DNA of 50,184 nt. It comes from a virus. Lineage: Duplodnaviria > Caudoviricetes. The stretch is taken from the IMG/VR virus record IMGVR_UViG_3300027874_000015, positions 1-50,184 of that record; one strand, written 5' to 3'. Every line of letters starts with the position of its first letter. The first letter of the stretch is position 1. The position numbers and the translations under genes were made by a program. Shown one piece after another: positions 1 through 50,184 of this stretch. A model generated the notes under the pieces. That model made no database searches and was not told the DNA's origin. It was given only the letters and a program-made list of their open reading frames with translations.

Positions 1-1211
1 GTGAGCTTGTCACGGTCCGGGGAATCTACATAGAACGTCCCGAAGATCAGCGTTCTTTCTTTGTCCAGGCCGCTGGTGAACTCTTTGACCCGGGCCAGGG
101 CTGGGGCCAGGTCGATGCGCTTATCGCACCGGTGGCTCGCGCTGTGGCAATCGCAGGGGTTTATTGGATCGATGGGAAGTGTCGGGGCGAGGTGGGCGCC
201 GACCCGCTGCGTGGTGCGGTAGGATTCGCGCCCGCCATAGACGCAGATATGCGGCGTGCCGACCGCCTGGGCGAGCACCGGCGCGAAGCCGGCGTTGCAG
301 AATACCAAGTCCGCGGCTTTGAACAGCGCCGCCATCTCGGGGAAATCCAGCTCGCCGGCATGGAGCTTGACGTCCACCGGCTGCTCGGGTCCGTCGATCC
401 ATTCCTGCCCCGGCCGCAGATCAGCCACGGACACCACGAAGAACCGGTCACGAATGCTTCGATACAGCTCGTCATAGGCTCTGGGATCGGGGTTGCGCGA
501 GCGGCCGTCCCACTCCTGCCGGATGACGATGGGGCGGTGGACCATCAGCGGCTTGCCGCCCCGATCGTACTGGGCGAGCTTGCCGTGCATCGCTGCCGTC
601 CACTCTGGCTTGATCGGCAGCGAGAAGTCGGGGCGTTCGGGCATTTTGAGCCCGACGCACGAGAACATGGCTTCGAGGATCGAGCCGTGCTGGTCGACCA
701 GGACCTTGGGGTAGCCGATGTTGAACTGCCGGGCGCCGGCCGGCGGTGACTGGGCGGTGAACAGATGCCGCTCGCGCGCGATCGTCTTGGCCTGGGCATG
801 CAGGCTGGTCGGCCGCAGGATCAGCTTGAGGCCCTGCTCGACAAGGTCCCAGTACAGTTGATGGTGACAGGTGTGCAACCAAACGTCAGAAGTCTTCATC
901 AGTTCGCGCATCACGGCGCGCTGATGAAGGTTGTCGCCAATCCCGAAGTGGCCGCGGACGACGACCGACGGCTTGTCGGTGACCACGGCAGGGACCGGCT
1001 CGATCTTCGGTTGGGTCGGCGGCGGCGGGCCGAACGCCGCGCGGTCGACCAGCGGCTGGACCGTGATGTCCAAGCTGGTGGCCAGACGTTCGAAAGTGCC
1101 CTCATCGAGATCGACATGACGCATGGTACCGGGGGCAACGGTGATCTCGCGCTTCATTCGATCGAAGAAGACACGTGGTGACCTCGCGTTGTTGACGACG
1201 GAATAGATCAT
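1..1211 (-). CDS. GT9-like (heptosyltransferase-fold) glycosyltransferase, 3'-truncated by window edge
   Basis: Hand-translated; absent from the ORF track because there is no stop in the window. ATG at 1211 overlaps the upstream stop (ATGA). Contains GHFGIGDNLHQRAVMREL and EMAALFKAADLVFCNAGFAPVLAQAVGTPHICVYGG, both typical GT9 motifs. Confidence 0.8.
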   Translation of the reverse strand, partial: MIYSVVNNARSPRVFFDRMKREITVAPGTMRHVDLDEGTFERLATSLDITVQPLVDRAAFGPPPPTQPKIEPVPAVVTDKPSVVVRGHFGIGDNLHQRAVMRELMKTSDVWLHTCHHQLYWDLVEQGLKLILRPTSLHAQAKTIARERHLFTAQSPPAGARQFNIGYPKVLVDQHGSILEAMFSCVGLKMPERPDFSLPIKPEWTAAMHGKLAQYDRGGKPLMVHRPIVIRQEWDGRSRNPDPRAYDELYRSIRDRFFVVSVADLRPGQEWIDGPEQPVDVKLHAGELDFPEMAALFKAADLVFCNAGFAPVLAQAVGTPHICVYGGRESYRTTQRVGAHLAPTLPIDPINPCDCHSASHRCDKRIDLAPALARVKEFTSGLDKERTLIFGTFYVDSPDRDKL

Positions 1212-3418
1212 TGCCCTTGTGGCTTCGGAGGCGCCGCGCCGGTCAGGATGTCTCCGGCAAATGAGGTCAGCCCATTGACAGGCAGCGTGGCCTGTGTCCA
1301 ATCCGTACCGTTTTTCGAGTACCAGATTTCCATGCCTCCACCTCCATGCTGTTTTGCATTGGTCTCGGTTTGCGATCTCAGCCACACCATGACGCTGCCG
1401 TTGGAGGCCATGAGCCTTCTACCGTCGCTGGTGAAATTGGCACCTGGGAGGACGACCGACTGTGTGGTGTTCGTCCCCTGAGGTTTTGCCGTAGGGTTAT
1501 ATGGATCTGGGTATGGGAATCCGAATAGGACATCTTCCGTTTTGGTTTGCCCCGTGAAATAATGATCTAATACACCTTCTTGATAACCGGAAACATTTAG
1601 ATATGGATTGACGCAGGCGCCTACTAGATTGCTTGTAAAGAATGCCGCGCTCTCCGACCAAGTCCAGCGTTGAAGCATAACCGCCCAGTTGCTGCCGACC
1701 GCGGCGGCAGACCCGCCATGAATGCATGGATTCGATGCGCGATAATAATTGGCATTTTGCGGGCCGTTTATTACGGTTGGCGGGTAAACTCTTGGGTCAT
1801 ATGCAGATTGTAAAGCGGCAAAGTTGTTTCCGATCCTGTTGGCGCCGCTGAATTTGGTCGGGTCGTCGGAAATCGAATACCAGACATCACTCATTACCCC
1901 AACACCAATCAGTCCCCCGCTAATGATGTACTTGGCCTGAGTCCCTTTGGCCTTGTCGGCCTTTACATAGATCAGCTCGTTGGGAAATGGAGTACAGTAC
2001 ATCGGGTCGGGAAATCCTACTTCGTCGAACACGGTGATGTGCCCGAGATCGGCAAGAATGTTGTTTCCATCCCATGTCGTGCCGTTGGTCGATTTCCACA
2101 TCGTAGTGGTGAATGACGCCGTGGAGGTCGGTTCTAATGACTTGCCATAACCGTTGTTTCCAGACATGCAAGCATAGAAAGCGCCGTTGAAAAACCTGAG
2201 AAATCCTAATCCAACACCCGACGTGCCATAGCCGATGTCACTCGCTCCACCAGTCTGGATCACTTTGTCTGTCGTCCAGGTATTTCCGTTGTCGTTCGTG
2301 CTGATCCATGTGATGTTATCGCGCCCTGTAGAGCCGAAGGCAACGAACCGGCCTTTTCTCTTGCCGTCGGGGCCAGGGTCTTCTGGAACGCCATAGACCA
2401 ACCAGTTGGCCAGAAAACTATGATCGATGCCTGCACCTCCCATGCTCGTCCAGGTTTTCATCCTGTCTTTGGAAATAGCAACGTTGCCCTTGCCGCCAAA
2501 ATTCATCCACATGCCGCCCCCATAGGCTAATATGCCTCCTGGGCTTTTCTGAATCTCTGGCTTGTACCAATCCTTGCCATTGCTTGAGCAAATCAAGAAA
2601 GGCGTGGCGCTGCTGCCGGAACCTTGTCTGCCGAAAATGAGAAAGTCAGTCACCAACCAGGATACGTTGACGATTATCTGCAGCGGGTCGAGCCTGACAG
2701 GGGGCACGTCGCCGACTTTACTGAACTGGGATGCATCGGCACCCTTGAAAAGGTTTTCCACCTCCTTCTTGTAATGAGTGAACTTATAATTGACTATCTG
2801 ACGTTTGATACTACCCTCTACGTCTACACTGAATTTTATACCGAACCTGTGTGGTATCTCCACATACAGTTTCTGGCTTTCATCCTTGGTTCCCTTCTTG
2901 AGCGCGGCAAGATATTTATACCACGGAACGAGTTTGCCATCGCTCATGTCCAGCCCGCCGAGATCGTTGTTCACCACCGTGACGTTTTTTACGTCGCGGT
3001 TGGCTGCTTTAGACGAGCCTCCTTCCCCGGTGTATGGATTGGTGTTGTTGAACCTCCAGAACAAAGTCTGGGTTTGACCTTTCAGTATCCCAGGTTGGCC
3101 ACCGCCTTTTGAGCGGATTCCTGTCACTCTCACTATCCACAGAGGAATCTTTGTATTCGGATCATCTGGATTTTTGATTAGTATTTTTCTGGTGCCGCGG
3201 TTTTTGTTGCTGTTCTCGTGCTGCTTGTCTCCTCCTTTGTTATCGTACCAATGAAATACATATTTGGTATTGGTGAGATCACCCTCTTTCATTCCTGAGT
3301 AATGAACATGAACATTATCCAGCCGCAACACGTCGATCCAGACATCTTGACTCGTGGGGGAGCCGTCACCTTCCGGGTCCGATATGTAAATTCTCTTGAC
3401 GTGAGATTCGTGGGTCAT
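1208..3418 (-). CDS. Putative receptor-binding/tail protein with Asp-box (BNR)-like beta-propeller repeats
   Basis: 736 aa; repeated S-x-[DN]-G-x-x-W-like motifs (SSNGKDW, SKDRMKTW, TNDNGNTW, STNGTTW, SKNGTDW); at end of tail module; AT-richer than flanks. Confidence 0.6.
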   Translation of the reverse strand: MTHESHVKRIYISDPEGDGSPTSQDVWIDVLRLDNVHVHYSGMKEGDLTNTKYVFHWYDNKGGDKQHENSNKNRGTRKILIKNPDDPNTKIPLWIVRVTGIRSKGGGQPGILKGQTQTLFWRFNNTNPYTGEGGSSKAANRDVKNVTVVNNDLGGLDMSDGKLVPWYKYLAALKKGTKDESQKLYVEIPHRFGIKFSVDVEGSIKRQIVNYKFTHYKKEVENLFKGADASQFSKVGDVPPVRLDPLQIIVNVSWLVTDFLIFGRQGSGSSATPFLICSSNGKDWYKPEIQKSPGGILAYGGGMWMNFGGKGNVAISKDRMKTWTSMGGAGIDHSFLANWLVYGVPEDPGPDGKRKGRFVAFGSTGRDNITWISTNDNGNTWTTDKVIQTGGASDIGYGTSGVGLGFLRFFNGAFYACMSGNNGYGKSLEPTSTASFTTTMWKSTNGTTWDGNNILADLGHITVFDEVGFPDPMYCTPFPNELIYVKADKAKGTQAKYIISGGLIGVGVMSDVWYSISDDPTKFSGANRIGNNFAALQSAYDPRVYPPTVINGPQNANYYRASNPCIHGGSAAAVGSNWAVMLQRWTWSESAAFFTSNLVGACVNPYLNVSGYQEGVLDHYFTGQTKTEDVLFGFPYPDPYNPTAKPQGTNTTQSVVLPGANFTSDGRRLMASNGSVMVWLRSQTETNAKQHGGGGMEIWYSKNGTDWTQATLPVNGLTSFAGDILTGAAPPKPQGQ

Positions 3419-4468
3419 TCACATCATCGGTAGCATTGCCGCTCCGCTCACCGGCGGTAGGTGATTGCCGTAGACGTCAGCATGACCGTCAGCGTGACCT
3501 GCGCCGGACGTATAAGGGATCGACGAGAGGCCGATCACGTCTGCCACGCCATCGGCTTGGCCAGCGCCTTTCTGCTCTGCTGGAGGGACGCCGATGACGC
3601 TCGCCACGCCGTCGGCTTGACCGGCACCTACGGTAAAAATATCAGCGGCTAAAGATCGTACAAATACTTGAGTAGGGGGGTCGTAAAACAATAACCAAGG
3701 ATCATTTGATAAATCCTTCATCTCGTGGTCGGGGAGCCCTCGATTCCATGCGACGATCAGTCCGATGTTGCAATTTGCACACTGATTCTCAGCGGCAGCT
3801 ATCCCTCCAAGAACAGTGTAGGGTGCTGGAAGGGCGCTGACGTGCCCTATCGGGGTTGTGCTGGCCGACGATCTCGCGGTGGTGACATTTACCCCATCGC
3901 GAAAAACATCATACAATCCAGCCAGCCGTCGAGACATGAAACAGTGTGTTTTACCATCGAGTGCGCCTGACGCATCAGCATAACCAGTAACCGTGCTCCC
4001 ATTAAATTCAAGAGATGTGAACATCCCGGAAACCGCAGAGGCCGAAGCCCCGGAAAAATTGCCCATGAGAAGAGCGTTTCCAGGACTGCCTGCGCCATTC
4101 ATTCCGTGATGAAGGTATCTGCGATATGCTCCCTCGGAAGGGGGATTTCCCAGCATCAAGAATGAATAATCTCCAGTGAAATCGCCCGCAGAAGTAAACA
4201 CGTATAACGGAGAGCCTAAACCATTAAAAGCATCAATATAACCGTAACCTATAGCAGTGGAATCCGAGGTCGTGAACTGTTGCCCAATTATGTTGCGACC
4301 TCTAAATGAAAGCCCTGTTGGAGATATAGCAGGCAAATTACTGGTATTTACACCAGTAATCGCTGCATAAGCATTAAATCGTCCCCCCATTATGTTACGG
4401 TAATAAGCTGGTGCAACGCACCACGCTATATCCTTCGTATAGATATTATTCCTTAAAGAGAGGTGCAC
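3419..4468 (-). CDS. Virion protein with LamG/concanavalin-like domain and C-terminal GAGQADG repeats
   Basis: DGKTHCF...YDVFRDGV...IGLIVAWNRGLPDHEMKDL resembles LamG-like domains; start uncertain. Confidence 0.55.
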   Translation of the reverse strand: MHLSLRNNIYTKDIAWCVAPAYYRNIMGGRFNAYAAITGVNTSNLPAISPTGLSFRGRNIIGQQFTTSDSTAIGYGYIDAFNGLGSPLYVFTSAGDFTGDYSFLMLGNPPSEGAYRRYLHHGMNGAGSPGNALLMGNFSGASASAVSGMFTSLEFNGSTVTGYADASGALDGKTHCFMSRRLAGLYDVFRDGVNVTTARSSASTTPIGHVSALPAPYTVLGGIAAAENQCANCNIGLIVAWNRGLPDHEMKDLSNDPWLLFYDPPTQVFVRSLAADIFTVGAGQADGVASVIGVPPAEQKGAGQADGVADVIGLSSIPYTSGAGHADGHADVYGNHLPPVSGAAMLPMM

Positions 4469-4481
4469 TACGCCACTCGCT

Positions 4482-4982
4482 CTATACGTTCTGATATTGG
4501 ATCGGAATACGTGTCACTATGTTCCCAGAGGATGCAAGATTAACCCCGGAACTATGAAAGAAAAGTGCCCCCCATTTCTTAGGCATTGACCCATCAAAAA
4601 CCTTGGCTACCCGGCAAGTGTTGTAGTACAAACGACTACTGGTCGCATCGAAGATCATGGCTCCAGCAAATTTGATAGCACCAGAATACTTGACGTTTGC
4701 AGAAGTAAGCGTCACCGTCCCTTCTGACCCAGTCACCGTATCAGGATAGGTCGGAGTGTCATTTAAGGCTTCGTAGAGCCAACATTCTCCCATGGTGTTC
4801 ACGCTCGGAGATGTACCTAATTTGATAATCCAGCTCACGATCTCGTCATCGCTCAGGACCGAGGTGTTATCAACAACAGCACTGGCCCAACCGGCAACCA
4901 AGGTCGAAGACGTTGCCAGTGATTGCAGTCCTGTCGTCGTAAACGCTGACGATGAACCATATGACGGTTTGAGGGTTGACAT
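4482..4982 (-). CDS. Putative minor virion structural protein
   Basis: Likely start MSTLKPSYG right after the upstream gene's stop; S/T-rich, beta-type composition. Confidence 0.55.
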   Translation of the reverse strand: MSTLKPSYGSSSAFTTTGLQSLATSSTLVAGWASAVVDNTSVLSDDEIVSWIIKLGTSPSVNTMGECWLYEALNDTPTYPDTVTGSEGTVTLTSANVKYSGAIKFAGAMIFDATSSRLYYNTCRVAKVFDGSMPKKWGALFFHSSGVNLASSGNIVTRIPIQYQNV

Positions 4983-4983
4983 C

Positions 4984-5421
4984 TCAGCTCTCCGTGATCG
5001 TCGTGCCGGTGGTGAGCTGCGGCGGGATGCCGACGACGATGGTGATGTTGGGCGTGATCGGCCCGCGGTAGAGTATCTTGCCGGCGCCCGTGGCCGCTGT
5101 GCCCACCGCAAAGAAGGTTTCAAGCTCGCCCGCGCCCCCAGTCGGCGTTCCGAATATCGCGGTGGCGGCCAGCACGCAGGAATTGCCCGACACCGAGAAC
5201 CCGCTGCTGGTGCGCGCCACCGTCTGGCGCCCGTAGCCGGTATAGGCCGCCTCGCTGGTGGTCTGTGCACCGGCTGCACCGGGATCAGCCGTGTGCAGCG
5301 ATAGATACAGGTTGGTGAGCGGGGCCGACGCCGCGTTGTCGGCGATGTTGGGAATCGCCACGGCATTGAAGATCAGCTTCAGCCAATCATTGTCGAAGGT
5401 CGCGCCTTTGCCGCCGGCCAT
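4984..5421 (-). CDS. Conserved phage fibre-associated structural protein
   Basis: LYLSLHTADPG...SEAAYTGYGRQTV...FFAVGTAATGAGKILYRG pattern common in phage virion genes; GGAGG RBS. Confidence 0.7.
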   Translation of the reverse strand: MAGGKGATFDNDWLKLIFNAVAIPNIADNAASAPLTNLYLSLHTADPGAAGAQTTSEAAYTGYGRQTVARTSSGFSVSGNSCVLAATAIFGTPTGGAGELETFFAVGTAATGAGKILYRGPITPNITIVVGIPPQLTTGTTITES

Positions 5422-5430
5422 GATGCCTCC

Positions 5431-6567
5431 TTACGAATAGTTCTGCCCGATGACGTTGCCGTACACGGTGGTGCCGCCGTCGATGGTGTGAAGCACGAAC
5501 ATATCAGTGCCGTTCGGCGTCACGGTCGGAACCGCGCCGCCGGCCCATTTGATGGTCGGCCACGACACCGTGTAGGCGCCGCTGTTCTGGATCGACAGCA
5601 TGCGGTGAAGAAACTGCCCGGAGGCGCCGCTCGGCCAAGTGAACCCACTGATGACAGTGTTGCCGATAAAGGTTACCTTGGTATACGCTGACCCGGAGAG
5701 ATCGACAGTGACAGTGCCGCTGGTGCTGCTGAGAGTTCTTACCGGCGGGTCGAATGCGTTGAGGTTGTTCCACTTGCTGGTGGCCGAATTGTAGAACAGC
5801 CCCTGGCCGTTGGCGGGTCCGGTCAGCGCAACGTCGTCCAGGCCAGCCAGTGTAGCGGCCGAATGCACCTCAGCGTCCCACGATGACCCGGTCCAGGTCA
5901 GCACCGCCCCGGTGGTCGGCACTGGCGACGCCAGAACACTTACATCGGTGAGATCGCTGAGCGCCGTCGTCCCGGTCGGAATGTCCGCAGCGCTCCACAC
6001 GATGCCGTCAAAGGTGAGCACCTGTCCGGTTGCCGGGCCGGGCGAGGCGATGATGGAGACGTCGGAGAGATCGTCCAGTGCCGCTGACCGCCAGCCCCAC
6101 GTCGTGGTGGGGCTGGTGCCGATGATGCGCAAAAACGAGCCCAGCGGGCCAGTGTCTGGTATGTTGAGCGCTGGGTTTTCCAGCAGCAGCCCGTAGTAGT
6201 CAGGCGGGCCGCCGCCATTGGCGCCCGGATCGAACGTCGCTGCCGAGGTGTGGTTGACATTCACAAAGTATGTCGAGCCGCCATGGGTGATGATCGTTCC
6301 GGCTGCGTAATAGGTGTTCGGCACCCACTCGCCGCCAAATTTGATCTGCATCATCGGCAGCGTGTAGGGACCAAGCAACGTGTGATCGGTAAGAACCACC
6401 GTCATCTGGTTTCCCATCACGACGATGTTGGAAATGCCAACGCCCTGCACCGCCTTGGCAGCGATATCCTGAACAGCCTGCCAGAAATTGGCGTCCACCT
6501 CCGCGGGATGCAGATTGCGCCCGAGACCGACGCCCCAGGGACCGCTGGTGCGGTATGAATAGCCCAT
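5431..6567 (-). CDS. Tail fibre-like protein with CBM5/12-like motif and internal repeats
   Basis: WVPNTYYAAGTIITHGGSTY motif; three L-x-[DG]-L-x-D-V...G-x-x-L-x-[FWY]...W repeats. Confidence 0.65.
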   Translation of the reverse strand: MGYSYRTSGPWGVGLGRNLHPAEVDANFWQAVQDIAAKAVQGVGISNIVVMGNQMTVVLTDHTLLGPYTLPMMQIKFGGEWVPNTYYAAGTIITHGGSTYFVNVNHTSAATFDPGANGGGPPDYYGLLLENPALNIPDTGPLGSFLRIIGTSPTTTWGWRSAALDDLSDVSIIASPGPATGQVLTFDGIVWSAADIPTGTTALSDLTDVSVLASPVPTTGAVLTWTGSSWDAEVHSAATLAGLDDVALTGPANGQGLFYNSATSKWNNLNAFDPPVRTLSSTSGTVTVDLSGSAYTKVTFIGNTVISGFTWPSGASGQFLHRMLSIQNSGAYTVSWPTIKWAGGAVPTVTPNGTDMFVLHTIDGGTTVYGNVIGQNYS

Positions 6568-6807
6568 CTAGGTCTCCGTAGCTGAAGTTTCGGTGGCAGC
6601 CTGCTCCACGTAGAAAGTCCTCGTCTGATCGTAGTGAGCCGATCCTGTCTGAATTGGTGGCAACGTGCCCGGCTGCGCCCCGCCAAACCCCGGCGTGACG
6701 TAGATCGGCGTGTTGCTGGCAAGGTTGTACTGAGACAGGTAAAGCTGGCCCGGAGCCGGTGTCGGTAGTTGGTAAGGACGTACGGCGTCGTCGATGCCAC
6801 GTGACAT
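6568..6807 (-). CDS. Small tail-associated protein
   Basis: 79 aa, tightly packed in tail operon. Confidence 0.55.
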   Translation of the reverse strand: MSRGIDDAVRPYQLPTPAPGQLYLSQYNLASNTPIYVTPGFGGAQPGTLPPIQTGSAHYDQTRTFYVEQAATETSATET

Positions 6808-6811
6808 GGTT

Positions 6812-9664
6812 TTACTCCGCTGGCGGTGAGGTGAGGTCGACGGTCTTGGGGATACTCAATGGCGTGATCTGAACGACATAAGAATTGGCGAAGGGGCCGT
6901 TGGTGAGCGGCTTGAGAACAAGTTCGTACCACAGTGCATTCCCAAGCAGATCGTTCTGGAGAATAGCCTGCTGTACAGCCACCTGAATGTCGTAGAAGGG
7001 GGGCACGGGATAAGTGGTCGTCTGTATCCCCAAAACTCCGCAATCGATGACAAACTGTATATCGACTGGCTGATTTGCTTGAGCTACGGCATCGTGTACG
7101 ACTTGATCAACCTCTAACTTATACCGTTGGATGTTAGTTTGATCCAACGTGCTGGCCGTGCCGTGCCACTGAGATTGTAGAATGACATCAGCCGGTACGA
7201 TCGGAAAAATGACGCCGTCATCGTTGGCCGCTGCAAGCGGAGGCGTGTATCCAATAGCATCCACCTCAAAGACGGACGGTATCCATTTCGAGGCGATGAG
7301 ATCACGGCATTCCTGGGGAGGCAGCGTCGGTGGCTCGTGCGGCCAGTTAACGGGCTCCGGGATCGGCTGTGGGTTTCCGGTTTGCGTGGCCAGCGTCCCC
7401 GGCGGCGCGTAATTGGGATCACCTGGAGTCAACAGCGTGTTGGCGCTGTAATATTCCTGGTACCCCAGATCGACGTACCCTTCATCCACATACGAGGGGA
7501 TATCGGTCGTAGACTGTGATGGACTGCTGCCATTGCCAATGGAGCACCCCAGGACGACGTTGCCCTTTATCGTACCGTCGCCCCTGGCAATGAGCTTATA
7601 GGAAATTACTTTGCCCGAGACGGTCTGGCCAGGGAGCCTGATATCATCGAGACTGCCGTTCATTCGACAGGAGATCATCGCCGCTGCTTCGAATCTGGTA
7701 TCGAACGAGAGCTGAACGGCGCGAGCACGCTTGCGCAGCTTGGCACGTGCCCGGCAAAACATGTTCTCCAGCACGCGCAGCCCGCGGTCGGAAGGAAAGA
7801 AGGTGGCAGCTGGCGTCATCCCAGGCCACCCACCGATCGGCAGCTCGGCCCGGCCTATGTTCTGCCACGTCACTCCGTTGTCGGTGGTCTGGCTGTGCAA
7901 GGTTTCATTGAATGTGGTGTGATAGAGTCCGGTTTCGCCGGCATTTAGCGATATGTATTGAAAAGCCCCGCTGGGATTAACAAAGGTGTGAAACACCGCT
8001 TGCGGAGCGTTGCCGCCGACCAAGCCGGGGGTTGTGCACTCCAGCATCGTGTCGCCGGGACCTCCGTCGTTCTGACAAAAGATTGCAAACCGTGGCACCG
8101 GCACGCCTATCGGAGGCTGGGAAATGAGGCCCGGCATCCGTACGGCCTGGAGATTTGGAACGCCCGAGATCGGCTTGGGCATGATGATGGTGCCTGCAGG
8201 CACGCGCGCGGAGCGCACCCAGTCCTGTGCTCCGTCGCTTGGTGGTGTATCCCCCAACGAGACCCAAGAAATATCACCATCGATGGTGACTTGCCCGGCG
8301 ATGTTGGAAAACGTCGGGAAGGTCATTCCCGTAGCGCCGCTGTTCAGGGCAACTTGCGAGGATGTCTGCCCTGGCACCAAGGGGTTGTCCGGAAAAATGA
8401 TCAGTCCCTGCTCGACATGGCCGCCAAATCCCACCGTATCCCAATTGAGCAAGTTGATCAGCGGTTGCGAGAGATCACCGCTCTTCAACGTGATCTGCTC
8501 GGTATCCTCAGGAACAGTGGGATCGATGAGGAAAGGCTGCACGTCGGCCTTGACTGTCATCTCCACGCGTTCGCTGCGCTTGCGATCAGCGGCATAGATC
8601 AGGCTGAGCGTCGCCACGCTCTGCTTGCCCAGGAAATCAAGATCGTATGTTTTGTAGCAAAAGTAATCGATCGATGTTCTAGCGGGAATATTGACAGGGT
8701 CAGGATCACCGTTCTCGTCAACAGCTCCGACATCGATCATCGGTAACTGCACATCCTTGTTCAACTCTATGGATTTCCCCCAGGTCGGCGTGTAGTTGAT
8801 GCTCACCGACATCTTGTCTCCCGTCTTGTGGTGCTTGTCGGTGTTGGTCCAGGAAAACGTCACTGACGGCACCTGCGGCGCCAGTGTCTTGAGCATGGCG
8901 GTGGCCACGTCGGGATCACGCTCACCGGCCCAGGCTATTCCTGCAGACCACCCACCACCCAACGACGAGCCGCTCTTCGGCCAATCAGCGACGAACGGGT
9001 CGCCGCCCAGTGTAGGGAACGCCCACTGGCCGACATAAAATGTTCCGCGGTACTGCTGCTGCCACGCCACTTCTGCCTTGACGTTCACCGCCACCAAAGG
9101 GGGCTGCAGCGTGACCATCTTCACGCTGTCGTAGAAGACTTCACTTGGTGCAAAATTGACGGTGCCGTCTTCTCCGGCGAGAATGTCGCTGACACTGACA
9201 CGATGGTTCACGCGATCGACATGGTAGAGCGCGGACCAACCTTCCAAGATGGCATCAGGGTCGTCACGTTTGAACACATCGAAGAATAGCCCATCGTAGT
9301 TCGGCGCAATCTTGAGCGACCGCGCCACCTGCTGTTTCTGATAGACATAATCACCGGGGCGGGCGATCAGTTTCATTTTAACGGTGAAACCTTCCAACTC
9401 CTCCGGCACACCCGTGAGCCTACCAAAGAATAACGGTAGCGGACCGCATGCATCTAAGGAATAAGATATCCAGGCCCAATGCGGCTTCAACGGATTGAGA
9501 AATCCTGACTGCGGGTTCTTTACCTGGATGACAGCTTCCGGTATCTGTCCCTCGTCATGTGAAATCAGCAAATCGAATATGCTCTCATCAAATCTGGCCA
9601 GGGAGATATCCCATGGTGTGCCGGCTTGGCACCAGGCGAAATAGAAAACATATTCCCTGTTCAC
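6812..9664 (-). CDS. Large tail tip/baseplate hub protein
   Basis: About 950 aa, two genes downstream of the tape measure; GTG start overlaps the upstream stop. Confidence 0.65.
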   Translation of the reverse strand: MNREYVFYFAWCQAGTPWDISLARFDESIFDLLISHDEGQIPEAVIQVKNPQSGFLNPLKPHWAWISYSLDACGPLPLFFGRLTGVPEELEGFTVKMKLIARPGDYVYQKQQVARSLKIAPNYDGLFFDVFKRDDPDAILEGWSALYHVDRVNHRVSVSDILAGEDGTVNFAPSEVFYDSVKMVTLQPPLVAVNVKAEVAWQQQYRGTFYVGQWAFPTLGGDPFVADWPKSGSSLGGGWSAGIAWAGERDPDVATAMLKTLAPQVPSVTFSWTNTDKHHKTGDKMSVSINYTPTWGKSIELNKDVQLPMIDVGAVDENGDPDPVNIPARTSIDYFCYKTYDLDFLGKQSVATLSLIYAADRKRSERVEMTVKADVQPFLIDPTVPEDTEQITLKSGDLSQPLINLLNWDTVGFGGHVEQGLIIFPDNPLVPGQTSSQVALNSGATGMTFPTFSNIAGQVTIDGDISWVSLGDTPPSDGAQDWVRSARVPAGTIIMPKPISGVPNLQAVRMPGLISQPPIGVPVPRFAIFCQNDGGPGDTMLECTTPGLVGGNAPQAVFHTFVNPSGAFQYISLNAGETGLYHTTFNETLHSQTTDNGVTWQNIGRAELPIGGWPGMTPAATFFPSDRGLRVLENMFCRARAKLRKRARAVQLSFDTRFEAAAMISCRMNGSLDDIRLPGQTVSGKVISYKLIARGDGTIKGNVVLGCSIGNGSSPSQSTTDIPSYVDEGYVDLGYQEYYSANTLLTPGDPNYAPPGTLATQTGNPQPIPEPVNWPHEPPTLPPQECRDLIASKWIPSVFEVDAIGYTPPLAAANDDGVIFPIVPADVILQSQWHGTASTLDQTNIQRYKLEVDQVVHDAVAQANQPVDIQFVIDCGVLGIQTTTYPVPPFYDIQVAVQQAILQNDLLGNALWYELVLKPLTNGPFANSYVVQITPLSIPKTVDLTSPPAE

Positions 9665-10115
9665 ATCTCCTCCGCCTCGATCTGCCAATCATATTGCGCC
9701 TGCCACTCCGCAAACGAGGCGCGGATGTCAACGATCAGGCAAGTCAATTGAGGCCGGTAGTAAGTGACACTACCCTGTGTACGAGATGACCCGGACACCA
9801 CCGGACGAGATGGAATGCTTCCGGTCGGATAAGAGAGTTCAAACGCACAGTCAATCTGGCACTCGACGCCGATCCACGCGTCGTCCAGGCAAGGCGTTTC
9901 ACCGTCCTTGCAGGTGATCGTGGTCTTGTACTTCCTGAACCTGTCATCCATGAGAGACTGCAAACGAGCATTGATATCACGCAGGATGGCGCCTTCCGGC
10001 TTGATCAATTCGCGTGTTTGCGACAGACCTCTGGCGGAATACGGCGTAAGCACGGGCGTGTCACGGCCGGACAAAGGAGTTATGACAAGCAGCGTGCCGT
10101 AGGGAAGCCACAACA

Positions 10116-10119
<4 letters not shown>
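9661..10119 (-). CDS. Putative distal tail protein
   Basis: Immediately after the tape measure with ATGA overlap; 152 aa. Confidence 0.55.
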
Positions 10120-14381
<4,262 letters not shown>

Positions 14382-14384
14382 GGG

Positions 14385-14972
14385 CTATGCCTCATCAATC
14401 TTTTCTACCAATAGCTTGGTGAACATCTCGCTGGCCTTGTCGGCTTCCTCCTTGACGATCTCATGCAGGTGAAACTTCTTGGGAATAGTGACCTCTTCCT
14501 TGCCAAAATATCGAGGCTCCTTGGTCTCGCGATCCATGAGCATGGGAAGACCCTTCTTGCTCGTGATGCGAAACAAGTTCTCCGCGCCGTAGACACGGGG
14601 CCAGACATCAGTGCCTTCCGCGCCAGTGAACGGCAGCCACATGTAGCCACTCGGGTTCTTGGCGTGGATCGTCGCGCCGTACTCGAACACTTTCCAGAAC
14701 GTCACCGGTGGCCCGTCCGGCTTCATGTAAGCGTCGAGCCGGATGGTGCGCTGGGTTTCCGAGACATCGACATGAAGCGCTTCCTGCCAGCGATCACCGA
14801 AATTGCCGGCTTCTTCGATATCCTCGGCGCCGCGAAACAGAATAGTGTCGGCAATCTCCTGCGCTGTTTCGTGCATCGCCTCGCGCACGACATTGCCGAG
14901 GCGTCCTATCTTCATCTGAGCCCAAGGGCCGATGTTTTCACCTTCAAGACTAAGTCTCAGTTCCATGGTCAA
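14385..14972 (-). CDS. HK97 gp10-like tail/neck completion protein
   Basis: N-terminal helix, then WKVFEYGATIHAK...WLPF and EEVTIPKKF motifs. Confidence 0.55.
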   Translation of the reverse strand: MTMELRLSLEGENIGPWAQMKIGRLGNVVREAMHETAQEIADTILFRGAEDIEEAGNFGDRWQEALHVDVSETQRTIRLDAYMKPDGPPVTFWKVFEYGATIHAKNPSGYMWLPFTGAEGTDVWPRVYGAENLFRITSKKGLPMLMDRETKEPRYFGKEEVTIPKKFHLHEIVKEEADKASEMFTKLLVEKIDEA

Positions 14973-15288
14973 TCATCCCATCTCAGGTAGATTTCAATCG
15001 CCCTGGCCCACTGATCCATCACTCGCTTGTAATCATCTGGCCTGCCGTTGACGGCCATGCGGACTGCCTGGGCGAAGTCCATGCGCTCGCTGATCTCGCG
15101 CTTTCTTTTGAGAAACAGCAGCGCGCTCATTTGGCGAGGGGTGAGGTCCCAGACGCTTGGATGTCTGGCGCATCCGAGGGCTTCGGCGTCGGCGGCGATG
15201 TCGTAGCCTGCCCCTTTGAACTTACTCGTACCACTACCTCCATGGCCTCCATCGTCGAAACGGACATTAACACGAGCCCTTCGAGAAA
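14969..15288 (-). CDS. Tail assembly chaperone C-terminal (T) segment, reached by -1 frameshift
   Basis: The -1 frame is open from the slippery site to the stop at 14969; VWDLTPRQMSALL motif. Confidence 0.7.
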
Positions 15289-15636
15289 AGGGCCGACACC
15301 ATCGGGAAAGGTACACCTCCCGATCGCATTCAAGACTTGCATCTGATCATGAACGCCGAGCGTCTTGGCTTTCTTTTCGATCAGTTCGTCGCCAAGGTAG
15401 GACGCAGTGCCGTCAGGCGTGTGCTGAGCCGCAGCCAACAGAACTGCCAGCAACCCCGGGTCCATCTTGTTGGGCTGCGATCCGGAATCCGCAAGCTGCT
15501 GAAACGCATCCGGATAACGCAGCAGTATCCTGCCAATGTCTCCCCCCGATATCCCGAAGATGTCGAGTTTCCCAGAACCGATGTCCACCCGCTCGTGACG
15601 CGGGAGGACATCGTTCAGCGACAGCATAGCTCCCAT
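15127..15636 (-). CDS. Tail assembly chaperone (gpG-like)
   Basis: Between tail tube and tape measure; contains in-frame C CCT TTT (GPF) slippery site. Confidence 0.75.
   Translation of the reverse strand: MGAMLSLNDVLPRHERVDIGSGKLDIFGISGGDIGRILLRYPDAFQQLADSGSQPNKMDPGLLAVLLAAAQHTPDGTASYLGDELIEKKAKTLGVHDQMQVLNAIGRCTFPDGVGPFLEGLVLMSVSTMEAMEVVVRVSSKGQATTSPPTPKPSDAPDIQASGTSPLAK
15286..15292 (-). promoter_or_regulatory. -1 ribosomal frameshift slippery heptamer CCCTTTT
   Basis: X XXY YYZ in the correct phase of the chaperone ORF; the -1 frame joins ORF 14969..15316. Confidence 0.75.
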
Positions 15637-15669
15637 CGGTCCTCCATCCTGTCGACACGGTTTCCTCCA

Positions 15670-16230
15670 CTACGGCGACAGGATGTCCGTAGCGGACGCA
15701 GTTCCGAACGTACCCGACACGTCGTCGTAGAGCACATCGCACTCGAAATCCATTGCGCCCCAGGTTCCAGACCCGGTGGGCAAGAGCGAGATCGCCCTGT
15801 TCGGTGTGAACAGGCACAGCGGGAATTCGTAGGTCCACTGCGGGCCGACGACATTGGTGCTCACAAACTTGAACGCTGCATAGATCAGCGGTTCGCTCAG
15901 GATTGAGATCGACTTGGTTCCCGGAGGCGAGTTCGCCGTCGCACCCAGGCACGCGAACCCGAGGTTGCGCGCAGTGAACTCCTCCAGGATCATCGTCAGC
16001 GTCGCCGCGACTTCAGTGACCACCACCAAGTCTTTCTTGCGGACGCCGACGCGCGAAGAGAAGTGTTCGAGGCGGGTAGGTTTCACCTGAAAGGTGAATT
16101 CGGTGATGTTTCCGCAGTCGACGTAGTTTGTGTCAGGATTCAAACTCGGTGGCACCAGTTTGACATAACCGATACCGCGGCCGACGACATAGTTGCCGAT
16201 ATTGGGTGACGTGGAATGCGGGGCGACCAT
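15670..16230 (-). CDS. Major tail tube protein
   Basis: GNYVVGRGIGY...DCGNITEFTF...LEHFSSRVGVRKKD...LEEFTARNL, typical of tail tube family. Confidence 0.8.
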   Translation of the reverse strand: MVAPHSTSPNIGNYVVGRGIGYVKLVPPSLNPDTNYVDCGNITEFTFQVKPTRLEHFSSRVGVRKKDLVVVTEVAATLTMILEEFTARNLGFACLGATANSPPGTKSISILSEPLIYAAFKFVSTNVVGPQWTYEFPLCLFTPNRAISLLPTGSGTWGAMDFECDVLYDDVSGTFGTASATDILSP

Positions 16231-16257
16231 CGCCTGCTCCTGTTCTCTTCTCCTCTG

Positions 16258-16770
16258 TCAGCGCGATGGAAACACCGGGTAGTAGAACTCGTAGAGCATC
16301 ATGAGCCATGCGCCATAGGCTCCTACGGTTCTCCCGACTTGAAGATCAGTTTCGAATGCACTAAGGAAATGCGTACCGTTTACCGTCACCAGATCGAGCA
16401 GCACGCTATCGTTGGTGACTGCATCCTTGACGGTGAACATCCAGCCCGACAGCTCGGGCCCGACCGGTTTGTCGACGCCACCAAGCTTCTGGTTTTCAAC
16501 GGTATCGCGGTTCTCGATCGTCACGACGATCTGCGGTTTCATGCACCAGATCGTCGGCGGCATTGCCGTCGCCTTGTGCCGCAGCACATCCTGGGTGAGG
16601 CGAGCCCCGCCGTCATAAACAAGGAATGCCGGCCGTGGCACGCCGAGCAGCCCGGTCTCAGCCGGACCGTGATTGCGGTGTGCATAGTTGATGCCGGGAA
16701 TGGCCTGCCCAATCTCTACCAAACGCTCCAGAATCGCCTCACGCCTATCAAGCGTCTGGTCGAAGCTCAA
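16258..16770 (-). CDS. Putative tail terminator
   Basis: Position just upstream of tail tube; REAILERL N-terminus. Confidence 0.55.
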   Translation of the reverse strand: MSFDQTLDRREAILERLVEIGQAIPGINYAHRNHGPAETGLLGVPRPAFLVYDGGARLTQDVLRHKATAMPPTIWCMKPQIVVTIENRDTVENQKLGGVDKPVGPELSGWMFTVKDAVTNDSVLLDLVTVNGTHFLSAFETDLQVGRTVGAYGAWLMMLYEFYYPVFPSR

Positions 16771-16771
16771 A

Positions 16772-17191
16772 TCATCTCCTCACATTCAGCCGCCAATAGA
16801 GCTGGTGATGGCTCGGCCCCATCGGGTCCGGCGGGCGATTGATTTTCAGCAAGTGATCATCGATCGGGTTGCCGTTGGCATCTGGGATGGGAAAACCCTC
16901 GTCATCGAGCAGCACCACGACCAAGGTGTCTTTCTCGCTGGGATCGGGATCGAGTTCGAGCCCAGTCTCGGGTGAAAGCGAGGAGACGAATGCGATGCGG
17001 TCGAGCGGGTTTGACACCTGCCCGATCCGCTCCATCGGGTTTTCCTGCGCAATGATCGCGGTGATCCACCGGTCGGGAAGCCCCGGTTGGCGCAGCAAAC
17101 AGAGATCGCCATGGCGCGCCAGCAGATTATCCCAGGTGTGCCGGGCGCGCTCGACCTTGAACGGATACGGCTGCGGCCGCGGGATCACCAC
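16772..17191 (-). CDS. Putative head-closure/head-tail joining protein
   Basis: GTG start overlapping the adaptor gene's end; synteny. Confidence 0.5.
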   Translation of the reverse strand: MVIPRPQPYPFKVERARHTWDNLLARHGDLCLLRQPGLPDRWITAIIAQENPMERIGQVSNPLDRIAFVSSLSPETGLELDPDPSEKDTLVVVLLDDEGFPIPDANGNPIDDHLLKINRPPDPMGPSHHQLYWRLNVRR

Positions 17192-17574
17192 GTCTTCACC
17201 GCGCTGTTGACCACCGCGATCAGGGGAAAATTGTCGCGCAATAGCCCGAGATACTTCTCGCCGTAGATCGTCATGGTGAAGTCGATCGCCTTGTTCTGAT
17301 CCGGCACCGCATAGGTGATCGACATGTCGGGCACGCGCTCGCTCGCAATGATCTGGCCGGTGCCGGACGAAGCCCGCATGAGCTGAACCTGCAGCGTATG
17401 TGCAGCAAGGTAATAGACGGCGAGCGTCTGGTTGGCGTCGTCGACCCAATGGCCGTTGCCGAACTCGCCGCACTTCACCATCGCCTCCTCGATGGCGAAC
17501 TCGATGTCAGCATCGGGCTGCGCGACGAATGCCGGAAACTTGAGTTTGAAGTTGGTCGCTGAAGGGCGGCTCAT
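17185..17574 (-). CDS. DUF4054-like head-tail adaptor protein
   Basis: FKLKFPAF...PDADIEFAIEEA...YYLAAHTL...TIYGEKYLGL. Confidence 0.75.
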   Translation of the reverse strand: MSRPSATNFKLKFPAFVAQPDADIEFAIEEAMVKCGEFGNGHWVDDANQTLAVYYLAAHTLQVQLMRASSGTGQIIASERVPDMSITYAVPDQNKAIDFTMTIYGEKYLGLLRDNFPLIAVVNSAVKTW

Positions 17575-17602
17575 ATCATTCTTTCCGTGATATGATGTTT
17601 GC

Positions 17603-17672
17603 TGTGGTTCGGCGTGGCACGGCGTTGCATGGCATGGTCCGGCCAGGTGTGGCACGGCGAGGCAGGGCAAGG
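17603..17672 (+). repeat. Degenerate NNNGG pentamer tract (14 units)
   Basis: tgtgg ttcgg cgtgg cacgg cgttg catgg catgg tccgg ccagg tgtgg cacgg cgagg caggg caagg. Confidence 0.85.
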
Positions 17673-17674
17673 AT

Positions 17675-17708
17675 GCGGCGCAGCAGTCTTCTGCTGCGAC
17701 CGCTTTTT
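17675..17708 (+). terminator. Intrinsic terminator-like hairpin on the plus (antisense) strand
   Basis: gcgg-cgcagcag-tctt-ctgctgcg-a-ccgc followed by ttttt. Confidence 0.55.
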
Positions 17709-18067
17709 CACGGTACGAATTGAGTTTCTGTCACACATAAAATTCCCCAACTGCCGCCGATCACCTCGCCAGCGGCGTTGATGATCGTCGCCTCGTGGTA
17801 GTAGTTCTCAGGCGTCAGATTGATGGTGTCGGCCGTCATCATCTGCACCTCGAATGAAAGCGGACTCTCGATCGGCGTGATGTCAGGCCCGCCTTTCTCC
17901 AGGATCGGTGGTCCCATCGGGATTGCAAACTGCTGCTGATAGACTTTCCACAGGACAGTGGCGTCGAGCAGTGTCGGTGTTACCGCGGGGTCGACGGTGA
18001 ATGTGATCACCTCGTTATACCCGGCAGGTATCGAGAAGTTCTGCGGCGTCATGGTCGGAGGTTTCAT
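17708..18067 (-). CDS. BppU-N/Ig-like fibre attachment protein
   Basis: 119 aa beta-type; T-x-x-L-x-P-x-x-YYHEA pattern; follows the long fibre gene. Confidence 0.45.
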   Translation of the reverse strand: MKPPTMTPQNFSIPAGYNEVITFTVDPAVTPTLLDATVLWKVYQQQFAIPMGPPILEKGGPDITPIESPLSFEVQMMTADTINLTPENYYHEATIINAAGEVIGGSWGILCVTETQFVP

Positions 18068-21000
18068 TCTGTTTTCACCGCCTCCAATGCAGGATCGTCC
18101 TTTCCGGCTTTCAGCTCCGTTTCGGGCTCAAACGCTTGCAGCTCGATCGGGGTACCCTCCCACGCTCTCAACTCGGTGGAAGGCTCCCATGCCCGCAGTT
18201 GCTCGGTGCGCGGCCGCCCGTGAATGCGCTGGACCAGCAGCGACACCAGCTGCCCAATCGACAGCGAAATGTTCTGGGTGAACGTGGTGACGACGTGCAG
18301 CGAGGTCGCGAGCGTCACCCGGCTGCCGGTGCCAAACGTGATCATCCACTGGAACATTGCGCCGGCCGCGAGCGTCACCCGCTCGCCGATACCGAGCACG
18401 ATCGTGCGGGCCACCGCACGCGAGAGGGTGATTCCCTCGCCGATCCCAACCAGGATCGTCCGGGCCGCGCGGCGCCCGACCGATATCACCTGGGCCTGCG
18501 CCAGGGTGATCACAGCTGCCCGGGTGAGACGTCGCGCCAGCGACACTGCCTGGCCTATTCCCACTGCGAGCGCTTGGGTTTTGGCCTTCAGTGTCGCCAG
18601 CGTAACGTGTTGTCCGAAAACCACATTTCTCGAGAACAGCTTCAGCGCACCGGCTGCTAGGGTCACCATCTGCGCCAGGGGCGCCAGGATGGCATGCCGT
18701 ATAGTCCGCCCCAAGGTGACGGCCTGCCCCAAAAACACGCTCAGCGAGGTCCGCACGGCCCTGGCGAGGCTCACCAGCTGCCCCTGCGTTACCGTGATCG
18801 TCCGGCTGGCAATCTTGAGCCGGGCCAGAGTGACCTGCTGCCCCCACCCCACCGTGGTGGACACCACCCGGGCGAAAGAGCGCGCCAGCGTGATCGCCTG
18901 AGCCGCGTTGACCACGATTTGATGGGACACAGCAGATCGCAGGGTGACGATCCCAGTCGTCAAGACCTGAATGACCCGAGATAGAGCCACCCTGCGCGCC
19001 AGCGAAACCGCTTGGCCCTGGAAGAGGGACAGGGTAAGCCGCCCACCGGCAGTGGAGATGAGAGTAACCAGCTGCCCCCACCCGACCGAAACAAGCTTCC
19101 CGATCCGGCGCCCGAGCGTCACTGCCTGGGCCTGGGCAAGGTTGATGAACACGCCGCCCGGCTTGAGCTGTCGCGCCAGGGTGACGAACTGACCCCAGGC
19201 AACTAGCAGCTGCTTCGCCGTGGTCCGCGTCACGGTCACGGTCTGTTGGATCGTGACCGCGATCTGCCGCGGCAACCGTTTGGTCACCGTCACGGCCTGA
19301 CCAATTCCCATCGCGAAGAAGCGTGACAGCGACAGCCGGCGCGCCAGGGTGACGGCCTGCAGGCTCTCCAGGCTGACGAAGACCTCGCCCTTGCTGAGAA
19401 TGCCGAGCGTCGTCTTCACATGCGTCGCCAGCGCGATCAGCGTCGATATTTTCCGCCCCAGCGTGATCGCTTGAGGAGAACTAACCAGCACCGTCCAGTA
19501 GTGCGCCGGCACCCGCGCCAACGTCACCAATGACGGCGACGCCACCGCAACCGTGAGCAGCCGCAGGCTCGCGCGCGCAAGCGTGACAGTTTCAGCCCAC
19601 CCAACCTGAATCGTCCGCAGCAGCGCCTTGGTCGAGGAGAGGCTCACTGCCTGCGCCTGACCATGAGCGACCACAAGCAGGTGAGCCGCCCTCGCGGCGA
19701 AAGTGACGATCTCGCCTTGAGCCAGACCAACGAGCAGACGATGCAGCGCCGTACGAGCCAGCGTGACCGATTCAGCCGTGCCGATCGTCACAGTGCGCAA
19801 CAGCGTTTTGATGGCGGAAAGGCTCACCGCCTGCGCGCTGCCCAATTGGACTGCAAGCGAGTGAGCCCCCTTCGCGGCGAGGGAAACCAGCTCGCCGGAA
19901 GACACGGTAATCGTGCGAAAATGCAAACCGATGCGCGCGAGGTTTACGCTCTGCGCCCAGCCCACCGTGATGGTGGCGAAGTGGCTGGCCGTCCTCGTCA
20001 GCGTCACCACCTGCGGCGAGTTTACCAGCATCGTCCAGAAATGCGATGCCCGCGCCGCAAGCGTCACCAGCTCGCCAAGGCTGACCGTGATGTTCTGAGT
20101 ATACTGGACGGCGCCGCTGATCTTCTGCGTCGCCAACGTGACCAACTCAGCGAACGATATTGCGATCGTGCGCAGGATTGCCTTGATCACGCCGAGCGTG
20201 ACCAGTTGCGACTGGCCGAACGCGACGACACGCCGGTACAGCTCGGTCTCGGTCATCGTCACGGACTGAGCCGTCGAAACCAGCAGCGTCAAAAAATGTG
20301 AAGCTCGTGTTGCCAACGTCACCAGCGATGGCGCAGACACCAGCACGGTCCAGAAGTGCGCCGCCCGTCGCGTCAACGTGACCAGCTCCGGCGAGCTGAT
20401 CGTGACCAACTGCCCAGCCGATTTGAGCCGCGCCAGCGTGACGGATTCTGGATGGCTTACCGTCACCGTCTTCAATGCAGCTTTGAGACGCGCCAGCGTG
20501 ACCAGTTCAGGCGACGATACCGTGACGGCGAGCCTGTGCGTAGCCTTGGTGACGAGGGTGACGAGCTGCGCTGTCGACACTTGGATCAGGTGACTGATCC
20601 TGCGCGCCAGCGTCACGGCTTCAGGGTGCGAGACCGAGATCACTTTCTGCCGCGCCATCGTCAGCAGGACGTTGAGCGCCGGGATCGGCCCACTGCCATC
20701 AACGACGATATTCCCCGCGCGGTCGGTGATCAGCGTGCCATCGCGTTGGGTGATCTGCGCCGCTTCAATTGGGTAGACCAGAATCGTCTGTGTGAGTCTC
20801 TTGCCGGAAACGAGCAATGCTCCGACCGAGGAGGAGAGGGGAATGGTCTTGGCCGCTTGCTTGGTGACGACGATGCCCGATGCCGTCGAAATGGTGATGT
20901 TCTGATTATACTGTGTGCCGCCGCCGCCAATGGTGGCGGTGACGACGATGAGACCGCCAGCGCCCTGTCCGACATTGTTGGTGATGGTACCGCGCGAGTA

Positions 21001-21849
21001 ACCGCAACCACCGCCACCGCCACCGTACGAGCCGCCATTGCCGCCGGTGTTGGTGGTTGCCGAGTTGGTGCCCCAACCGGCCGATGCGCCACCGCCACCG
21101 CCGCAGCCGTGACTGCCGTCGAAATCGGTGCCGGAGCCGCCATTGCCACCGGTTGAATTCTGCGCCGAGCCGGTAAAACCCGCGCCGCCCGAATTGCCGG
21201 TGCCTGCCGCGCCATTGGTGGTGCCTGCGGTGCCACTCGATCCGGTGCCGCCGTTGATGCTGGTACCGCCGGCCGCATTGCCGGTGGCGCCGTTGTTAGC
21301 ACCACCACCGCCCATGCCGTTGGTGCCGCTGGTAGATGTACCGCCGTTGCCGCCGACGCCGTTTGGCCCGCCGGCACCGCCCCCGCCGCCCCCACCACCG
21401 ACTGCACCAGACTGCGCACTACCGCCTGCGCCGCCTGCATTGCCAATATTGAGTGTATACGTGATAGCCGGCGTGCCGACGATGGACCCTGCCGCGCCAG
21501 CGGTGCCGCCTGCCGTGCCCGTAGCGGGGAGGCTCTGCCCTGAACCGGCTGACTGACAATTGGACGGGGTAGTAAATGTCGATTGCCAATTCGTTGTGGC
21601 GCCAGTGCCTCCAGCATCGACTCTGAAAGCGATTGTCGTCGTACCGGGCGTAATCGTGCCCGACGAATAGGTGAATTTGCCGTAACCGCCGCCACCTCCA
21701 CCACCGCCGCCACGCCCCGAGGTGCCGGTGGTGCCGCCCGCGCCGTTACCACCCGAGCCTAACAGCTCGACGGTGTGGCCGGCAACGATGTAGTTGGAGG
21801 GGAAAGTCCAAGGAGAAGACGACGCGTTCGTAAGGAAAGTTTGTGCCAT
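18064..21849 (-). CDS. Long repetitive virion fibre-like protein (Gly-rich N-domain plus about 20-22 aa VTL repeats)
   Basis: About 1260 aa; GGGGG-rich N-terminus, then dozens of ...Q/E-x-V-T-L-A-R... repeats. Confidence 0.7.
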   Translation of the reverse strand: MAQTFLTNASSSPWTFPSNYIVAGHTVELLGSGGNGAGGTTGTSGRGGGGGGGGGYGKFTYSSGTITPGTTTIAFRVDAGGTGATTNWQSTFTTPSNCQSAGSGQSLPATGTAGGTAGAAGSIVGTPAITYTLNIGNAGGAGGSAQSGAVGGGGGGGGAGGPNGVGGNGGTSTSGTNGMGGGGANNGATGNAAGGTSINGGTGSSGTAGTTNGAAGTGNSGGAGFTGSAQNSTGGNGGSGTDFDGSHGCGGGGGASAGWGTNSATTNTGGNGGSYGGGGGGCGYSRGTITNNVGQGAGGLIVVTATIGGGGTQYNQNITISTASGIVVTKQAAKTIPLSSSVGALLVSGKRLTQTILVYPIEAAQITQRDGTLITDRAGNIVVDGSGPIPALNVLLTMARQKVISVSHPEAVTLARRISHLIQVSTAQLVTLVTKATHRLAVTVSSPELVTLARLKAALKTVTVSHPESVTLARLKSAGQLVTISSPELVTLTRRAAHFWTVLVSAPSLVTLATRASHFLTLLVSTAQSVTMTETELYRRVVAFGQSQLVTLGVIKAILRTIAISFAELVTLATQKISGAVQYTQNITVSLGELVTLAARASHFWTMLVNSPQVVTLTRTASHFATITVGWAQSVNLARIGLHFRTITVSSGELVSLAAKGAHSLAVQLGSAQAVSLSAIKTLLRTVTIGTAESVTLARTALHRLLVGLAQGEIVTFAARAAHLLVVAHGQAQAVSLSSTKALLRTIQVGWAETVTLARASLRLLTVAVASPSLVTLARVPAHYWTVLVSSPQAITLGRKISTLIALATHVKTTLGILSKGEVFVSLESLQAVTLARRLSLSRFFAMGIGQAVTVTKRLPRQIAVTIQQTVTVTRTTAKQLLVAWGQFVTLARQLKPGGVFINLAQAQAVTLGRRIGKLVSVGWGQLVTLISTAGGRLTLSLFQGQAVSLARRVALSRVIQVLTTGIVTLRSAVSHQIVVNAAQAITLARSFARVVSTTVGWGQQVTLARLKIASRTITVTQGQLVSLARAVRTSLSVFLGQAVTLGRTIRHAILAPLAQMVTLAAGALKLFSRNVVFGQHVTLATLKAKTQALAVGIGQAVSLARRLTRAAVITLAQAQVISVGRRAARTILVGIGEGITLSRAVARTIVLGIGERVTLAAGAMFQWMITFGTGSRVTLATSLHVVTTFTQNISLSIGQLVSLLVQRIHGRPRTEQLRAWEPSTELRAWEGTPIELQAFEPETELKAGKDDPALEAVKTE

Positions 21850-22058
21850 GCGATCTCGCAAACCCTCCTGTGAGCTGCGTCAATCACTCCCGGGATGTCA
21901 TTGCGGGGAACGGGATCTGGAACGCAAAGACCCGGGACGATGCAGATCGTCTCGCCAGGCGTGGCGCCGCAGATGATCTCTTCGAACGTGCCAGTGACGG
22001 TGCGCACGCCACCCCTGATATCGACCACGCCAGCGACCAGCAGGTCACCGTTTTTCAT
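21759..22058 (-). CDS. Hypothetical protein
   Basis: 99-aa ORF filling the gap in the operon; overlaps both neighbours. Confidence 0.4.
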   Translation of the reverse strand: MKNGDLLVAGVVDIRGGVRTVTGTFEEIICGATPGETICIVPGLCVPDPVPRNDIPGVIDAAHRRVCEIAWHKLSLRTRRLLLGLSPPTTSLPATPSSC

Positions 22059-22704
22059 ACGCGGCCCAGAAGGTTTCCTTCTGCATCCAGCCCGGCGCTA
22101 CCGCCTCATCGAGCACGCCGTGCTCGATCTCACGGAAGCCGGCATCAAGGATCATGCGGTTGACATCGAGGCCATCATCAGCCCACTGGCCGCCTTCGAC
22201 CGGCACACAACGATTCCGGTTGTTGCAGATGAAGAAACTGGCCTCGCGCTCCAGCCGCAGGCGGATGCGCTCGATGTCGTCGTGGACGTTCAGACAGTGC
22301 TGCAGCGCCCACACTGAGATCGCTGCGTCGAACAAGCAGTGACCTGTAAAAACGGTCTCCAACACTTCCGGCGAGATCGCAGCGAAGGCATTGCTCTCGA
22401 CCAAACTTGCCGCGAGCCCGCGCATGTTCGGCGAGATATCGACACCGATCACTGAGCAGTCGAGCTGCATGATCAGCGGCTTGGCGAGGCGCCCGACACC
22501 GCAGCCATAGTCGAGCACCAGCGAACGCGGCTTTACATAACGCTTGATGATCTCCATCAGCGCCGGGGTTTCCTTTTCCCAACGCTCTTTGACGCTGAGC
22601 CCTTCGGTCGGGCACAGGATGATCTCGGCGGCCTGATCGAGGTTCTCGATGTCGAGATACCGCCGTGGATCGTATGCGACCTGCTTGGTTCCCGGCATTA
22701 GCAT
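22045..22704 (-). CDS. Class I SAM-dependent methyltransferase
   Basis: VLDYGCGVGRL motif I, VIGVDISPNM, FDAAISVWALQH. Confidence 0.85.
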   Translation of the reverse strand: MLMPGTKQVAYDPRRYLDIENLDQAAEIILCPTEGLSVKERWEKETPALMEIIKRYVKPRSLVLDYGCGVGRLAKPLIMQLDCSVIGVDISPNMRGLAASLVESNAFAAISPEVLETVFTGHCLFDAAISVWALQHCLNVHDDIERIRLRLEREASFFICNNRNRCVPVEGGQWADDGLDVNRMILDAGFREIEHGVLDEAVAPGWMQKETFWAAYEKR

Positions 22705-23381
22705 TTACTTTTTCCTCTCGCCTTCTTCATCGTCCTGGAGCGCTGCGTCCATGGAGGCTCTGTAGCATCGTTCAACCCAAGTGCCGTTTCAGCCGCCTCT
22801 TTTTTCACAATCAACCACGGCAGGATTTGCTCTAAGATCAACAACGAGTTTTTTCCATAACAAGACCAACGCCAGGCAGGCGAATGGGCAGAGCTTTTAC
22901 GTTTCACTTTCGATACGCGCCCAGTCCCAGTCACCGCTGTGACTTTGTTCATGAGTGCCCTCGACGTTGTAGTCAAATCCAGACGGACGCTATGGAGAAC
23001 GATACGGCGTGGCCAAGCTATGCATCCTTCCCCATCAAATAACGCTGAGAACCAAACTTTCTCATCGTGCTTCATTCTTCGGGCTTTTGCATGCTGGTCA
23101 TCACCCCAATGACCAACCTTGGCGCATGAGCGGCTGCAATATTTCGCGATCTTAGTTCTGTTCCCGGCCCCGCCAATCAGAAAGACTTTCCCGCAAGTAT
23201 CGCATGCTCGCTTCTTTGGCTTGACAAGCTGCCGCCTCTTGCCAATCTGCGCTTGAGCAAAGCAGGCACGCGAACAGTAGTTGGTCCGATTCTTATCCCA
23301 TTTATAAGCTTCCCATTCCTTGCCGCAGTTCTTGCAGACACGTACGATCTTCTCAGCCTTCGGCGGTCGTCCTGTTCTCAT
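22698..23381 (-). CDS. Free-standing LAGLIDADG-type homing endonuclease with N-terminal CxxC...YCSxxC repeats
   Basis: WFSALFDGEGCI motif; LEQILPWLIVKK C-terminal motif; two Zn-ribbon repeats; AT-richer than flanks. Confidence 0.75.
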   Translation of the reverse strand: MRTGRPPKAEKIVRVCKNCGKEWEAYKWDKNRTNYCSRACFAQAQIGKRRQLVKPKKRACDTCGKVFLIGGAGNRTKIAKYCSRSCAKVGHWGDDQHAKARRMKHDEKVWFSALFDGEGCIAWPRRIVLHSVRLDLTTTSRALMNKVTAVTGTGRVSKVKRKSSAHSPAWRWSCYGKNSLLILEQILPWLIVKKEAAETALGLNDATEPPWTQRSRTMKKARGKSKC

Positions 23382-23408
23382 GGTCTCCTCCCATTGAAGG
23401 AGACCATG
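23379..23408 (-). promoter_or_regulatory. 11-bp hairpin sequestering the RBS and ATG of the endonuclease gene
   Basis: catggtctcct-N8-aggagaccATG perfect inverted repeat. Confidence 0.75.
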
Positions 23409-23463
23409 GTGGCCTACTTAACATGATGAAGTCAAGATGTTTAGACGACTGCCAAGTCATTGA

Positions 23464-24144
23464 CTACGTAAGTTGGTCCTTCCAAGTGAACAAAATCGAA
23501 TCGTTGTTGTTCAACGCGATGCCGGCAAAATCCGCATGCGCAAAGCACGATCCGCCTTTTGCTGTCGTGTTGGCGTAGGTTGCAGTCTGGCCGCCCAATG
23601 AGGCATTGGTGGCTGCAAGCCCATCGGCGCCCGAGGTCGCCGTAGCGCCAATAGCGTGAGCCGCGGCCGCAGAACCCAACTGCGCGCGCACCACCGTGAG
23701 AGTGGAGGCGCCCTGGCCGGCGGTCACCAATTGAACTTCGTTCTCAACCTGGATGTAAAAGTTGCCCGACGCAGGGCCAATGGTGGCGCCCAGCGTGATC
23801 GTCGTGGCGCCCGACGCCTGCGAGGCCGAGGCGATGGTTGAGGTCGACGCAGCGGTCGTGGTGTCAAAGAGCCCAGCCTCTGTAATGGTTTTGCTGTTGG
23901 TGGCGGTGATGGTCCCGGTCACTTGGTAGGTGTCGGCAAGATAACTGGTTGAGACGAGAGAACTGACTCCGGCAACACGCGCTTCGGTCTGCGGACCGAA
24001 CAGCGCCACGTCGGAGTTGGCTGAAGCAGTGGTCGCACCAGAACCCCAGCCAATATTTTTCGGCTCGGTCGGCGAGCCCGCCGCCTTGATGAATGCCCAG
24101 ATCAAAGAACGTCCGGCGAAAGTCGCAGTTGCAACGTTAGCCAT
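23464..24144 (-). CDS. Virion structural protein (collar/fibre-base-like)
   Basis: IGWGSG...TITEAGLFD...IALNNNDSILFTW pattern; A/T/S-rich; GGAGG RBS. Confidence 0.6.
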   Translation of the reverse strand: MANVATATFAGRSLIWAFIKAAGSPTEPKNIGWGSGATTASANSDVALFGPQTEARVAGVSSLVSTSYLADTYQVTGTITATNSKTITEAGLFDTTTAASTSTIASASQASGATTITLGATIGPASGNFYIQVENEVQLVTAGQGASTLTVVRAQLGSAAAAHAIGATATSGADGLAATNASLGGQTATYANTTAKGGSCFAHADFAGIALNNNDSILFTWKDQLT

Positions 24145-25504
24145 CGCAAGCCTCCTTGTTTCGACGGCGGTCGACTTTGTCGAACAGCTCGTCACGGACT
24201 TGCTGCATCACGCTCCTCCAATCGTCAGTTTTGTCCTGGCGATACAGACGCAGCGACGGATACCAAGGACTATCGGATCTGTCGGTCATCCAGACCCAAT
24301 AAGGGTTTTTGCAAAGCACCACCCACGCCGGCACGCCCAGCGCGCCCGCGAGGTGAGCGATCGACGTGCAGCAGGTGATGACGAGGTCCATTTGCAGCAG
24401 CGCAGTGGCAGCGACCAGCAGTCCGCGCTCCCCGAGTTGCGGACCGAGATCGCAAACAAGATCATGCGCACCAAGACGTTCAATGTCTCGCTGCCCAGTT
24501 CCGACTTGCAGCCCGTACAGCCAAACATGCGGGTGCTCGGCGAACCGCAGCATCAACTCCAACGGAATCGAACGTTCTCCATTGCGGTCCTGCGCCGGAT
24601 TGCCGGTCCAGCAGATGCCGACACGAAACGCGTCGGGCCCCAGCGGGCGAGGCACGTTTGCTGGCCCCATCATCATCTGCTGCAAGGTCCTCGACTTGAT
24701 CAGACCAGGGTCCAGCGGCAGGTTTTCCAACGTGGCGCGGTAATGCCAGGGCAGCGAGCCCATCACCACCGCGTAATCGCATGGCGGGATCGGCGTGCCC
24801 TCGGGGACGTAGGACACTGCGCCCGATGAGATAAACCCCCACAACAGCACCGCCACCTGATGCGAGCAGCACATGTAGACCCGCCCGCCGAGCCCGACTT
24901 GATCAGACAGCCAAAGCAGGAAACGGGAAAACAGGATGGTGTCGCCGATACCCTGCTCGACACAGACGAAAAGCATTTTCCCCCGCAGATCCTCACCGGC
25001 CCAGTACGGAAAGGTGAACTTCGGATAAAGCGGCTTGCCCTCTTTTTGTCTGAAGGGTATCCGCGCCTCGTACTCCTCGAAACCACGAGCATAGTCTCCC
25101 AGCGACAGTCGCATCATGCCGCGGCACCACTTGGCGTTCAGATAATCGGGGTTGAGCGCCAGCGCCTGCTCGAAGCATGACTCCGCCAGATCGTAATTGC
25201 CGAGGTTTTCGTGGATTAGCGCTTTGTTGTGGTACGCCTCGGCGAAGTTCTGATCCATGCCGAGCGCGCGATTGATGCAGGCCAGCGCCTCTTCATAGTC
25301 CCGCTGGCGCCACAGCAACGTCGCCAGATTGCTCCACATCTCGCGCGAGTTGGGCTGCACCGCGATGGCGCGCTTCATCTCGACGGTGGCCACCGCAGCA
25401 TGGCGGTAGTCCTGCCCGCGCATCAACGCGATATCGTTCAGCTCCTTCACCGCCTCGTGCACGGGGCGGTAGACCTTCGCTTTGGGCAGTTGAATAACAC
25501 TCAC
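24137..25504 (-). CDS. TPR-repeat glycosyltransferase (GT9-like C-terminal domain)
   Basis: N-terminal TPRs (AEAYHNKA...ALALNPDY); EQGIGDTILFSRF; VGICWTGNP; MDLVITCCTSIAHLAGALGVP; SPWYPSLRLYRQ. Confidence 0.9.
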   Translation of the reverse strand: MSVIQLPKAKVYRPVHEAVKELNDIALMRGQDYRHAAVATVEMKRAIAVQPNSREMWSNLATLLWRQRDYEEALACINRALGMDQNFAEAYHNKALIHENLGNYDLAESCFEQALALNPDYLNAKWCRGMMRLSLGDYARGFEEYEARIPFRQKEGKPLYPKFTFPYWAGEDLRGKMLFVCVEQGIGDTILFSRFLLWLSDQVGLGGRVYMCCSHQVAVLLWGFISSGAVSYVPEGTPIPPCDYAVVMGSLPWHYRATLENLPLDPGLIKSRTLQQMMMGPANVPRPLGPDAFRVGICWTGNPAQDRNGERSIPLELMLRFAEHPHVWLYGLQVGTGQRDIERLGAHDLVCDLGPQLGERGLLVAATALLQMDLVITCCTSIAHLAGALGVPAWVVLCKNPYWVWMTDRSDSPWYPSLRLYRQDKTDDWRSVMQQVRDELFDKVDRRRNKEACDG

Positions 25505-25518
25505 AGTAACCTCATAAT
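25490..25518 (+). promoter_or_regulatory. Sigma70-like promoter, antisense to the operon
   Basis: TTGAAT-N17-CATAAT. Confidence 0.5.
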
Positions 25519-25522
25519 GTCA

Positions 25523-25587
25523 CGCGGCGTGGTGGGGCGAGGCATGGCTGGGCGGGGTTTGATTGGGCACGGTAAAGCGAGGCGAGG
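25523..25587 (+). repeat. Degenerate NNNGG pentamer tract (13 units)
   Basis: cgcgg cgtgg tgggg cgagg catgg ctggg cgggg tttga ttggg cacgg taaag cgagg cgagg. Confidence 0.8.
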
Positions 25588-25602
25588 ACACGAAGTACGG
25601 CA

Positions 25603-25872
25603 TCAGCCTTCAGCCGCGAATGAGGCGACGACTTTGGAGTCGGCGAGGAACAAGTTCTTCGCTGCTTCAATGTCGTCGCCTAAAAACCTCAGTTTAACAC
25701 TGCCGTTGACCCGATCATCAGCCACCAACTCAACCTCAAATGCATCAACCGAAACCAACATTTCTCGGCCATTGACAATGCCTTTGGCGGCGGTCGATGT
25801 GGTATGCGGGCCTTGAACGGTATAGAGCGCCGTTATTGCGGGCGCGGGCGCGACGGCCTGTGTGTCAGCCAT
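25603..25872 (-). CDS. Hypothetical protein
   Basis: MADTQAV start preceded by AGGAG RBS. Confidence 0.6.
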   Translation of the reverse strand: MADTQAVAPAPAITALYTVQGPHTTSTAAKGIVNGREMLVSVDAFEVELVADDRVNGSVKLRFLGDDIEAAKNLFLADSKVVASFAAEG

Positions 25873-26183
25873 TGCTTTGCTCCTTTGAGTTTGATCAGAC
25901 ACCACTTGAAAGCGAGGATCAGATTCCAGGTCCATCGCGGCATTGAGGAAACGATCTCGCCGAGGTCGCGATTGCTGCGGCGTCGTTGGCCGCAGTTCGG
26001 GCAGGTATAACCGACAGGCTCGTTGTGAGCGTTTTGTCTAAAGCACCCGGGATACATGATCCGAGTGGTGGCATCGGCCTTGTAGACGCCGGGCGCGCCA
26101 CAGTGCTGGCATGCATGGATCACGACGGCTTCAAGCGAACGGCGCGTGATCCCCAGTGTGATGTTGGCTTGCTGCTCGGTCAC
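25833..26183 (-). CDS. Hypothetical Zn-ribbon protein
   Basis: CQHC and CPNC pairs; GTGA overlap with upstream gene. Confidence 0.5.
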   Translation of the reverse strand: MTEQQANITLGITRRSLEAVVIHACQHCGAPGVYKADATTRIMYPGCFRQNAHNEPVGYTCPNCGQRRRSNRDLGEIVSSMPRWTWNLILAFKWCLIKLKGAKQWLTHRPSRPRPQ

Positions 26184-26491
26184 GGATCGAGCCTCAGATC
26201 CTTGGGCATATTCGAGAGATAGGCGGCGAGGTTCGGATGCATCCGAACCCGCGACTTGGTTTCACCCGGCTGGATAGCGATCTTCTCGCCATCGAAGTCG
26301 TGGATGACACGAAGCGCTTTCGGATTCAGGTTGGTCACGTCGTAGGTCACCGCTTCGGCGTTCTTGGCCTTCTCGGCCAGCTCCGCCAGAAACTTCTCGC
26401 GCGGCGTCATCGTCGTGGCCTCCTGATCACTCGGGCCAACCTCGTTGCTCCACGGCCTGATATTGGCCGTGCCAGTCAGTTCTTTCGCCAT
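26180..26491 (-). CDS. Small capsid-adjacent protein
   Basis: Directly downstream of the major capsid gene; YDVTN...RVIHD...IQPGET motif. Confidence 0.6.
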   Translation of the reverse strand: MAKELTGTANIRPWSNEVGPSDQEATTMTPREKFLAELAEKAKNAEAVTYDVTNLNPKALRVIHDFDGEKIAIQPGETKSRVRMHPNLAAYLSNMPKDLRLDP

Positions 26492-26503
26492 GGTTCTCTC
26501 CGG

Positions 26504-27466
26504 TTACGGCGAGCCGACCCCCGAGATACCGTCGGTATAACGGATGGCGCCGGAACGCCTGATCTCGACCGAGCCGACACGGAAGATGCCGGGCACGTCG
26601 AACGCCAAGGCCGAGCGCTGATACACCGGCAAGAACCGGTGCGGCATCGGCACATGCAGTTTGAGCACGCGCGGGTCGCGGCGGTAGGTGATCATGCGGC
26701 CGCCGCCGTCTGCGCCTGCCGAATCCAGACCGAGAACGCCCCTGATCGTGAGCGGCGCGCCGGTCGTGGCGGTGTAAAGGTTGTATTTCTGCAGATAGTC
26801 CAGCGCGTTCCCGTAGGTGTTGAGGATGCGGATGTTGGCGAGTCTCTGCACTTCGCCGATTGGCAGCAGCACAGTATCCGCCATTTCCACAGTCAGCGAG
26901 CCCTGGTAGACGCCGGTCAGACTGTCCTGTACGTCGGTAATGATCTCGTCGGCGGTTTTCAGCGACCAGTGCGTGCTTCCGGAGCCTCCGGTCTTCGCAG
27001 TGACAACGGTGGGGTATGTAGAATTGAACAACCCAGCGAAGTTCTTTACCGTAGAACCCTTATACGCCAGTTGGTCCATAAACATCTCGTAAGCAAAGCG
27101 CGCGGCTTCAGCGCGCTCGGCGGTAAGGTTCATGCCGGGTATCGACATGGCCTGACCCAGCTCTTCGAGAGTGTATGTGTATCCGATTCCAGCCATCTCG
27201 ATACTCTGATCGCGCTTATCCCGGTTAATATCGGCATAAGGGATATCGTTGGCGAGATGGTTCAGCCAGTTCGCAGCGCCGACCTTATCGACGCTATAGT
27301 ATGTGATAATCTTCGCCCACTCACCCGCAGCAGTATCGATAGGTATCAACTGCGAGTAAATGATTTCGGGGTACTGCACGCGAAAAATTTCGGCCTCGAT
27401 GTAGGCAGCCTGACTCTGCAGAAAGGACAATGCCTGTTGAGGATTGTCGTAGATGTCCATACGCAT
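26504..27466 (-). CDS. Major capsid protein (DUF2184 type, HK97 fold)
   Basis: 320 aa; GIGYTYTLEEL, YRRDPRVLKLHVPMP motifs; GGAGG RBS; synteny. Confidence 0.9.
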   Translation of the reverse strand: MRMDIYDNPQQALSFLQSQAAYIEAEIFRVQYPEIIYSQLIPIDTAAGEWAKIITYYSVDKVGAANWLNHLANDIPYADINRDKRDQSIEMAGIGYTYTLEELGQAMSIPGMNLTAERAEAARFAYEMFMDQLAYKGSTVKNFAGLFNSTYPTVVTAKTGGSGSTHWSLKTADEIITDVQDSLTGVYQGSLTVEMADTVLLPIGEVQRLANIRILNTYGNALDYLQKYNLYTATTGAPLTIRGVLGLDSAGADGGGRMITYRRDPRVLKLHVPMPHRFLPVYQRSALAFDVPGIFRVGSVEIRRSGAIRYTDGISGVGSP

Positions 27467-27533
27467 GGTTATTACCTCCTATCCATGCATGCGTCGTTCG
27501 GCATCAACGACGTTGGTTGACGGGAATGGGTGA

Positions 27534-28013
27534 TTACTTCGTGGAGATGTTTCCGACGCGCAGAACAGCGAGCACCGGCGTGCCGGCGCTGCCGGCAGCG
27601 GTCGTCATCCAACGCGCATTGGGGTAGGTGGTGCCGGCAATTCCGAACTTGCCGGTGGCCGCTTCGAACACAACAGAAGCCGTCGCCGGGGAGACACTGG
27701 CATAGGCATAGACCCAGATGTCGCCCTTGGTGAGCACGCCCGCATTGTCATACTGGGAGTACTTGTCGACAGTGACGCCCACCGCCTGCGGCAGCGTAGT
27801 GTCGGCGCGGGTGACACCCACCGGGTTGGAACCGCCGATGACGCAGCCGTCATCGTTGGTGCCCTGGCTCACCGCGAGCCCGAAGCCGATCCCGGCCGCG
27901 GTTTCGACGATGCGGGAATCGCCATCCCAGTTGACCTCGTCGGCGAGCATGCCGTTCTGGGCCACCGGCTGATAGCGAGGGTAAGTCGACTGAAGGGGTG
28001 CAGGTTGCAACAT
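27534..28013 (-). CDS. Capsid decoration/cement protein
   Basis: IGFGLAVSQG...GVLTKGDIWV; between the protease-scaffold and major capsid genes. Confidence 0.75.
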   Translation of the reverse strand: MLQPAPLQSTYPRYQPVAQNGMLADEVNWDGDSRIVETAAGIGFGLAVSQGTNDDGCVIGGSNPVGVTRADTTLPQAVGVTVDKYSQYDNAGVLTKGDIWVYAYASVSPATASVVFEAATGKFGIAGTTYPNARWMTTAAGSAGTPVLAVLRVGNISTK

Positions 28014-28043
28014 GGCTCAATCCTTTCTGTTTGTTGCAGTGAA

Positions 28044-30857
28044 TTACGCGCGGCCCATCTTCCAGGCTTCGCTGAGCTGCTTGTTGCGCTCGGCGTAAGC
28101 CGCGTCCCTGATGGCCTTGATGTCGGTGCCGCCGCCGCCGAACTGCAGCCCGGAAAGGCTGTCGGCGAGCCGGTCGGTGCCGGTCTTCGGCTTGATGGTG
28201 GAGGCGATCACCTTGAAGGCGCCGCTGATCTCGCCGTCCGACATCGTGCGCACGGCATCACCGAGCTGCGAGGTGACGACGATGCGACGGATGTCCGCCA
28301 GCTCCTTGCCAGTGAAGTCGATCTTGTTGTCGGTCGCCGCTACTGCCTTCGACACGACTTCCAAACGTTCCTTGACGGCGGCATCGATCGCTGCCGGGCC
28401 GCTTGCCGCCTTGGCGTCTTCGAGCTGCTTCTTGAGAACGGCGATCTCGCCCTTGAGCGCGTCATTCTCACCGCGGGTTTTCTTCTCTTCCTCCTGCTCT
28501 TCCTCGGCCTCGTCGGCTTTCTTCTTGGCGTCGGCAAGGTCCTTGGTGATCTTGGTGATGAAGGTCTGCACGTAGTTCGCAGCGGCCTCATCACCGAAGT
28601 CCACGCTGCGACCATCAATGAGAATCCTAACAGTCATGGCGGTATCTCCTTTGCCATCGTCCCCGATTTTCAATTGCGATCCGCCTCTGGCAGCGGGGAC
28701 AACCGCCAAATGGTTTCCTCGGATACGAGTCTGGATTGCGTCATAGGTTTCGCCGCTCGGCGTCTTGCCTTTCTCCCATTTGAGATCAGTCGAATACCCC
28801 ACCGACAATTCGCGCACCCCGAACTTTTCATACGCCTCGATGGCGCGAGCGTCGGTAATCATCATCGGAATGCGCACACAGTCGCCGTCGCGAGATACTT
28901 CGTCGCCGGTATAACCGACCGCGTATTCTTTCCAATTGCCCGCATCCACCATGATGGGGGGGTGATCGAGCGTTACTGGCTTGTGCGCCAAGCTTTTCAG
29001 CGAGCGGTGTGAAAACACTTCCTCCGGCGGGCGATAAACCCGCACGATACTCAGATCCGGGCGACCAACCTCGGTGCCGCCGTACTCCTGGATACCGGTC
29101 CTTGAAATACGCGCCGAAGCGACCAGATATCCGTCCTTGGTCTTGCGTGGCTTGCCGTCGAAGACGACGTCGACTCGATCGTTCAGCGAGATGCGTGCGG
29201 CATCTTCGAGATCCTCGTCGTCATCGTCATCTTCATCCGGATCAGCATCTTCGACGTACCCAGAACCACCGCAGGTCGGGCACTCGTCGCCGTCATCATC
29301 CTCGCCGGTGCCACCGCAGGTGGGGCAGGTATCGTCCGCGTCGGTGGCGGCCCAGTCGAGTTGCAGCTCGCGCATCTTAGCGATGCCGCCCATGATGACG
29401 CCGTCATCGTAGAGCGGCTGGTTGCTCGGATGCGACGCATCCCAGTTCTCCGGCAGCATTTCGGTGGCGCCGAGCGCGCGGGCGCGCTTCTTGATGTGAG
29501 CCTTCGCTGCTGCCTTGTTGCCGGCGCGACCGAATGCGCGAATTGCGTTAGCGAGATCACCCTTGTTCTCGATCGGAAAACCACCGCCGGGCATCGCCTT
29601 GCCCGACTTCGCCAGCTCTTTGCGGCGTTCGGCAGAGAACTCTTTGTCCATGCCGTCGCCGTGCGAACCCCATCTCCTGGTGTGGCCGTAGGCCTGCACG
29701 TGCGCCTGCTTCCAGCCCGGCGTCTGCACGCGATAGCCGCCAACCCACTCACTGGCCTTGCCGCGCTTCTCTTTTTCCTTCTTGCGCGCGGCCCGCGCAG
29801 CTGCGGAGGCTTCACGTGCGGCTTCCGACCATGCGTCCGTGCGCATATGCCTATCCTTTGCTGATTTGTGCCCCTTGCCGCCGGTGAAATCCTCGGCGGC
29901 GTAGAGCAAAGTGACGATGTCGGTATCGACGCGGCGGACGTTCATTCGCTTGTCGTCGGCGAGCACGTTGTCGCGTGCATCGATGCCGACGCGCGCCGCC
30001 CATGAGTGGTGTCCATCGAGAATGTAATTGTCCCGGCTCACGACGATCGGCCGATCCATCAGCTTGGCCGCAGCCTCGGGGTCGTAACCGAACTTGCCTT
30101 CACCGGTTTCCAGGAAATGCGCCTGCAGCGCGACCTGCGATCCCTTCAATTCATTCTGCGTCGCGCGCAGATGCGAGGCGTATTCCTGATCCTCACTGAC
30201 TTTGTAACCACGTCCCTGCATCCATTTGACGAAGTCCGCGGCGTCACCGGGCTTGCCATCATCGGCGAGCTGCGGCATCTGCACGCGCGGTATGCCGATC
30301 GACTCGGCGCAGAACAGGTTGGTGCCGGCCACCGACACGTTGCAGAGATCGAAGTTCGGTGCCTTCTCGCCGCGCGCAATAGCTTCCTTAGCAATGGCGC
30401 CGAGACGATCGAGCAGCGTCGCCACCTCACGGGGCTGATTCAGTTCGACCTTGCGGTTCTCGTACAGCGCACGCGCGGCATCATCGACATTCGAAGTGTG
30501 GATTACGCCATGCTCGTCGACGCGGGCTTCTGCCGAATAACCTTCGCCAGGGTGATTGTGATTGGCGCCGTGCTGCCACGTCTCACTGGTCTCGCCGCGC
30601 TCCGCACCGCCACTGCCGCCGCCTGAAGTCCATTTGCCCTGGGGATCGCGCGGTTGATCGGGATCGAACGCGTCTTTGGCGACCCACTTCTCGCCCTTCT
30701 TGCGGTAGCGCTTTTTCGTGGCTGCCCAAGCTATTTTGTGCGCCGTCTCCTCACCGTATTTCTCAACGGCGGCGTTGAACGCTGCGGCATAGATGCGTTG
30801 GCCGTGCTTCGGCACGTGCTCGGTACCGCTCGGTATCTGGCCCTTTGCATACGGCAT
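28044..30857 (-). CDS. Multi-domain prohead protease/scaffold: ChaB + ParB-like + small domains + Zn finger + DUF2213 + coiled coil
   Basis: MPY...IYAAAFNAA...AHKIAWAATKKRY (ChaB); ATQNEL...PIVVSRDNYILDGHH (ParB/Srx-like); GYLVASARISRTGIQEY...RELSVGY...NHLAVVPAARGG (DUF2213); GAGGTG RBS before ATG at 30857. Confidence 0.8.
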   Translation of the reverse strand: MPYAKGQIPSGTEHVPKHGQRIYAAAFNAAVEKYGEETAHKIAWAATKKRYRKKGEKWVAKDAFDPDQPRDPQGKWTSGGGSGGAERGETSETWQHGANHNHPGEGYSAEARVDEHGVIHTSNVDDAARALYENRKVELNQPREVATLLDRLGAIAKEAIARGEKAPNFDLCNVSVAGTNLFCAESIGIPRVQMPQLADDGKPGDAADFVKWMQGRGYKVSEDQEYASHLRATQNELKGSQVALQAHFLETGEGKFGYDPEAAAKLMDRPIVVSRDNYILDGHHSWAARVGIDARDNVLADDKRMNVRRVDTDIVTLLYAAEDFTGGKGHKSAKDRHMRTDAWSEAAREASAAARAARKKEKEKRGKASEWVGGYRVQTPGWKQAHVQAYGHTRRWGSHGDGMDKEFSAERRKELAKSGKAMPGGGFPIENKGDLANAIRAFGRAGNKAAAKAHIKKRARALGATEMLPENWDASHPSNQPLYDDGVIMGGIAKMRELQLDWAATDADDTCPTCGGTGEDDDGDECPTCGGSGYVEDADPDEDDDDDEDLEDAARISLNDRVDVVFDGKPRKTKDGYLVASARISRTGIQEYGGTEVGRPDLSIVRVYRPPEEVFSHRSLKSLAHKPVTLDHPPIMVDAGNWKEYAVGYTGDEVSRDGDCVRIPMMITDARAIEAYEKFGVRELSVGYSTDLKWEKGKTPSGETYDAIQTRIRGNHLAVVPAARGGSQLKIGDDGKGDTAMTVRILIDGRSVDFGDEAAANYVQTFITKITKDLADAKKKADEAEEEQEEEKKTRGENDALKGEIAVLKKQLEDAKAASGPAAIDAAVKERLEVVSKAVAATDNKIDFTGKELADIRRIVVTSQLGDAVRTMSDGEISGAFKVIASTIKPKTGTDRLADSLSGLQFGGGGTDIKAIRDAAYAERNKQLSEAWKMGRA

Positions 30858-30919
30858 CGTCACCTCGCGTGTGTTCCAGGCGCGGTACAACCATTGCAAA
30901 AAAGAGCCCTTGGCCCCCT

Positions 30920-30948
30920 CTTGCAAACTGGAAGATACTTCCTATATT
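30920..30948 (+). promoter_or_regulatory. Promoter P1 with palindromic operator GGAAG-ATA-CTTCC in the spacer
   Basis: cTTGCAA-N16-TATATT; near-identical copy at 32561. Confidence 0.75.
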
Positions 30949-30970
30949 AGGAGTGTAGAAAGGAAACCAA

Positions 30971-31048
30971 ATGTTCCCCGTCCTGATCGTTCTCGCTTCG
31001 CTCATTGGCGCCAGCTACGTCGTTCTTAGCGACGGCGGCGCCGCCTAA
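30971..31048 (+). CDS. 25-aa hydrophobic peptide (MFPVLIVLASLIGASYVVLSDGGAA)
   Basis: GAAAGGAAACCA RBS directly after P1; below the ORF-track cutoff. Confidence 0.55.
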   Translation: MFPVLIVLASLIGASYVVLSDGGAA

Positions 31049-31054
31049 CAGAAA

Positions 31055-31184
31055 GCGTTGCGCATTGAGGCCCACGGGCCTCCTTGCAGAGCGCTTGCTA
31101 AAAAGATCACCGGCCCCGCCAGTTCGGGACCAAATGAAACGCCTGTCGGCCTGTAGTGAGTCCGGCGAGTGGCGGCGGCTGGTG
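31055..31184 (+). ncRNA. Two long imperfect stem-loops (structured leader/processing element)
   Basis: gaggcc-cacg-ggcctc with extended stem (31055-31094); caccggcc/ggctggtg, ccgcca/tggcgg, ggac/gtcc stem (31108-31184). Confidence 0.45.
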
Positions 31185-31202
31185 AAACTGAAAGGAAAAA
31201 AC

Positions 31203-31427
31203 ATGGCTAGGATTAAAGGTGAGGAACTGAACACATTGCGCATTGCAATGTTTGAGACTTTGAAGGTGCACAACCTCCATCCGTTCATGGTCCAGAATGA
31301 GGACCACGCGTGGCAAGTCTATACTAAAGCGCGGAATGAAGGCCGCATCGCGGACTACCACAAGAAATATACAGACGCCCACCTAGCTACAGCCTTCAAG
31401 CAGATATTCAAAGCTGTGCGCGGCTGA
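31203..31427 (+). CDS. Small hypothetical protein (cassette)
   Basis: 74 aa after GAAAGGAAAAAAC RBS. Confidence 0.75.
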   Translation: MARIKGEELNTLRIAMFETLKVHNLHPFMVQNEDHAWQVYTKARNEGRIADYHKKYTDAHLATAFKQIFKAVRG

Positions 31428-31445
31428 ACAATGAAAGGAAACCAA

Positions 31446-31703
31446 ATGACCAAACGCAAATTCGAAAGCCATGACATCATGGTTTGTATCGACTGCGGCT
31501 TTTACTGCGCCAACGGCATGCCCGACGAGCACGAGCCCTCATGGTCGCCCGACAAGTTCGGGAGCCTGTGGGAGAAGGACTGGGACATCGTCAACGGCGA
31601 CAGCGACAAGGACGACGAGTTCTCGTCAACGCCGTGCGAGAGCTGCGGTTCGCGTCTGGGCAGCGCCCGGATGCACTGCGTAGCAATGAAGGAGATCAAG
31701 TGA
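31446..31703 (+). CDS. Small acidic Cys-rich protein (cassette)
   Basis: CIDC and CESC pairs; GAAAGGAAACCA RBS. Confidence 0.75.
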   Translation: MTKRKFESHDIMVCIDCGFYCANGMPDEHEPSWSPDKFGSLWEKDWDIVNGDSDKDDEFSSTPCESCGSRLGSARMHCVAMKEIK

Positions 31704-32104
31704 TGGAAATCAAAATCACCACGTTCTTTCACGACGGCGAGCATGCCGACTTTTCGGCGAGCCGCATGGAAATGGGCAATGACGCAGCACGGATCACTTG
31801 GGCGAACGCCAAACGTGAAGCCGAAACCACCGTGCTGCTCCCGAACGAAGACGCGCTCGACGCGTTCCGGGCCTGGATCAAGGAGTTCGGTGCCTGGGAC
31901 GAAAAAGAGATCGCCTCATGGTCCCCTGTCGAGTGCAACGCGCTCCTGATCCAATTCATCAACGGCAACATCCGCGAGCTGCCCACCGATGACGACGGCG
32001 AGATCGACTGGGACAAGGCCGAACGTCTCGCCAACGAAGGCACCATCGCCGGCAACATCTATCGCGGCGATGATGGCGAAATCTACTTCTACATGGGCAA
32101 TTGA
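31703..32104 (+). CDS. Small acidic protein (cassette)
   Basis: 133 aa, TGATG coupling, AAGGAG RBS. Confidence 0.75.
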   Translation: MEIKITTFFHDGEHADFSASRMEMGNDAARITWANAKREAETTVLLPNEDALDAFRAWIKEFGAWDEKEIASWSPVECNALLIQFINGNIRELPTDDDGEIDWDKAERLANEGTIAGNIYRGDDGEIYFYMGN

Positions 32105-32115
32105 AAGGAAACCAA

Positions 32116-32538
32116 ATGAGCATCGACTACGGCATGGGCCGCACCAACATCGACACCGAAACCGGTATCCGGTACGGCGTGATCTCGCAGAACGATGTCA
32201 TGCAAGCCTGGGCGGACAGCTCGGAGCCAGTGTACCCGGAAATGGACAACACCGACACGGACAACGCTGACGAGGATTGTGAACCGATTGGATGGAAATA
32301 CGAGGACGACGGTTATGTTCTAGTCGACTGCCTCGACAGTGATATCATGGTGATCAAGAGCCCGTACTACACGTTCGCGGATTTCTGCTCGCCATGCGTC
32401 CCGGGCGCCGGCAACTTGAACAGCGACAATCCGGACGGCATCAAAACCTACTGCCTCGGACACGATTGGTTCGAGGACGGCAAAGCGCCCTACCCGGTGT
32501 TTTCCATCGCCACCGGCGAGCCTATCAACAAAGACTAA
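32116..32538 (+). CDS. Highly acidic small protein (cassette)
   Basis: 140 aa, D/E-rich, FCSPCVPGAGNL motif; GAAAGGAAACCA RBS. Confidence 0.75.
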   Translation: MSIDYGMGRTNIDTETGIRYGVISQNDVMQAWADSSEPVYPEMDNTDTDNADEDCEPIGWKYEDDGYVLVDCLDSDIMVIKSPYYTFADFCSPCVPGAGNLNSDNPDGIKTYCLGHDWFEDGKAPYPVFSIATGEPINKD

Positions 32539-32541
32539 CAC

Positions 32542-32561
32542 GAGGCCCCTTCGGGGGCCTC
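32542..32561 (+). terminator. Stable UUCG-tetraloop hairpin (terminator or stabiliser)
   Basis: gaggcccc-ttcg-ggggcctc; weak U tract. Confidence 0.55.
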
Positions 32562-32589
32562 TTGCATTCTGGAAGATACTTCCTACATT
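32561..32589 (+). promoter_or_regulatory. Promoter P2 with the same palindromic operator
   Basis: cTTGCAT-tctGGAAGATACTTCC-TACATT. Confidence 0.75.
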
Positions 32590-32611
32590 AAACTAGACGA
32601 AAGGAAACCCA

Positions 32612-33019
32612 ATGAACCTCTATCGCAACGAAGGCTCCATTGCCAAATTCAACGCCCAGCGCAACTTGTCGGGCCGTACCCACTACGTCGATGACGACAC
32701 CCTGAAATGGCACAAGTCGCGCGTCCTGTCAGCGCGCGCTACTGATAACGGCTTGCTGTTCGCCATCGTCACCAGTGACGCGCTCGACATGCACAACACC
32801 AAGCGCGGCTACCGGTTCGTGATCTTCGACCTGTTCGGCCACGTGCTGGAACGGCCCGACCTGGAGAACACTTTCAGCTCTTCCCGCGCCGCCGAAAAGG
32901 CAATGTGGAAAGCGCTCAACGCCATCGACGCCAAAGCGCATACTATTAAGGCCATCGCCGAGTCCCGCAAACACTACGCCGAGGAAATGGATCGGCTCGA
33001 AGAGGAGGTAAACAAATGA
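32612..33019 (+). CDS. Small hypothetical protein (cassette)
   Basis: 135 aa, first gene after P2, same RBS motif. Confidence 0.75.
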   Translation: MNLYRNEGSIAKFNAQRNLSGRTHYVDDDTLKWHKSRVLSARATDNGLLFAIVTSDALDMHNTKRGYRFVIFDLFGHVLERPDLENTFSSSRAAEKAMWKALNAIDAKAHTIKAIAESRKHYAEEMDRLEEEVNK

Positions 33020-33213
33020 AGTATTCAGTCCGCTGCGGCTATCGCACCGATGGGGGCATGCTCACCTCGGCCCCCACCCACTTCGACACCGTCATTGTCG
33101 AAGCTATTGATCCCACTGAAGCACGCATAAAGGCCATCCATGTCCTGTACGCCAAGCATCAGCAACCGAATCTCTCTCACGTCCAGCCCGGCAAACCAGT
33201 CGAGCTGAAATGA
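33016..33213 (+). CDS. Small hypothetical protein (cassette)
   Basis: 65 aa, GGAGG RBS, ATGA overlap. Confidence 0.65.
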   Translation: MKYSVRCGYRTDGGMLTSAPTHFDTVIVEAIDPTEARIKAIHVLYAKHQQPNLSHVQPGKPVELK

Positions 33214-33238
33214 CCGACAACCCTGAAAGGAAACCACC

Positions 33239-33514
33239 ATGGGCTTGGCCAAATACCGCAGCGACAAGGCCACCACGCAATCGGACGGCGCCATCCTGTG
33301 GCACGCCCACTGGATGGGCGGCCCCAGCCTCGCCAAGATCGAGAACTGCCGGCTGTCAAACCTCGTCGGCGACATGCGCGCCACCGTGTATGTGCAAGGC
33401 GAGCCCGACACCTACTTCTCGATCCCCGCCAAGTGCTACCTCGGCGGCAAGATCATCACCGGCTACGTCACCAACGACGACGGCCTGCTGGTGTTCCGAC
33501 ACTGCTACTACTGA
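33239..33514 (+). CDS. Small hypothetical protein (cassette)
   Basis: 91 aa, GAAAGGAAACCA RBS. Confidence 0.75.
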   Translation: MGLAKYRSDKATTQSDGAILWHAHWMGGPSLAKIENCRLSNLVGDMRATVYVQGEPDTYFSIPAKCYLGGKIITGYVTNDDGLLVFRHCYY

Positions 33515-33526
33515 AAGGAAACCAAC

Positions 33527-33730
33527 ATGAACGATCTGATCCTGCGCAACCACGGCTCGATCTGCCTGTTGTGCGCCATCACGCCTGCCGGCCAGGACTG
33601 GCTTGACGAGCACATCTGCCAGAACGACGAGACGCAATACTGGGGCAAGGCCATCGTGGTCGAACCGCGCTACGTCGAGCCTATTCTCACCGGCGCCGTC
33701 AATGACGGCCTGAAAGTCCAGATGAGGTAA
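33527..33730 (+). CDS. Small hypothetical protein (cassette)
   Basis: 67 aa, GAAAGGAAACCA RBS. Confidence 0.75.
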   Translation: MNDLILRNHGSICLLCAITPAGQDWLDEHICQNDETQYWGKAIVVEPRYVEPILTGAVNDGLKVQMR

Positions 33731-33736
33731 ACCACC

Positions 33737-33880
33737 ATGCCCCGTTCAGAATTGCGCAAGCTTGCCGAGGACCTTTATGATCTCAACATCAACAAAGACC
33801 CGAACACGATGCTGAACGCCGTGCTCAGCATCCGCAGCGCCCTTCTGAGGGTGGTGCGCCACCTGGAGCAAAAAGAATGA
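33737..33880 (+). CDS. 47-aa helical protein (MPRSELRKLAEDLYDL...)
   Basis: GAGGT RBS; ATGA overlap with the HTH gene; below the ORF-track cutoff. Confidence 0.6.
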   Translation: MPRSELRKLAEDLYDLNINKDPNTMLNAVLSIRSALLRVVRHLEQKE

Positions 33881-34077
33881 CCCCACGCGAGCTGGAGCAA
33901 GCCCTGGAGCAACTGCGCATGTCCGATATCACCTTCGGACAATTGATCAAATACGACCAGCGCTCGGTGCGCTCCTGGCGCTCCGGCCAGTATCCCATCC
34001 CCTACCCGGTGGCCGTGCTCGCAAGGCTGCTCGTCACCGGCAGGATCACCACCCAGGACGTAAAGGAAACCAGATGA
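33877..34077 (+). CDS. XRE-like HTH regulator (Aca-like)
   Basis: MTPRELEQALEQLRMSDITFGQLIKYDQRSVRSWRSGQYPIPYPVAVLARLL; last full gene of the cassette. Confidence 0.75.
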   Translation: MTPRELEQALEQLRMSDITFGQLIKYDQRSVRSWRSGQYPIPYPVAVLARLLVTGRITTQDVKETR

Positions 34078-34100
34078 GCTACGAATACATGACACTAACG

Positions 34101-34128
34101 ACGGCCCCTTTAGGGGCCGTTTTCTTTT
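34101..34128 (+). terminator. Intrinsic terminator closing the plus-strand cassette
   Basis: acggcccc-ttta-ggggccgt followed by tttctttt, at a convergent gene junction. Confidence 0.7.
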
Positions 34129-34313
34129 AGCCCGAGCGCCACCAGCTGGGCTGGAGTAAGACCGGCGCGCCGCGCCACCGCAAGCCCGATCTCGCGCGCA
34201 CGTTTCTCGTCGCCGGCCGCCAGGATCGGCTCGTGCAGGTTCCTGTCCTGCAGCGGCGCACCCTTCTTCAGGTAAAAGAATTCCTTACTTTTTCCGCTTG
34301 GCGACGTAGGCAT
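34110..34313 (-). CDS. Small protein overlapping the end of the MuF fusion (possible partner/immunity)
   Basis: 67 aa, 29-nt overlap with the upstream gene. Confidence 0.55.
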   Translation of the reverse strand: MPTSPSGKSKEFFYLKKGAPLQDRNLHEPILAAGDEKRAREIGLAVARRAGLTPAQLVALGLKENGP

Positions 34314-37300
34314 TGAACCGATCCATCGTTTCCTTGTCTTTCAAGTTCAACTCACCGTACCAATCCGAATTGAGCAGCAGCTCCTTGCCGCGCTTGGAAT
34401 CGGCAATCGCCCACACCGCCTTCGGATCACTGCTGTGCGCCAGCGCCAGCAGTCCCTCGCGGGTATCCTTGTCGACCTCGACCTCTTCTTCATCTTCCTC
34501 CGGCTCGTATTCGATCTCCGGCAATACACCGTTGCGATCCGCCCAATTGAAACGCTCATGATCGCCCAAACCGTCCCAGTATTCACGCTGGTACTCACTG
34601 ACGTTCTCGCGGATGTAATCCGGCGGCTCGGTGTCGGCGGCATTGCTCTCCGCTTCGGCGTTGAACTTCTTGACCAGCGCTGTCTCGATGTGAGACCGCA
34701 TGTCCTCGGTCAGATATTCGTGCGGCTTGACCGGCTCGAACCCCGGCAACGTGCCCTGCGCCGGCACGTAGCCCTTCGGGTTCGTCAGCTTATCATCGTT
34801 CCAGGTGATGTCAGGATCGGCGCGGCCATCACCATAACGATCGCTGTACGTCATCTCGATAGCGTCGAGCAGCTGCTTGTCATCGAATGGAATCGGCTTG
34901 TCCGACCAGTCGCGTGCCTGATCGAGCGCATCATGCGCCCACAGCCCGGCGATGGTGCCACCCTGACCGCGCTCATCAAACACACCGGCCAGATCTTCCT
35001 TGGCTCTGTGCAGCGCATCTCCACTGTCACGCCAGTTCTCGATCTCACTGTCAATGAATTCTGACTCAGTCTGACGCATGAACTCGCGCTCGACCTCGTC
35101 CTGCTGGTCCGAACTCATTTCGTCCCAGCTGCCAGGATACTCGCCGGAGCCGCCGCCGCTGCGTCTGCCGCCACCCGTTAAACGCCGCTCGATCTTGTCA
35201 CTCAGCTCTGACCACGAGCCACGTGTTGGCACGTAGCCATACTTGGCCCAAGCGTAGCCGCCGACATCGATGTTGGCGTGGACCGCGACCTTGTCGAGCC
35301 CGAGCTTCTGGTACATCGCGACATTGGCAGCGAGCATTTCCTTGCCAATATTGTGGCCCTGTTCGCTACCGTAAAGCTTGAAGTATTCCGACGACGCCTT
35401 GTTCTTGTCGAGATCGATCTTGCGCACATACTCACCGATTGTCCTATTGCTTTCGCTGAGCAGGTTGCCTTGAATGTGCAGGGTGTTGTCGTATTCCTGG
35501 TATCTGATCCCCATCGTGCTAGGCAACCCGCCGAGGAAATCGTGCTTGAACTGCTCAGGTGGCATGTCGACCTTGTCATTCCACTGCTGCAGAAACTTCT
35601 CTTGCCGCTTCGGATCGGATCGCGTCGACGAATCGATGGTGACATCGGCTTTGACGAAGTCGGAAATCTCAGCCTTTTTCTTGGCGCCGATCTTGGCCAG
35701 CGCGCGGACGTATTCAGGCGCCGCCGCGCCGCCAGACGGCCCCGACGTGAACTGGCCGCCTTCGGGCGATCCGCCGGGGAGATGATAGGGATTGAAATCT
35801 ACAGATTGCCAATCGCGCGCGCCTGAGCGAGGATGAAGTCCGCCTTCGCCTGGGTCAGACCACTCCGCCCGCGGTAGCTCTCCCCGATGATCTTGCGCTC
35901 TTCCGCCGTGTACCGCGAGAGATCGACTGCGCTGTTTGGCGGCGTCCCAATCAGTTTCGCGGTGGTCGGTGATTCTGACTTCATCCCATCCATCACGGCC
36001 CATTGCCTTCTTGATAGCAGCGTCCCGGCCGCTCGCCGGCCAGCCTTTCCAAGCCATGAATACCACATCCGGCTGGTCCATTCCAGGCTTGTACCAGGGC
36101 GCAAATTCCGGATTGAACGTCATTCGCCCAGTTTCTTCGAACCCGAGCTGGTGATAGAAATTGTTCAAGTGACCATCATAGCAATCCAATACGCGGCCCC
36201 CGCGATCAATGGCAGCCGCCATTGCCAATGCACCGGCACCCTTCGGCCCTCCATTGTTGAACACGTTCTGAATATCGCCATCCGGCGAAACAGCGGCGCC
36301 GACCGTGTGATCAGCATTCATGAGCAGCGTATGGTTCTTCAAATCCTCGGCCGTCACATGGCTGAGAAATTCCGGCCGTGAACTTTTATCGCGGGCAGCA
36401 ATGAATCCGACTGCGTCATTCGTGGGTGAAAGATAGCCACCACCGGAAGTCCACCGCCCGCGCGGGTCCCTCGGTTCATCCGGAGGCCCGGCATCACGCA
36501 CCGTGCCCGCCCGTACGAACGTGCACCGGCAATAATTGTGGGCTGGAATCAGCCCCTCGGCCTGGGCCAGCGTGTACGGTCCATCGTCGGCGATTTGCTC
36601 GCAGCGCGGACAGACCTCGTCGTCGCCGGCTGTGAGCACGTCGACACGCCGCGGCAGGACCTTCTTAAGCTTCCGCGACACTGCCTTGATGCGGCGCACG
36701 GTGCGCGCCGACGTTCCACCGCGCGAGCCGGGCCCGGTTTTACGGGGCGCATCGCTAATGGGGAAAAGTCCCTCGCCGGCTCCGTCTTTTCCCCATTGGC
36801 GCACTCGCTCAGGCACGAGGTCGACGTGGGTGGCACCTAGGTTGCGCAGCGCAACCAAAGTGGCCGACGCATGAGCTTTTGCCACAACGAACGCCGCCAT
36901 CGCCCGGGTGCGATTGCGCATTTCCCAGATGATCGGCACCAGGGCGTTGGCTGTGCAGTAAGGGGGCGAACTGCACGACAGGTGATGCGCCACCGCCCGG
37001 GTGAGTTGCTGTTCTGCAACACTCGCGATCCCGCGCAGCTCCGAAACGGCCAGCGCCTGGATTGCCTTAATTCGACTTGGATCGGCGATACCGCCAGCCG
37101 CGCGCTGGGCCTCCCTGGATGCGTTTTCCACAAAAGGGGCTGTCCAGGTGCCGTCGAACCCCAAAAGCTTCTGTCCGACCTCGCCTCGCAGCCAGGAAGC
37201 CCACCCCTCGACCTTGTTCTCGTGCGGCAGCCGGCCGACCCCTTTCAACCCCAGCAGGTCGTGCTCGATCAGTGCCTGCCGGATCGTCTGCGCCAGCAGC

Positions 37301-37443
37301 CGCCAGCGCCGATCACCTTCGGCCCGGAACCGCGCTTCGAGGTAGTGCACCGCCTGCCCGCGCGGATCGCGTGCCGCTCGGTCATAAACCACCTGGACAG
37401 TAACAGGCGCCCGCGGTCCGCACATGCAGAGGTTCATGTTCAT
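34285..37443 (-). CDS. MuF/SPP1-gp7-like minor head protein fused to two GNAT-like domains and an acidic region
   Basis: TAGDDEVCPRC...IPAHNYCRCTF (MuF C-terminal motif) shortly downstream of the portal; GAGALAMAAAIDRGGRVLDCYD...FYHQLGF and QGHNIGKEML...ANIDVGGYAWAKYGY GNAT-like motifs. Confidence 0.75.
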   Translation of the reverse strand: MNMNLCMCGPRAPVTVQVVYDRAARDPRGQAVHYLEARFRAEGDRRWRLLAQTIRQALIEHDLLGLKGVGRLPHENKVEGWASWLRGEVGQKLLGFDGTWTAPFVENASREAQRAAGGIADPSRIKAIQALAVSELRGIASVAEQQLTRAVAHHLSCSSPPYCTANALVPIIWEMRNRTRAMAAFVVAKAHASATLVALRNLGATHVDLVPERVRQWGKDGAGEGLFPISDAPRKTGPGSRGGTSARTVRRIKAVSRKLKKVLPRRVDVLTAGDDEVCPRCEQIADDGPYTLAQAEGLIPAHNYCRCTFVRAGTVRDAGPPDEPRDPRGRWTSGGGYLSPTNDAVGFIAARDKSSRPEFLSHVTAEDLKNHTLLMNADHTVGAAVSPDGDIQNVFNNGGPKGAGALAMAAAIDRGGRVLDCYDGHLNNFYHQLGFEETGRMTFNPEFAPWYKPGMDQPDVVFMAWKGWPASGRDAAIKKAMGRDGWDEVRITDHRETDWDAAKQRSRSLAVHGGRAQDHRGELPRAEWSDPGEGGLHPRSGARDWQSVDFNPYHLPGGSPEGGQFTSGPSGGAAAPEYVRALAKIGAKKKAEISDFVKADVTIDSSTRSDPKRQEKFLQQWNDKVDMPPEQFKHDFLGGLPSTMGIRYQEYDNTLHIQGNLLSESNRTIGEYVRKIDLDKNKASSEYFKLYGSEQGHNIGKEMLAANVAMYQKLGLDKVAVHANIDVGGYAWAKYGYVPTRGSWSELSDKIERRLTGGGRRSGGGSGEYPGSWDEMSSDQQDEVEREFMRQTESEFIDSEIENWRDSGDALHRAKEDLAGVFDERGQGGTIAGLWAHDALDQARDWSDKPIPFDDKQLLDAIEMTYSDRYGDGRADPDITWNDDKLTNPKGYVPAQGTLPGFEPVKPHEYLTEDMRSHIETALVKKFNAEAESNAADTEPPDYIRENVSEYQREYWDGLGDHERFNWADRNGVLPEIEYEPEEDEEEVEVDKDTREGLLALAHSSDPKAVWAIADSKRGKELLLNSDWYGELNLKDKETMDRFNAYVAKRKK
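35799..35984 (-). CDS. Possible nested out-of-frame small protein within the MuF fusion
   Basis: MKSESPTTAKLIG...YTAEERKII...LTQAKADFILAQARAIGNL reads as an amphipathic helical protein where the main frame looks like linker. Confidence 0.4.
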   Translation of the reverse strand: MKSESPTTAKLIGTPPNSAVDLSRYTAEERKIIGESYRGRSGLTQAKADFILAQARAIGNL

Positions 37444-37537
37444 AGCCGCACGTGCCAGTACAGGTTATGGCGGCACGCGCAGGGACCGGTCCGCCAGCCG
37501 ATGCGCTGAAAGTTCGCGCGCCACCACTCGAACCGGA

Positions 37538-37795
37538 TCACAGCGGCAGACCCATCGGGATCGGATGCGGCACGCCGTCGACGTACAGCACGGCCTGCTG
37601 CTTGCCGATGATGGCGCGAAACGTGTGCTCCTCGCCGCTCCCTGGCTTGATCTCCAGCGGCCGCGTCGGCCCGTTGGGATACAGCAGCAGTGAAACGTTG
37701 CAGTTGTTCTCGACTGCGTAGCCCACCGCGATGTAAGCCATGTCGCCAGGATGCGCGAACACGAACGCGCACAATGTGCCGATGATAGTGAACAT
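37538..37795 (-). CDS. Hypothetical protein
   Basis: 85 aa, TGATG-coupled to the portal gene. Confidence 0.5.
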   Translation of the reverse strand: MFTIIGTLCAFVFAHPGDMAYIAVGYAVENNCNVSLLLYPNGPTRPLEIKPGSGEEHTFRAIIGKQQAVLYVDGVPHPIPMGLPL

Positions 37796-39366
37796 CAGCC
37801 TCCCACTGGTCCTGAGTGATCAACGTCTTCAGGACCGGGCTCGGGTTCAGGCGGCGTCTGCGGCCCCTGCGTGCCACGCCCCGGCATGAAGCCGCCGTCA
37901 TCGTCGGGCATCTCAGGTTCGGCGCCGAACTGCTCGATCGCATCGTCGAGACCTGGGTAGGTCCCGTCCTCGATCAGCTGATTGACGACACCTTCACGCA
38001 GCGCGTCCTCGTTGACAATCCCCAGTGACACGTAGATTTGCGTGGCCTGCGCCTTGGTCAATGCCATCTTGGCCTTGTCCTCGGCCTTCATCTGCCACAG
38101 CGGATTCCATTCGTAGTGGATGTTCGGATCTTCGTACCCCAAGGCCGAGCGCATCAGACATTGATCGAGCATGCCCATGCGCGGCGACATCTCGTTCTTC
38201 TGATCCTGAGCGCAGTTGTCGAAATAGTTGGCGCGGTCGTCCTCGCCGCCCGAGGTCGTCCCCGACTGCAGCCCGCGCCCGGTCGCCTGCCCGAACAGCA
38301 CCGACACCGGTATCTCGGCTGCAGCAGACACCACCGTGATGAATTCGTGCAGGATCATCGGCAGGCCGCCATACTGGGTGGCGACACGCTCCCACTCTTC
38401 TTCACGATCGAGCAACAAAGCCGAGATCACGCTTTTACTTTGTGCCGACATCGCAAAGCGTGACAAGAGTCGATCTTTGTATTCCTGGTTCGTCACGCGA
38501 TTGGCAAACTCGGGGATCTTGATGATGTCGAGCTTGCCGTCGTTCACCATCGCGGCGATCGACTGGTTGATCTGGGTGAACTGCGCCATCGTGTCGACGA
38601 CGGTCTGCAGCACACTGTCGCCCCAGCCGGCACCCATCTGCGCCAGCCGCCAGTCCGGCAACTCGTTGCCGGGCATTTCCAGGACTCTCGACGGATGGAT
38701 CTGTGTCATGCCGACCACCACTGGCGGCATCGACACGTTGCTCATCATGGTCTGCGCGCTTCTCTTCAGCGCGACAACGTTCTGGTTGAGCGCGCCGGGC
38801 ACCGCGTTGGTGCCAGGGCTGGTCACACCCATCTCGCCGGCAAAACCAAACATCGGCGTGGAAACCGTGTAGTAAGCCGGCCGCGTATAGTAAGGATCAT
38901 TGACGTTGTAAATTCGGGGCCCGGCATTCAGCTCGTAGCGGTGCAAAACAACAACGTATTTCAGGCAGCCCTTTTTGCAGCGATCCAAATCAATCGGCTC
39001 ACTGGGATCGTTACCGTCATCGACGCCGATCACCAGCGCAGCGCCACCGTACAATCGCGCCTTGGTCAACCAGTCCTTGGTCTTGCGCTTGATGTCGAGC
39101 GTTTTCTCGACCGCCTCGATCGCCTCGATCTGCGCCTGATTGGCCTGCCATGCGCGCCATTCCCGCGTCATGTCCTTGGCCGGCGCATTGACGATCTTCC
39201 TGGCGAGCCAGTCGCCACGGTAAAGGTTTTCTAAAGTATTTCTATCCAATAAACTAAGGTAATACTGAGTTGCCACGTTGGGGTCGATACCGAGCTGTCC
39301 TAAGCCGGTTATTAAATTTCTTAGGGAGTCGTATGCTTGTCTGACGTACCCCATGCTATGCTCCAA
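37795..39366 (-). CDS. Portal protein (DUF1073 type)
   Basis: LYRGDWLARKIVNAPAKDMTREW, ARLYGGA, IHPSRV, WGDSVLQ, IPVSVLFGQ, YEWNPLWQM. Confidence 0.9.
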   Translation of the reverse strand: MEHSMGYVRQAYDSLRNLITGLGQLGIDPNVATQYYLSLLDRNTLENLYRGDWLARKIVNAPAKDMTREWRAWQANQAQIEAIEAVEKTLDIKRKTKDWLTKARLYGGAALVIGVDDGNDPSEPIDLDRCKKGCLKYVVVLHRYELNAGPRIYNVNDPYYTRPAYYTVSTPMFGFAGEMGVTSPGTNAVPGALNQNVVALKRSAQTMMSNVSMPPVVVGMTQIHPSRVLEMPGNELPDWRLAQMGAGWGDSVLQTVVDTMAQFTQINQSIAAMVNDGKLDIIKIPEFANRVTNQEYKDRLLSRFAMSAQSKSVISALLLDREEEWERVATQYGGLPMILHEFITVVSAAAEIPVSVLFGQATGRGLQSGTTSGGEDDRANYFDNCAQDQKNEMSPRMGMLDQCLMRSALGYEDPNIHYEWNPLWQMKAEDKAKMALTKAQATQIYVSLGIVNEDALREGVVNQLIEDGTYPGLDDAIEQFGAEPEMPDDDGGFMPGRGTQGPQTPPEPEPGPEDVDHSGPVGG

Positions 39367-39413
39367 GCGCGACGGCTGAGTGCGTCAACACATAACACAC
39401 GACGAACGCGCTG

Positions 39414-39983
39414 CTAACGCCGCCTGAGACGAAGCGCGATGTCACGAAAGAACGGCTCGCGCTTCTCGACGATCTCGAACAGCTCATCAATGGCCTGATC
39501 GAACTCTTCACGCGAAAAACCAGGATGTCCCATGAACGGCGGGTGGAAGTCGGTGGCGACATAGATGCGCGTGAGATCGAACGCGTAATCGCGGATGTTC
39601 ACCAGAATATCTTTCCAGCCGATCGCGTGATCCAGACAGTTCCAGCACACGATGGTGTCGAACTTGCCAGCGATACGATGCTCGGCCGCTTGACCATGCA
39701 CGATGACACCGTCCCACCACTCAGTAGGAGTGAACTTTGCATACTCGTGCGCCAGCGGCTCGATCACCGTGCACGGCGGGAACATCGGACGCGGTCCGCA
39801 CCCGATGTCCAGAACATTGCCGCTGGGCGACACGAACTCGCGAATCGCCTTGATCTCTTCGTTCAGCTCGACATTGTCATAGTGGCCGTTATCGATCGCG
39901 TGCTGCCACCAATCCCTTTCGAAGGGTTGGTGCACCCGCCGCCACGCCTCCCAGGTCCTCAGCCACTCAGGCGTTATTTCCAT
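39414..39983 (-). CDS. Class I SAM-dependent methyltransferase
   Basis: VLDIGCGP motif; FDTIVCWNCLDH. Confidence 0.75.
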   Translation of the reverse strand: MEITPEWLRTWEAWRRVHQPFERDWWQHAIDNGHYDNVELNEEIKAIREFVSPSGNVLDIGCGPRPMFPPCTVIEPLAHEYAKFTPTEWWDGVIVHGQAAEHRIAGKFDTIVCWNCLDHAIGWKDILVNIRDYAFDLTRIYVATDFHPPFMGHPGFSREEFDQAIDELFEIVEKREPFFRDIALRLRRR

Positions 39984-40167
39984 GCGCGTACTGCCAACGT
40001 GAACACCAGTCGTCCGACGCGACGTTGGGCCAGCACGTGATGAGCTGCTCTGCGAACACCACCACCGCAGGCGGGAATGCGCGGCAGCGACCCCAGCTGT
40101 TGCTGTCGTGCTGCTTGAACGCCTTGCAGTTGACGCACTGCTGCTCGACCGGTTCAATATTGTTCAT
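39967..40167 (-). CDS. Small 4-Cys protein
   Basis: CVNC...CRAFPP...WPNV...DWC. Confidence 0.65.
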   Translation of the reverse strand: MNNIEPVEQQCVNCKAFKQHDSNSWGRCRAFPPAVVVFAEQLITCWPNVASDDWCSRWQYAHGNNA

Positions 40168-40496
40168 GAGATCGTGATCGGCGGCGGCACCACCGGTGGC
40201 GTGGTGTGATAGCGCTGCACCGAGTCCGTCGTCGCGTTCATGAAACCATTGAGCCACGCCAGGAAGATCTGCACCGCGGGCACCGTCACCGGCGGCGGGT
40301 TCGAGCCGACCAGCTGCGCATTGTAGGTCGCGGCTACCCACGCCAGGATCTGCGCAGCATCGGCGTCGGTGAACGTATAATTCTTGGTGCCGTTGAAGAC
40401 ACCGCCAGCGGGCCATGTGAGGTTCGACGGCCAGTTGTTCGGCGGCGTCGATGGCAGCGGCGCAAAACCTGAAGATGTGATTGCAAGCGTGCCCAT
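40164..40496 (-). CDS. Hypothetical protein (fibre-associated)
   Basis: 110 aa, directly after the fibre gene. Confidence 0.55.
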   Translation of the reverse strand: MGTLAITSSGFAPLPSTPPNNWPSNLTWPAGGVFNGTKNYTFTDADAAQILAWVAATYNAQLVGSNPPPVTVPAVQIFLAWLNGFMNATTDSVQRYHTTPPVVPPPITIS

Positions 40497-40497
40497 G

Positions 40498-41592
40498 CTA
40501 CGGCCCCGTGTCAAAAACCTGCATATAACTGCCAACCTTGACGACGCTGGCAGTGCCGTTCGAGGTATTCTGCGCAAACTGCACGGTGAGTGTCCCGCCA
40601 GTGCCGCCGACGATGATACAACCAACAATCTGAATGACGATGCCAGAAGTTTCCGTCGTGGTGGTCGAGCCCACCGCGGTTCCTATCGAAGTGCCGCTGG
40701 CGTTAGCCTTGCCCTTGATGGCATTGTCGGCAACGGTCCAGCCCGTATACTGAATCGCTGACACTGATGCCGTGCCAGAGATCGCTGCCTGCACGCCGCC
40801 AGCCGCAGCGCAAGTGCACATGAGCGCCACGTTAAAAGCATATTTCCGATTGGCTGCCAGAGTAACCGAGAGCCCAGTGACATTTGACAACGCTGTGCTG
40901 CTGGTTTTTGAAAAATCGGTGGAGACATACTTGGCGCCACCCCACTGGAAAAACCCGGAAATGTCACCGGTGCCGCCGTTGCCAATCGCCAGGGTACTGG
41001 CGCCAACGCGCGAGATGCTGGCGTCTGCCGATGCCGTCGCATCACTGGCGGTCCATGCAACGCCCAACGCGCTGCCCATCCGCAGCGCGCTGCCATACAG
41101 AACCGCATAGGCACCGGTGGAAGAATGCCCGTCATTGGTCTGAAACCACAAGTTTGCGGCATTCTTAGCGACGTAGGTCGAACCACCATCACTATAAACG
41201 GCCAAATCCCGAGTGCCGCCGGTGCCGGCTTTCTGCGTGCCGACAGTGAGCACGTTCGAGTTGGTGATCCAGTCGAACGCGCCGCGCTCATAATTCGAGG
41301 CGTCAGTATAGCTATTGTAAGTATAGCACGCTTGCGCGGTGGTGCCGTTGCGCTGGCTCAAGGTATTAGCCGCGTCGCGCTCCAGGAACACGTCGCCGTT
41401 GATATCATAGCCGCCAAGCGAACTGACATTGCCAGAGGCGTCGACACTTATTTGACTGGTGCCGCCGACCTGCAGATCGATCAAACGCGACGCTGCAGCA
41501 TGACCTGTATCCGTCACATTCAGTTGAATCCCTTTCCACGTGGTCCCACTTGCGTTCCATGTGTCCGTGAGATTCGATATTGGTACAGTCAC
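40498..41592 (-). CDS. Virion fibre/spike-like protein
   Basis: S/T/G/A-rich; C-terminal NVTGLSVTL...GTLTVQFAQNTSN...VKVGSY domain common in phage fibres. Confidence 0.65.
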   Translation of the reverse strand: MTVPISNLTDTWNASGTTWKGIQLNVTDTGHAAASRLIDLQVGGTSQISVDASGNVSSLGGYDINGDVFLERDAANTLSQRNGTTAQACYTYNSYTDASNYERGAFDWITNSNVLTVGTQKAGTGGTRDLAVYSDGGSTYVAKNAANLWFQTNDGHSSTGAYAVLYGSALRMGSALGVAWTASDATASADASISRVGASTLAIGNGGTGDISGFFQWGGAKYVSTDFSKTSSTALSNVTGLSVTLAANRKYAFNVALMCTCAAAGGVQAAISGTASVSAIQYTGWTVADNAIKGKANASGTSIGTAVGSTTTTETSGIVIQIVGCIIVGGTGGTLTVQFAQNTSNGTASVVKVGSYMQVFDTGP

Positions 41593-41609
41593 GTGCTAAT
41601 ATCCCTTCT

Positions 41610-41700
41610 CTACACCGCACCAGTCCGTCCCGGTCCTACGCATTGTGAGCCCTGCTGATCCTCCGCCTTGCAAACCGCTCCGCACCACACCGCACCTCAC
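41610..41700 (-). repeat. Degenerate NNNGG pentamer tract, interrupted
   Basis: Minus strand: tgagg tgcgg tgtgg tgcgg agcgg ... gtagg accgg gacgg actgg tgcgg. Confidence 0.6.
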
Positions 41701-41876
41701 GTCGTTGCGCCAGCGCCATTGACGAGCTGTTGCGCGTGAGCCGCGGCGGCGCGCTGGATCTTGGCATCGATGACGACGGCGATCTCGGCCGCACGCATGC
41801 CGCCGCTGCGGACCGCGAGGTCCATAAGATTCCGCAACGCCAGGGCCTCGTCTTGCGTCAGTTCAAGAACGATCAT
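41697..41876 (-). CDS. 59-aa helical protein ([26 protein letters not shown]...)
   Basis: Hand-translated; ATGA overlap with the upstream gene. Confidence 0.6.
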   Translation of the reverse strand: MIVLELTQDEALALRNLMDLAVRSGGMRAAEIAVVIDAKIQRAAAAHAQQLVNGAGATT

Positions 41877-42166
41877 TGCTTCATCATCCTGTCGTCGACA
41901 GCAAGTGTCGCCGCCTCACGATCGCGCGCGATGTCGTTCTCGCTCTTGTCCTTGTAGAGTGCACAAGTGTCATCGGTCACTGATACTACGGGGCGCACCA
42001 TTTGCATCGACGGCCTGTTGTTGATGATCATGTACTGCGGCGTCGGCGGCACGCCGATGCAGACACGCTTGGTCAGGTCCTTGGCCGCCAGCTCCGGCGT
42101 CAGCTTGCCGAAGTGACAAGTGCCACATCTTGCCGCATTGTAAACTCCAGCTATAGTAGCCTCCAT
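41873..42166 (-). CDS. Small 4-Cys protein
   Basis: CGTC...CIGVPP...RPVV...DTC; same pattern as 39967..40167. Confidence 0.6.
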
Positions 42167-42241
42167 GCTATGTTACGCAGCGACTCGGTGTTGAAGCACC
42201 GAGCCGCCACTTCATGCAACGAACCTTGTAGGAGGTCCGCC

Positions 42242-42745
42242 ATGCCCAATCGCATTCGTGATATTACCGGACAACGCTTCGGCCGTCTCGTCGTCATCAA
42301 AGCATCAACACAACGACGAAACAAACGAGTCCTATGGTTGTGTCGATGTGACTGTGGAAAAAAGAAACTTATCGTCAGCAACAGTCTTCGGGACACCGGT
42401 ACTCAGTCTTGTGGATGTTACACAATCGAATATCTGAGAGCAAAATCAACAAAACATGGCGGCTATCTCGGAGCAGGAAAAAGAACAAAAGAGTACACAA
42501 CATGGGGTGACATGCTAGATAGATGTTTTAACCCGAACAATAAGAGTTACAAATACTACGGCGGACGCGGCATCAAAGTCTGTAAACGCTGGTTCAAGTT
42601 CGAAAATTTTCTCGTTGACATGGGGCGCAAGCCACTTGGAATGACGCTAGATCGCATCAACAACGAAGGACCATACTCTCTGAAAAATTGTCGTTGGGCT
42701 ACACCAAAGCAACAAGCGAACAATCGACGCATCACGAAACGTTGA
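42242..42745 (+). CDS. HNH-family homing endonuclease (free-standing, inverted)
   Basis: [39 protein letters not shown]...NCRWAT..QANN; AGGAGG RBS; AT-rich. Confidence 0.85.
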
Positions 42746-42759
42746 AGTTCATCACGCTG

Positions 42760-42921
42760 TCATGTTTTCTTTCCGAAACTCCGCAGCTCCATCACGATCG
42801 GATGCGAGAAGTCATCGCGCGCCTTCTCGACGACACGCTTGGCCTGATCGTGATCGTAAGGTCCGTAAGCGACGACCGGCGTGCCAGTCTTGGCATCAAG
42901 GACGACTACCGCGTATTTCAC
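42760..42921 (-). CDS. 53-aa hypothetical protein (MKYAVVVLDAKTG...)
   Basis: Hand-translated; GTGA overlap with the upstream gene. Confidence 0.5.
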   Translation of the reverse strand: MKYAVVVLDAKTGTPVVAYGPYDHDQAKRVVEKARDDFSHPIVMELRSFGKKT

Positions 42922-43145
42922 TCATCCCCCATGAACTTCAGCTTTGACAACGTCACCTTCACTTTCCTGAGTGAAGTGCTGCGGTTAGCCCTCTGGCCGA
43001 TGCTGTTGCTGTTGCGCGCCGATTGCGACAGCTTGGACTTGAACCACAGCGCGTCTTCGGAATCAGGGTGCAATTCACCCATCGACCCTAAACCGAGTCC
43101 ACGGCTTATGACATGTCCAGGCTTCCAACCATACGATTTGCCCAT
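42918..43145 (-). CDS. Hypothetical basic protein
   Basis: Follows the endolysin gene. Confidence 0.45.
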   Translation of the reverse strand: MGKSYGWKPGHVISRGLGLGSMGELHPDSEDALWFKSKLSQSARNSNSIGQRANRSTSLRKVKVTLSKLKFMGDE

Positions 43146-43149
43146 GCCA

Positions 43150-44721
43150 CTAAACCTCAACTGCACCTTCATCGAGATAACGCTGCACTTCCGTAAACAT
43201 CGCGTCGGCGTCCTCGCGCAACTCGACTTCCTTGCGGACGATCGGGCCGTAATGATTGCACAGGTTTCGCAAGGTCAGGCCGTGGGTCTCGACCGCGAAC
43301 ATCGGACAGTTCTTGCACAGCTCCTGAAATTTGTAGCCGGAGCCGGAACCGTAGCAGTCCCATTCCGAGGAGCTGCACGACACGCCATCGGCAAAGGTCG
43401 GAGTCCAACATGCACTGCCATCATCGGTGTATTCCGACATCAGACCTGAGAACTCAGGATCAGAAGCGGAATGAGCGTTATAACTGGTTTGGAATAGCCC
43501 GGCCTCCGCAGTGTCGGACTGCACGTTACTCGCAGATAGGTCACGGCCCTCGCAATATCGTCCCGAACTCTCGCGCATTCCGGACCCCAACATAAGGGCG
43601 TAGAGGTGGCGAAGGGTATCGGCGCCGCCGGTTTCGTTGGACATTCCGAGCTGATCGAACTTGGATTTGTAGACATGTAGCGCATCCTTGTCCGAAGTGG
43701 TGCGCGCCTTTGCCATCTCCAGCACGGCGGGATGCTCGGCGAGCAGCCGGCGATATGAACTCGCAAACGCCAGTGCCATTCCTTGTGTATACCCCGTAGG
43801 CGCGACACCGCGATCCTTCCACGGATACTCGGCGATCGAGGATTCGCGCGCAATCTTCTTGATGCGCTCCTGCTCCACCGGGGAGAGAGGGGTGGGAGTT
43901 CGCACCGGAGGCTTGCGCTCGTACAGCGCGCCCCAGGTCTGCTGGCCGACGACGCCGTCGACATCGAGATCGCGGGTGCGCTGATAGTCGAACACCGCAC
44001 CTTCGGTGATCGGCCCGAAGTCACCGTCAACATTACCCGAGAACCGCGGCAGCATCTGCTGAAGATCAGCCACGTCCTTACCGGTATCGCCCATGCCGAC
44101 CACGGAGCGGCTGTCGATCGGCACTGACCACGGGTCATGAGTGCTCGGCGGCTGCTCGGTGGGCGGCTGTCCACCCGGCGTATCAGAAATTGATACATCG
44201 GCAATCGTCTCGGCGATGGCATGGCAAATCGCGTCAAAATACTGGTTATAGTTATTGCTGTCTCCGGTATTATCGCAGAAACAGGTTTCAATGAGTATTG
44301 CCGGTTTTGACGTATTATTCAAAAAGAATAGGTCGGTGCGCTTCTTCGGTCCGCGGTTAGTGAAATGGCCGACCACCGAAATCGCAGACGACAGCTCGTT
44401 CGCCAGCGACTGCTGTGTCACATACAAAACCTCGACGCCGTGTGCCGAATGATCATAAGCGTTGAAATGCACCGACACATCGAGATCGCGGGTCTGCTTG
44501 TTGTGCCAGTTCACGATGGCGTTGAGGTTGGTGTTCTGATCGTGACTGGTGTTGTCGTGGAAGGTGACGTGCTGCACACCGGCAGACGACAGATAGTCGG
44601 CGACATGCTCGACCACACGGCGAGCCTCGTCGACCTCATCGAGCTGGGGCGGGACCGGATTGCCACGCGCGCCCCTGATGTATTTGCCGTGTCCCGACGA
44701 GATTGCGATCCGTCGCATCAT
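43150..44721 (-). CDS. Modular endolysin: Amidase_3 + peptidoglycan-binding domain + putative lysozyme-like domain
   Basis: ISSGHG, SVHFNA, ILIETCF (Zn amidase); DGDFGPITE...VDGVVGQQTW (PG_binding_1); RESSG...AGLFQTS. Confidence 0.85.
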   Translation of the reverse strand: MMRRIAISSGHGKYIRGARGNPVPPQLDEVDEARRVVEHVADYLSSAGVQHVTFHDNTSHDQNTNLNAIVNWHNKQTRDLDVSVHFNAYDHSAHGVEVLYVTQQSLANELSSAISVVGHFTNRGPKKRTDLFFLNNTSKPAILIETCFCDNTGDSNNYNQYFDAICHAIAETIADVSISDTPGGQPPTEQPPSTHDPWSVPIDSRSVVGMGDTGKDVADLQQMLPRFSGNVDGDFGPITEGAVFDYQRTRDLDVDGVVGQQTWGALYERKPPVRTPTPLSPVEQERIKKIARESSIAEYPWKDRGVAPTGYTQGMALAFASSYRRLLAEHPAVLEMAKARTTSDKDALHVYKSKFDQLGMSNETGGADTLRHLYALMLGSGMRESSGRYCEGRDLSASNVQSDTAEAGLFQTSYNAHSASDPEFSGLMSEYTDDGSACWTPTFADGVSCSSSEWDCYGSGSGYKFQELCKNCPMFAVETHGLTLRNLCNHYGPIVRKEVELREDADAMFTEVQRYLDEGAVEV

Positions 44722-44727
44722 CTCACC

Positions 44728-45018
44728 TCACTTAACACTTGCACGTTTCTCACTCAGCTTGGCCTCGGCCCATTGGCGCGCCGCGGCTTCGTTGCGCCAC
44801 TGCTTTTCCCAGTAGCCCTCTTCCGAGAACTGAGCCTGGAGCAACTTGATGCGCTCGTTGGCGCGCGCGAGATCAACCTTGACCCCTTCCAGCTTGGTGT
44901 GCGTTTCGTCGGCGAGCGCCAGCGCATTGTTGGCGCGATGCTCGGCTGCGTTGACACGCCTGAGCATCAACCGTGTGCGCTCCGGAACGCAGTCCTGCCA
45001 CAGCGAATCCCAGTCCAC
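44728..45018 (-). CDS. Coiled-coil hypothetical protein
   Basis: 96 aa with heptad pattern; AGGAGG upstream. Confidence 0.55.
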   Translation of the reverse strand: MDWDSLWQDCVPERTRLMLRRVNAAEHRANNALALADETHTKLEGVKVDLARANERIKLLQAQFSEEGYWEKQWRNEAAARQWAEAKLSEKRASVK

Positions 45019-45574
45019 TCATGTTCCTCCTGAAGGGAAGGCCGCATCGTTGAGACGCGAGGCGGCCTTCTATCCCACGCGGATTTCCCGGCCGCGTGGA
45101 AATTCAAAAGAAGGCTGCTGCGCTCTCTGGGGGGTGTCTGGGGGACATGAGCGTGGTGCAGCAGCCTTGAACGCGGCTGGGGGCCGCGTGTCCTATTCTT
45201 TCAGCTGGCAACGTTTCAGCAGCTCGACAGCATGCACCAGCTGGCTGATGTCGTCACGGTGCATGAACAAGTGACCATTCTGATCCCAGCTCAGGATCAT
45301 CGAGGTTAGATTGCGCACCAGCGCATCACGCTGCTCGTTCCACTCCAATGCGTGCCAGATGTCTCTCATCTTTGATTCGGCGGAATCACCACAGTCGCCG
45401 GCTGGCCCTCGGGCGCGCGGTTCCTGTGCGCCTCGTCCTCTTTCGGCGGCGGCTTAGGTTGCTTCGGTGGTTCAGGCTTTTTCTCTTCAGCCATGTTGGC
45501 CTCCTTTGCGGCACACGGAAAACAATAGCCGCGAAAGCCGCCGATCAGCATCGGCTGGCCGCAGCGTGGGCAGA

Positions 45575-45805
45575 TCACTTCGGAACCACGCAACGCGCCA
45601 ACAACTGCGATACTTCGCGCTGATACTCGAAATTCTGCTTGATCATGGTGTCACGAAACTCGGCGCCCTTCGCCAGCGCATAGAAAATGAAGATCAGCAT
45701 CGCGGTGTTGGCGACGATCAAAGCCAAAGTGGCGGGGTTGCTCTTGAGCGCCTCGATGACACTACGCGCGGTCTGACCGGCTTCTTCACTCACGCCTGGA
45801 TTCAC
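45575..45805 (-). CDS. Single-TM protein, candidate holin-related
   Basis: TLALIVANTAMLIFIFYAL hydrophobic segment; near the endolysin. Confidence 0.45.
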   Translation of the reverse strand: MNPGVSEEAGQTARSVIEALKSNPATLALIVANTAMLIFIFYALAKGAEFRDTMIKQNFEYQREVSQLLARCVVPK

Positions 45806-45912
45806 TCAGGTCCAATCCGCAAATGTCCGTCCCACTCCAGACTGCCGATCATGAACAGCACGAAGATCACGGCGAGAATGACCGCGAGCGTGATCAACAA
45901 GCGTTTGCCCAT
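45802..45912 (-). CDS. 36-aa membrane peptide (MGKRLLITLAVILAVIFVLFMIG...)
   Basis: Hand-translated; GGAG RBS; GTGA overlap with the next gene. Confidence 0.5.
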   Translation of the reverse strand: MGKRLLITLAVILAVIFVLFMIGSLEWDGHLRIGPE

Positions 45913-45960
45913 GGTTTTACTCTCCGCCCGGCCCGTCGACCGGGCGGAGGCTGAACGAGC

Positions 45961-46356
45961 TTAACGCTTCGGCCCAGCCGTGCCGGGCGGCGGGAAATAG
46001 CCCCACGCGTTGATGGGCGGCCCCATCCAACCCCAGCCGCCTTCAGCAGGCGGCGGCTTGATCACGATGGTGATCGGCGGCGGCTCGGGCTGCGGCGGCT
46101 CGGTCGGCGGATCGGGAATGATCGGCCCACCTCCGATGCCAGGAGGCATTCCAGGCCCTGGCGGGTTGAACCCTGGAGGTCCCCAGATCGGATGGATCGG
46201 CACGCCGGGTGGCTGCTCGGGTGGAATTACCGGTCCGCCGCCAACACTCAGCGTCGGGTCCCACGCATTGCCGACGAATGACACCGCCATTGGCGCATGC
46301 ATCTTGTCCATCGGATAGATCACGCCCGTCATCATTACCGGTTTTGCGCTCATCAT
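45961..46356 (-). CDS. Pro/Gly-rich protein
   Basis: GGGPVIPP repeats, WGW...WGYFP C-terminus; AGGAG RBS. Confidence 0.65.
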   Translation of the reverse strand: MMSAKPVMMTGVIYPMDKMHAPMAVSFVGNAWDPTLSVGGGPVIPPEQPPGVPIHPIWGPPGFNPPGPGMPPGIGGGPIIPDPPTEPPQPEPPPITIVIKPPPAEGGWGWMGPPINAWGYFPPPGTAGPKR

Positions 46357-46368
46357 GGTCTCCTGTGG

Positions 46369-46599
46369 TTAAGTGGTTAACCTTACTTTTGCGCGCTTCA
46401 CATACCAACTCAAATCCCAGCGCCGCATGATCTGTCCAAGAATAACAACACGTATTTGATCGAGGCTAGGCTCAACCTTCCACTCGTTCAAAAGGTCGCT
46501 GAACATTTCCACATCCTGCATCGTATATGGAAACCACTGCTGCGCCTCTGGAGACAACAGCCGCAACGCTTCGACGTTCAAACCCAGCTTCAAATTCAC
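46369..46599 (-). CDS. Hypothetical protein
   Basis: C-terminal part of ORF 46369..46698; start uncertain. Confidence 0.4.
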   Translation of the reverse strand: MNLKLGLNVEALRLLSPEAQQWFPYTMQDVEMFSDLLNEWKVEPSLDQIRVVILGQIMRRWDLSWYVKRAKVRLTT

Positions 46600-46699
46600 T
46601 TGTACCTCACCGGCACGCACACGCCGCGCTTGGTGTCGCTGTACTTGCCGCAGATCGAGCACTGCCACTTGCCTGTCACCAGGAAGCCGAGCAGCCACC

Positions 46700-47020
46700 T
46701 CACGTCTTCATCCTCTCATGCTCGGGCGCAGCGACCGGGTCGTCCCAACCGATCTTGCCTCCCGTGACCTCCTCGGCCAGCGCAGCGAGTGCGTCGCGCA
46801 TGATCGCCAGGAACGCATCCTTGCGAATTTTGTCGTGCTCGACGAACCGCATCGCGATCGAGCCGATCCAGATCGCGCCGTCCATGGTGTTCGGGCGCGC
46901 AACGTACGCGTTCCACTTGTCGCCTTCATGACGCATGGCGAGACGGAACGCAGGCTTGGGCTTGCGTCCATAGTCGGCGCCATATTCCTGAATCTCTTCC
47001 TCAGCGCCCGGCCCAGTCAT
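46700..47020 (-). CDS. Hypothetical phage protein
   Basis: RLAMRHEGDKWNAYVA...IGSIAM; ATGA overlap. Confidence 0.65.
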   Translation of the reverse strand: MTGPGAEEEIQEYGADYGRKPKPAFRLAMRHEGDKWNAYVARPNTMDGAIWIGSIAMRFVEHDKIRKDAFLAIMRDALAALAEEVTGGKIGWDDPVAAPEHERMKT

Positions 47021-47403
47021 TTCATCTTCCCCAACATCTCGCGTCCTTTGATGAACAACGACTTCGGCAACTGGCCCGAGTTCACCATGTGGCGACGTTC
47101 GTTGCGATTCCACTTCACAACAAGGTCGCGGCAATCAAAACGCTGGCAAACGTGAGGAGCGCGGCCGTGAATGGTGCATCCATGATCATCAGAGAGATAT
47201 ACGCAAGCACCATCAGGACGACGCTTAAGAGCGCGTCCAAGGCGCTTGCCGTCCTTCTCGATCCAGACCCAATCGTACAATTCAAACTCTTCCTCCGCGA
47301 GCGGCACGATCAAAGTACGACAACACAGTGTGCAGCCATTGCAGGGGACCGCGCTGCGGCGGGTCTCGCGGTCGATCAGTTTTGAGGCAGGAACACCACG
47401 CAT
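47017..47403 (-). CDS. YkgJ-like CxxCxxCC metal-binding protein
   Basis: CNGCTLCC...GACVYL...CTIHGRAPHVCQRFDC. Confidence 0.75.
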   Translation of the reverse strand: MRGVPASKLIDRETRRSAVPCNGCTLCCRTLIVPLAEEEFELYDWVWIEKDGKRLGRALKRRPDGACVYLSDDHGCTIHGRAPHVCQRFDCRDLVVKWNRNERRHMVNSGQLPKSLFIKGREMLGKMK

Positions 47404-47764
47404 AGGTCCCGGGCCACCGTGGATCGGGATTGGGGATCGTGCCGGTGCCATGGCACACCTCGCAGTCAGGGTCGCCCAGTGACTCCTTTACCAGCTCCAC
47501 CTGATCAGCAAGCAGCTCGCAGTAAACGCCATTCCGCAACTGCACGCCGATGATCGACAGCTTGCCGCGATACACATCGGTGACACGATACACCCGATCA
47601 TCGAAGCGCACATGAGCGCCAACCGTAATCAGTGCGCCGCTTTGGTCTTTGACAGCAAGCTCAATGCGCCCAGCACTGACCTCCACATCGCCTTCGCGAC
47701 GTGCAGCAGCGAGGCACCATTTCTTCCATCTTTTTTTGACGTCCAACATCACGTTGTCATCCAC
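47282..47764 (-). CDS. Hypothetical protein with CxxCxGxG motif
   Basis: 160-aa ORF; overlaps the downstream gene, boundaries uncertain. Confidence 0.4.
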   Translation of the reverse strand: MDDNVMLDVKKRWKKWCLAAARREGDVEVSAGRIELAVKDQSGALITVGAHVRFDDRVYRVTDVYRGKLSIIGVQLRNGVYCELLADQVELVKESLGDPDCEVCHGTGTIPNPDPRWPGTYAWCSCLKTDRPRDPPQRGPLQWLHTVLSYFDRAARGGRV

Positions 47765-47909
47765 AGCACCAATACCCCTGACAACAGCACAGTGCAGAGA
47801 ATAATTGTCAGCGCGATCGGATCACTGAACAGCTCAACGAACTACGTGTACATCGTTGCATCATCGGATTTAGCTTTATCAGCTAAAAAGAACAGCAACT
47901 GTGCGTGCG

Positions 47910-48017
47910 TCATTCCACCACCGCCCGGTTCATCATTTCGAAGACCACGAAAAAGATCATCGAGAAAAACACCACCATCACCACCCAGAACAGCAGCAGC
48001 CGTAAGAACTCAATCAT
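47910..48017 (-). CDS. 35-aa membrane peptide
   Basis: Hand-translated MIEFLRLLLFWVVMVVFFSMIFFVVFEMM...; ATGA overlaps. Confidence 0.4.
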   Translation of the reverse strand: MIEFLRLLLFWVVMVVFFSMIFFVVFEMMNRAVVE

Positions 48018-48184
48018 ACGTGCCGCGGCAGCTTTGCCTTGACATCGGTCAAAAAATTCTCGGCGGCCCTATCGTAACACGCGCGGTGCCACATACGACC
48101 GAGCAGATCGCGCGTCGCCTCCTCCACCTCCTCGATCGGCTGCGCGCAACCGAAGCAGCACCTAAGTGGCTTAGGTTCGTTCAC
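48014..48184 (-). CDS. Small Cys/His protein
   Basis: CFGC...WHRAC. Confidence 0.4.
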   Translation of the reverse strand: MNEPKPLRCCFGCAQPIEEVEEATRDLLGRMWHRACYDRAAENFLTDVKAKLPRHV

Positions 48185-48389
48185 GCATTTGCTCCCAAAA
48201 TTCGGCGGAACGCCGTTCTGCTTCCGGAGAATAGATCTTCTCAATCATGTATGTCAGAGCATCGATACGTCGGATGAGCCGATCGCGCTGAGCAATCAAA
48301 CGCTCGCGCTTGTGCCAGCACGCCAAGCGTCGTTGCGCCCAACTGTTCACCGGAAGCTTGACTACGACACCAGCTTGAGCTTCGGGCAT
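48171..48389 (-). CDS. Hypothetical protein
   Basis: 72-aa ORF in an overlapping chain of genes. Confidence 0.45.
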   Translation of the reverse strand: MPEAQAGVVVKLPVNSWAQRRLACWHKRERLIAQRDRLIRRIDALTYMIEKIYSPEAERRSAEFWEQMRERT

Positions 48390-48586
48390 TTCTTCATCTC
48401 TCGCTTATATGTCCGCGGAATGTCGCCACATGCAATCCAGCGCCGCGCGTTGTTGAGATACTCCTGAACTGTACGTGAATAGTTGTCACGCCGCGCCAAC
48501 AGCCAGACCAGACGCAGCTCGAACGCCAGCGCTGCCTTGCGTGCGCGCTTCGCCTTCAGCTCCTGTTTGTGCGCCGCAGACTTCAT
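48362..48586 (-). CDS. Hypothetical basic protein
   Basis: TGATG-coupled to the terminase stop. Confidence 0.45.
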   Translation of the reverse strand: MKSAAHKQELKAKRARKAALAFELRLVWLLARRDNYSRTVQEYLNNARRWIACGDIPRTYKREMKKCPKLKLVS

Positions 48587-50046
48587 CACTTCACCCACGA
48601 AAGATCGCTCGGATATCGGTACTTCGAAGCAATCTTGTTGAACGCGCCGCTCGATGCGTCTACTTGATCCTTGTACTTGCCGACGGGGAAGTGCTCGTGC
48701 TCGTCCAGGTAATCACGGTTCCATCCGGCACGCACAATCCGTACGTTTCCGGCCTGCCACTGTGCTGCGAATGGATCAGCGCGAGCAACCTTATCACCGG
48801 TAACACGATCAGCCTCAGCACTAAAACCAGCAAGCATTCGGATAGATGCTTCCGCACTTTCCTTGCCTCCCGATCCCGGCTCCTGCTCCAGCCAAATCTT
48901 GGTGTACGGATACAGCTCTTCATCGATCTGCGCCGTCTGCTTAATGACGCGCTCGCGCTCCAGCGCGCCCCACTGGGCGCGGCGCACATCGGCAACAGTG
49001 AATGTGCCGTCATTCATGCGTAGCATCAGCACACCCGCCGAATATGCGCCGCCCTCCGAGGTCCCGGCCTTGTCCCAATAGCGCGCTGCTGAGGCCACCA
49101 GGGAAGGGGAAGGTCGTTCCGGCACCACCTCGATCTTGTCGATCGGAAACATGTCGCCACCAGCGACGATCGGCGACTGCTGATACACCGACTGCCAGCC
49201 GGCCAGCGTCATCACCGCACGTTGCTTAGTTAAGAATTCGAGGCTCTTCAGCTCTGGGAACAACGGATCGCCAACCCGCCGTGTGACCGGCTGCCCGTCG
49301 AGCCCCTCGTGAGTCTCATTCTCTTCGGCAAGCGCCGGATAGCACAGCACACGAACCCCAGGATATTGCGCGATCAAACGCCCAGCCGGATCGTCGAGGT
49401 GCCAACGGGTCATAATCATCAGCATCGCGCCGTTGTCGGCGAAGCGCGACATGAAATCGTCAGTCATCCAATTCCAAGCTTTGTCGCGAATAAGTTCCGA
49501 AGACGCCTCCGCGCGGCCCTTGATGGGATCATCGACGATGCCCAAATCCAGACCCTCGCCTGTAATCTGACCTTCCAACGTCGTATTCTTGAAATATCCA
49601 TCATTCTCCAGCTCGAAAAATTTCACCGTGCGTTGCGGACTGTTGGCCAGCAAATCCTTCCCGAATATACCTTTGTATTTTTCCGAACTGAGTATCCTTT
49701 GCAATCTCAAATTAGCCCTGATACCCAACCGCTCCGAAAACGATGCAAATATCAGTTTCAATTCCGGCTTCTGCCCGATCACCCACGCCATCCAGTCGAT
49801 TATCGCAGTCGACTTTCCGTGTTGCGGCGGCGACTGTATCAACAGCTTGGGACGGCGTCCACGACTGTAATCATTCCAAAACCGGTGCAACTCCAACGCC
49901 ACCTCACGCGTCCACCAGCCACGAACCAACCGCGGATAATTGATGTACTGCCGGAACGCCCAGAAACTTTCGCGTGATTCATCCTGCGCCATCAATTCCC
50001 ATGGCACCGCAGCACTGGGATCGACGAGGTCAAAACCACCGTGCAT
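48586..50046 (-). CDS. terL: Terminase large subunit
   Basis: Walker A PPQHGKS, Walker B GIVDDP, MTRWHLDD, YWDKAGT, KDQVDASSGAF nuclease motif. Confidence 0.93.
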   Translation of the reverse strand: MHGGFDLVDPSAAVPWELMAQDESRESFWAFRQYINYPRLVRGWWTREVALELHRFWNDYSRGRRPKLLIQSPPQHGKSTAIIDWMAWVIGQKPELKLIFASFSERLGIRANLRLQRILSSEKYKGIFGKDLLANSPQRTVKFFELENDGYFKNTTLEGQITGEGLDLGIVDDPIKGRAEASSELIRDKAWNWMTDDFMSRFADNGAMLMIMTRWHLDDPAGRLIAQYPGVRVLCYPALAEENETHEGLDGQPVTRRVGDPLFPELKSLEFLTKQRAVMTLAGWQSVYQQSPIVAGGDMFPIDKIEVVPERPSPSLVASAARYWDKAGTSEGGAYSAGVLMLRMNDGTFTVADVRRAQWGALERERVIKQTAQIDEELYPYTKIWLEQEPGSGGKESAEASIRMLAGFSAEADRVTGDKVARADPFAAQWQAGNVRIVRAGWNRDYLDEHEHFPVGKYKDQVDASSGAFNKIASKYRYPSDLSWVK

Positions 50047-50049
50047 GGA

Positions 50050-50184
50050 TCATCCGTTATCTTTCGCAGCAATCTCACCAGCGCAAGCCGCATAACCAGC
50101 GCCGTCGATATAGTCGTCGATATTGAAACGGCCGGTGTAACGCCGAGCGATCTTCAGACCTTCCATCATGTTCGCAACATCATG
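50050..50184 (-). CDS. DUF6378-like protein, C-terminal part (5'-truncated by window)
   Basis: Hand-translated HDVANMMEGLKIARR...DDYIDGAGYAACAGE. Confidence 0.7.
   Translation of the reverse strand, partial: HDVANMMEGLKIARRYTGRFNIDDYIDGAGYAACAGEIAAKDNG

Follow-up and report, generated by a model that had tools for sequence, protein, structure and literature searches.

What is a run of eleven small genes doing inside the head module of a soil phage, on the strand opposite to the virion genes? The window, that is, the whole 50,184-nt stretch of viral DNA that was analysed, carries these genes on the + strand at positions 30971-34077, whereas the flanking genes lie on the - strand, and the AT skew switches to about +0.2 across 31001-34000. 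The encoded proteins comprise 25, 74, 85, 133, 140, 135, 65, 91, 67, 47 and 66 aa in order, and the ORFs follow closely on one another or overlap; the exceptions are two gaps, of 154 nt after ORF1 and of 73 nt after ORF5. This agrees with a preliminary description of the locus, which reported eleven short ORFs of 25-140 aa, several of them acidic, opposite to the virion genes: ORF3, ORF4 and ORF5 have pI values of 4.73, 4.27 and 4.05, and the counts of D/E versus K/R residues (28 vs 12 in ORF4, 28 vs 7 in ORF5) make the latter two highly acidic small proteins.

The ribosome-binding motif GAAAGGAAACCA (at most one mismatch) occurs seven times in the window, always within the cassette (chance mean 0.10); a further, 'twelfth' copy past the HTH gene opens a mere 18-codon frame (34074-34130). 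The opposite orientation and the lack of Pfam matches might point to an assembly artefact or to chance antisense frames. Such an origin is refuted by the motif count, by full-length homologues of ORF4, ORF5, ORF6, ORF7 and ORF11, and by run X3, possibly the source sample, in which contigs spanning 27500-31160 and 31131-38000 cover both junctions with 0 differences; we give it practically no probability.

Two promoter units can be recognized in the cassette. P1 (30920-30947, +; CTTGCA-N16-CTATAT), which going by the consensus we take to be of the rhizobial RpoD type, is followed by a second copy, P2 (32561-32588, +; CTTGCA-N16-CTACAT). The promoter core is present in two copies in the window, at 30921 and 32562 (chance 0), and a scan of viral contigs for the exact promoter sequence gave 0 matches. 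Directly before the -10 box of both promoters lies the perfect palindrome GGAAG-N3-CTTCC, found exactly twice in 50 kb; these copies constitute candidate operators 1 (30930-30942; GGAAG-ATA-CTTCC) and 2 (32571-32583; same sequence) with Aca1-type geometry. Taken alone, the loose motif GGxA-N5-TxCC-TA is not rare (0.37 per window on average in shuffled sequence, 2 at most). In acr-aca operons an inverted repeat lies inside the core promoter (PMC9410906), and this placement was found at both cassette promoters. An Rfam L2 leader match at P2 (E 0.079) was below gathering and taken as chance. Folding suggests a G+C hairpin that closes unit 1 and overlaps the start of P2 (32542-32561, +) and a resembling hairpin before P1 (30894-30926, -; -19.7 kcal/mol), whose U run on the - strand makes it a possible weak terminator against head-gene read-through. 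A terminator-like hairpin at 34100-34121 (+) closes the cassette. The promoters, the terminal HTH gene and the closing terminator of the preliminary description were recovered.

As in acr-aca operons, this operon of small genes is terminated by a small HTH gene, ORF11 (33877-34077, +), encoding a 66-aa Xre-type protein that profile matches and recognition-helix alignment predict to be an autorepressor. Judged by its sequence, ORF11 is without significant full-length similarity to Aca1: as a single sequence it matched Aca proteins at E 0.38 at best, and Aca1 was absent from its PDB search up to E 10. A profile built from five members of the HTH family and compared with solved structures had HigA2 (E 3e-4), Aca1 (1.5e-3, spanning 46 positions) and Aca2 (2.9e-3) as its top three matches, while a wider profile put Aca2 first (E 1.4e-5), with the match confined to Aca2 residues 1-54. 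In the family-profile alignment R29 and R32 of ORF11 correspond to Aca1 R44 and R47; equivalents of V45, Y48 and R59 are lacking, and the HTH of phage G018 has R-x-x-R-Y-Y. Aca1 binds GGCAC-N3-GTGCC (IR2, ATTAGGCACAATGTGCCTAAT), reading G4 by Arg47, G5 by Arg44 and A7 by Val45/Tyr48, with a smaller contribution from the two cytosines (PMC8633003). The cassette palindrome retains the geometry as well as G4, G5 and A7, and the two C are altered. ORF11 is thus likely a distant Aca1-like regulator, predicted to bind the palindromes in P1 and P2. Since Aca1-like palindromes lie in both promoters and an Aca1-like HTH gene ends the cassette, the latter is likely a self-silencing early operon.

The acrIF1-aca1 operon of Pseudomonas phage JBD30 (Aca1; PDB 7C0G, 7FA3, 7VJM, 7VJN) has in common with the cassette a strong promoter, small cargo, a terminal HTH gene, a 5-3-5 palindrome with GG..CC ends beside the -10 box (the JBD30 box being read from the printed sequence), two guanine-reading arginines in the HTH and insertion between head genes. 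However, the operator here is GGAAG instead of GGCAC, and the HTH is remotely similar (profile E about 1e-3), without the loop insertion, Tyr48 and Arg59 of Aca1. The ten cargo genes, spread over two promoter units, include no known Acr, and the cassette lies inverted relative to the virion genes. The phage is not Mu-like, its host is likely alphaproteobacterial, and the site is not conserved. The ranking of the wider profile points to Aca2 operons (PDB 7EZY, 7VJO, 7B5J), but ORF11, with 66 aa versus 115-125 aa, has no C-terminal dimerisation domain, and the cassette palindrome does not resemble the Aca2 operator given in PMC9410881. HTH domains of HigA2/MqsA-type Xre antitoxins resemble ORF11 in that HigA2 is its best PDB match, in the single-sequence search and with the core profile, where it stands above Aca1, and homologues of ORF11 gave weak MqsA model matches; in contrast, ORF11 has no antitoxin domain and no toxin alongside, and every match was under curated cut-offs.

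The HTH family was found together with GG-N9-CC palindromes in five other phages (G001, ppBeUSDA76-2, G012, G018 and G019) whose cargo is unrelated. G001 carries TAGGCA-N5-TGCCTA, with arms as in Aca1 IR2, at a CTTGAC-N16-CTATAT promoter; its operator can be written as GGCAA-N3-GTGCC, compared with GGCAC-N3-GTGCC for Aca1. In the Bradyrhizobium phage ppBeUSDA76-2, TAGGGC-N5-GCCCTA and a degenerate second site precede a unit of two genes, the last of which is the HTH gene, and in G012 TAGGCC-N5-GGCCTA lies directly past the HTH gene, with no cassette seen. These three pairings were found via the HTH protein, and each palindrome is the sole perfect site in the DNA examined (0.07, 0.005 and 0.04 expected for G001, ppBeUSDA76-2 and G012). 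G018 and G019 were found via the DNA pattern: of five promoter-like pattern matches tested, both complete genomes have an HTH gene downstream on the same strand (E 1.3e-14 and 7e-6, respectively). As their cores were chosen by the search pattern, only the extra pairing and the downstream HTH gene count as independent. The promoter register of the window recurs in G001, G018, G019 and ppBeUSDA76-2. Weak HTH matches near E 1e-7 were likewise obtained in DNA that lacks an operator, as in G026 (one of five tested), and L044, L051 and L069 combine weak HTH matches with no perfect palindrome. The HTH profile found nothing in the partial relatives G006-G010 (0/5), a homologue of ORF11 is present in 1 of 50,697 phage records searched, and exact-word searches matched only ORF11 itself or G001, with nothing in bacterial genomes. 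Together with the palindrome in both promoters and the recognition helix, the pairing in five other phages supports the earlier suggestion of acr-aca-like regulation more strongly than that description could.

The operon under the G018 palindrome encodes an AAA-ATPase, a vWA protein and DUF3150, and by its gene content looks like a general early operon. Concordantly, the cassette might have a generic early or host-takeover role in which the cargo contributes to replication, metabolism or host-range fitness instead of anti-defence, with the HTH protein as a plain early-gene repressor. The location of the G001 cassette within the early region and the dispersal of cargo homologues over small-gene arrays of unrelated phages favour this explanation. 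On the other hand, searches of Pfam, PHROGs and NCBIfam linked none of the cargo to a replication or metabolic family, and fast exchange combined with an Aca1-type switch would be typical of conflict genes (cf. PMC13551039), so we hold a generic operon to be possible at a rather low probability.

The cargo itself is diverse. ORF1 (30971-31048, +), preceded by the ribosome-binding motif, encodes a 25-aa hydrophobic peptide of no family, and ORF2 (31203-31427, +) a basic 74-aa protein with a weak phrog_2603 match (E 0.016); a 140-aa version of ORF2 or a start at 31135 was rejected, given that the ribosome-binding motif spans 31188-31202 and that X9 has 1 nt inserted at 31154. The six Cys of ORF3 (31446-31703, +; 85 aa; phrog_3034, E 1e-6) are likely zinc-binding, and its homologue adjoins an ORF4 homologue in L045. 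ORF4 (31703-32104, +; 133 aa) is acidic, mainly helical and matches phrog_24784 (2e-27), with homologues near the genome ends of Xylella phage Salvo and Xanthomonas phage XacN1. The acidic ORF5 (32116-32538, +; 140 aa) belongs to a large conserved family of 1508 clusters, in which top matches are 60-70% identical and the motif C-S-P-C-x-P-G, which may form a metal site, is conserved. ORF6 (32612-33019, +; 135 aa) is 51% identical to Rheinheimera phage Barba19A gp057, ORF7 (33016-33213, +; 65 aa) has a 55% homologue after the HTH gene in relative G001, ORF8 (33239-33514, +; 91 aa) has one next to an ORF5 homologue in L002, ORF9 (33527-33730, +; 67 aa) has weak homologues in Citromicrobium and Rhodobacter phages, and ORF10 (33737-33880, +; 47 aa) is missing from one soil variant. 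For ORF6, ESM Atlas leads to DUF7447 and Nmad4 were under the bar, the DUF7447-like fold being a lead only, and the 'alnB' label of its homologue was disregarded. NCBIfam matches for ORF6, ORF7 and ORF9 (E 0.025-0.14) were far under the cut-off and regarded as noise.

The models of ORF4 and ORF5 (pLDDT 93.9 and 92.5) matched no solved structure (best VIA Z 3.9 and 2.9). In the structural comparison proposed beforehand for spotting anti-defence proteins (Foldseek, here also VIA), the matches listed for the two proteins included neither an Acr nor Ocr nor ArdA. ORF5 has one unnamed viral protein as a match in BFVD (E 2.6e-5) and no usable match in the ESM Atlas; profile searches of ORF4 and ORF5 against PDB sequences gave two designed proteins, one a zinc finger and one a repeat. 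Searches with the cargo ORFs in Pfam, PHROGs and NCBIfam, which cover Acr families incompletely, gave no match to an Acr or to any other named family. Homologues of the cargo are found in arrays of small genes, three of them no more than 3.2 kb from the end of a cultured genome. In the early arrays at the genome ends of Salvo (genes 1-8) and XacN1 (ORF001-024), homologues of ORF4 or ORF5 likewise stand among co-oriented small hypothetical genes, but these records contain no ORF11 homologue and the arrays are located outside any head module. A survey of repeated ribosome-binding motifs at 67 ORF4 loci gave no general rule. Analysis of the gene neighbourhoods, also proposed beforehand, showed ArdA, DUF932 and C5 methylase genes among the neighbours, the ArdA gene beside an ORF4 homologue representing one independent locus only (L057/L058, 99.96% identical), but no Acr was detected in the 146 proteins scanned (557 called).

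Own promoter, terminator and opposite strand, together with the hydrophobic ORF1, would also suit a lysogeny moron expressed from a prophage, for instance with superinfection exclusion by the ORF1 peptide and the HTH protein keeping the level low; by eye, an ORF of relative G002 resembles a tyrosine integrase, and ppBeUSDA76-2 has an HTH unit. Yet cargo homologues occur in Salvo, XacN1 and Barba19A, which we take to be lytic, and a strong promoter under autorepression would show hardly any activity in a lysogen, making a moron quite improbable.

The insertion site bears on the relation to true acr loci. On one side lies the gene for a head maturation protease/scaffold protein (28044-30854, -), outside the cassette, with DUF2213 (Pfam, 1e-51), an N-terminal ChaB domain (2e-14) and a match to phrog_530, head maturation protease. 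On the other side, a 1052-aa head gene (34285-37443, -), whose extension is long and variable, occupies the MuF position after the portal gene. Because no MuF model in Pfam or PHROG matched it, its 'MuF-like' label denotes this position and an H-x-x-C-R-C motif that we presume to be a MuF mark. The cassette thus has the position assigned to it beforehand, apart from the MuF label and from a genuine small virion-strand gene (34110-34313, -), not part of the cargo, that the first description had overlooked: all 12 listed variants fall at third codon positions, and G018 has a 51% homologue, likewise after the large gene. The phage is not Mu-like, as its head set comprises Phage_portal_3, DUF2213, a DUF2184-type capsid and a T4-type terminase, and its host is probably alphaproteobacterial. 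The phage genome is partial and the window lies outside the early region. None of seven close relatives has the cassette at the head-gene site; the closest complete relative has a smaller version, placed in the early region. The site is a junction tolerating insertions and no fixed acr locus, and the parallel drawn to Mu-like phages, where acr genes occupy a fixed locus between the Mu G homologue and the protease/scaffold gene (PMC3993853), was not supported.

A true acr-aca operon would require one or more new anti-CRISPR proteins among the cargo and ORF11 to be a diverged Aca1. The Aca1-type palindrome and recognition arginines, the small acidic cargo, the G001 arms identical to Aca1 IR2 and the resemblance of a site between head genes to the Mu-like locus speak for it, while the unconserved site and the lack of an Acr match in the cargo, the 146 neighbours and the cargo of related HTH operons speak against it. 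Moreover, the ORF5 family is more conserved than Acr families are known to be. We regard a true acr-aca operon as unlikely.

A structured non-coding element of two predicted hairpins (31050-31185, +; z = -4.59) lies between ORF1 and ORF2. Its core (31120-31171) recurs in other soils within a different closing stem (loose ends, X6 and X9). The element had no Rfam match up to E 10, blastn of the core against phages gave E of 2 or more only, and pattern matches of the core (6 in viral contigs, 2 in genomes) were all unrelated or coding DNA, with no holder of the RNA among the matches listed. A hammerhead was rejected because stems I and III are unable to form, and a CRISPR-repeat mimic because the 5' arm of the hairpin is replaced in the X9 variant. 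RNA hairpins between genes, and one regulator for several promoters, have been described for Aca1 and Aca2 (PMC13551039); the present element measures about 135 nt, compared with roughly 20 nt for the Aca1 motif, one of the Aca 5'-UTR RNA motifs in that source.

Soil variants differ in their cargo and probably swap genes at cassette boundaries. Loose ends in runs X6-X9, from four other studies, lie at 30956, 32538, 32585, 32597, 33877, 34077 and 34113, and the joint 33713>33877 in X8 omits ORF10. The positions suggest that exchange may take place at the repeated ribosome-binding motifs and hairpin boundaries.

Altogether, we consider it fairly probable that the cassette is an accessory operon, mobile and made up of two promoter units, that is on early and shut off by its own Aca1-like HTH protein and carries host-takeover or anti-defence cargo; it is probably an Aca1-like autorepressed operon of probably alphaproteobacterial phages. 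Host RNA polymerase would switch it on as phage DNA enters, the cargo would help host takeover or counter host defences, and the ORF11 product would then bind both promoter palindromes and silence the cassette. That at least one cargo protein acts against defence is plausible, with about an even chance, and there is a small chance of a true anti-CRISPR among them. Genes regulated by Aca proteins are mostly unannotated, and a single Aca may control several operons (PMC13551039).

This kind of cassette is already known; new are the Aca1-type palindrome in both promoters and its pairing with the HTH family. Clusters with Aca1 RNA motifs have hosts among Pseudomonadaceae, Moraxellaceae and Burkholderiaceae (PMC13551039), the main text of that source containing 0 mentions of Bradyrhizobium, rhizobia or Alphaproteobacteria. 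In the literature listed, co-mentions of Aca1 and Bradyrhizobium were unrelated, and ppBeUSDA76, Bradyrhizobium phage and anti-CRISPR were not combined, even pairwise. We tentatively propose, at a confidence well short of even, that ORF11 represents an undescribed Aca1-related regulator clade in rhizobial and further alphaproteobacterial phages, that its operator could serve as bait for anti-defence genes such as ORF4 and ORF5, and that the non-coding element is a new RNA family. In the search for new anti-defence proteins, Aca genes and operators serve as the chief bait. If true, the TAGG-xy-N5-y'x'-CCTA operator would be usable for this gene pool. ORF4 and ORF5 are two candidates with confident models and no solved relative, and the occurrence of a related switch in phages from soil, including a cultured phage on Bradyrhizobium elkanii, supplies candidate genes that can be tested. 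The operator series GGCA, GGAA, GGGC and GGCC, alongside one changing recognition helix, is a compact case of co-change between repressor and operator.

Eleven plus-strand ORFs of 25-140 aa (ORF1-ORF11) occupy positions 30971-34077, between the minus-strand protease gene and the 1052-aa MuF-position gene, confirming the block of small ORFs reported in the preliminary description. The sequence GAAAGGAAACCA is found seven times in the window, every copy lying within this cassette (chance expectation 0.10), and a 57 nt promoter-plus-RBS unit is present in two copies with 81% identity, corresponding to promoters P1 (30920) and P2 (32561). Each promoter is preceded by a hairpin, and a terminator ends the cassette. 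A pattern based on the rhizobial promoter consensus matched four sites across the window and three relatives, namely P1, P2, the cassette promoter of the related phage G001 and one unrelated site. Contigs of the soil metagenome run X3, possibly the source sample, cross both cassette junctions with 0 differences.

The cassette ORFs of the earlier gene inventory stand, but a small gene on the virion strand at 34110-34313 (-) had been overlooked. All 12 variants listed for it hit third codon positions, and it has a 51% homologue in the phage genome G018, likewise after the large MuF-position gene. Among the 25 variants listed for the cassette, 14, 6 and 5 fall into third, first and second codon positions, respectively. 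This small conserved gene and the MuF-position gene (34285-37443, -) form a pair that also exists in G018. In relatives, ADP-ribosyltransferase, NUDIX, ParB or intein domains are located inside or adjoining the MuF-position gene, a set which we take to resemble MuF polymorphic toxin-immunity pairs. The head protease on the other side (28044-30854, -; 936 aa) carries ChaB, a CxxC zinc motif and further domains fused ahead of DUF2213, and this extension differs between relatives.

The terminal gene, ORF11, encodes a 66-aa Xre-type HTH protein, the predicted autorepressor. The palindrome GGAAG-ATA-CTTCC abuts the -10 box in both promoters, and no other perfect copy exists in the window (n = 2). 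In PMC8633003, the Aca1 operator is given as ATTAGGCACAATGTGCCTAAT; within its half-site GGCAC, G4 is recognized by Arg47, G5 by Arg44 and A7 by Val45/Tyr48, while the cytosines weigh less. The window operator has the 5-3-5 shape in common with that of Aca1 and retains G, G and A. A single-sequence PDB search with ORF11 returned weak Xre HTH matches (HigA2, E 0.31; Aca2, E 0.38). A five-homologue profile placed HigA2, Aca1 and Aca2 on top (E 3e-4 to 3e-3), aligning ORF11 R29 and R32 with Aca1 R44 and R47, and Aca2 ranked first (E 1.4e-5) when the profile was widened by three more distant HTHs. Aca1 Tyr48 and Arg59 are absent from ORF11. Given the profile matches and the aligned arginines on one side and the lost residues on the other, ORF11 is Aca-like in its predicted action, a likeness that falls short of established membership in Aca1 or Aca2.

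The pairing of this HTH family with an operator recurs in other phages. G001, a complete relative of 73 kb (capsid 82%), has homologues of ORF11 (50%) and ORF7 (55%) grouped within 1.2 kb of its early region. The promoter of this unit, CTTGAC-N16-CTATAT, includes TAGGCA-N5-TGCCTA, whose arms are those of Aca1 IR2. Among 50,697 phage records the sole match to the ORF11 family was found in Bradyrhizobium phage ppBeUSDA76-2 (35%, E 4e-9), where TAGGGC-N5-GCCCTA and a degenerate second site precede a two-gene unit with the HTH last. In the phage genome G012, TAGGCC-N5-GGCCTA is located directly 3' of the HTH, and no cassette was seen around the two. G001, ppBeUSDA76-2 and G012 have one perfect site apiece in the DNA examined (expected 0.07, 0.005 and 0.04, respectively).

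In the reverse direction, a promoter-operator pattern detected 22 viral loci, of which the 5 promoter-like ones were tested. The two complete genomes among these, G018 and G019, both have an HTH gene downstream on the same strand; three further pattern hits, in partial genomes, yielded none (0/3). The G018 HTH (E 1.3e-14) is situated 9 kb downstream of the operator, where it closes a lengthy series of genes in one orientation and has a terminator behind it; that of G019 (E 7e-6) follows nine small genes. The site cores in both genomes are part of the search pattern itself. Since the loose operator motif is moreover common (shuffle mean 0.37) and an HTH match at E 3e-7 occurred without operator in one of five other genomes, the G019 case rests on position. 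A CTTGAC promoter in a 9.6-kb fragment (L127, 4001-4028) carries TAGGAA-N5-TTCCTA, but the fragment shows no HTH gene.

Two cassette-type RBS precede no more than a short frame. At 34061-34130 (+), 3' of the HTH gene, a near-perfect copy opens a frame of only 18 codons; since G001 fills that slot with its ORF7 homologue, a gene may once have stood here and left this remnant. In G001 (G001:C1:33377-33400, equal to 13377-13400 of locus L031), the RBS is followed by the two-codon frame ATG ACC TAG.

The 154 nt gap 3' of ORF1, which encodes a 25-aa peptide, includes a non-coding element (31050-31185, +) folding much more strongly than shuffled sequences (z -4.59) and without a match in Rfam. Its 52 nt core (31120-31171) also occurs in the soil runs X6 and X9 with a differing left flank. 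In the single X9 contig, both new flanks, read off loose ends, are mutually complementary, indicating that the closing stem was replaced yet kept. A search for further copies gave chance matches only. RNA hairpins bound by Aca proteins occur in 5'-UTRs and intergenically, and those described in PMC13551039 are much smaller than this element.

The head module runs in the order terminase, Phage_portal_3, MuF-position gene, DUF2213 protease, cement and DUF2184-type capsid, and is therefore not Mu-like, contrary to the parallel drawn previously. Methyltransferase-like and TPR-glycosyltransferase-like ORFs were noticed by eye amid the virion genes (22045-22704 and 24137-25504, -). According to a record check, the 50,184 bases are the complete virus record; since the window's proteins are recorded on a 72,230-base contig, ~22 kb are absent, probably the early region. 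Soil metagenomes contain DNA near-identical to the window. The best cultured capsid matches are mostly Rhizobium phages (45-47%), and the host probably belongs to the Alphaproteobacteria, judging from promoter type, capsid matches and the Bradyrhizobium homologue.

Of 21 capsid-related loci, both flanking genes were visible in seven (L006, L008, L011, L012, L013, L015 and L019). None of these junctions had cassette homologues (E up to 1e-3), nor did their ORF lists include an inverted small-gene run. At the same junction, L013 has a lone inverted gene (6543-7022, -) for a lysine-rich 159-aa protein with a hairpin of its own upstream. In the phage genome G002, the MuF-position and protease genes are ~33 kb apart (G002:C1:10437-43770) with early genes between them, including by eye an integrase-like ORF. 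The head-gene junction permits insertions. The acr locus of Mu-like phages sits at one conserved position, as stated in PMC3993853, whereas the cassette site is not conserved across relatives. With 0/7 junctions occupied and the G001 version in the early region, the argument from a fixed acr locus is not supported. The right-hand boundary seems to be constant among close strains sampled in other soils, since contigs from X6 and X7 connect the terminator region with the large gene next to it.

Matches in X6-X9 (four studies, low-depth contigs) end at 30956, 32538, 32585, 32597, 33877, 34077 and 34113. Each of these positions is the edge of a promoter, an RBS or a gene; in addition, one joint bypasses ORF10. 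Other loose ends lie inside genes, and the contigs can derive from more distant phages, so that turnover of the cargo (ORF1-ORF10) between soil variants is suggestive. Compared with the window, the sister operons share only ORF7, in G001.

No cassette ORF matched Pfam (E up to 0.1), PHROGs returned families of unknown function except for the HTH, and NCBIfam matches were at noise level. The acidic ORF4 belongs to a family of 38 clusters and 67 viral loci. The likewise acidic ORF5 represents 1508 clusters with invariant C91, S92, P93, P96 and G97 and near-invariant C72, C94, C113 and H116, which suggests a metal site. The confident structure models of ORF4 (pLDDT 93.9) and ORF5 (pLDDT 92.5) had no Foldseek match below E 1e-3 among solved structures, and the best VIA Z scores were 3.9 and 2.9. 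Both models are without a solved match; new folds are not thereby proven.

Cargo homologues of cultured phages lie in small-gene runs; in Salvo, XacN1 and XaC1 they are at most 3.2 kb away from where the record ends, and further ones occur in Rheinheimera, Rhodobacter and Citromicrobium phages. Of 557 ORFs called around ORF4/ORF5 homologues, 142 were selected and scanned together with 4 from G001. No Acr turned up among these neighbours. The matches obtained included ArdA at one independent locus, three families of DUF932, DUF2786, a C5 methylase and a radical SAM protein. ArdA, DUF932 and DUF2786 are markers of first-entering DNA. The neighbour genes support an early conflict context, in which no cargo function is named. 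In L001 (3000-10100), DUF932, DUF2786 and radical SAM genes neighbour an ORF5 homologue within an array where many genes have the upstream motif CAAGGGAGGTAGCTATG in common, with spacers similar in length. Short motifs in 10-23 copies were seen near ORF4 homologues in L077, L088, L089, L096, L100 and L101.

Acr-aca-like cassettes are an already known kind. No paper on the ORF11 HTH clade was found among the literature listings; 'Bradyrhizob' is absent from the Aca HMM supplement of PMC9410906, where the first rows with 'rhizobi' (first 2 of 9) and 'alphaproteo' (first 2 of 5) stand in the Aca6 sheet. Upon entry of the phage DNA, transcription by the RpoD polymerase of the host likely starts at P1 and P2, and with the strong common RBS the ten small proteins would be made in a burst. 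ORF11, the last product of P2, would then bind both palindromes as a dimer and obstruct polymerase, as demonstrated for Aca proteins (PMC9410906), and late head-gene transcription would oppose the direction of the cassette.
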